From contig JAWLBH010000001.1 of assembly GCA_041395025.1 (NCBI GenBank), positions 120,001 to 152,000 of the forward strand: a stretch of DNA of 32,000 nucleotides. The letters run 5' to 3'. The number at the start of each line of letters is the position of its first letter. Position 1 is the first letter of the stretch. Shown in pieces: positions 1 to 32,000 of the stretch. The notes under the pieces are model-generated. The model was not told where the DNA came from. It did no database searches and was given only the letters and a program-made list of their open reading frames with translations. Source of the DNA: Chlamydiales bacterium. Lineage in GTDB: Bacteria; Chlamydiota; Chlamydiia; Chlamydiales; JAAKFR01. Position numbers and translations under genes: made by a program.

Positions 1-1
1 T

Positions 2-412
2 TCGATCCAAGCACAAGTAGTTAATCTCTTTAAAAAACTACAAGAAAAGATGGGTTTAACCTATCTTTTTATAACTCATAATCTTTCAATAGTGAAATAT
101 ATTTCTGATCGAGTTGCAGTCATGTATCTTGGAGAATTAGTAGAACTTGCTTCTAGTGAAGAGCTCTACCTCCACCCACTGCATCCCTATACTCAAGCTT
201 TACTTGCAGCCATTCCTATTCCAGATCCAAAAAAAGAGAGAGAAAGAAAAAGAATGGTTCTTCAAGGAGAGACACCTAATCCTTTGAATCCTCCTCCTGG
301 GTGTGCTTTCTCAAGCCGCTGCCCTTTTGCAACGGAACACTGTAGAAAAGTCGCTCCTCAATGGAAACAAGTGAAAGAAAATCATTTTGTTGCTTGTCAC
401 TTAATTAAGTGA
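2..412 (+). CDS. oppF: Oligopeptide/dipeptide ABC transporter ATP-binding protein, C-terminal part (5' end outside window)
   Basis: The frame is open from base 2 (SIQAQVVNLFKKLQEKMGLTYLFITHNL...), so the listed ATG at 50 is internal. H-loop-like FITHNL is followed by the OppD/F-type C-terminal extension (HPYTQALLAAIP, PPPGCAFSSRCPFATEHC...ACH). Confidence 0.85.
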   Translation, partial: SIQAQVVNLFKKLQEKMGLTYLFITHNLSIVKYISDRVAVMYLGELVELASSEELYLHPLHPYTQALLAAIPIPDPKKERERKRMVLQGETPNPLNPPPGCAFSSRCPFATEHCRKVAPQWKQVKENHFVACHLIK

Positions 413-424
413 AAATAGGGATTT

Positions 425-1009
425 CTATTTGAGATAAACAATTTCTATAATCTCAATAGGTTCAATTGGTACATTTTGATGTCCATAGCGTTTTTCTGTT
501 TCAATATTTTGGATTTTATCAATTACATCCATGCCATTTGTTACTTGACCAAATACACAATATCCATATCCATTCTGAGTAGAATTTCGATAATCTAGAA
601 AATCATTATCAACTAAATTAATGAAAAACTGAGAAGTGGCTGAATTGACTTCAGATGTGCGAGCCATGGCAATGGTTCCTCTCTTATTCGAAATTTTATT
701 TGATGCCTCATTTTTAATAGGTGAATGAGTAGGTTTTTCTTTCATATTAGAAGTCATTCCTCCACCTTGAATCATGAAACCACTAATCACACGATGAAAT
801 ATCGTTTTATTGTAATGTTCTTCATCTACATATCTCAGAAAATTTTTTACAGTGATAGGTGCTTGATCAGCAAATAATTGAAGATCAAAATCTCCTTCTG
901 TTGTGCGAATAGTAACGAATGATTTATTCACAGGAATACTCTCCTTAGTTTCAGATTGACACATAGAAAAAAGCATAGAGAAAAACATGATAGGTATAAA
1001 TCCTTTCAC
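425..1009 (-). CDS. Cyclophilin-type peptidyl-prolyl cis-trans isomerase with N-terminal signal peptide (periplasmic PpiA-like)
   Basis: Cyclophilin core motifs FHRVISGFMIQGGG, GTIAMAR, SQFFINL and FGQVTNGMDVIDKI. Hydrophobic N-terminus MKGFIPIMFFSMLFSMC. GTG start at 1009 with GGAG 7 nt upstream. Confidence 0.9.
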   Translation of the reverse strand: MKGFIPIMFFSMLFSMCQSETKESIPVNKSFVTIRTTEGDFDLQLFADQAPITVKNFLRYVDEEHYNKTIFHRVISGFMIQGGGMTSNMKEKPTHSPIKNEASNKISNKRGTIAMARTSEVNSATSQFFINLVDNDFLDYRNSTQNGYGYCVFGQVTNGMDVIDKIQNIETEKRYGHQNVPIEPIEIIEIVYLK

Positions 1010-1096
1010 CTAATTACTCCTTAATATTTGGCAGAAAAAACTGTAGAGGAAAAAAATGTTTTTTGCAAAGACTGATCTTGATATAAAGAGGTATCT

Positions 1097-1846
1097 ATGA
1101 ATCTTGCCCATATTATTGAAGATTTAGCTTATGACATGGGAGGAGAATTCCCAAGGGATGCAATTGAAGCTGCAATTGCAAAACGAAAACAAATTACTCC
1201 TCATCTTCTTATGATTCTTGAAGATGCAATATATAGAATTGATGAAATTATTGAGGATGATAATTATCAGGGTCATCTATATGCAATGTATCTTCTTGCA
1301 CAATTCCGAGAAGAAAAGGCCTATCCCCTAATTATTGAGCTTTTTTCATATCCTGGAGAGATTCCTCATGCAATTGCTGGAGATGTTTTAACTGAAGATC
1401 TCAGTCGAATTTTAGCAAGTGTATGTGGGAAAAATATTGATCCGCTAAAAAAAATGATTGAAAATCCTTCTATCAATGAATATGTACGTGCTGCATGTCA
1501 AGCATGTTTAGTGACACTCGTTGGATGTGGATTTATTAATAGGAAAGAAGTCATTGAGTATTTTCGTGCACTTTTTCATGAAAAACTGGAAAAACACCCT
1601 TCTTTTGTCTGGGACCATCTAATTGTAAGTTCCTGTTCACTCTATCCTGAAGAAATTTTTGATGAGATTAAGAGGGCTTTTGATCGCAATTTAATCAACA
1701 AAGCTTTTATTTCTATAGAAGATGTAGTGACAACATTAGGGGAAGAAAAACAAAGACATCTATTCCAATTATTTCATGATGCTGAACTCATTGACGATAC
1801 AGTAGCAGAAATGGAAAAATGGATGGGAAACTACTCTTTACAATAA
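1097..1846 (+). CDS. Conserved hypothetical protein, DUF1186-like
   Basis: 249-aa soluble protein. Its size and sequence style recall Pfam DUF1186, a family of about 250 aa described from Chlamydia and cyanobacteria. It sits between opp genes and a YbhI-type transporter, as I recall for Chlamydiaceae. This is from memory, not searched. Confidence 0.55.
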   Translation: MNLAHIIEDLAYDMGGEFPRDAIEAAIAKRKQITPHLLMILEDAIYRIDEIIEDDNYQGHLYAMYLLAQFREEKAYPLIIELFSYPGEIPHAIAGDVLTEDLSRILASVCGKNIDPLKKMIENPSINEYVRAACQACLVTLVGCGFINRKEVIEYFRALFHEKLEKHPSFVWDHLIVSSCSLYPEEIFDEIKRAFDRNLINKAFISIEDVVTTLGEEKQRHLFQLFHDAELIDDTVAEMEKWMGNYSLQ

Positions 1847-1902
1847 AAATACTTATTTATCCATTTTGACCATAATCACTCCTTTCTATATCCTCTTGGC
1901 CT

Positions 1903-3309
1903 GTGAATAGAAGACAATTTATTTCTTTTTTGATTATTATTCTAGTTGGGTTACTGATTTGGTTTTCTCCTCACTCTGAAAATATCCATAATAAAGGCTG
2001 GCACTTATTTGCCATTTTTATGGCAACGATTCTTGGAATTATTTTTAAACCTCTTCCAATGAGCGTTTTTGCAATTCTTTCTATGACAATTCTCGATTTA
2101 ACTCATACATTAACTTTGGAAGAAACACTGGCAGGTTTTCATAACCCCATTGCCTGGTTAGTCCTATTTGCTTTTTTTATTTCACAAGGATTTATCAAAA
2201 CAGGTTTAGGAAGTCGGATTTCTTATTATTTTGTCTCGATCTTAGGGAGAAAAACATTGGGTCTTAGCTATGGGCTTCTTATGAGTGAGCTTATTCTTGC
2301 CCCTGCTATTCCTAGTGTAACTGCTAGAACAGGTGGTGTCATTTTTCCAGTGGTACAAGGGCTTGCAAAATCTTTTGCAAGTGATCCTCAATTTGGTACG
2401 GAACGGCGTATTGGCTCTTTTCTGATGACAGTCGCTTATCAAGGATCTGTAATTACAAGTGCCATGTTTCTCACAGCAATGGCAGCAAACCCTTTTCTCG
2501 TCGAGCTGACTCAACAATTTGGATATTATTTATCTTGGAGTCAATGGGCTCTTGCAGCAAGTATTCCAGGGCTGATTAATTTAGCAATTATGCCTTTCAT
2601 GGTCTTCAAACTCTATCCTCCAATCATTCGCAAAACACCGAATGCAGCAGATTTTGCCCGTTTAAAAATTCAAGAAATGGGGAAAATGCAGAAGCAGGAA
2701 TGGATCATGCTAGCTATCTTCATTCTACTAATTATTCTTTGGATATCAGGAAATATGATTAAGATGAATGCAACGATTGCTGCTATGGTTGGTCTCTCTT
2801 GCCTCTTAATTTTTAATGTTCTGAAGTGGGAAGATATTGTTAAAAACTATTCAGCATGGGATACTTATATTTGGTTTTCTAGTTTGATTATGATTGCTAC
2901 TCAACTTAACCATCTTGGATTTACCCCCTGGTTAAGTGAACAAGTTGTTCAGCTCGTCGGTCAAATGAACTGGATGCCCGCCTTTACGATTCTCGGATTG
3001 GTCTATTTTTATTCTCATTATTTTTTTGCTAGTAATACTGCTCATGTCGGTGCGATGTATCCTGCTTTTTTGATGATTGCTATTTCTCTTGGCACTCCTT
3101 CTATGATTGCTATTCTTGTATTCGCATTTTTAAGTAATCTTATGGGGGGATTGACTCATTATGGAAGTGGACCAGCACCAATCTATTACGGATCCAATTA
3201 TATTGAACTAAAAGCATGGTGGCGCATTGGTTTTCTATTAAGCCTGATTAATCTCTCAATTTGGATAGGTCTGGGAAGTATTTGGTGGAAGTTGATTGGG
3301 ATTTGGTAA
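1903..3309 (+). CDS. ybhI: DASS-family (divalent anion:Na+ symporter) dicarboxylate transporter, 2-oxoglutarate/malate translocator-like
   Basis: 468 aa with many hydrophobic segments. Paired hairpin-type motifs PSVTARTGGVIFP and SNLMGGLTHYGSGPAP are typical of DASS/SodiT1-like carriers. GTG start. Confidence 0.8.
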   Translation: MNRRQFISFLIIILVGLLIWFSPHSENIHNKGWHLFAIFMATILGIIFKPLPMSVFAILSMTILDLTHTLTLEETLAGFHNPIAWLVLFAFFISQGFIKTGLGSRISYYFVSILGRKTLGLSYGLLMSELILAPAIPSVTARTGGVIFPVVQGLAKSFASDPQFGTERRIGSFLMTVAYQGSVITSAMFLTAMAANPFLVELTQQFGYYLSWSQWALAASIPGLINLAIMPFMVFKLYPPIIRKTPNAADFARLKIQEMGKMQKQEWIMLAIFILLIILWISGNMIKMNATIAAMVGLSCLLIFNVLKWEDIVKNYSAWDTYIWFSSLIMIATQLNHLGFTPWLSEQVVQLVGQMNWMPAFTILGLVYFYSHYFFASNTAHVGAMYPAFLMIAISLGTPSMIAILVFAFLSNLMGGLTHYGSGPAPIYYGSNYIELKAWWRIGFLLSLINLSIWIGLGSIWWKLIGIW

Positions 3310-3356
3310 AAAAGGTAAATATTAATTAAATTTATGCCACCTATGAGATCTATTTT

Positions 3357-4058
3357 ATGAATAAAGTCACCTCTATCTCTGTATTCCTCTCTTTAATGGT
3401 GTATCTAAATTCTACTTCATATTGCGATCTTTTATTACCAGAGCATAGTCTTGAAGAAGAAGGACACCTTGCATACTATACAGCAAAAGACTTCTCTTAT
3501 CTTATTGGAATGGAAGGCTTTTCAAAGGAAGCCTTGGAAATGCATTTTAAACTTTATGAAGGCTATGTGAAGAATACAAATCTTCTACTGAAGATTCTCT
3601 ATGATTATGTAAAAGAGAATAAAGAAGAAACTCCGCAATTTGGAGCAATTAAACAGAGACTTGCCTTTGAATTAGATGGAATGCGCCTTCATGAACTCTA
3701 TTTTTCAAATTTAGGAGGGAAAGAAGAAATTGATAGAAATACTTCTCTTTACAAGCAAATCATCAAAGATTTTGGAACTTTTGAAACATGGAAACAAAAT
3801 TTTATCAATACTGGAATGATACGGGGTATTGGTTGGGTCATTCTTTATCTAGATCCAGTGAATAAACAGCTAATCAATATGTGGATTTCTGAGCATCAAG
3901 AAAACCATCTAGTAGGTGGAATACCTATCTTAATTATGGATGTATGGGAACATGCTTACATGATTGATTATGGTTTGAATCGTATGAATTATATCAATGC
4001 ATTTTGGAATAAAATCAATTGGAGTATTGTTTCAAGTCGTTATGATAAATCATTTTAA
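3357..4058 (+). CDS. Fe/Mn-family superoxide dismutase with N-terminal signal-like sequence
   Basis: C-terminal signature DVWEHAYMIDY (Asp and His ligands). N-domain ligand histidines are retained in ALEMHF and RLHELYFSNL, and GIGWV is present. Hydrophobic leader MNKVTSISVFLSLMVYL. Confidence 0.85.
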   Translation: MNKVTSISVFLSLMVYLNSTSYCDLLLPEHSLEEEGHLAYYTAKDFSYLIGMEGFSKEALEMHFKLYEGYVKNTNLLLKILYDYVKENKEETPQFGAIKQRLAFELDGMRLHELYFSNLGGKEEIDRNTSLYKQIIKDFGTFETWKQNFINTGMIRGIGWVILYLDPVNKQLINMWISEHQENHLVGGIPILIMDVWEHAYMIDYGLNRMNYINAFWNKINWSIVSSRYDKSF

Positions 4059-4743
4059 CAAAAAAAAAATTGCTGATCTGGATGTATTAGAAATTCCAGG
4101 TGATCCTGATGGCAAAACTATTCTTCTTTTGCATGGATTTGGATCCAATGCCATGGATTTAGTCCCTTTGCACAGGATTTTTCAAGAAAAACTAAAACCT
4201 AACTGGTTATTTCCAATGGCTCCGTTTAATGTTTCAGGGATTCCTAGCAATAAGGGTAGAGCCTGGTTTCCAGTGAATCTATCCACTCTTCAAACAGCTT
4301 TTGAAAAAAAAGATTTAAAAACAGTTGAAAATGCATTTCCTAAGGATTTAACCGAGTTTAGGGAATGCATTGAATGTTTGGTCGGGGAACTCAATATTCC
4401 CCGATCCAAACTGATTATAGGAGGATTTAGTCAGGGAGCTGTTTTATCTGTAGATGTTGCTTTAAATGGAACTGAATCTGTAGCAGCTATTTTAATTTTT
4501 TCAGGAACATTAATTTATGAGTCGATGTGGCGTAGTCTTTCACACCAACATACTAAAACTCTATTTTTTCAAAGTCATGGAACGCATGATCCCTTATTAC
4601 CATTAGAAAAAGCTGCAGAACTTGCATCTCTACTTCAAGACGGTGGACTAAAAGGAAAATTGCATATGTTTGAAGGTGGACATGAAATTCCTCAATCCAT
4701 TTTATTCCAATTGAATTTATTTCTTAAAAGTTTAGTAAATTAA
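4042..4743 (+). CDS. Phospholipase/carboxylesterase-family alpha/beta hydrolase
   Basis: Nucleophile elbow GGFSQGA, Asp in SHGTHDPLLP and His in EGGHEI (Ser-Asp-His triad order). Start moved from the ORF-track 3997 to the ATG at 4042, which leaves a 17-nt overlap with the SOD gene instead of 62 nt. Confidence 0.75.
   Translation: MINHFNKKKIADLDVLEIPGDPDGKTILLLHGFGSNAMDLVPLHRIFQEKLKPNWLFPMAPFNVSGIPSNKGRAWFPVNLSTLQTAFEKKDLKTVENAFPKDLTEFRECIECLVGELNIPRSKLIIGGFSQGAVLSVDVALNGTESVAAILIFSGTLIYESMWRSLSHQHTKTLFFQSHGTHDPLLPLEKAAELASLLQDGGLKGKLHMFEGGHEIPQSILFQLNLFLKSLVN
4060..4069 (+). repeat. A10 homopolymer at the SOD stop / esterase 5' end
   Basis: Counted directly: taa c aaaaaaaaaa ttgct. In the esterase frame it encodes NKKKI. 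Confidence 0.95.
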
Positions 4744-4764
4744 ATATCTAAAAATTTATCGAAC

Positions 4765-5493
4765 TTAATAAATCTGAAGCTTATAAAAAAGAACCTCTAG
4801 ACAAGTCAGAAGTTTAATAGAACGCTCTAAACCCATACGGGCTTCTTGTAGTGCCTTTTCTACATAATCAATCGGAAAAAGAGAAGCGGATTGAATGTGT
4901 TTATGGTAATCTGGATAAGTAAGATAGCGTTCTCCTCCTTTTATGTTTAAGAGCAATCGATCACGATACCAATTTAGCACTGCTTCAAAAAGCTCTTCAA
5001 GTTCTTTTCCTTCTTCAATAGATTCGAGAGGTTCTTTTTGAGCCAAAACATCTAAAATCTTATGTCGACTTGTTTTATGAGGAGCAATAAAATCAATTCT
5101 TCGACAACGGGAAAGAATAGTAGGTAAAATTTTTTCAGGATAATAAGAAACAATAATGATCACTGTAGATTTTGCGGGTTCTTCAAAGATTTTTAGAAGA
5201 GCACTACTACTTGTCAAAAGCATTTTATCAGCTTCATAAATAATGAATACCTTCCACTTAGCTTCATAAGGCACAAACCCTACTTCATAAGCTAGATTGC
5301 GTAAAGTTTCGATCGAATGCATATTTGCTTTTCCATGAGGAAAATATTCATGCAAATCTGGATGTGGGTAGCGCCCTAAAAGGGCGATAGCAAATTGACG
5401 AGCTTTCTGTTCAATCTGAGCTTCTTTAGTTCCAACAAAAAAAAGAGCATGTGGGATTTTATTAGAAGCGATCATGTCAGAAAGAATATCCAT
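4765..5493 (-). CDS. holB: DNA polymerase III delta-prime subunit
   Basis: Degenerate P-loop region HALFFVGTKE, FEEP box and sensor motif ILSRCRRIDF. Located downstream of tmk. I prefer the ATG at 5493 (MDILSDMIASNKIPHALFF) over the TTG at 5505 used by the ORF track. Confidence 0.8.
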   Translation of the reverse strand: MDILSDMIASNKIPHALFFVGTKEAQIEQKARQFAIALLGRYPHPDLHEYFPHGKANMHSIETLRNLAYEVGFVPYEAKWKVFIIYEADKMLLTSSSALLKIFEEPAKSTVIIIVSYYPEKILPTILSRCRRIDFIAPHKTSRHKILDVLAQKEPLESIEEGKELEELFEAVLNWYRDRLLLNIKGGERYLTYPDYHKHIQSASLFPIDYVEKALQEARMGLERSIKLLTCLEVLFYKLQIY

Positions 5494-5501
5494 TTTGTTT
5501 A

Positions 5502-6164
5502 TCAAGACTTAAAAGGTAAAAAATTCTGAAGCCGGTGGAAGCAAGATTGCACTACAAATTCTAATGGTTTAACAGCATCAATGATTGCAATTCGACCAGG
5601 ATATTGATTAGCTAAATCAAGATAACCTTGGCGTGTCTTTTGATGAAATTGCAGCATTTCCTGTTCTAATCGATCGCATGTATTTCTCTCTCGATGTTTT
5701 AAACGTTCCATCCCAATCAAAGGATCAAGATCTAGTAAAAAAGTTATATCTGGCTCTAGTCCTCCTGTAGCTAGTTGACATAATTTTTCAACATATTCTA
5801 AACCTAAATCACGACCATAACCCTGATAAGCAATAGAAGAATCATTAAATCGATCACACACTACAACTTCTCCCCGGTAAAGAGAAGGTGAGATACTATC
5901 TTCGATATGTTGAGCACGAGCGGCTAAAAAAAGAAAAAGCTCAGCACGATTTCCAATTTTATAATGATTTTTAGAGTCTAATAAAAGATGGCGTAGAGCT
6001 TCAGAAAGGAGAGAACCACCTGGTTCACGTGTAGCCATGACTGAATAACCATAGGATTCAATGATTGTTTTAAGGTGTTTACAAACTGTAGTTTTCCCCG
6101 ATCCTTCTCCTCCTTCAATTGTGATAAAAAGTCCCGGATAAGATGGATTATTCCTCTTCTTCAC
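5502..6164 (-). CDS. tmk: Thymidylate kinase
   Basis: P-loop ITIEGGEGSGKTT, DRF motif (VVCDRFNDSSIAYQG) and a lid region. GTG start overlaps the gyrA stop by 17 nt. Confidence 0.9.
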   Translation of the reverse strand: MKKRNNPSYPGLFITIEGGEGSGKTTVCKHLKTIIESYGYSVMATREPGGSLLSEALRHLLLDSKNHYKIGNRAELFLFLAARAQHIEDSISPSLYRGEVVVCDRFNDSSIAYQGYGRDLGLEYVEKLCQLATGGLEPDITFLLDLDPLIGMERLKHRERNTCDRLEQEMLQFHQKTRQGYLDLANQYPGRIAIIDAVKPLEFVVQSCFHRLQNFLPFKS

Positions 6165-8628
6165 TAACCAATGCCTCTTTCTCCTCTACTCTTGCTAATT
6201 TTTCAACAGCAATTAGAGAATCTCCGCTTTTAAGATTTACAAGCTTTACACCTTGTGTTGCACGGCCCATAACACGGAGATCACGCATACTAATACGAAC
6301 AGTTTGCCCCTGAGATGACATCATCAAAAGACCATCTTCATTTAATACAGAAACAGCAGCAAGAACATTCCCATTCCGTGTATTTGTAATGATAGATCGG
6401 ACTCCCTTTCCCCCTCGGTTTGTTTGACGAAAATCTTCTACGTAAGAGCGTTTTCCAAAACCATTTTCACATACAACTAATATGGTACTTTTTTCATTAT
6501 CAATGATTTCACAACCAATGACATAATCATTTTCTTTACCTAAAGTCACCCCTTTGACTCCTCGAGCAGATCGCCCCATTGCACGGACATGTTTATGATC
6601 AAAACGCACTGCCATCCCTTGATAAGTAAAAAGCATGACTTGTTGATTTTCTCCAACTAAATGGGCTGCAATTAACTCATCTCCTTCTTCAATTTCTAGA
6701 GCACGAATCCCCTTTCGTCTTGGATGACTAAAATTAGATAAATCAGTTTTCTTTACAATGCCTCTTTTTGTCGCCATAAAAACATAACGATCAGAATTAA
6801 AGTCTCTGGTTCTTAAAATAATTGCAATTTTTTCTCCTTCTTGGAGATCTTCAATAAAATTCACAAGAGCTTTACCTTTAGAACGACGTTCTCCTTCAGG
6901 TAGCTGCCATACCTTTAACCAATAACAACGTCCAAAATTCGTATAAATTAACAAATAATCATGAGTAGAGGCGACGTAAACTCCTTTTAGCTTATCTGTT
7001 TCACGTCTCATATTAAATCCAGCAACCCCTTGTCCTCCTCTTTTTTGTTCACGAAATGTATCCATAGGCATCCGTTTAACATAATCATCTTGAGAAATTG
7101 TAATGATCACCTGTTCATCAGCAATTAAATCTTCTACATTAAAATCTTCTTCTGCCTGAACAATTTGTGTTTTACGAGGAGAATGATGAGCTTTCTTAAC
7201 TGAAGTTAATTCTTCAGCAATAAGATTGCGTAGCTTTTCTTCACTTGCTAAAAGCTCGCGATAATAGTGAATTTTTTTTAGCAATTCCTGATAATCAGAA
7301 TTAATCTTATCTTGTTCCAGTCCAGTTAATTGATAGAGACGTAGTTCCAAAACAGCTTTCGCTTGACGCTCTGAAAACTTAAAACGAGCAATCAGATCCC
7401 TATAAGCCTCTTCTCTGTTTTTGCTAGAACGAATAATTCTCACTACCTCATCAAGATCCTCAATCGCTTTTAGATAGCCTTCTAAGATATGCGCACGTGC
7501 TTCAGCTTTATTTAGATCAAAGCGAGTTCGTCGGCGAATGACTTCTATTCGATGATGAATCCACGCAAGAATCATTTGCTTGATATTCATGATACGAGGT
7601 AAGTTTTTATCAAGAGCAAGCATATTACAACCAAACGTCGTCTGCATATCAGTGAACTTATAAAGTTGATTGACAACTACATCAACAATTTCTCCTTTTT
7701 TTAACTCAAGAACAATACGCATCCCCTCTTTATCCGATTCATCTCTTACATCACTAATCGCAGTCACTGTTTTATTGTTTACAAGTTCAGCAATCTGCTC
7801 AACAAGACGAGATTTATTGACGTTATAGGGAATTTCATCAATCACAATCCAATCTCGATTGCGATGATCTCGATTCTCTTCGATATGAAAAGTTCCACGA
7901 CAAATCAATCGTCCACGACCCGTATGATAAGCATCATAAATTCCTTTATATCCACAGATCAAACCACCTGTTGGAAAATCAGGGCCAGGCATCACTTTCA
8001 TGATTTCCTCTATCGTGGCTTCCTCATACTTCATCACTAACAGAGTAGCATCAATCAGCTCCATCAAATTATGAGTAGGAATATTTGTCGCCATTCCAAC
8101 TGCGATACCAGAAGACCCATTACATAAAAGATTAGGGAATTTTGCAGGAAAGACAGTGGGTTCAACTCTAGTCTCGTCATAATTGGACACCATATCCACA
8201 GTTTCTTTATCAAGATCTTCCATAAGATGGAGAGCATTGCCAGTAAGGCGAGCTTCTGTATAACGCATTTGTGCTGGAGGGTCACCATCTACTGAACCAA
8301 AATTCCCTTGACCATCAATAAGACAATATCGCATTGCCCAATCTTGAGCCATCCGTACTAATGTCGGATAAATGACAGATTCCCCATGTGGGTGGTAGTC
8401 TCCGGAGGTATCTCCGCAAATTTTCGCACACTTCCTATGCTTAGCTCCTGGTGTCAAGTTGAGTTGGCGCATTGCATATAAGATACGCCTTTGAGAGGGT
8501 TTTAACCCATCACGTACATCGGGAAGAGCTCGAGAAATAATTACTGACATTGAATAACGTAAGTAACTTTCTTTCATTTCATCTTCAAGATTACGAGTCA
8601 AAATCGTTTCATTTTCTCTAAAAGGCAT
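6148..8628 (-). CDS. gyrA: DNA gyrase subunit A
   Basis: 826 aa. Contains LKPSQRRILYAM, YHPHGESVIY (QRDR region), active-site Tyr in AQMRYTEARL, C-terminal beta-pinwheel repeats and an acidic tail. Confidence 0.97.
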   Translation of the reverse strand: MPFRENETILTRNLEDEMKESYLRYSMSVIISRALPDVRDGLKPSQRRILYAMRQLNLTPGAKHRKCAKICGDTSGDYHPHGESVIYPTLVRMAQDWAMRYCLIDGQGNFGSVDGDPPAQMRYTEARLTGNALHLMEDLDKETVDMVSNYDETRVEPTVFPAKFPNLLCNGSSGIAVGMATNIPTHNLMELIDATLLVMKYEEATIEEIMKVMPGPDFPTGGLICGYKGIYDAYHTGRGRLICRGTFHIEENRDHRNRDWIVIDEIPYNVNKSRLVEQIAELVNNKTVTAISDVRDESDKEGMRIVLELKKGEIVDVVVNQLYKFTDMQTTFGCNMLALDKNLPRIMNIKQMILAWIHHRIEVIRRRTRFDLNKAEARAHILEGYLKAIEDLDEVVRIIRSSKNREEAYRDLIARFKFSERQAKAVLELRLYQLTGLEQDKINSDYQELLKKIHYYRELLASEEKLRNLIAEELTSVKKAHHSPRKTQIVQAEEDFNVEDLIADEQVIITISQDDYVKRMPMDTFREQKRGGQGVAGFNMRRETDKLKGVYVASTHDYLLIYTNFGRCYWLKVWQLPEGERRSKGKALVNFIEDLQEGEKIAIILRTRDFNSDRYVFMATKRGIVKKTDLSNFSHPRRKGIRALEIEEGDELIAAHLVGENQQVMLFTYQGMAVRFDHKHVRAMGRSARGVKGVTLGKENDYVIGCEIIDNEKSTILVVCENGFGKRSYVEDFRQTNRGGKGVRSIITNTRNGNVLAAVSVLNEDGLLMMSSQGQTVRISMRDLRVMGRATQGVKLVNLKSGDSLIAVEKLARVEEKEALVSEEEE

Positions 8629-8638
8629 GATGAATATC

Positions 8639-11468
<2,830 letters not shown>

Positions 11469-11726
11469 TACTTCCCTTAAAATCCCTTAGAACCTAGGTA
11501 AAAAAACCATACTCTATCCTTCTATGGAACATCAATAAAAAAGCATTCATGCAAGCAGTTCTTTTGCATTAAAAATCTTAGTAAGAGAAAAGAATCGTCT
11601 AGATCAGCTAGTAAGGATGAGCAAAGAGATGATTGAATAGAAAATTTTAAATCAAAATACTAAAGGAGAAAATGAGAAGTTTACCTATACACAGATTTGC
11701 CACTTTCTCCCTTTGATATTTTCTAT

Positions 11727-12047
11727 TTATTGAGCGGTCTCTACCAGATCATTAGGTGTAGTGTTCTCAAACATAGATTTCCTTACAAATTTTGGATAAA
11801 CTAGATAGGTTGCCAAAGATAACAATGGGATTGTTCCAAACACAATTCCACCGGCTGCTATAAAATAGACGACTCCTCCTCCAAATATTCCAGTTGCAGC
11901 TACAGTCGCTACAATGGCAATAAAAACGGCTGAAATCAAGGCCACCAATCCACCAACTTTCCGGTTAGTCGAAGGGTATATCATAGTAGGTTTCCAAGCT
12001 TCTAAAGGCTGTGATTTACTTTGTTCGAAATTTACTAGTATTGACAT
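11727..12047 (-). CDS. Small membrane protein with bilobed hydrophobic domain (Inc-like candidate)
   Basis: 106 aa. ATG with GGAG 9 nt upstream. Residues about 31-83 form two hydrophobic lobes separated by GGG (GGLVALISAVFIAIVATVAATGIF-GGG-VVYFIAAGGIVFGTIPLLSLATYLV). The N-terminal 30 aa are hydrophilic. Confidence 0.6.
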   Translation of the reverse strand: MSILVNFEQSKSQPLEAWKPTMIYPSTNRKVGGLVALISAVFIAIVATVAATGIFGGGVVYFIAAGGIVFGTIPLLSLATYLVYPKFVRKSMFENTTPNDLVETAQ

Positions 12048-12298
12048 AAGCTTTATCTCCTAAAAGGATTAGTTTGTACATATATTATAAATAAAAATAG
12101 TTTTTTTTTGTTAAAAATTTTAGATAAAAAAATTATTATTAATTTTTATATATAATAATATAATTAAAAGATGAAAGACTGAAAATAAAAGACTATATAA
12201 AATCAGAAAGAAAGCTAAAAAGAACGTATCTAATTTGTATTATATAAATATTTAGAATTTATGTGGTTGTGTATTCAAAAAGATAGTTATACTCTGAT
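12048..12298. other. Extremely AT-rich intergenic spacer
   Basis: 251 bp with very few G/C. Contains T9 and A7 runs and TATA-type repeats. It lies between the 3' end of ORF 12299..14164 and the start of the Inc-like gene, so it presumably holds that gene's promoter. Confidence 0.6.
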
Positions 12299-14164
12299 TC
12301 ATTGTCGAGCTACAATCATTTCCTCAATTGCTAAACGAAGACTTTTTTTCTCTTCGGTAGTTGGATAACGAAAAATTAAACCAAAACTAAAATAATATCT
12401 ATTAGGAACTAGACAAGTAGTAATTTTCCCTAAATAAGGACCTAATTGAAGCATTTTATGAAAATCCAGATCAACCGATGTAATTAAAGAATAAAAATAA
12501 TCTAAATCCTCTTGCATGCGAATCGTATACTTTTCTTCTTTATCCAGTTCCTCTTCTAGAATCATTAAAAAAAGTTTTTTTATCGGTTTCATAGGAAGTA
12601 GACTACGCATAGTTGAAGGAACCAAGGAATAAAAATAGTTTTCAAGTAAAAAAGCCTCTTCTTTCGTTTGATGACCTAAATGTCTTTTTAATCTATCAAA
12701 AAGCTCGCTCTCTTGAGAAATCATCCCTCCGTTATAATCTCTAAATTCCCCAATGAGATAAGTAAGCTCTGAGGCAATTTTTTTACGTGCTTTATAAAGA
12801 TCAATCACATGATTTCTTCGAAAAAAATCACCTTTTGAAATTCTCAGACGAAAAACCGAGGCTTCTTTATGGTATTTTTTACGCAGTGTTCCAACGATTT
12901 TCTGTCTATCTGGAATGAATTCAAGAAAGGTGTGTTTTGCTTTAAAACAGTCACTGATCGGAAGTGTGTCTTGTTTGACTAATCTTACCACAGTAATAAG
13001 AAATTCAAGCTGTTCTTCCATTTGTTGACTAAATTCAATCATTACCTGAGGCAAATCGCGAACAAATTTAAGCTGATTACTTAATGTAAGAATATTACGT
13101 ATAATCATCTCTTCATTTTGAGGCATGAATATAGGATTTAATCGTGATTCAAATCGATTTTTCAGCTCTTGAGGAAGCTCTATTTTTAGAATTTTTTGTT
13201 CTTCTAGGGTAAAAAAGCTGTCCTCTTTTTCAATTTCAATATAAGCCATACAAATTTGGTCTGATTGACGTTTATGATGCAGATAGGATTCAGGAACTTT
13301 TCTCGCTGTAGGAATAATTGCCTGAATTCCACTTAGAATATGACGTGATTCAAAAATTTCATGATCATGAATATAACTTAACCCAATGACAATTCCCAGA
13401 ACAGGACGACCATAACGAATCTTTGCACGAATCAATTTGACACTAATGTACCGTCTTTCAGGAAAAGTTTCGAGTGAGAGCTGCAGTGCGCGTCCAAAAA
13501 GGTAATAGACACAAATAATACGACCAATATGACGATAACTTCTATCTTTCTTGAATCCTTCTTTAGAGATGACAAGAAATCGATGCATTTCTGACAAAAG
13601 ATCATAATCAAAATCCTGAGGACGTTTTTGAATGAGCGAGGTAATGACCTCTTGAATCAAAATATTTTTTTCATCTAATCTTAATCCTTTCATTTCCAAG
13701 ATTCGGCATGCCTGGTAATAGGATTTTAAACCAAGATGAATTTCATTTTTTAGAAGAGGTAGATTATTTTGAATAGCTCTAAGTTCAAATAAATTTCTAA
13801 TTTGAACCATGACCTCTCCTACAACATATTTTTGGTCATGAAGATGGGGAAAAGAAAAATCAGCTGCAAATTGTAGAATAGGATTTAAACGCTTATCTGG
13901 AATCAACCAACGACTGATCATTTCATAGAAGAAATGAAATGCATTAGGCCGAAAATGGCAACAGAGAAAAAAAGAGAGATTGAATGGAGGCTGACTAAAC
14001 TGAGTTGCAGAGATCATCGGAAGTTGGGTATTAAAATGAGAGAAAGATTCCTGGTCTTTAAAAAAATTAGAAGGAAAAAGCAGATCTAAAATTCGATGAA
14101 CTGCTCTCATACAAAATGGACTTTTTTTCTCAAAATTATCTGGAATACGCAGATAGTTATTCAT
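12299..14164 (-). CDS. Hypothetical protein, free-standing copy of the ~620-aa module also found at the N-terminus of ORF 24407..27850
   Basis: Long intact ORF with block-wise similarity to residues 1-636 of the 1147-aa ORF. I prefer the ATG at 14164, which has AGGAG 6 nt upstream and overlaps the kinase stop (ATGAATAA), over the TTG at 14179. No signal peptide or TM segment is evident. Confidence 0.8.
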   Translation of the reverse strand: MNNYLRIPDNFEKKSPFCMRAVHRILDLLFPSNFFKDQESFSHFNTQLPMISATQFSQPPFNLSFFLCCHFRPNAFHFFYEMISRWLIPDKRLNPILQFAADFSFPHLHDQKYVVGEVMVQIRNLFELRAIQNNLPLLKNEIHLGLKSYYQACRILEMKGLRLDEKNILIQEVITSLIQKRPQDFDYDLLSEMHRFLVISKEGFKKDRSYRHIGRIICVYYLFGRALQLSLETFPERRYISVKLIRAKIRYGRPVLGIVIGLSYIHDHEIFESRHILSGIQAIIPTARKVPESYLHHKRQSDQICMAYIEIEKEDSFFTLEEQKILKIELPQELKNRFESRLNPIFMPQNEEMIIRNILTLSNQLKFVRDLPQVMIEFSQQMEEQLEFLITVVRLVKQDTLPISDCFKAKHTFLEFIPDRQKIVGTLRKKYHKEASVFRLRISKGDFFRRNHVIDLYKARKKIASELTYLIGEFRDYNGGMISQESELFDRLKRHLGHQTKEEAFLLENYFYSLVPSTMRSLLPMKPIKKLFLMILEEELDKEEKYTIRMQEDLDYFYSLITSVDLDFHKMLQLGPYLGKITTCLVPNRYYFSFGLIFRYPTTEEKKSLRLAIEEMIVARQ

Positions 14165-14948
14165 ACACTGCTCCTGCAAGCTTAAGATTTGATTGTGAAA
14201 TCACCGTACCTTCTCCGGTCAAGTCTAGAAAAGAACGTACATGTAATGGAAGTGCATTGTTTTTAGCTAAAACAAGGGCTCGATTGTGAAGAACACGTCC
14301 TCCACTTGTATTGACAATTTCCAGTGCTTCATCAAAAGATAATTGAGAATAAAAAAAAGCTTGTGGATCATGGATTGGATCTTTAGAAAAAATCCCCTTA
14401 ACATCTTTATAGAGTTCAACTTTTTCAGCTCCAAGGGCAATCCCTAAAGCAACAGCTGAAGTATCTGACCCACCTCTTCCAAGAGTAGTAATCTCTTTAT
14501 TCTGACTCACACCTTGAAAACCAGCTACAATGACAATTTTTCCTTGATTGAGAGAGAGAATAAGACGTTCTGGTCTCACAGAAAGGATCCGCGCTTCTCG
14601 ATGTTGATTTGTTGTCAAAATACCAGACTGACTCCCAGTAAAGCTGACTGCATCAACCCCCTTAGCTGCTAGAGCCATAGCTAAAAGTGAAATACTAATC
14701 CTCTCACCAGCACTTACAAGCATATCATATTCACGTTCAGGAGGAGAGGGATTAATCCGAAATGCAAGAGAGATCAGATTATCTGTCATCCCACTCATGG
14801 CACTGACAACAACAACGATATGAAAATATTCTTTTTTTCTTTCTAGAATAAGATCCGCTAAGCTAGAAAAAATCTCAGGATTTTTTAAAACTGCTCCCCC
14901 AAACTTCATAATGAGGGTTTTCTTTTTTTCTGATAGACTGTTTTCCAT
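14157..14948 (-). CDS. lysC: Aspartokinase-like amino-acid kinase, catalytic domain only (no ACT domains)
   Basis: MKFGGAVL, VVVVSAMSGMTDNL, GERISISLLAMALAAKGVDAVSFTG, TTLGRGGSDTSAVALG and YKDVKGIFSKDP follow the aspartokinase pattern. The ORF ends about 20 aa after the kinase core. The start is ATG at 14948 or 14909; the 15068 start in the ORF track is unlikely. Confidence 0.75.
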   Translation of the reverse strand: MENSLSEKKKTLIMKFGGAVLKNPEIFSSLADLILERKKEYFHIVVVVSAMSGMTDNLISLAFRINPSPPEREYDMLVSAGERISISLLAMALAAKGVDAVSFTGSQSGILTTNQHREARILSVRPERLILSLNQGKIVIVAGFQGVSQNKEITTLGRGGSDTSAVALGIALGAEKVELYKDVKGIFSKDPIHDPQAFFYSQLSFDEALEIVNTSGGRVLHNRALVLAKNNALPLHVRSFLDLTGEGTVISQSNLKLAGAVYE

Positions 14949-15618
14949 GAACCTTAATCTTCTTCTTGTTCCAATACATATCGCAATTGTTTGTGGATTA
15001 ACCTTGTTTACATTGCGCTTCGGTAAAGAAATGATCATTACTTGGCTCTCTTTGCTCGTCGTGATCATGAATCTTTTTGTACTTAAACAAATTACTTTTT
15101 TTAATTTAAGTATTACACCAACAGATGCATTGAGTGTAGGATATCTTCTAGGATTGAATTTGATTCAAGAATTTTTTGGAAAAAAAACTGCTCATAAAAC
15201 AGTTTGGATTTCTCTATTCATTTCCGTATCTTTTGTTATTCTTGCACAAATTCACCTTGCTTACCTTCCCAACTCCCATGATCTATCACAAACCCATTTT
15301 ATATTTCTTCTAAAACCCCTACCCCGTCTTATGACGGCTTCTCTGATTTCTTTTGTCATCGTGCAATTTTTTAACCTAGCATTTTTTCGATTTTTACAAA
15401 GAAAGATGTCTAATAAATATTTAACAACTCGCACAATTCTCACTCTGATTCTTTCACAGATAGCTGATACAGTGCTTTTTAATCTTATTGGTCTTTATGG
15501 AATAATTGCAAATACCCATCATGTAATTCTTTTCAGTTTGATGATCAAAGGAATGATCATCATCTTCTCTACACCTTTTGTTTATCTTTCGAGGCAAGTC
15601 ATTCGTCATGAATTTTGA
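14947..15618 (+). CDS. yhhQ: YhhQ/DUF165-family membrane protein (queuosine-precursor/queuine transporter family)
   Basis: About 223 aa with 6 or more TM segments. Colinear resemblance to E. coli YhhQ, for example ASLISFVIVQFFNLAFFRFLQRK...LILSQIADTVLFNLIGLYG against ASFMAYALGQILDVHVFNRLRQ...LFGNVSDTLAFFFIAF (recalled sequence). Overlaps the tgt start by 11 nt. Confidence 0.65.
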   Translation: MNLNLLLVPIHIAIVCGLTLFTLRFGKEMIITWLSLLVVIMNLFVLKQITFFNLSITPTDALSVGYLLGLNLIQEFFGKKTAHKTVWISLFISVSFVILAQIHLAYLPNSHDLSQTHFIFLLKPLPRLMTASLISFVIVQFFNLAFFRFLQRKMSNKYLTTRTILTLILSQIADTVLFNLIGLYGIIANTHHVILFSLMIKGMIIIFSTPFVYLSRQVIRHEF

Positions 15619-16729
15619 AATTCTCCATAAATCAAAAAAATCTAGTGCACGTGTGGGAAGGATCTACACACCCCATGGGATTATCGATACACCAAATTTT
15701 GTTGCTGTAGGGACAAATGGAACACTGAAAGCGCTCAATAATGAAATGATTGATCAAATGGGTGTGCAACTCATGTTTTGTAACACCTATCATCTCTTAC
15801 TTCAGCCGGGGACTGGGATTATTAAAAAAGCTGGTGGCCTCCACAAGTTTATTCAACGTAAACAACCTCTGATTACTGATTCAGGAGGATTTCAAATTTT
15901 TAGTCTTAATGCTCAAGCCATGCATAATGAAATTAAAAGCCATCGTCATACACAAGAAAAAGGAGGCGTGTTAAAAATCAATGAAGAAGGAGTCACTTTT
16001 CGTTCTTATCGGAATGGAGAAAAAATTTTACTGACTCCTGAATCTTCAATAGAAGCACAAAAAGATCTAGGGGCTGATATCATTATTCCACTAGATGAGC
16101 TTCCTCCCCATTCTATTGATCATGATAATCTGAAAAAATCTCTTGCTCGAACCCATCGTTGGGAAATGCGTTCTCTAAATACTCATCTAGCCAATCCCCA
16201 GAATCAAGCGATATATGGAGTGATCCATGGTGGTATTGACTTTGAACTACGTAAATTAAGCATCAAAACATTGACTGAATTACCTTTTGATGGTTTTGCC
16301 ATTGGAGGAAGTATAGGAAAAAATAGACAAGAAATGAGTGATCTCATTGAATATATCTGTCCACTTCTTCCTGAGGAAAAACCCAATCACCTTCTTGGTA
16401 TCGGAGATGTCCCTTCAATTCGTAGACTCATTCCTTTTGGAATTGATACTTTTGATAGTTCATATCCTACTCGTGCAGCTCGTCATGGACTTTTATTAAC
16501 ACAATCTGGAGGGTTGAAAATTCATCAACGTCATTATGCAACTTCTTTTCAACCTATCGAAACTGACTGTGCCTGCTCTACTTGCTCGATTCATTCTCTC
16601 GCTTATCTTCATCACCTTTTTAAAGCAAGAGAAGTGATTTTTTTGAATCTTGCAACGATTCATAATCTCCATTTTATGATTAAAATGATGATGATTTGTA
16701 GGAAAGAAATCCTTGAAGATAAAATTTAG
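15608..16729 (+). CDS. tgt: tRNA-guanine transglycosylase
   Basis: ITDSGGFQIFSL, GIDTFDSSYPTRAARHG and the zinc site CACSTC...H. Start set at the ATG at 15608 (MNFEILHKSKKSSARVGRIYTPHG), giving a typical Tgt N-terminus. Confidence 0.93.
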   Translation: MNFEILHKSKKSSARVGRIYTPHGIIDTPNFVAVGTNGTLKALNNEMIDQMGVQLMFCNTYHLLLQPGTGIIKKAGGLHKFIQRKQPLITDSGGFQIFSLNAQAMHNEIKSHRHTQEKGGVLKINEEGVTFRSYRNGEKILLTPESSIEAQKDLGADIIIPLDELPPHSIDHDNLKKSLARTHRWEMRSLNTHLANPQNQAIYGVIHGGIDFELRKLSIKTLTELPFDGFAIGGSIGKNRQEMSDLIEYICPLLPEEKPNHLLGIGDVPSIRRLIPFGIDTFDSSYPTRAARHGLLLTQSGGLKIHQRHYATSFQPIETDCACSTCSIHSLAYLHHLFKAREVIFLNLATIHNLHFMIKMMMICRKEILEDKI

Positions 16730-16771
16730 TTTATTCTTAGATCTCCATGTTTTGGTAAATACTTACATCTC

Positions 16772-18109
16772 TTAGAAAATATATGCATCCCAATCTCCAT
16801 ATTTTTCTTTAATTTTTCCTCGAAAAATAGACAAACTAATAATACACATTGAGATCACGACTATATGCCAAATAAATAGAAGGGTTGCACCAGAAAGAAC
16901 AAACGTAGATATAATAAGCCATAGAGCAATAGCTATATTCATCAATCTTAGAGCACGAACCACCTCTGCCCAAGAAATAATCGAAAAAACGATAATCAAG
17001 GCACCACAAACATCTATATTATCGGCTAGTATTCCTTGGCATCGAAAAATATCTTTTGAAAATAATAACCATCCCCCAATTAACGCTGTGATTAAAAGAT
17101 TCCATTGAATTTTTACCCCAAAAAACATCGATTGAATGATTTTCCTAGGAGCTTCACTGAAGCTAGATGTCTGATGGTCAGAGCTTGTGATACTATCTAA
17201 CGTGTATTTTGAACCCATAAAAAAAGTACGCCAAAAGGGTTTTTTTTCACGACGAATTTGGGACAAATACTGGCAAACGGCAACCACTTCGTCAATAGTT
17301 AAAGCGAGCATAATAAGCATACAGGTTGCGATAATTAAACAAAGACCGCACCAAGCACCGACAACAATTGGCTGAAGCATGACAAGAGTAATGCTCACAA
17401 AACCTAGAGGAACAACCAGAATTCCAAATATTACCACTATCCAAGGCATTGTATGCCAACGACGCACTCCTCCTTTTGCTCCCATAATCGCTTCCAAAGA
17501 ATAGGCCATTGCCCCTAACCCTGCATCAGGAACAGGAAAATCATGCGAAATCATAGAGGTGATCACTTTTTCGGTTCCTAATCCAAAAAATGGATCCCAA
17601 ACAAAATGAATATAGTGAAGTTGAAAAGCTGCCATATAACGGGCAATAAACCATCCTACAATAGCAAAAAAAATCACTGGAATTCTTTGAGACCATGCGG
17701 AGGGGTTGTAAGTCCAACCATGAGGAATTTCAGGGCCAATTTCAAACTGATAGGGTCTTAAAGGGACTAAGACACAAAATGAAATAGCAAGTACCCCGAT
17801 CAGGGTATCATTCACATAAATCACAGGTTCTTTAGCCCAAAATACAAGTGGAGCAAATTGAAGCCAAATTCCCACAATGGCACCTGTCCAAATCCAACCA
17901 CTCAATTTCTGCTTCATTGATATGCCACCAAAAATAATCAATAGAAATCCAGAAATCCAATCACTGTAATGCAACCTGGAATCAATATATCCGAAAGATT
18001 CTGGGCTCATTAACAACCAAAAACCTAGAAAAATCATTCCAAACCGAGTCCAAATCATTTTATTGTGAAATTCTCGATAAATTCTATTGTACTCCTTTTC
18101 ATTCACCAT
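16772..18109 (-). CDS. Polytopic membrane protein, VKOR-like core with intramembrane CxxC, flanked by SPW-like repeats
   Basis: 445 aa with 10 or more hydrophobic segments. The central stretch VITSMISHDFPVPDAGLGAMAY...AWCGLCL resembles the VKOR pattern (V-L-x-S...F-G-I-P...L-G...Y, then a TM CxxC). Four W-L-rich repeats (GFWLLMSPESF, GIWLQFAPLVF, GGWLLFSKDIF, ALWLIISTFVL) are also present. Assignment is from memory of family patterns. Confidence 0.45.
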   Translation of the reverse strand: MVNEKEYNRIYREFHNKMIWTRFGMIFLGFWLLMSPESFGYIDSRLHYSDWISGFLLIIFGGISMKQKLSGWIWTGAIVGIWLQFAPLVFWAKEPVIYVNDTLIGVLAISFCVLVPLRPYQFEIGPEIPHGWTYNPSAWSQRIPVIFFAIVGWFIARYMAAFQLHYIHFVWDPFFGLGTEKVITSMISHDFPVPDAGLGAMAYSLEAIMGAKGGVRRWHTMPWIVVIFGILVVPLGFVSITLVMLQPIVVGAWCGLCLIIATCMLIMLALTIDEVVAVCQYLSQIRREKKPFWRTFFMGSKYTLDSITSSDHQTSSFSEAPRKIIQSMFFGVKIQWNLLITALIGGWLLFSKDIFRCQGILADNIDVCGALIIVFSIISWAEVVRALRLMNIAIALWLIISTFVLSGATLLFIWHIVVISMCIISLSIFRGKIKEKYGDWDAYIF

Positions 18110-18573
18110 CTCTTGCTATCTCCTCTTAAGATGATTTTTCATAGATAGAAATCCATATCTGTAGAACAATAAAATGTTTTTCTATTTATCAAAAATCTTA
18201 TAATTTTAATTATATTTAAGTTTTGATTTATTTTAATATTAATAAAAAATATATAAAATAATTTTATTAATATTATTGAAAATATAAGATTTAGTTTGTG
18301 GAATTGAAACTATTTCACTAGCCCCCAAAAAGTTATGTTTTTCTTAAGATCAAAATACCTGTTTGGATAAGTAAGGCATTTAGGAATAGGGATGGCAAGA
18401 GGTTTAAAAACCTAAGATAACTATTAAATATTCTGGACATTATATGGAGGTTAGCTCTATTGGATAGTCTATGATGAGAGAAAAAGAAATTCTAGATGTT
18501 TTAGCTAACCAAAAGCATGAATATTGAAGTGATATTTTAATCACGATGACCAAATACAATATGAGTAAGCAAT
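18110..18573. other. Long AT-rich divergent intergenic region (VKOR-like gene / tkt)
   Basis: 464 bp. The core 18181..18300 is almost pure A/T. It contains the 8-bp inverted repeat GGTTAGCT (18449..18456) / AGCTAACC (18503..18510). Confidence 0.6.
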
Positions 18574-20682
18574 ATGGATGAAATGCAAAATAAAAATCAC
18601 AAAAACATCTCCCTAGATGAAGATACACTGGCAATTAATACAATACGTACACTTGCCATGGATGCTGTGCAAACTGCAAATTCTGGTCATCCAGGAACAC
18701 CGATGGCATTAGCTCCTGTAGCTTATTGTCTTTGGCAATATTTTTTACGTTTTGACCCAACAGATTGCCTTTGGCCTAACAGAGATCGGTTTATTCTTTC
18801 AAATGGTCATGCTTCGATGCTTCTTTATTCTCTTCTCCATTTAACTGGTGTACAGGCAGTTAACAAAAAATATGAAACAATAGGAGAGCTTGCTGTCAAG
18901 CTTGAAGATATCAAAACATTTCGTCAACTTGAGAGCAAATGTCCAGGACATCCTGAATACCGTTTAACTTCTGGTATTGAAACAACCACAGGACCACTTG
19001 GCCAGGGTGTTGCGACTAGCACTGGAATGGCGATTGCAAGTCGCTGGATGAGCAGTTATTTCAACCGTCCTGGTTTTGATATGATGAATTACAATGTCTA
19101 TGCCATCTGTGGAGATGGTGATATGATGGAGGGTGTGAGTGGAGAAGCTGCCTCGATTGCCGGTCACTTGAAACTTTCTAATCTTTGTTGGATTTACGAT
19201 AATAACCATATTACCATCGAAGGAACGACAGATCTTACTTTTACAGAAGATATTGCAACGCGTTTTCTCGGATATGGTTGGAATATTTTAAGAGTAGGAG
19301 ATGCTAATGATTTAGTTATGTTGGCACAAGCATTTCAAACTTTTCATCATACACATGATCGCCCAACATTGATCATTGTTGATAGCCATATTGCATGGGG
19401 ATCTCCTAATAAACAAGGAACAGCAGCTGCTCATGGAGAACCACTTGGAGAAGAAGAAGTTCGTCTTACAAAAAAAAATTATGGATGGCCAGAAAATTCT
19501 CGTTTTTTAGTGCCTATGGAAGTTTACCAAATATTTAAAAGAGGGATTGGAAAAAGAGGAAAACATCTACAAGAGACATGGATCGAACTATTTAACCGTT
19601 ATCAACAACAATATCCAGAGCTTGCTGAGGATCTTTATCGGATGCAACATAGACAGTTACCTGAAAGATTTGATCGTGATTTTAAACCATTTCCGCCTGA
19701 TTCTGTAGGACTAGCAACACGTGACTCGAGTGGAAAAGTGTTAAATATGTTAGCAAAAAATTATCCCTGGTTAGTTGGAGGAGCGGCTGATTTATCTCCT
19801 TCGACAAAAACTCAACTCACATTTGAAGAAGCAGGAGATTTTGGGGTAAATAATTATGCTGGTCGTAATTTCCATTTTGGAGTGCGTGAACATGCAATGG
19901 GATCCATTCTTAATGGCTTAGCTCTCTCGAAAATACGCCCATTTGGAGCAGGATTTTTTATCTTTAGTGATTACTGTAGACCAGCGATTCGTCTAAGTGC
20001 AATTATGGAAATTCCTGTGATCTATATTTTTACACATGATTCAATTGGGGTAGGAGAAGATGGTCCAACACATCAACCCATTGAACAAATTCCTTCTATG
20101 CGGGCCATTCCCGGTTTAACTACAATTCGTCCTGCTGATGCAAATGAAGTCCTTGAGGCATGGAAATATATTGCTTATCAACGTCATGAACCAGTTATGC
20201 TTTTACTAACGAGACAAAAAGTCCCTACTCTTGATCGTAAAAAATATGCTTCTGCTAAGGGCCTACATAAAGGCGCTTATATTCTTGCTGATTGTATCGG
20301 TCAACCTGATCTTCTATTACTTGCCACAGGAAGTGAAGTCTCTTTGTGTATAGAGGCTCATATCGAATTAGAAAAACAAAATATTAAATCCCGTGTGGTG
20401 AGTATGCCCTCATGGGAAATTTTTGAAAAACAAGATGAGAATTATCGAAATTTGGTGATTCCTCCAGATGTTAGTGCTAGGATTTCTGTTGAACAAGCCT
20501 CTACCTTCGGTTGGGAACGCTATGTTGGGTTAAAAGGAAGATCAATTGGAATGGAAGCATTTGGAGCATCTGCTCCATTGAAAGAATTATTAAAAAAATT
20601 TGGGTTTACTTCTGAATATATTGTGAATCAAGCAAAAGAAGTGTTGGAGATCGTGAAAAATAGCACGTATTCTAAATTTTAG
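18574..20682 (+). CDS. tkt: Transketolase
   Basis: 702 aa. Contains ANSGHPGTPMALAP, the TPP motif GDGDMMEG...NN and HDSIGVGEDGPTHQPIEQ. Confidence 0.96.
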   Translation: MDEMQNKNHKNISLDEDTLAINTIRTLAMDAVQTANSGHPGTPMALAPVAYCLWQYFLRFDPTDCLWPNRDRFILSNGHASMLLYSLLHLTGVQAVNKKYETIGELAVKLEDIKTFRQLESKCPGHPEYRLTSGIETTTGPLGQGVATSTGMAIASRWMSSYFNRPGFDMMNYNVYAICGDGDMMEGVSGEAASIAGHLKLSNLCWIYDNNHITIEGTTDLTFTEDIATRFLGYGWNILRVGDANDLVMLAQAFQTFHHTHDRPTLIIVDSHIAWGSPNKQGTAAAHGEPLGEEEVRLTKKNYGWPENSRFLVPMEVYQIFKRGIGKRGKHLQETWIELFNRYQQQYPELAEDLYRMQHRQLPERFDRDFKPFPPDSVGLATRDSSGKVLNMLAKNYPWLVGGAADLSPSTKTQLTFEEAGDFGVNNYAGRNFHFGVREHAMGSILNGLALSKIRPFGAGFFIFSDYCRPAIRLSAIMEIPVIYIFTHDSIGVGEDGPTHQPIEQIPSMRAIPGLTTIRPADANEVLEAWKYIAYQRHEPVMLLLTRQKVPTLDRKKYASAKGLHKGAYILADCIGQPDLLLLATGSEVSLCIEAHIELEKQNIKSRVVSMPSWEIFEKQDENYRNLVIPPDVSARISVEQASTFGWERYVGLKGRSIGMEAFGASAPLKELLKKFGFTSEYIVNQAKEVLEIVKNSTYSKF

Positions 20683-20837
20683 CATTGACTCTCCTATCCA
20701 AAAGAGTATTGCCTTAATTTTCAAATTGATGTGTTAGATCATCAAACGAAGATAGAATGATTATCTTTTAAAAGATGAAAAACCAGAAAAGTGATCCCCA
20801 AGCTTTCTACCTCTTATGAAAATTTATAAATATCTTC

Positions 20838-21197
20838 ATGGAAAAAGTCTCTAAAAAAAAAATTGATGAGCTAGAAGAGCGAATGAAATATCTTTCAATC
20901 TCTGATCAAGATCTTCTTGAAAAATTTATTACTGGAAGTGGGCCAGGAGGACAAAAAATCAATAAAACATCTTCATCTGTTTATCTCAAACATCTACCAT
21001 CAGGCATAGAAGTCAAGTGTGGTAAAACACGATCTAGGGAAACTAATCGATTTCTAGCTCGTCGTGAATTATGCGAACAAATCCAAAAAAAAAAATTTGG
21101 ACTTAAAACTCTGAAAGAAAAATTTTTAGATAAAATACGAAAACAAAAAAAACGACGAAATCGGCGTCAAAGATCTCAAAATCCTAAAACTGATTAA
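20838..21197 (+). CDS. Stand-alone RF-1 (GGQ) domain protein, ArfB/ICT1-like peptidyl-tRNA hydrolase candidate
   Basis: 119 aa. SGPGGQKINKTSSSVYLKHLPSGIEVKCGKTRSRETN is colinear with domain 3 of class I release factors. Strongly basic C-terminal tail (KIRKQKKRRNRRQRSQNPK). Confidence 0.75.
   Translation: MEKVSKKKIDELEERMKYLSISDQDLLEKFITGSGPGGQKINKTSSSVYLKHLPSGIEVKCGKTRSRETNRFLARRELCEQIQKKKFGLKTLKEKFLDKIRKQKKRRNRRQRSQNPKTD
21085..21095 (+). repeat. A11 homopolymer inside the GGQ-domain ORF (codons QKKK)
   Basis: Counted directly: caa aaa aaa aaa ttt. Confidence 0.95.
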
Positions 21198-21253
21198 CTA
21201 TATATTTAATAAAAAAATTATTATTGGTAATATAGAAATATTTAGGAATTTTG

Positions 21254-21916
21254 ATGCGTTTTATTAAACCTCTTGTACTAATTACTTGTTTTTTACTCAT
21301 CGCAATTGTGGTTTTTTACTATCACTTATTTTTGAAACAACCTCTAGAACCAATCCCTATGACAACACAAAATAACCCTACAATTGGATATCAAAAGGCC
21401 CAAGTTCATGTAGTGGTATTTGAAGAACCAAAATGCAAGAATTGTAAGGTTTTCAATAATGAAATTTTCCCAACTATCAAAAAGCAATTTATTGATACGA
21501 ACAAAATTCTATATACCACAATCCCTGTTTCATTCTTACCAGACTCCATGCCCATGGCAGTGGGAGCGCTGTGTGCCTATTATGCTGATCCTCAATATCC
21601 AAATTATGAGATGTTTGGCAAATACTGTAACTATATCTACTCTTTTGAATCTGATCATGAGGAGGGTCTGATGAACCTTGATACACTGACTGAATTTAGT
21701 AAAACACTCTCTCTTGGAATGGATATTTCTCAATTAAAAGAGTGTATTCAAACCCAAAAATACCGTGTTCAGATTGAAAAAAATACTGATTATGGAATAG
21801 AAATAATGAATGGAATGATTTCTACACCAACAGTTTATGTAAATGGAATTGAAGTTAAAGAAAGGACAATTGAGGGTATTTCAAAATTAATTCAAACCTA
21901 CCTACAAGAAGAATAA
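21254..21916 (+). CDS. Membrane-anchored DsbA-family thiol:disulfide oxidoreductase
   Basis: N-terminal TM segment (LVLITCFLLIAIVVFYYHLF). Thioredoxin-fold active site FEEPKCKNCKVF and a cis-Pro region (ISTPTVYVNG). The extra Cys pair (C..YY...C) could form a second disulfide. ATG at 21254, directly after the TTG in the ORF track. Confidence 0.75.
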   Translation: MRFIKPLVLITCFLLIAIVVFYYHLFLKQPLEPIPMTTQNNPTIGYQKAQVHVVVFEEPKCKNCKVFNNEIFPTIKKQFIDTNKILYTTIPVSFLPDSMPMAVGALCAYYADPQYPNYEMFGKYCNYIYSFESDHEEGLMNLDTLTEFSKTLSLGMDISQLKECIQTQKYRVQIEKNTDYGIEIMNGMISTPTVYVNGIEVKERTIEGISKLIQTYLQEE

Positions 21917-21919
21917 AAA

Positions 21920-22351
21920 GTGGCTCGTAGTCTTTCCTTATATTTAGCATGGTTATTTGCCTCGATAGGAATACTTGCTAGTCTATATTTTAGTCATATT
22001 TCTCATTTTGAACCCTGCTATATATGTTGGTATCAGAGAATCTGTCTCTTTCCTTTAGGGATTATTCTAGGAATAGCTGCTTATAAAAGTTTTCTTAATA
22101 TTACTATTTACATACTTCCTCAAGTCATTATAGGCTTTCTTTTTTCTGTTTATCAAATTGCTATCCAAGAATTTCCAAATTTAAATGGAATGAGTCTATG
22201 TGGGAAAGAGTCAAATTGTATAAATAAATATGATTTAGGACTTGGTTTCATAACTATTCCTATGCTTTCTGCCATTCTCTTTCTGGTCGTCGGTTCTCTG
22301 CTGCTGTTTAGCTGGAAATATAAGAGTCAAAAGAAGGATGATCATTTTTAA
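21920..22351 (+). CDS. dsbB: Disulfide bond formation protein B (short BdbC-like type)
   Basis: 143 aa with 4 TM segments. First pair in EPCYICWYQRI (the classic PCxxCxxQR motif), second pair in the loop SLCGKESNC. GTG start 3 nt after the DsbA-like stop. Confidence 0.8.
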   Translation: MARSLSLYLAWLFASIGILASLYFSHISHFEPCYICWYQRICLFPLGIILGIAAYKSFLNITIYILPQVIIGFLFSVYQIAIQEFPNLNGMSLCGKESNCINKYDLGLGFITIPMLSAILFLVVGSLLLFSWKYKSQKKDDHF

Positions 22352-22369
22352 AAATTATCAATCACTGCG

Positions 22370-22388
22370 CTCTTTTAAGAGTTTTTTT
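22370..22388 (+). terminator. Weak intrinsic terminator candidate after dsbB
   Basis: CTCT-ttta-AGAG followed by T7 (22382..22388). The stem is very short. Confidence 0.3.
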
Positions 22389-22536
22389 CTTCTCATGGAA
22401 TCTGTTGATAAAGCTCTTCTATATAGAATCTATTAAAATTAAGAGAATCAAAATCAAATTGCTGCATAGATAATTCATAATAGCTTTAAATAGAGATATT
22501 CTTATGATTGAACGTTGTAAAAATCGTTTATTTCTT

Positions 22537-23202
22537 ATGAAAATCTATAAAGATCAAAAAATTGTTCTAGTCATGTTAGGTGCGCCTGGTGCTGGTAAAG
22601 GAACCCAGGCATATTATCTCAGCAACATACTGCAGATTCCTCAAATTTCTACTGGGAATTTGCTACGTGAAAATCTCTCTCAAAATTCAACTGAGCAAAA
22701 AACAAAACAATACATAAATACGGGGCAACTTGTTCCTGACCAAATTGTAATGAATCTCCTATGGAAACGTTTGAAAGAAGTTGATTGTCAAAAAGGTTAT
22801 ATTCTTGATGGTTTTCCACGTACAGTCTCCCAAGCTGAAATGCTCGATACTATGATTCATAAAACGGAGTTTCGATTAATTGTCATCAGCTTAGAAGTAC
22901 CTGATGAATTAATTGTTGAACGAGTGAGTGGAAGAATCATCTGTAAAAAATGCGGAGCTCCCTATCATAAAATAACAAACCCCTCAACTAAAGAAGTTTG
23001 TGAGAAATGTGGAGAGCAATTAATTCAAAGAAAAGATGATACCAAAATCGTTGTTCTTGAAAGATTGAAAGTTTTTCATCAACAAACTCAACCAGTCAAA
23101 GACTACTATGCAAAAAAAGGAGATCTAGTCTTGATCGATGGTGCGCTTCCAATCAATAAAATTCATTGTCAAATTAAAGAAAAACTGGAAAGCGCTCTTT
23201 GA
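22537..23202 (+). CDS. adk: Adenylate kinase (zinc-lid type)
   Basis: P-loop LGAPGAGKGTQA, then ILDGFPRT, and a lid with CKKCGAPYH...CEKCGEQL. Start set at the ATG at 22537. Confidence 0.93.
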   Translation: MKIYKDQKIVLVMLGAPGAGKGTQAYYLSNILQIPQISTGNLLRENLSQNSTEQKTKQYINTGQLVPDQIVMNLLWKRLKEVDCQKGYILDGFPRTVSQAEMLDTMIHKTEFRLIVISLEVPDELIVERVSGRIICKKCGAPYHKITNPSTKEVCEKCGEQLIQRKDDTKIVVLERLKVFHQQTQPVKDYYAKKGDLVLIDGALPINKIHCQIKEKLESAL

Positions 23203-23216
23203 GCATGATTTTTAAA

Positions 23217-23759
23217 TTAATTTATATATAAATATATCTTAGAACCAAATAAATCATTTAGTTCTACTGTGCGAATAGGAATCCATCCAGGAATGGAAAA
23301 GGTATTTGTGATAATCCACGTTCCGGGTTTCATTTCTTTTTTAAACTTGCTTTTTAACTTCTCCATTGCTTTTGGATAAAGATAACAAACCACAAGATCT
23401 GCTTCTTTAATGGAGATTTTAAGAAAGTTTTTTCTAGAGATTTTAAGGTTATGAATTCCTAGTATTTTTTTTAATCCTAATGAAACAATCCATGGAAACC
23501 AAGAGCCTTCAAAAGCATGAATCCATGCCCAAGGATAATGTTTGGCTAAAGAACAGGCTAAATTCCCCCATCCTGACCCTAATTCAAAAACATTTTTTGG
23601 AGTTTTAGGTAGTAGAGAAAATAAGGCTTGTTTCGCCTTATAGGAAGTAGGCATAGGAGAAATCCCATAGTATAATGAAAATCCTACAATCGATATGCTG
23701 ATCAGACAAGTAACAATTATAAAAATTAGTATGATCATTTTATTCTCAATTCTGATCAA
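23217..23759 (-). CDS. Class I SAM-dependent methyltransferase-like protein, possibly N-terminally membrane-anchored
   Basis: Motif I-like VFELGSGWGNLA and post-I DLVVCYL. N-terminal hydrophobic segment MIILIFIIVTCLISISIVGF if the start is 23759 or 23738. An alternative start at 23654 would remove it. Confidence 0.55.
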   Translation of the reverse strand: MIRIENKMIILIFIIVTCLISISIVGFSLYYGISPMPTSYKAKQALFSLLPKTPKNVFELGSGWGNLACSLAKHYPWAWIHAFEGSWFPWIVSLGLKKILGIHNLKISRKNFLKISIKEADLVVCYLYPKAMEKLKSKFKKEMKPGTWIITNTFSIPGWIPIRTVELNDLFGSKIYLYIN

Positions 23760-24081
23760 TATAATTGCTGTATGGGCAACAGGATATATCCTTCCTGGTA
23801 TTCATATAAAAAACTTTGTTACAATTATTTTAGTGGCTGTGATCTTTGGTATTACAAATTCTACCTTACGCCCGATACTTTTTATTCTCACATTGCCAAT
23901 CAATATACTTACAATGGGACTGTTTTCTTTTGTCATTATGGGATTGATTGTCTACTTTGTGAGCATGATTGTGCCTGGATTTATTATTGATAACTTTATC
24001 TCAGCTATTTTCTTCTCTTTAATTTTCTCTCTGATTCGCTCATTTCTTACTTTTTTTACGACTCCTAGTCATAAATTTTAA
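23731..24081 (+). CDS. DUF360 / YvlD-type small membrane protein (Pfam 'phage holin 4_2' family)
   Basis: About 116 aa with 4 TM segments. The pattern INIIAVWATGYILPGIHIKNF...NSTLRPILFILTLPINILTMGLFSFVI is typical of the YvlD/DUF360 family. Start set at the ATG at 23731. Confidence 0.6.
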   Translation: MIILFSILINIIAVWATGYILPGIHIKNFVTIILVAVIFGITNSTLRPILFILTLPINILTMGLFSFVIMGLIVYFVSMIVPGFIIDNFISAIFFSLIFSLIRSFLTFFTTPSHKF

Positions 24082-24406
24082 CACCTGATCAAACGGATAA
24101 AAAAATCCAAAATACTTGTGTTTAATTAAAAAATAAGACCCTTACATCGAATAGAAAATTCTTATACTTAGCGAATGTTCATGATGAAAATTTTTTAATT
24201 TACCCTCTTCTTGTTTTATAAAATGGATCCATAGAGAAAAAATCTAGATCCAACTAAATCTATTTAAAAATTCCTAAAGTCAAATCCTTTGGCTACTTAA
24301 AACCGATTTAGTATTCTTCCTATTTTAATATTTTTATCAAAAAATAATTAAAATTGGATTTAAAAAATATAAATCTGAATACTGCTCTCAGAAGGAGAAC
24401 TGGAAC

Positions 24407-27400
24407 GTGGTTCAAAAACAAAAATCTTTTTCAGAAAAAAATGACTTTCAAATACATAAACAACACATGTTTAGTCTTATAAAAAAGATTTTTGGTGATG
24501 AACTAACTGGTCAAGAAAATCCCACAAAAAGACTTCCCCTATTTAAGTGGAAAATTTCACCATTCACTCCTGGAGCATTTTTCTTTTATCTTCTATTCCC
24601 TTCTGACTGGAATCGAAATGCGATTTTATTTGTCGAAGATATTTTAACCAATTACCTAGTTCCTAATAAACAATTGAAACTTCTATCCTCTAGAAATCTA
24701 GATTTTTATCCAGCGACTTCTGGAACACCTCTATTTTTTATAGAGATTTCTATTTACATTCCTAACAAAAAAATTCTTCAAATCATCGAAAAAAGGCTCC
24801 CAGAAATTGTAGATAAAATTAAGGCAAGTACCTTTTCATCGGGTTATACTAAATCTATGCTCAAAATGAAGAACTTCCTATTCGATGAAGATATTACTTA
24901 TATTCACGACTTAGTAACTAAGTTAATTAGTCATTACCCTAAACATTTTTCAAATGATATTTTCCGTGATATCCAACATTTTATGTCCCATTTTCATCAG
25001 GAATTTAGAAAAATTCGCCAACTACACCATCTTTGCCGAATTATTTGCACCCACTACCTTTTCCAAAAATCTCTAGAAAAAGAAATGAAACTCTTTCCTC
25101 ATAATCGCCATGTCTATCTAAGGTTGATGCAAACCTATCTCCGTTATCCATTTGGTTTAAAAAAAGTTCTTGGTTTAGCAATCTGTCTGAATTCTCTTCA
25201 AAATTATGAATTCTTTGAACTTCGCCATATTATTAGAGCAATTCAACGGATTATTCCTAATATAAGAGCCTTACAAAACACTTATTATTCACATAAAAAT
25301 GAAGAGAATCGATTACTCACTTTTTATCTTGAAATTGAAAAAAGTAATAGGAAAAATTTTAATTTAGAAGATATTAAAAAATTAAAAAAAGAGCTACCTA
25401 GCGAACTAAAAAATAGTATTGAATATCTATCTCCCTCCCTTTTTATTCCACGTAATGAAGAAGAGCTTATTCGGAATATCGTGAACTTAAGTCAAGAATT
25501 AAGATTTGTTCGAGACATTCCTCAAGCTATTATTTCTTTTCAAGAACAAAATAATCATATTCTAACATTTAACATCATTCTTCTTCGCGTTCTCGATAAA
25601 AATAGTTGCGATCTTCATTCTCTGGTCCATCTTCTTCCTGAAAATGTCCTCTTCATCTCTGAACGAACTGCAAATGTCGGTTATCTTCGTAAAAAATATA
25701 TTAAAGAAGCGAATATTTTTTCTGTAAAAATTGATAGTCAATTGTTTCTACGTAAAAATCACTCAGTTGACCTATTAAAAGCTCGTCAATATGTAGTTCA
25801 AGCAGTTGAGAAAATGATCGGGCCTTTTCGTGATTATAACGGCGGATTTTTGATAAAACAAAATGAACAACTTGAAGCAATTACATTAGCAATAGGACCA
25901 GCAGCAAAACAAAACGCTCTTTTACTTGAAAATTTTTTCTATTCACTCAGCCCTTCAGTCCTACAAACCTATATCGATCCCCAAAAAGGAAAAATTCTTT
26001 TTTTGCTACTTCTTACCACTCTACAAACTCCAATCCCTCACCAAGCAAGGTATCTAAAAAAAACCCATATTGAACATGATTCATTAGCAATAGTCGTAAA
26101 ATCAACAGATCCTGAAATTAATAATACACTAGCTAAAGCTATCGATACACTCAATATTGATCCTTTACAACTCGCTTTTGCTGTAATAGAAGTAGACTGT
26201 TTTTATTATCAATGTTATCTTTATCTTAACCCAACTAAAAAAGAAGCAGATCACTTTATTAAAGTGATTGAAAATGCGATCTTTTCTTTGATTAAAGAGA
26301 ATCTTAATCAACAGATTCTCTATTTTCATCTTCCTCGTGCCGCACAATCGCTTGATCCTCGTATTGGTGCTGATTGGACCTCTGGTATCATCATTCGAAT
26401 GCTCTATGAAGGATTAATGCGTATTACAGAAATAGGTTATCCTGAACCAGCTATTGCTCAATCCTATACTCTTTCTGAAGATAAGAAAACCTATTGCTTC
26501 TATCTAAGAAAAACCATTTGGTCTAATGGAATGCCTCTAACAGCTTATGATTTCGAATATGCTTGGAAAAAAATTCTTGAACCAAACTTTGAATATTTTT
26601 ATTCATTTCTTTTTTTTCCAATTAAAAATGCTAGAGCTGTGAAAAAAGGAGAAATGCCAATGAGTGAAGTTGGTATTCAAGTATTGGATTCTTATACTCT
26701 TGTAGTTGAACTTGAATATAGTTTCTACGCATTCCTCTCTTTAGTAGCAAGTTGGATTTATTCTCCTCTATGTCGAGAAATTGACCAACAGTATCCCGGA
26801 TGGGCTTATCATAATGTTGAAAATTATGTATGTAATGGCCCTTTTAAGCTGAATATTTGGGAACTTAACCATGAACTACAAGTCATAAGAAATCCTAACT
26901 ACTGGGATGCTTCATCTGTGAAGCTCGATAAAATCCAATTTAGTATTATTAAGAGCGAAAAAGCGGCTTTAGATCTATTTCTACATGGGAAAGCTGATTG
27001 GGTAGGTGACCCCCTTATCAAAATCCCTATAAATCAAATTGAGTCTTTGAAAAAAAAAAACTTACTCAAAACTTCCAATACAAATTATGCTCTCTTCTTA
27101 ATGCATCTTAATGGTGAATATATTCCTTTTCAAATTAAAAATATGAGAAAAGCCTTCGCCTACTGTATTAATCGGGAAGAATTAATCAAAAATATTCTTC
27201 AAGCGGATTACCTACCTGCTTATGGATTTGCTCACATCCCTCCTAAAAACCAACATCTTTCAATTCCTGAAAACGATCCCGAATTAGCAAAATTTCATTT
27301 TAAAAAGGGTCTTGATGAACTTGGAATTACACTTGAAGACTTTCCTCCGATTTTAATCACTCATAGTGATATCGAAGAACAAGAAAAAGTCAGTCGTGCA

Positions 27401-27850
27401 ATCGGAAAAACATGGGAAACTGTTTTAGGAATCCGAGTAATATACGAACAAATTCCTTGGAATTCTTACCTTGAGTCAATTCATAAAGGAGAATGTATGG
27501 TCGGTGCTTTGACCTGGTATTCACGCTATGAACATCCTTGCTATTTCTATGATCTCATTGTTTATCAGGAAGAGGCTAATCTTCATGCCACAACTTGGAA
27601 AAATCCAAAATATGCGTATTTAATTAAAAAAGCTAAACATGCTGACGAGTTGTCTGTTTGCATCGATTTGCTAAATGAAGCAGAAAAAATCCTGATGGAA
27701 GAAATGCCAATCATTCCTCTCTTTTATCAAAGGTTTCATTATGTCAAAAATTCACGACTAAAAGGGTGTATTCTTTCGAATACAAACCAAATCGATTTCC
27801 GATCTGCTTATCTAGAAAACACAACCAAGGAAACCAATGCAATTAAATAA
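24407..27850 (+). CDS. Fusion protein: ~636-aa module of unknown function plus OppA-type (family 5) solute-binding domain, no signal peptide
   Basis: Uninterrupted 1147-codon ORF. GTG start with AAGGAG about 8 nt upstream. Residues 1-636 are paralogous to ORF 12299..14164. Residues about 637-1147 are paralogous to the downstream OppA lipoprotein (for example TAYDFEYAWKKILEP, IRNPNYWDASSVKLDKI, ADWVGDP). Confidence 0.85.
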   Translation: MVQKQKSFSEKNDFQIHKQHMFSLIKKIFGDELTGQENPTKRLPLFKWKISPFTPGAFFFYLLFPSDWNRNAILFVEDILTNYLVPNKQLKLLSSRNLDFYPATSGTPLFFIEISIYIPNKKILQIIEKRLPEIVDKIKASTFSSGYTKSMLKMKNFLFDEDITYIHDLVTKLISHYPKHFSNDIFRDIQHFMSHFHQEFRKIRQLHHLCRIICTHYLFQKSLEKEMKLFPHNRHVYLRLMQTYLRYPFGLKKVLGLAICLNSLQNYEFFELRHIIRAIQRIIPNIRALQNTYYSHKNEENRLLTFYLEIEKSNRKNFNLEDIKKLKKELPSELKNSIEYLSPSLFIPRNEEELIRNIVNLSQELRFVRDIPQAIISFQEQNNHILTFNIILLRVLDKNSCDLHSLVHLLPENVLFISERTANVGYLRKKYIKEANIFSVKIDSQLFLRKNHSVDLLKARQYVVQAVEKMIGPFRDYNGGFLIKQNEQLEAITLAIGPAAKQNALLLENFFYSLSPSVLQTYIDPQKGKILFLLLLTTLQTPIPHQARYLKKTHIEHDSLAIVVKSTDPEINNTLAKAIDTLNIDPLQLAFAVIEVDCFYYQCYLYLNPTKKEADHFIKVIENAIFSLIKENLNQQILYFHLPRAAQSLDPRIGADWTSGIIIRMLYEGLMRITEIGYPEPAIAQSYTLSEDKKTYCFYLRKTIWSNGMPLTAYDFEYAWKKILEPNFEYFYSFLFFPIKNARAVKKGEMPMSEVGIQVLDSYTLVVELEYSFYAFLSLVASWIYSPLCREIDQQYPGWAYHNVENYVCNGPFKLNIWELNHELQVIRNPNYWDASSVKLDKIQFSIIKSEKAALDLFLHGKADWVGDPLIKIPINQIESLKKKNLLKTSNTNYALFLMHLNGEYIPFQIKNMRKAFAYCINREELIKNILQADYLPAYGFAHIPPKNQHLSIPENDPELAKFHFKKGLDELGITLEDFPPILITHSDIEEQEKVSRAIGKTWETVLGIRVIYEQIPWNSYLESIHKGECMVGALTWYSRYEHPCYFYDLIVYQEEANLHATTWKNPKYAYLIKKAKHADELSVCIDLLNEAEKILMEEMPIIPLFYQRFHYVKNSRLKGCILSNTNQIDFRSAYLENTTKETNAIK
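27050..27060 (+). repeat. A11 homopolymer inside the fusion ORF (codons KKKN)
   Basis: Counted directly: ttg aaa aaa aaa aac. Confidence 0.95.
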
Positions 27851-29417
27851 ATTTTTTTTTCTCTTATTAGTTATCAGTTCTCTAAATGCATGCAATAACC
27901 AAAAAAACACAGGAAATAAAAAAATGACTTGTCCTCAAGTGCTTCATATTAACCATCAAGGAAACTATACATCGGCTCATCCTCATACAGGAGTAGATTT
28001 TGGCTGTAGAAATTTGCAAAAAGCTCTTTTTGAAGGATTAACTCGTCACAATAGTGAAGGACTACCAGAATTAGCTGGGGCTGAAAATGTAGAAGTTTCT
28101 CCAGACAAAACCCAATATATCTTTACTCTTCGACCTATGTTATGGACAAATGGAAAAACAGTGACTGCTTTTGATTTTGAACGATCATGGAAAGAAGCTA
28201 TTTCTCCTCAATCCAATTGTCTACGACCCGATCTTTTTTACCCAATTAAAAATGCTAAAAGAGCCAAAATCAAAGAAGTTTCTATTGATGATGTAGGAAT
28301 TAAAGCAATTGATGACAGAACATTAGTAGTGGATCTTGAACATCCTACGCCTTATTTTCTTGATTTAACTGCGAATGCTGTCTTCTATCCTCTCTATGAC
28401 AAAAGTGAAGAACCAACTGTCTTTAATGGCCCATTCTTTCTTAAAAAATGGAATTTTAGCCAAAATATTATTCTGAAAAAAAACCCTAAATATTGGGATG
28501 CTGAAAATGTGAAATTAGAAGAGATTGATATTTCCCTTGTAAGTGATCCTAATACTGCCATTCTTATGTATGAAAAAGGAGAAATTGATTGGGTGGGTCA
28601 TCCTTTTACTTGGTTACCTCTAGATACTATAAAAAAAATGTCAGAATCTCAAGAATTTAACAGTCAACCAATTGCTGGTGTCTATTGGATTACTTTAAAT
28701 AATGACACTTTCCCTCTTAGTTCTGCTAAAATTCGCCGTGCTTTATCAGCGGCAATTGATCGAAATTTAATTGCTGAACATGTGGCATTGGGTGAGATAG
28801 TAACTAACACACCTATTCCTACTTACTTATCTTTAGTCAATCCAAATGAAACCTATCTAGGAGATTTTAACGTAGAATATGCAAAGCAGCTTTTTGAGGA
28901 AGGGCTTAATGAACTTAACCTAAGCCGTAAAGATTTTCCAACTCTTCTCTATAGATATAGTGAAGTGCCGGGACAAAAAAAACTTGTAGAAGCAATTCAA
29001 GAACAATGGGAAAAAGTTCTAGGGATTCAAGTTGAGCTCATTCCTTCCGAATGGAATGTATTTTTAGCTAGTTTAATTGATGGTGAATATGAAGTCGGTG
29101 GATATATCACCTTTAATATGGTGAATGATCCTATGTACATTCTTGAATTTTTTGAACATAAAGAATCTACATATAACATGCCTAATTGGGAAAACTCCCA
29201 CTATCAAAAACTTCTCGCTCTAGCAAGAGCAGAAACAAACCCAGAAATAAGAAATCAACATCTTAAAGAAGCTGAAAAAATGCTCATAGAAGAAAATGTT
29301 GTGATCCCCCTATATATGGTATATGCTAAGTACTTAAAGTCTTCAAAGATTCGCAATCTTACTGTGAACAATTTAGGACAAACAGATCTAAAATCGGCTT
29401 ATATCGAAACAAATTAA
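27837..29417 (+). CDS. oppA: Oligopeptide-binding lipoprotein, ABC transporter family 5 SBP (OppA-like)
   Basis: Signal peptide with lipobox-like LNAC (MQLNKFFFLLLVISSLNAC). SBP_bac_5-type blocks follow (TAFDFERSWKEAISP, KKNPKYWDAENVKLEEI, IDWVGHP). The start overlaps the upstream ORF by 14 nt. Confidence 0.88.
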   Translation: MQLNKFFFLLLVISSLNACNNQKNTGNKKMTCPQVLHINHQGNYTSAHPHTGVDFGCRNLQKALFEGLTRHNSEGLPELAGAENVEVSPDKTQYIFTLRPMLWTNGKTVTAFDFERSWKEAISPQSNCLRPDLFYPIKNAKRAKIKEVSIDDVGIKAIDDRTLVVDLEHPTPYFLDLTANAVFYPLYDKSEEPTVFNGPFFLKKWNFSQNIILKKNPKYWDAENVKLEEIDISLVSDPNTAILMYEKGEIDWVGHPFTWLPLDTIKKMSESQEFNSQPIAGVYWITLNNDTFPLSSAKIRRALSAAIDRNLIAEHVALGEIVTNTPIPTYLSLVNPNETYLGDFNVEYAKQLFEEGLNELNLSRKDFPTLLYRYSEVPGQKKLVEAIQEQWEKVLGIQVELIPSEWNVFLASLIDGEYEVGGYITFNMVNDPMYILEFFEHKESTYNMPNWENSHYQKLLALARAETNPEIRNQHLKEAEKMLIEENVVIPLYMVYAKYLKSSKIRNLTVNNLGQTDLKSAYIETN

Positions 29418-29437
29418 CCTTAGTCTAAGTTTAAATA

Positions 29438-29468
29438 TTAATTATGGAGGATTTTCCTCCATAATTAA
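29438..29468 (+). terminator. Perfect 14-bp stem / 3-nt loop hairpin downstream of oppA-like gene (terminator candidate without U-tract)
   Basis: TTAATTATGGAGGA-ttt-TCCTCCATAATTAA begins 21 nt after the stop at 29417. No T-run follows it. Confidence 0.5.
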
Positions 29469-29495
29469 ATCAACCTCATATGGATTTACTCGATT

Positions 29496-29789
29496 ATGAA
29501 AAAATTCATTTTCTTTTTTTTACTTGTTAATGTAATGCCTCTCCATGCACTACTATCACCTTTGCATCAAAGCATTGTAGAGTTAAAAAAAATCATCGAA
29601 AGCGATCAGTTGAGTGAGTATCTTCCTTCTTGTGAAAATATCTTGAAAATCGAACTCATAGAATCTGACTATCTTATTTCTACTCAAAATTACACGATGT
29701 TAGTTGAAGTGATTGAAGAACCACAAACATCTCTTGGGCCGAAAAATTTTAAAATGATTTATAACGAACCTATAAAAAATATCCCTTAA
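29496..29789 (+). CDS. Small hypothetical secreted protein
   Basis: 97 aa. Signal-peptide-like N-terminus MKKFIFFFLLVNVMPLHA. I recognise no family and see no obvious SD. Confidence 0.4.
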   Translation: MKKFIFFFLLVNVMPLHALLSPLHQSIVELKKIIESDQLSEYLPSCENILKIELIESDYLISTQNYTMLVEVIEEPQTSLGPKNFKMIYNEPIKNIP

Positions 29790-29808
29790 ATCTAAACCAC
29801 AGACAAGT

Positions 29809-30414
29809 TTATTTTTTAAGTAACTTATTTAAAATCATTTTTGTTTTATTCATATCGGTATGATGTATCCCTTTTAATCCAATCTCTTCTGCAGATTGGA
29901 TAAGCATAAGACGATCATCAATGTACACAATATCATCGGGAGAAACTTGCATGATATCAATCGCAAGTCGATAAATATCGGGATCTGGTTTACGAAAATG
30001 GACAAAAGAGGAGACAACAAAAAAATCAATAAAAGAAGATAGGTCAAACCGTTTAATCCTGTCTAAAGCCAGTTCGCGTCCTTCGTTGCTTATAACTCCA
30101 ATTTTCAAATTATATTCTTTTTTAATTTTACAAATATATTGAACCATATCATGAAAAGGTTCGACTGAGTTAAAAATGAATTTTTTTACTTCTTTTAATG
30201 TAAAGACACGCTTTTCAAAAAAGAAAATCTTTTTTAAATATTCCTCAAAAGTAAGTTTTCCAATTTCATAAGTCTCAAATAATAAATGATGTCTAGCTTG
30301 CATTTCACTATAATCTACTCCAAAATGATTTGCTGTCTTTTGTTGTAAAACATGATCCCAACCATTAGTCATTAATACTCCTCCAATATCTAGAAATAAC
30401 CCTTTAATGATCAT
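29809..30414 (-). CDS. HAD-superfamily hydrolase (subfamily IA-like phosphatase)
   Basis: Motif I LFLDIGGVLMTNG, motif II GVISNEG, a Lys in HFRKPDPDIY, and motif IV VYIDDR. Confidence 0.8.
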   Translation of the reverse strand: MIIKGLFLDIGGVLMTNGWDHVLQQKTANHFGVDYSEMQARHHLLFETYEIGKLTFEEYLKKIFFFEKRVFTLKEVKKFIFNSVEPFHDMVQYICKIKKEYNLKIGVISNEGRELALDRIKRFDLSSFIDFFVVSSFVHFRKPDPDIYRLAIDIMQVSPDDIVYIDDRLMLIQSAEEIGLKGIHHTDMNKTKMILNKLLKK

Positions 30415-30514
30415 TGCAAATCCTCAATAGTTAAATTGTATAAAAATAAGTATAATATATTAATGTTATTAACATATAATAAAATTATATTATTTTTTAA
30501 AGAACAGGTGTGCT

Positions 30515-31606
30515 ATGAAAGAAACAGGAATTATCTTAGTTACAGGATCTTGTGGGCGTATTGGAGCTGCTATTGTCAAAAAACTAGGAAAACACCATCG
30601 AACCGTTGGATTTGAACTGCTTAAAGCATTTTATGCTTCTGCAAACGAAGAACTTATTCCTTGTGATCTCTCATCAGATGAAAGTGTTCATCAAGCCTTA
30701 AGACATATACAAGATTTTTACGGCAACCATATTATAGCTGTGATTCATCTTGCAGCCTATTATAGTTTTAAAGATCGAAGTATGGAAAAATATGAAAATA
30801 TCACTATTGAAGGGACTCGTCGTTTACTAAAAGGTCTTCAAAATTTTCATGTTGAGCAATTCATTTTTTCAAGCACAATGCTTGTGCACGAGCCATGCCA
30901 GCCAGGCCAAAAAATTACTGAGAATTGGCCTATCAACCCCAAGTGGGCTTATCCCTTATCTAAAGTCAAAACAGAGAAGGTGATCCATGAAGAACGTGGA
31001 GATATTCCAGTAGTTATATTACGTATTTCTGGGGTATATGACGACGACTGCCATTCGATCCCAATCAGTCAGCAAATTCAGCGCATCTATGAACATCAGA
31101 TGAACGCCCATCTATTTTCTGGAGATTTAACACACGGAGCGGATTTTATGCATATGAACGATTTAGTAGAAGTCCTTTTTCAATGCGTGCATAAAAGAAA
31201 AGAGCTACCTGATGAACTTATTCTAATAATAGGAGAAGGAAAAACATACAGCTACGACTATCTTCAACGAAAAATTAGTCTTCTATTACATGGAAAAGAG
31301 TTTAATACACACACTCTTCCTAAGCCAGTTGCTAAATTTGGTGCATGGGTGGAAAATCATCTCCCATTTATGGATAATCAATTCATTCAGCCTTGGATGA
31401 TTAGCATAGCTGATGATCATTATGAACTCAATATTTCTAAAGCAAAAACCCTACTGGGATGGGAGCCAAAACACAGCCTTGATAAAACATTGCCTAAAAT
31501 GATTGAAAAACTGAAAAATGATCCTATCAATTGGTATAAAAATAATGGTCTAAAAATGGCTAGCCATATCAAAAAGAAAATGAATAGGAAACAAAAAATT
31601 TCTTAG
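30515..31606 (+). CDS. NAD(P)-dependent epimerase/dehydratase-family (extended SDR) protein
   Basis: Rossmann motif ILVTGSCGRIGAAIV, FSSTMLV, and the catalytic YPLSK (YxxxK). Confidence 0.8.
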   Translation: MKETGIILVTGSCGRIGAAIVKKLGKHHRTVGFELLKAFYASANEELIPCDLSSDESVHQALRHIQDFYGNHIIAVIHLAAYYSFKDRSMEKYENITIEGTRRLLKGLQNFHVEQFIFSSTMLVHEPCQPGQKITENWPINPKWAYPLSKVKTEKVIHEERGDIPVVILRISGVYDDDCHSIPISQQIQRIYEHQMNAHLFSGDLTHGADFMHMNDLVEVLFQCVHKRKELPDELILIIGEGKTYSYDYLQRKISLLLHGKEFNTHTLPKPVAKFGAWVENHLPFMDNQFIQPWMISIADDHYELNISKAKTLLGWEPKHSLDKTLPKMIEKLKNDPINWYKNNGLKMASHIKKKMNRKQKIS

Positions 31607-31703
31607 TCAAAAATAGATTTTCTATAATAAGATTTCATTGAAGTTTTTTTAATAAAAACAGTGAAAAATATTATTTATTATTCATAGATCTTAATATCTT
31701 AAT

Positions 31704-32000
31704 ATGAGAGCGATGGTTTTAAAAGAGGTTGGACAACCTCTTTATCTAACAAAAATCCCAATACCTAAGCCCGATCAGGACCAGGTTTTAATTCGAGTAC
31801 TAGCATGTGGCATATGCCGTACTGACCTGCATGTGATAGATGGTGAACTTCCATTTCCAAAACTTCCGCTCATTCCTGGACACCAAGTGATCGGTAAGAT
31901 TGAAAAGATAGGGAAACAAGTCAAAAATATGAGAATTGGTCAGAGAGTAGGTTTACCTTGGCTTGGTGGGAGTTGTGGCCAGTGTGACTACTGCTCTTCT
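31704..32000 (+). CDS. Zinc-dependent alcohol dehydrogenase family protein, N-terminal part (3' end outside window)
   Basis: Not in the ORF track because no stop lies in the window. My translation from the ATG at 31704 gives MRAMVLKEVGQPLYLTKIPIPKPDQDQVLIRVLACGICRTDLHVIDGELPFPKLPLIPGHQVIGKIEKIG...GGSCGQCDYCSS. This carries the catalytic Zn (C..H) and structural Zn (CxxCxxC) motifs. Confidence 0.85.
   Translation, partial: MRAMVLKEVGQPLYLTKIPIPKPDQDQVLIRVLACGICRTDLHVIDGELPFPKLPLIPGHQVIGKIEKIGKQVKNMRIGQRVGLPWLGGSCGQCDYCSS

Follow-up and report, generated by a model that had tools for sequence, protein, structure and literature searches.

Gene arrangement at the locus

The locus studied here raises the question of what a large protein of an unnamed family does when its gene begins inside the gene for an amino acid kinase. 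Our answer, held with moderate confidence, is that the module, as we call this protein, is the detached regulatory or assembly subunit, made of four ACT-like domains, of a split aspartokinase. In the window, by which we mean the whole 32,000-nucleotide stretch of chlamydial DNA that was analyzed, the free-standing module gene (12299 to 14164, minus strand) was read from its open reading frame as 621 amino acids belonging to a chlamydial family without a Pfam entry. Mechanical calling of the frame from a TTG start gives 12299-14179 and 626 amino acids; the ATG at 14164 gives the 621-residue version, and this start is matched by close homologs, whose alignments begin at residue 1 or 2 of that version. 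Our searches returned 604 homologs at an E value of ≤1e-3, and the family amounts to ∼966 clusters at 50% identity. Neither the single sequence nor a 47-member profile gave a usable match in Pfam, NCBIfam, or the sequences of the PDB. The module belongs to an uncharacterized family of environmental chlamydiae that has no name, Pfam model, or structure.

The sequence itself shows how the two genes meet. GCA GTG TAT GAA TAA closes the kinase frame, with the TAA stop at 14159-14157, and the module ATG occupies 14164-14162, the two genes sharing the 8 nt ATGAATAA (14157 to 14164, minus strand) in a stretch of minus-strand text that reads ...GCAGGAGCAGTGTATGAATAA. A Shine-Dalgarno-like AGGAG (14171 to 14175, minus strand) lies within the kinase coding sequence, 6 nt before the module ATG. 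The initial annotation had placed the ATG inside the last kinase codons with an 8-nt overlap and had reported the AGGAG at this distance, and our reading agrees with it on both points. A scan of 11400-15700 for promoters and terminators was uninformative, shuffled controls giving counts as high or higher.

The upstream gene encodes an aspartokinase without ACT domains

Aspartokinase is the committed step toward meso-diaminopimelate, and hence chlamydial peptidoglycan, and toward lysine. To our knowledge, every structurally characterized class of the enzyme carries C-terminal ACT domains that serve dimerization or assembly as well as feedback inhibition. All three classes have a regulatory unit of four ACT domains, which is built as 2 + 2 over a homodimer, as 2 + 2 from an alpha and a beta subunit, or as four domains in the one Synechocystis chain (PMC4142519).

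The gene upstream of the module (14157 to 14909, minus strand) matches AA_kinase and encodes 250 amino acids, starting at Met54 of a longer open frame that reaches 15068; the gene caller's version (P0273) likewise has 250 amino acids, and the extension is probably overcalled. On the long form (14157-15068), Pfam AA_kinase matched residues 50-279 with an E value of 7e-46. The best NCBIfam aspartate kinase models scored 264 to 276 bits and covered only profile positions ∼1-245 of ∼407, the scores falling below the full-length cutoffs because the C-terminal third of the kinase is missing, and the alignment with Escherichia coli LysC extends only as far as residue 291. The reading frame stops 10 residues past the catalytic domain, and no ACT domain was found in it with Pfam, NCBIfam, or the LysC alignment. 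The best 120 relatives of the kinase, which include the annotated aspartokinases of Protochlamydia amoebophila and P. naegleriophila, are all of 249 to 307 amino acids and consist of AA_kinase only. With a catalytic AA_kinase domain of aspartokinase-type sequence and no C-terminal ACT pair or pairs, the upstream gene is a truncated aspartokinase, reduced to the catalytic domain.

Conservation of the gene pair and a natural fusion

The kinase gene lies immediately upstream of the module gene, on the same strand, at 77 of 80 chlamydial species-representative loci, which span lineages labeled Parachlamydiaceae, Waddliaceae, and Rhabdochlamydiaceae. The kinase open reading frames at these 77 loci encode ∼260 to 290 amino acids and likewise lack the C-terminal ACT pair. 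The link between module and kinase that had been drawn from this one locus is borne out by this neighborhood survey and by the natural fusion described below; that homologs would never neighbor amino acid kinases or SBPs, the finding named at the time as speaking against it, is not what we saw, as 77 of the 80 loci have the kinase and the paralogs are tied to SBPs.

When the module start is set at the first in-frame ATG, the two genes overlap at 41 of the 77 loci and are separated by 0 to 20 nt at another 16 (57/77 together). The overlap noted in the initial annotation, or a spacing of ≤20 nt, is thus recurrent; the ribosome binding site is not a general feature, a Shine-Dalgarno-like motif preceding the heuristic module start at only 24 of the 77 loci. 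None of the gaps between kinase and module at these loci codes for an ACT domain, and the largest, 585 nt at locus L025, contains no credible open reading frame.

In the closest relatives, the pair adjoins gyrB, dciA, tgt, and yhhQ. At two other loci, L023 and L027 (both Parachlamydiaceae), the module is present without an adjacent kinase, and no kinase remnant was found upstream of it; these two loci count against a split aspartokinase. Both the gene neighborhood and the two missing kinases would also suit a linkage that reflects shared expression only, with the module doing something unrelated to the kinase, for example, binding nucleic acids through a ferredoxin- or RRM-like fold or acting in chlamydia-specific development. 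We consider this very unlikely, since the pair stays joined where the gyrB/tgt neighborhood is gone, a covalent fusion of kinase and module exists, and the paralog is tied to a different ligand-binding protein and not to nucleic acid enzymes. At locus L004, the pair is kept even though all other synteny has been lost.

The fusion, P0244, is an 825-residue protein of one lineage and was found on contigs of two sequencing runs, in which AA_kinase takes up residues 3-228 and is followed by the module in residues 251-820. As in ordinary aspartokinases, the segment that follows the catalytic domain lies C-terminal to it, and the module here takes exactly the position of the ACT domains of those enzymes. 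A one-base frameshift across the gene overlap was ruled out as the origin of P0244, because module residues 1 to ∼50 are missing from it. An alignment of P0244 with separate kinases and modules, intended for modeling, was discarded since MAFFT had put ∼126 module residues onto the kinase.

Predicted fold and conserved residues of the module

AlphaFold2 (AF2) predicted four ββαββα domains (D1 to D4) separated by helical segments, with a mean pLDDT of 86.6 for the full-length protein and of 89.8 for a model of D2-D3 (residues 232-482). Within the four ββαββα units pLDDT was mostly >85, while pTM was low (0.48 and 0.59 for the two models), and the relative arrangement of the domains is therefore not fixed by the models. 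D1 (residues 50-147; 13724 to 14017) is predicted to run through strands 50-53 and 61-70, helix 75-86, strands 95-104 and 112-122, and helix 125-147, and is followed by the helical segment HM1 (residues 149-233; 13466 to 13720), with predicted helices at 149-159, 163-180, 188-199, 202-207, and 210-233. D2 (residues 240-335; 13160 to 13447) and D3 (residues 373-471; 12752 to 13048) are both predicted as ββαββα units, and D3 is the most conserved domain. A second helical segment, HM2 (residues 481-537; 12554 to 12724), has predicted helices at 480-496, 498-502, 504-512, 519-522, and 525-537, and leads to D4 (residues 546-620; 12305 to 12529), with predicted strands 546-552 and 556-563, helix 568-571, strands 581-587 and 592-599, and helix 603-620. 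All of these segments are encoded on the minus strand. A subfamily of 700 to 727 amino acids has an insertion in HM1. On the strength of these models, the fold of the module looks like four ACT-like domains.

No internal duplication was detected when D1 to D4, HM1 and HM2, and the two halves of the protein were compared with each other by hhalign, and D1 to D4 are alike in predicted topology only. The absence of detectable similarity among the four domains, and of any link to ACT at the sequence level, speaks against an ACT-like reading.

Conservation was scored over 47 homologs. Invariant residues in or beside D2 are R238, S293, Y308, and E310, and those of D3 are F378, F388, G425, K433, A435, R449, L456, A459, and R460. 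The charged and polar residues among the invariant positions of the module (R238, E310, E339, N350, E352, D370, K433, R449, R460, R475, D476, and N478) are clustered in the region from D2 through the linker to D3. The linker carries the motif P-I-F-M-P-x-N-E-E (residues 344-352; 13109 to 13135, minus strand), in which F346, M347, N350, and E352 are invariant and which is the only internal stretch with a pLDDT of <50 in both AF2 models. A second motif, G-E-F-R-D-Y-N-G-G (residues 472-480; 12725 to 12751, minus strand), has invariant G472, R475, D476, N478, G479, and G480. Both motifs were used as search patterns for loci.

Relation of the module to ACT domains

An ACT domain is a two-layer α/β sandwich of ∼70 to 100 amino acids, with a four-stranded antiparallel sheet and two helices in the order βαββαβ or permuted ββαββα; ferredoxin-like α/β sandwiches as such are common. 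The strand-strand-helix-strand-strand-helix order of the permuted variant is what AF2 predicts in all four units of the module. It is also the topology of the ACT-like domains of L-GDH180, where it is noted as "described for aspartate kinases," and the same work describes ACT domains as hard to detect from sequence and ACT-like topology as typically going with ligand binding (PMC8175468).

Among Foldseek matches, the highest probabilities were obtained for the L-GDH180 ACT-like domains (0.91 to 0.98, best with the D2-D3 model), in a match that covers one domain only (98 columns; root mean square deviation, 4.7 Å; 17 to 18% identity; E value, ∼0.04). The tandem-ACT protein 2nyi from Galdieria, which shares with the module the repetition of such domains, was also a top match (probability, 0.85 to 0.92), and lower matches included the GL3 ACT-like domain, the acetohydroxyacid synthase (AHAS) regulatory subunit (6vz8_G), and SerB2. 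The E values were not significant, the best at the domain level being 9e-3, and the TM-scores were low. Foldseek also returned a PheRS anticodon-binding domain (0.80), a ribosomal protein (∼0.7), and LAGLIDADG endonucleases (≤0.15), matches that would suit a nucleic acid-binding module sharing only its expression with the kinase. Those to MHC, LAGLIDADG, and PAS proteins were set aside for their low probability, and the only two matches at E values of ≤1e-3, both of the full-length model (KICSTOR and a LOV-histidine kinase), were rejected as spurious, with probabilities of 0.33 to 0.41, root mean square deviations of >30 Å, and TM-scores of ∼0.1.

Sequence profiles gave no such signal. No ACT-clan Pfam model matched any of the 47 module family members, even at an E value of ≤5, and no NCBIfam ACT model matched the module. 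Descent of the module from the lost ACT region of the kinase was also considered and not retained, hmmsearch and hhalign giving no signal between the module and the ACT region of E. coli LysC, a weak test with a single target sequence. The ACT-like units suspected by eye in the initial annotation, which had called for structure prediction and a Foldseek search, are thus partly supported, by the four predicted ββαββα units and by the ranking of ACT-like domains as the top neighbors by probability; profile matching and Foldseek E values did not bear them out.

Enzymes of successive steps are likewise typically encoded in tightly coupled operons or joined in Rosetta-stone fusions, and the module could itself be catalytic, or a partner of the carrier type, working on aspartyl phosphate, the product of the kinase, or on a peptide that OppA brings in, in which case the operon would be a short metabolic pathway. 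Arg, Lys, Asp, Glu, and Asn are all found at invariant positions of the module and could make an active site, and the family matches no known domain. We find such a role distinctly unlikely, given that no catalytic domain appears among the structural neighbors with meaningful probability and that the four small α/β sandwiches and helices include no recognized nucleotide-binding or other catalytic fold. Aspartate-semialdehyde dehydrogenase, the next enzyme of the pathway, has a well-known fold that is unrelated to the module.

Closer to our proposal is a subunit for assembly or stabilization that senses nothing and that would hold the ACT-less kinase, or the OppA domain of the paralog, in an oligomer or at a cellular site, with no ligand and no allostery. 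Pairing and fusion show association, not regulation, the ACT sequence signature is undetectable, and the large helical segments and low pTM suit an extended scaffold; one module with two unrelated partners is, moreover, as expected of a generic adaptor. Even so, we regard it as fairly unlikely, as the many invariant charged and polar residues of D2-linker-D3 look less like a packing surface than like a binding site, and as the typical association of ACT-like topology with ligand binding argues in the same direction.

A candidate regulatory subunit in trans

Since the partner kinase lacks ACT domains and the module is predicted to have four ACT-like ones, the module most likely supplies the missing regulatory part. 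In the split aspartokinase that we propose, the upstream gene would supply only the catalytic AA_kinase domain, and the 621-residue protein would be made from the same transcript, probably via coupled translation through the ATGAATAA overlap. The module would then bind the kinase and provide in trans the four-ACT unit for regulation and assembly, relaying to the catalytic subunit how much of an end product is present, be it lysine, threonine, meso-diaminopimelate, or something related, and D2-linker-D3, with IFMPxNEE and GEFRDYNGG, would probably be where a ligand binds or the kinase docks. That the two proteins form a complex, that the module binds a ligand, and that it regulates the kinase are what we infer, the complex having indirect support from the conserved adjacency and the natural fusion. 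A general role in amino acid or peptide sensing had been suggested before; the kinase and SBP linkages on which it was based are conserved, sensing itself is something we still infer, and it had been overlooked that the kinase has no ACT domains. Their absence makes a regulatory-subunit role far more specific than general "amino-acid sensing."

The proposed subunit can be compared with several known systems. With the aspartokinase classes it shares, as predicted, four small α/β domains (cf. PMC4142519), and class II enzymes (Corynebacterium glutamicum and Thermus) give precedent for a regulatory part on a separate polypeptide. In the module, however, that polypeptide is the product of a separate gene in another frame with an 8-nt overlap, has 621 amino acids and two long helical segments, and has no ACT region in common with the catalytic chain, which itself lacks any ACT domain. 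A class II beta subunit arises from an in-frame internal start in lysC and is, at ∼160 to 170 amino acids, identical to the C terminus of alpha, which keeps its own ACT pair. In origin and length the module differs from such subunits, and its sequence does not resemble the ACT regions of aspartokinases.

The nearest structural neighbor by Foldseek probability is the N-terminal segment of the 180-kDa L-GDH180 of Mycobacterium smegmatis (PDB 7a1d, 9hv0, and 9hv6), in which several ββαββα ACT-like domains alternate with helical motifs and are attached to an amino acid-metabolizing enzyme (PMC8175468). Unlike the module, that array shares one chain with a GDH catalytic core and has a PAS-type domain among its parts. 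Pfam GDH_ACT and GDH_HM had no match in 47 module family members and the GDH domain is absent, which sets the module apart from L-GDH180 segments. The AHAS small subunit offers the likeness of a separate ACT-containing subunit that regulates a catalytic partner encoded by the adjoining gene, and plant ACR proteins have four ACT repeats; the likeness of ACR and IlvH to the module is a matter of general knowledge. Stand-alone multi-ACT proteins differ in that ACT profiles match them and not the module, and long helical inserts are found only in the module.

In most environmental chlamydiae, the ACT-bearing aspartokinase appears to have been replaced by a catalytic-only chain and a 620-residue partner. 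We found nothing relevant in the literature on ACT-less aspartokinases or on this gene pair in chlamydiae. If the module is a regulatory subunit, the pair would add a fourth class of architecture to the aspartokinases; a large family of "hypothetical proteins" would also gain a function, and there would be a testable route to how obligate intracellular bacteria tune the synthesis of amino acids and cell wall precursors.

The OppA-linked paralog

A second copy of the module is encoded on the other strand of the window (24407 to 27850, plus strand), in an 1147-residue protein in which the module (residues 10-628) is fused to a mature-type SBP_bac_5/OppA domain. This fusion had been recognized in the initial annotation and is confirmed by BLASTP (35% identity with the 621-residue module over 454 amino acids; E value, 3e-87) and by full-length coverage with the family HMM (residues 10-628; E value, 6e-169), Pfam SBP_bac_5 matching residues 679-1055 (4e-60). 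Between the module and the SBP_bac_5 domain, which follows it directly, lies neither a signal peptide nor a membrane segment, and the domain is thus not preceded by the export or lipoprotein signal of its class.

The same architecture was found in at least 10 further clusters, with lengths of 1095 to 1173 amino acids, and genes of the paralog subfamily always go with SBP_bac_5/OppA genes, to which they are either fused or adjacent, so that the early view of the second copy as tied to a peptide-binding fold extends to the whole subfamily. This tie to OppA is not natural for a kinase-specific role. Under the split-aspartokinase proposal, the paralogous subfamily would combine this scaffold with peptide-binding proteins of the OppA type, and the pairing hints that the scaffold may be reused more widely for sensing. 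A bolder version, which we think unlikely, is that the module is a hitherto unrecognized, phylum-specific allosteric adaptor whose four ACT-like domains plug into different ligand-handling partners, namely, the ACT-less aspartokinase, leading to meso-diaminopimelate and lysine, and a cytoplasmic OppA-like receptor. If this were true, chlamydiae could balance making diaminopimelate de novo against salvaging peptides that are imported or recycled from peptidoglycan, and in the paralog an SBP_bac_5 domain would for the first time be seen to act as a sensor inside the cell, mounted on an ACT-type scaffold.

Some of the OppA genes linked to the paralog encode exported lipoproteins. In the window, the end of the fusion gene is overlapped by an OppA-type lipoprotein gene (27837 to 29417, plus strand; 526 amino acids; Pfam SBP_bac_5, 1e-67) with a lipoprotein-type N terminus, whose signal peptide ends ...SSLNAC, and the combination of a fusion gene with an SBP gene is also present at locus L088.

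Kinase-module junction and an ACT-less aspartokinase

The initial annotation placed the start of the 621-aa protein (here the module; 12299-14164, minus strand) inside the end of an upstream kinase gene, and our reading of the sequence agrees. In the minus-strand junction (...GCAGGAGCAGTGTATGAATAACTAT...), the kinase ORF (14157-15068) ends GTG TAT GAA TAA (stop, 14159-14157), while the ATG opening the 621-aa frame lies at 14164-14162, giving an 8-nt overlap (ATGAATAA); a Shine-Dalgarno-like AGGAG is found 6 nt 5' of the ATG (14175-14171), as described. The mechanical ORF has an alternative TTG start five codons before the ATG, and close homologs align to the ATG version starting at residue 1 or 2. 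The module is also, as proposed, a second copy of the OppA-fused part, with 35% identity over 454 aa to the 1147-aa ORF at 24407-27850 on the plus strand (BLASTP, E = 3e-87). All elements of the initial observation are therefore confirmed. The G+C content of the window is 34.6%, and its gene complement is chlamydial, with gyrA, gyrB, dciA, tgt, yhhQ, and opp genes.

Overlooked in the initial annotation, the kinase is a truncated aspartokinase without ACT domains. Pfam AA_kinase covers residues 50 to 279 of the ORF, and the top NCBIfam models are all aspartate kinases (264-276 bits), the match ending at profile position ~245 of ~407. The alignment to E. coli LysC stops at residue 291, the catalytic-domain boundary, and the ORF terminates ~10 residues past it, leaving no ACT domains. 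The truncation is not confined to this locus: the best 120 database relatives, including annotated aspartokinases of Candidatus Protochlamydia amoebophila and P. naegleriophila, are all 249 to 307 aa long with AA_kinase as the sole Pfam domain.

Conservation of the pair and a natural fusion

A 90%-identity collection yielded 604 homologs of the module at E<=1e-3, the named ones all being chlamydial "hypothetical proteins," and the module family comprises 966 clusters in a 50%-identity representative library. A scan of species-representative genomes gave 80 loci, whose labels include Parachlamydiaceae, Waddliaceae, Rhabdochlamydiaceae, and MAGs named Verrucomicrobia with chlamydial synteny. The kinase linkage previously proposed holds in nearly all of this survey, with a kinase ORF of ~260 to 290 aa directly upstream on the same strand in 77 of the 80 loci (tblastn). 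Taking the first in-frame ATG as a heuristic module start, the two genes overlap in 41 of these 77 loci and are separated by 0 to 20 nt in 16, by 21 to 120 nt in 10, and by more in the other 10. A Shine-Dalgarno-like motif before this start is not general (24/77). The gyrB/dciA/tgt/yhhQ neighborhood is common only to the closest relatives; distant genomes retain the pair amid unrelated neighbors. At one locus (L075), the upstream sequence was too short for scoring. The module gene is intact in the other two (L023 and L027, uncultured Parachlamydiaceae; 647 and 666 aa), which have neither a nearby kinase gene nor a recognizable kinase remnant upstream. A module function unrelated to the kinase, the genes merely sharing expression, seems very improbable. 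At L027, the upstream neighbor is an F-box protein gene on the opposite strand.

Among the representatives, an 825-aa protein (P0244) joins AA_kinase (residues 3-228) to the module (251-820), and contigs of two sequencing runs encode this same protein, identical in sequence. Its residue 284 aligns to module residue 78, so ~15 residues separate the kinase-domain end from module residue ~50, the first ~50 module residues being absent. A one-base error in the overlap would not give this protein, so the fusion appears to have arisen genuinely in evolution. The module here occupies the exact place of the ACT domains in ordinary aspartokinases.

Predicted fold of the module

Sequence searches of Pfam, NCBIfam, and the PDB gave no match to the module, whether run with a single sequence, with a profile, or with any of 47 members. 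An AlphaFold2 model from the 47-sequence alignment had a mean pLDDT of 86.6 and a pTM of 0.48, so confidence is good for the domains but not for how they are placed relative to each other. Four ββαββα domains are predicted, D1 (residues 50-147), D2 (240-335), D3 (373-471), and D4 (546-620), with helical segments HM1 (149-233) after D1 and HM2 (480-537) before D4. A second model of residues 232 to 482 reproduced D2 and D3 (pLDDT 89.8, pTM 0.59).

The initial annotation speculated about ACT/RAM-like units; the predicted ββαββα topology and the top Foldseek probabilities favor ACT-like units, but no domain-level Foldseek E-value against the PDB was significant and hhalign found no similarity to the ACT region of E. 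coli LysC. The Foldseek probabilities were 0.98, 0.97, 0.92, and 0.91 for the Mycobacterium smegmatis large glutamate dehydrogenase (9hv6, 9hv0, 9hux, and 7a1d; 98 columns, rmsd 4.7-4.8 Å, 17-18% identity) and 0.85 to 0.92 for the tandem-ACT protein 2nyi; lower-ranked matches were the GL3 ACT-like domain, an AHAS regulatory subunit, SerB2, PheRS, and a ribosomal protein. The N-terminal segment of that dehydrogenase has three ACT-like domains along with a PAS-type domain and three helical motifs; the ACT-like domains are ββαββα, a variant that has been described in aspartate kinases too, and ACT sequences often escape BLAST detection (PMC8175468). The module as modeled fits on both counts, in this topology and in the way its domains alternate with helical segments. 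D1 to D4 showed no similarity to each other by hhalign. That the module is a scaffold without a sensing role is an alternative we consider unlikely, though it deserves some weight.

Invariant residues are concentrated in D2, the D2-D3 linker, D3, and the loop after it (R238, S293, Y308, E310, E339, F346, M347, N350, E352, D370, K433, R449, R460, G472, R475, D476, N478, G479, and G480). Away from the termini, pLDDT falls below 50 in both models only at the motif IFMPxNEE (344-352), a pattern that would suit ordering upon partner or ligand binding. An enzyme or carrier working on the kinase product is an improbable reading of the module.

OppA-type partners

The family profile spans residues 10 to 628 of the 1147-aa paralog, the remainder being an SBP_bac_5/OppA domain. 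Among the top 150 representatives are at least 10 module-SBP_bac_5 fusions (1095-1173 aa) and a further class of 675 to 727 aa with an insertion in HM1. At L087 (3417-7124) and L089 (5247-9184), modules of this class (707 and 727 aa) directly follow an SBP_bac_5 gene (3-nt gap or 4-nt overlap), and at L088, as in the window, another SBP gene follows a module-SBP fusion. Given these fusions and adjacent genes, the OppA-type association is as consistent as that with the kinase. The upstream SBPs of L087 and L089 have lipoprotein-type N-termini, whereas the SBP domain of the window fusion begins at the mature part without a signal peptide; the SBP would be exported in one arrangement and necessarily co-localized with the module in the other. 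The L089 cluster includes a DUF885 gene and, in all, three SBP genes. In a chlamydial MAG (L015), the kinase-linked module has the module-OppA paralog as its same-strand neighbor (4001-5908 and 6702-9905), so the kinase, module, and module-OppA genes form one cluster.

A candidate split aspartokinase

In all three aspartokinase structural classes, regulation relies on a unit of four ACT domains, supplied as 2+2 across a homodimer, as 2+2 by alpha and beta subunits (Corynebacterium), or by one chain (Synechocystis) (PMC4142519). Here the catalytic chain has none and its partner has four predicted ACT-like domains. The ACT-less chain, the tight coupling, and the one fusion to a four-ACT-like protein make a split aspartokinase, with the module as its regulatory/assembly subunit, the most economical reading, which we hold with middling confidence. 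The regulatory and assembly unit would then have become a separate, much enlarged subunit. ACT-type regulatory subunits are already known as a kind; new, if true, would be the size, a sequence without similarity to known ACT domains, the complete removal from the catalytic chain, and the reuse with OppA-type partners. No description of the pair or of ACT-less chlamydial aspartokinases was found in the searchable literature.

Neighboring genes

Divergent from the kinase-module operon, and kept with it in the closest relatives, are a Vut_1/YhhQ-type transporter gene (14911-15618, plus strand) and, directly after it, tgt (queuine tRNA-ribosyltransferase; 15578-16729, plus strand), an arrangement suggesting that the two serve in salvage of a queuosine precursor. 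In their longest forms, the ORFs of the kinase (minus strand, up to 15068) and Vut_1 (plus strand, from 14911) overlap divergently (14909-15068), which means that each start is called too far out. As defined by the gene caller, the kinase (P0273; 250 aa, starting at Met54) leaves little or no intergenic room for two divergent promoters, and in a related locus (L001) the called genes are 12 nt apart.

Just downstream of the module, a 106-aa ORF (11727-12047, minus strand) with a long two-lobed hydrophobic stretch (VGGLVALISAVFIAIVATVAATGIFGGGVVYFIAAGGIVFGTIPLLSLATYLV) has no Pfam or NCBIfam match; its shape, we presume, recalls chlamydial inclusion-membrane proteins. L001 and L003 have 76- to 77-aa ORFs at this position. 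A 445-aa VKOR protein flanked by SPW repeats (16772-18109, minus strand) and a DsbA-like thioredoxin gene (21251-21916, plus strand) followed by DsbB (21920-22351, plus strand) are apparently two disulfide-bond systems inside 6 kb. The Opp/Dpp ATPase C-terminal oligo_HPY region at the left edge (50-412, plus strand) places an opp transporter operon ~24 kb from the module-OppA fusion gene, just upstream of which lies the gene for a 128-aa membrane protein (23695-24081, plus strand; Pfam Phage_holin_4_2, 1e-26).

Follow-up and report, generated by a model that had tools for sequence, protein, structure and literature searches.

Family-5 solute-binding proteins (SBPs) are textbook extracytoplasmic receptors. 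The periplasmic-binding-protein (PBP) fold is also found as an effector domain in cytoplasmic regulators, namely in LysR-type proteins such as AmpR, which senses muropeptides, and in the LacI family. Stand-alone or appended multi-ACT arrays, such as the plant ACR proteins and the C-terminal ACT pair of GlnD, are thought to sense amino acids. Aspartokinase opens the route to diaminopimelate and lysine, and thereby to the precursors of peptidoglycan, and we know of no characterised aspartokinase that is devoid of ACT regulatory domains. The separately translated, ACT-only β subunit of the α2β2 aspartokinases provides a precedent for a regulatory partner acting in trans. In OppA, Asp419 anchors the α-ammonium group of the peptide, and Asp419 and Arg413 form salt bridges to the peptide termini (PMC3173086).

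The window analysed here, a 32-kb stretch of a 1.3 Mb contig from a Chlamydiales MAG, carries a gene in which an ACT-like module is fused to an OppA-type domain. The product is probably an undescribed cytoplasmic metabolic sensor, since its SBP is leaderless and the twin of its sensor-like module adjoins an ACT-less aspartokinase. As the original prediction had it, positions 24407..27850 (+) are a single ORF of 1147 codons without an internal stop; it starts with GTG and encodes a protein identical to NCBI MEZ5314709.1. The AF2 model of the full-length protein had a pLDDT of 86.5 and a pTM of 0.69. The gene and the parts of its N-terminal module are as follows:

24392..24397, + strand: Shine-Dalgarno-like AAGGAG, 9 nt 5' of the GTG of the fusion (read from the sequence)
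24407..27850, + strand: complete gene of the fusion, 1147 aa, with the ACT*-array module followed by the leaderless OppA-type SBP domain (uninterrupted ORF)
24539..24832, + strand: first module unit, 5' of helical linker 1 (AF2 secondary structure)
24839..25093, + strand: helical linker 1, aa 145-229 (AF2 secondary structure)
25112..25414, + strand: ACT*-like unit 2, aa 236-336 (alignment and AF2)
25448..25498, + strand: conserved PRNEEE loop and helix, aa 348-364, with N350 and E352 invariant (alignment)
25523..25819, + strand: ACT*-like unit 3, aa 373-471, with R449, A459 and R460 invariant (alignment and AF2)
25826..25846, + strand: FRDYNGG motif, aa 474-480, with R475, D476, N478, G479 and G480 invariant (alignment)
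26051..26305, + strand: ACT*-like unit 4, aa 549-633 (AF2)
26296..26321, + strand: 9-bp hairpin with a T-rich tail behind it, within the ORF and right at the module/SBP junction (-12.2 kcal/mol, z = -2.8)

The N-terminal half had been predicted to be colinear with a free-standing ORF in the same window. This was borne out by an alignment of fusion residues 71-535 with residues 79-540 of ORF 12299..14179 (- strand; 35 % identity, E 9e-89) and by a multiple alignment in which the colinearity reached the C-terminal unit. The blocks quoted earlier as shared (NEE, RDYNGG, LRKKY.KEA and LLENFFYSL) proved to be invariant or near-invariant columns across 66 homologues. Invariant in both free and fused copies are Y307, N350, E352, D370, R449, R460, R475, D476, N478, G479 and G480; in unit 2, the invariant Y307 is accompanied by the near-invariant residues E268, H274, E309 and K312 (YLEIEK). 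The fused module is as conserved as the SBP half (0.67 vs 0.67).

The module had no match in Pfam, NCBIfam or PDB sequence searches. For 29 members of the module family, Pfam, its ACT models included, yielded no hit up to E 10, and hhalign of the module against the ACT region of the C. glutamicum aspartokinase gave a probability of 0.1, i.e., no sequence-level link. At 50 % identity, the family falls into about 1000 clusters. In the AF2 model of aa 1-641 (pLDDT 87.4), the module is a compact, well-folded 635-aa array; in the full-length model, loop 342-348 has low pLDDT. The last helix of unit 4 (611-633) leads straight into the first SBP strand. A Foldseek search with the AF2 model of the N-module, a check that had been suggested, gave high-probability matches only to ACT-like domains (9c7o, probability 0.99, TM 0.61; 9c7n, 0.92-0.96) and to the ACT*-containing L-GDH180 chain (9hux, 0.97; 9hv6, 0.90), with every E-value at or above 7e-3. 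The topology of the modelled units, as given by their AF2 secondary structure, corresponds to the ACT* variant described for L-GDH180 and aspartate kinases (PMC8175468). The module is thus indeed outside any curated family, as the original prediction held, but it is not of a wholly unknown kind: the model describes it as an array of four ACT*-like units and helical bundles. Judging by alignment coverage, the first unit appears to be missing from a shorter fusion form of ~950-1000 aa that also occurs among the aligned fusions; these variants align with only ~78-87 % of the query, and in locus L082 the module match spans ~460 residues.

The C-terminal half and the gene that follows it comprise these features:

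26312..27847, + strand: complete cluster-C (OppA-type) solute-binding domain, aa 636-1147, without export signal (Pfam, NCBIfam, PDB search and Foldseek)
27524..27526, + strand: R1040 codon, which aligns with that of OppA Asp419 (1B05 and 8ARE alignments)
27837..29417, + strand: canonical exported paralogue, lipoprotein OppA, 526 aa, the start of which overlaps the last fusion codons by 14 nt

Pfam SBP_bac_5 (PF00496) covers aa 679-1055 of the fusion (E 4e-60; 204 bits against a cutoff of 32.4). The NCBIfam OppA model covers aa 645-1108, its 170 bits being far under the 947-bit equivalog cutoff; these profile scores place the domain in the SBP_bac_5 family without making it an OppA orthologue. 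A PDB sequence search (phmmer) matched it to B. subtilis OppA (8ARE, E 7e-91), and Foldseek aligned the domain with the liganded, closed 8ARE structure over 512 columns (TM 0.95, rmsd 2.1 Å, 31 % identity); in the model it is a complete bilobed cluster-C fold. At 32 % identity (E 2e-83), residues 636-1137 pair with positions 34-524 of the lipoprotein OppA encoded by the following gene, which places the onset of the match ~15 residues beyond the lipobox Cys19 of OppA, in agreement with the earlier claim that it sets in at the mature chain of that protein.

The OppA-type salt-bridge pair (Asp419, Arg413) is not present in the window protein, which carries R1040 and A1034 instead. Over 76 fusions, the Asp419 column mostly holds R (28), W (24), L (13) and F (5), with no Asp among the 73 residues listed, and Arg413 is replaced by Gly, Thr or Ala. 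In the clade of the window protein, 96 % of the members have kept Arg at the Asp419 position, and 89 % have a second Arg at the Val34 position, where the window protein has Trp. Within the clade, the pocket positions are conserved above the domain average (0.79 vs 0.67). They vary from clade to clade, which could also mean relaxed or divergent function, as far as the sequences tell. Since the residues by which OppA anchors the α-amino and carboxylate groups have been replaced, the SBP is unlikely to be an oligopeptide binder of the conventional sort. No OppBCDF permease/ATPase genes were found in the 32-kb window or in the flanks of seven loci retrieved by means of related proteins that carry the fusion or the SBP alone. 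Nor did they turn up in L012, a locus with a special gene order described below, to which tblastn and ORF listing were applied.

The claim that the fusion has no signal peptide, lipobox or TM segment held: neither the fusion nor the free paralogue has a 19-residue Kyte-Doolittle window that reaches 1.6, and sequence inspection revealed no lipobox in the fusion, while the downstream lipoprotein OppA begins MQLNKFFFLLLVISSLNAC. As read from its sequence, the SBP thus starts at residue 636 of a soluble polypeptide that lacks a Sec/lipoprotein export signal. Stand-alone SBP relatives of 508-515 aa, forming five protein clusters (P0410-P0414) with 51-55 % identity to the SBP domain of the window, are equally leaderless and begin at the first SBP strand, whereas the neighbouring canonical paralogues carry lipoprotein leaders.

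The free copy of the module lies elsewhere in the window, on the opposite strand, directly behind an aspartokinase gene:

12299..14179, - strand: free-standing N-module paralogue, 626 aa from TTG, 621 aa from the ATG at 14164 (alignment to the fusion)
14157..14909, - strand: aspartokinase, catalytic domain only, 250 aa from M54, without ACT domains (NCBIfam and 3AAW alignment)

The boundary first given for the free ORF, 12299..14164, is correct for its first ATG, but from the first TTG the ORF runs to 14179, and its start is overlapped by the 3' end of the aspartokinase gene. The NCBIfam aspartate kinase models are matched only at positions ~3-245 of ~407 (TIGR00657, 248 bits against a cutoff of 208.7). 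The enzyme aligns with C. glutamicum LysC (3AAW, 421 aa) over residues 5-243 of the latter and goes no further; it is most similar to the α2β2 class (E 3e-60) and stops exactly where the ACT region of that enzyme starts. Homologues of ~250-265 aa are found throughout Chlamydiae, for instance in P. amoebophila UWE25, and the best 120 homologues, of 249-307 aa, are all catalytic-domain-only. In 76 of 80 species-level Chlamydiota loci, the aspartokinase gene is directly upstream of the free module gene on the same strand, with a median extrapolated gap of 36 nt; in the closest relatives the two genes overlap. The remaining neighbours vary among these 80 loci. One direct fusion was found, the 825-aa AA_kinase::module protein P0348; known from two Logan contigs, it may be the product of a misassembly or a frameshift error. 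In the tree, the free paralogue of the window sits in a single clade of free-standing, aspartokinase-linked proteins. Linkage to an enzyme of amino-acid metabolism, a mark of ACT-type proteins, was observed for the free paralogue only, and from it we infer regulation of that enzyme.

Free and fused copies part in a single split of the tree, with the exception of the 684-aa P0100, which sits among the fusions; the fusion is therefore old and has been maintained. Reduced variants of 657-718 aa (P0408, P0409, P0415 and P0416) have kept only unit 3 of the module, and in P0408 the FRDYNGG motif has decayed to FKDCTP. Both these forms and the SBP-only forms sit at the syntenic locus. As some lineages that have lost all or most of the module keep the SBP, its function is not strictly module-dependent. 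In four further loci (L081, L083, L084 and L086), a canonical SBP_bac_5 gene is the neighbour of the fusion or of its SBP-only, leaderless relative. The usual neighbours of the fusion gene are another SBP gene, a small SH2-like ORF and a MatE gene; it adjoins aspartokinase only in L012, where the aspartokinase, free module and fusion genes are consecutive on one strand. In three relatives, the gene after the fusion encodes the small SH2-like protein.

Given the observed architecture and its conservation, the absent export signal, the fold class and the linkage of aspartokinase and free-module genes, the best reading, which we consider about evenly poised between right and wrong, is that of a cytoplasmic two-part regulatory or sensor protein, conserved in Chlamydiota, in which an ACT-like module is combined with an intracellular OppA-like domain. 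The free module would be an ancient duplicate, the gene of which is right behind, and often translationally coupled to, that of the catalytic-only aspartokinase. Since this enzyme has no ACT domains and the module gene follows directly, the module is most likely its trans-acting allosteric partner; gene order, translational coupling and one fusion suggest this regulation, and physical interaction is predicted. The fused copy may act on the same aspartokinase, with aa 636-1147 remaining cytoplasmic and adding a ligand-sensing input. A pocket without the Asp and Arg clamps and with a conserved Arg points to a ligand that is probably not a plain oligopeptide; it is perhaps anionic or N-blocked, such as a muropeptide-type compound, and it could be the very molecule whose import the adjacent exported OppA assists. 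The full circuit, a hitherto undescribed feedback loop of Chlamydiota in which an ACT-less aspartokinase is controlled in trans by a four-ACT*-domain protein and the SBP-bearing paralogue of this regulator senses how much of an imported or recycled cell-wall peptide, e.g., a DAP-containing or N-blocked muropeptide, is present in the cytoplasm, is a tentative proposal with a rather small chance of being correct.

That the long ORF is an artefact, two genes joined by a sequencing frameshift or mis-assembly, is effectively refuted. The hairpin and T-rich tail at the domain junction may be what is left of a terminator that once separated two genes, but AF2 models this junction with high confidence as a continuous helix-to-strand passage, and the same in-frame architecture occurs in 75 other aligned Chlamydiota proteins from independent assemblies, down to ~28 % identity. 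With at least 75 such proteins the fusion is therefore not an assembly artefact; the frameshift or stop near nt 26300 that might have split the ORF was not found, and the exact protein is present in NCBI. A different view takes the SBP half as the core of a cytoplasmic protein that binds imported (muro)peptides, buffers them or serves them in a chaperone-like role, with the N-module as an accessory for oligomerisation or scaffolding that, in the fused copy, is unrelated to aspartokinase. The stand-alone leaderless SBPs and unit-3-only forms at the syntenic locus fit this view, as does the fact that the fusion usually adjoins a canonical exported OppA and not aspartokinase. It is nevertheless unlikely: the fused module retains every invariant residue of its aspartokinase-linked free paralogue and is as conserved as the SBP half, and the module-less forms amount to the five clusters mentioned above.

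The original prediction had left two options, a cytoplasmic ligand sensor or export by a non-Sec route. The former is favoured because the free paralogue shows translational coupling, and in one case fusion, to aspartokinase, an ATP-dependent enzyme of the cytoplasm, and because the stand-alone SBP of related lineages is still leaderless; nothing was found in support of type III or other non-Sec export. Chlamydial type III substrates, to our knowledge, carry no recognisable signal, the first 10 residues of the fusion are disordered in the AF2 model, and SH2, encoded next to the fusion in three relatives, is a eukaryote-type domain typical of secreted effectors. Action in the periplasm, inclusion or host, with the N-module as a secretion, chaperone-binding or host-targeting region, is nonetheless very improbable, as the module is a compact 635-aa array and not a short secretion signal, its paralogue is coupled to a kinase of the cytoplasm, and the SBP-only forms have no N-terminal extension at all. 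A similarly low probability is given to the module working, as an enzyme or as a carrier of substrate, with aspartyl phosphate, which aspartokinase makes, or with a similar acyl phosphate; the SBP would then deliver a peptide-like co-substrate to it. The dense invariant cluster (N350, E352, D370, R449, R460, R475, D476, N478 and the GG pair) resembles an active or phosphate/carboxylate-binding site, and the gene coupling with the kinase is compatible with metabolic channelling, but polar residues are conserved in amino-acid-binding ACT sites as well, there was no recognisable catalytic fold, and the sole fold-level likeness is to regulatory ACT-like domains.

If the cytoplasmic sensor is real, a conserved intracellular SBP hard-wired to an ACT-type array would broaden the known uses of the fold and represent a new type of cytoplasmic peptide or muropeptide sensor. 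A large uncurated family gains a proposed and testable role, namely to serve as the regulatory component that environmental chlamydiae lack in their ACT-less aspartokinase, an enzyme that opens the meso-diaminopimelate pathway and so is relevant to chlamydial peptidoglycan, cell division and immune recognition. The paralogue pair also makes it approachable how obligate intracellular bacteria balance precursor import against synthesis. Were the full circuit true, a direct link would run from peptide import or peptidoglycan recycling to the making of diaminopimelate de novo, and the fusion would contain the first cluster-C solute-binding domain shown to be a cytoplasmic allosteric sensor.

In comparison with known systems, aa 636-1147 form a complete domain of the same family as the cluster-C proteins OppA, MppA and DppE (SBP_bac_5; 8ARE, 8AY0, 1B05 and 3O9P). 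Unlike these, it has no signal peptide or lipobox, sits behind a 635-aa cytoplasmic-type module, has Arg, Trp or Leu for Asp419 and Gly, Thr or Ala for Arg413 in the fusions, and is without OppBCDF genes in the window or the other loci inspected. LysR-type and LacI regulators share with the fusion the concept of a PBP fold as intracellular ligand sensor, but theirs are small type I or II folds on DNA-binding domains, whereas the fusion, with no DNA-binding domain detected, joins a full three-lobed cluster-C OppA fold to ACT-like domains. The N-terminal segment of the large (180 kDa) GDH (7A1D, 9HUX and 9HV6; PMC8175468) gave the best multi-domain Foldseek matches to the module (probability 0.97/0.90, 307-348 columns), with E-values of only 7e-3 to 8e-2 and low TM-scores. 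The Pfam GDH_ACT1-3 and helical-motif (HM) models did not match the module at E up to 10, and no GDH domain was found; the module has no PAS domain, and its effector partner is an aspartokinase or SBP, not a GDH catalytic core. Judged from the model, the likeness is one of fold only and not of membership. Plant ACR proteins and GlnD are likewise arrays of several ACT-type domains, but with the canonical β-α-β-β-α-β fold that Pfam recognises and without helical bundles or an SBP fusion. Like the module, C. glutamicum LysC-β (2DTJ/3AAW) is a separate ACT-type polypeptide encoded 3' of an aspartokinase catalytic region; LysC-β, for which hhalign detected no sequence similarity to the module, consists of ~170 aa with two ACT domains, whereas the module has ~630 aa with four ACT*-like units and helical bundles and accompanies a chlamydial catalytic subunit without ACT domains of its own.

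The gene at 24407..27850 (+) was confirmed as one continuous ORF of 1147 codons without an internal stop. It starts with GTG, preceded by AAGGAG 9 nt upstream. Its C-terminal half is an OppA-type solute-binding protein (SBP), matched by Pfam SBP_bac_5 at residues 679-1055 (E = 4e-60) and by NCBIfam OppA-type models at residues ~635-1126. As had been claimed, this half aligns with the lipoprotein OppA encoded directly downstream (fusion residues 636-1137 with OppA residues 34-524; 32% identity, E = 2e-83). The leader of the latter is MQLNKFFFLLLVISSLNAC, and the alignment begins essentially at its mature N-terminus. The N-terminal module is related to the free-standing ORF 12299..14179 (-), with 35% identity over fusion residues 71-535 (E = 9e-89), and in a multiple alignment the colinearity of the two reaches both ends. 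The asserted absence of an export signal also held: neither in the fusion nor in the free paralogue does any 19-residue window reach the hydrophobicity of a signal peptide or TM helix. NCBI has an identical protein, MEZ5314709.1, from a Chlamydiales MAG (contig of 1.3 Mb), and the same architecture recurs in 75 other fusion proteins with identities from 66% down to ~28%, among them a shorter form of ~950-1000 aa. An assembly or frameshift artefact is ruled out by these entries. As ORF, alignments, NCBI entry and recurring architecture agree, the original prediction was correct on this point. One nucleic acid feature coincides exactly with the codons at the boundary between module and SBP domain and is followed by a T-rich tract:

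26296-26321, + strand: perfect 9-bp hairpin at the junction codons (-12.2 kcal/mol, z = -2.8)

The hairpin could have remained from a former intergenic terminator, act as a pause site, or have arisen by chance.

The SBP half has a complete OppA fold. Among solved structures it is closest to B. subtilis OppA (8ARE; E = 7e-91, and TM 0.95 with rmsd 2.1 A against the liganded form) and to DppE (8AY0), which binds murein tripeptide. In OppA and MppA, the peptide termini are clamped by Asp419 at the alpha-ammonium group and by Arg413 at the carboxylate (PMC3173086). Both clamps are replaced in the window's fusion, by R1040 and A1034, respectively. Over the 76 fusions, the Asp419 column holds R (28), W (24), L (13) or F (5), and Asp is not found among the 73 residues listed. 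The Val34-equivalent is Arg in 89% of the window's clade and W657 in the window protein itself. Within that clade, R1040 is conserved at 96%, and pocket-equivalent positions are better conserved (0.79) than the domain average (0.67). Conservation of the pocket together with replacement of the OppA anchors argues for a functional pocket with a non-canonical ligand chemistry that differs between clades; the ligand is possibly anionic or N-blocked. In the downstream OppA (27837-29417, +), the start of which overlaps the 3' end of the fusion gene by 14 nt, the Asp419-equivalent is Met and the Trp416-equivalent is Thr. This protein may likewise differ from a standard oligopeptide binder. Literature searches yielded nothing relevant on leaderless or cytoplasmic OppA-type proteins or on fusions of OppA to such a module.

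The claim that the N-terminal module belongs to no characterised family was borne out by Pfam, NCBIfam and PDB searches. Pfam and NCBIfam gave scattered single-member noise only, also when 29 aligned members were scanned at E up to 10, and neither single-sequence nor profile searches of the PDB returned anything with E < 1. The family is large: a profile run against 1.84 billion representatives retrieved 1004 clusters, 689 of them at E = 1e-30 or better, and more than 556 loci in GTDB genomes carry a relative. The titles of the best 80 of these loci name Chlamydiota taxa, Verrucomicrobia or merely uncultured bacteria. AlphaFold2 modelled the module confidently (pLDDT 87.4, from a 66-sequence alignment), and its elements were reproduced in the full-length fusion model (pLDDT 86.5, pTM 0.69). 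In these models the secondary-structure topology is of the ACT* type, known from the N-terminal sensor region of large glutamate dehydrogenases and described there as a variation that aspartate kinases have as well (PMC8175468). A Foldseek search of the PDB gave no match below E = 1e-3; the sole high-probability matches were ACT-like domains (9c7o, prob 0.99, TM 0.61; also 9c7n) and the L-GDH180 chain (prob 0.97 for 9hux, 0.90 for 9hv6 and 0.66 for 7a1d). With hhalign, no repeat signal was detectable among the four ACT*-like units, and a comparison of the module profile with the ACT region of C. glutamicum aspartokinase as a single sequence was negative (prob 0.1). Residues invariant in free and fused copies (Y307, N350, E352, D370, R449, R460 and R475-D-Y-N-G-G480) are concentrated in units 2 and 3 and in the loop after unit 3.

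The start of the free module overlaps the 3' end of an amino-acid-kinase gene:

14157-14909, - strand: aspartokinase consisting of the catalytic domain only, ~250 aa from M54, without ACT domains

NCBIfam identifies the product as aspartate kinase, with TIGR00657 scoring 248 bits (cutoff 208.7), over model positions ~3-245 of ~407 only. Its alignment with C. glutamicum LysC (421 residues) spans residues 5-243 of that enzyme and stops exactly at the beginning of the ACT region; in this enzyme class, the ACT region is also produced as a beta subunit of its own. With its start at 15068, the longer ORF call has 53 additional codons in overlap with the divergent Vut_1 gene; M54 is therefore probably the true start. 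All 120 best homologues, that of Protochlamydia amoebophila UWE25 among them, are 249-307 aa long. Environmental Chlamydiae, this species included, consistently have a catalytic-domain-only aspartokinase (window and loci L001-L080). No description of an ACT-less chlamydial aspartokinase was found in the literature searched. The aspartokinase gene lies directly upstream of the module on the same strand in 76 of the 80 species-level loci, with a median gap of 36 nt (extrapolated) and overlap in many, and the remaining window neighbours (tgt, Vut_1, DciA and gyrB) are retained in close relatives only. An in-frame AA_kinase::module fusion of 825 aa (P0348) was obtained from just two Logan contigs. 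In one locus (L012), the genes for aspartokinase, free module and SBP-fused copy follow one another on the same strand. The most parsimonious interpretation is that an aspartokinase which lost its ACT domains has the module as its ACT-type partner in trans; this would place the module in the cytoplasm and, by extension, the fusion as well.

A neighbour-joining tree has one split between aspartokinase-linked free proteins and SBP-fused proteins, with a single exception, P0100 (684 aa), placed with the fusions. This pattern indicates a single, ancient event of duplication and fusion. In one sublineage, the fusion has undergone stepwise reduction, leaving either unit 3 plus SBP with a degraded RDYNGG motif, or the SBP alone. 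In the former (P0408, P0409, P0415 and P0416; 657-718 aa), ACT*-unit 3 is the sole module part retained. The stand-alone SBP proteins (P0410-P0414; 508-515 aa, 51-55% identical to the fusion's SBP domain) begin at the first SBP strand (MTQTQPLRLHLPRAAQSIDPR) without a leader. The locus of one of them, P0411, has a neighbourhood common to the fusion locus L084 and partly to the window, and adjoins a canonical SBP gene. In L086 (region 4655-9533), an alpha-amylase gene occupies the expected module position on the opposite strand.

These relatives bear on a rival reading in which the SBP is the functional core and the module an accessory. As the stand-alone proteins show, the SBP can work in the absence of the module. 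Another reading has the fusion protein exported via a non-Sec route. An ORF of ~125 aa with an SH2-domain signature directly follows the fusion in three divergent lineages:

L012, 12028-12408: SH2-like ORF (26.7 bits with Pfam SH2, cutoff 21)
L082, 11009-11386: SH2-like ORF
L083, 10678-11064: SH2-like ORF

SH2 proteins of bacteria are mostly secreted effectors. A MatE gene is also close by, as the next gene of that strand in L012 and L082 and on the opposite strand in L083. The ORF is absent from the window; a 97-aa ORF 3' of the downstream OppA was considered as its counterpart and rejected, having no homology to the SH2-like ORFs elsewhere. Next to the fusion in the window, L081, L083 and L084, and next to the leaderless SBP-only relative in L086, lies a gene for a canonical exported SBP_bac_5 protein; these neighbouring paralogues have lipoprotein leaders. 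Some loci have genes of the cell envelope in the vicinity, namely TolB-like, OmpA-family (Pal-like), LysM and Asp_Glu_race (possibly MurI) genes in L081 and L085, and MurJ in L083. OppBCDF genes were not found within the window. The leader is absent even from the stand-alone SBP proteins, which points to a cytoplasmic role. A further rival reading is that the module is an enzyme. By E-value, the top Foldseek matches were insulin-degrading-enzyme/pitrilysin structures; they were dismissed at prob 0.08-0.23, TM ~0.1 and rmsd >29 A, and no HxxEH motif was noticed when the sequence was read by eye.

Several other genes were recorded. Shortly 5' of the fusion, two genes have divergent starts that overlap by ~65 nt: a putative protein-lysine methyltransferase-like ORF (23217-23759, -) and a four-TM Phage_holin_4_2 protein (23695-24081, +). 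The pair is syntenic in L084 and L086. On synteny (gyrB, DciA, tgt), the free module was considered as a homologue of C. trachomatis CT192 and rejected, since CT192 is the Inc effector Dre1 in the literature. Dre1 presumably lies in this region of the C. trachomatis gene order. The following features were also listed:

Window, 11727-12047, - strand: 106-aa ORF between DciA and the free module, with a long bilobed hydrophobic region resembling that of chlamydial Inc proteins
L012, 7963-8307: 114-aa ORF between free module and fusion, with a similar hydrophobic stretch
Window, 16772-18109, - strand, and 21251-22351, + strand: VKOR-family protein with SPW repeats, and a DsbA-like thioredoxin + DsbB pair nearby
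Window, 20838-21197, + strand: stand-alone RF-1 domain protein of 119 aa (ArfB/peptidyl-tRNA hydrolase-like), between transketolase and the Dsb genes

The 106- and 114-aa ORFs have only ~11-13% identity to the reference sequence in the alignment. With a VKOR-family protein near a DsbA-like/DsbB pair, two alternative disulfide-oxidation systems are encoded close together in the window.

In the preferred reading, the module would bind aspartokinase and control it allosterically, and the fused copy would act likewise or compete for the same partner or effector. The SBP domain would add a second ligand input via a rigid junction (helix 611-633 to strand 637-642), its ligand being related to the substrate of the neighbouring exported OppA, perhaps a muropeptide. 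In conclusion, the fusion is real and outside explanation by any curated family, and what it joins are already known kinds of component: ACT-type regulatory arrays and PBP-fold sensors in the cytoplasm.
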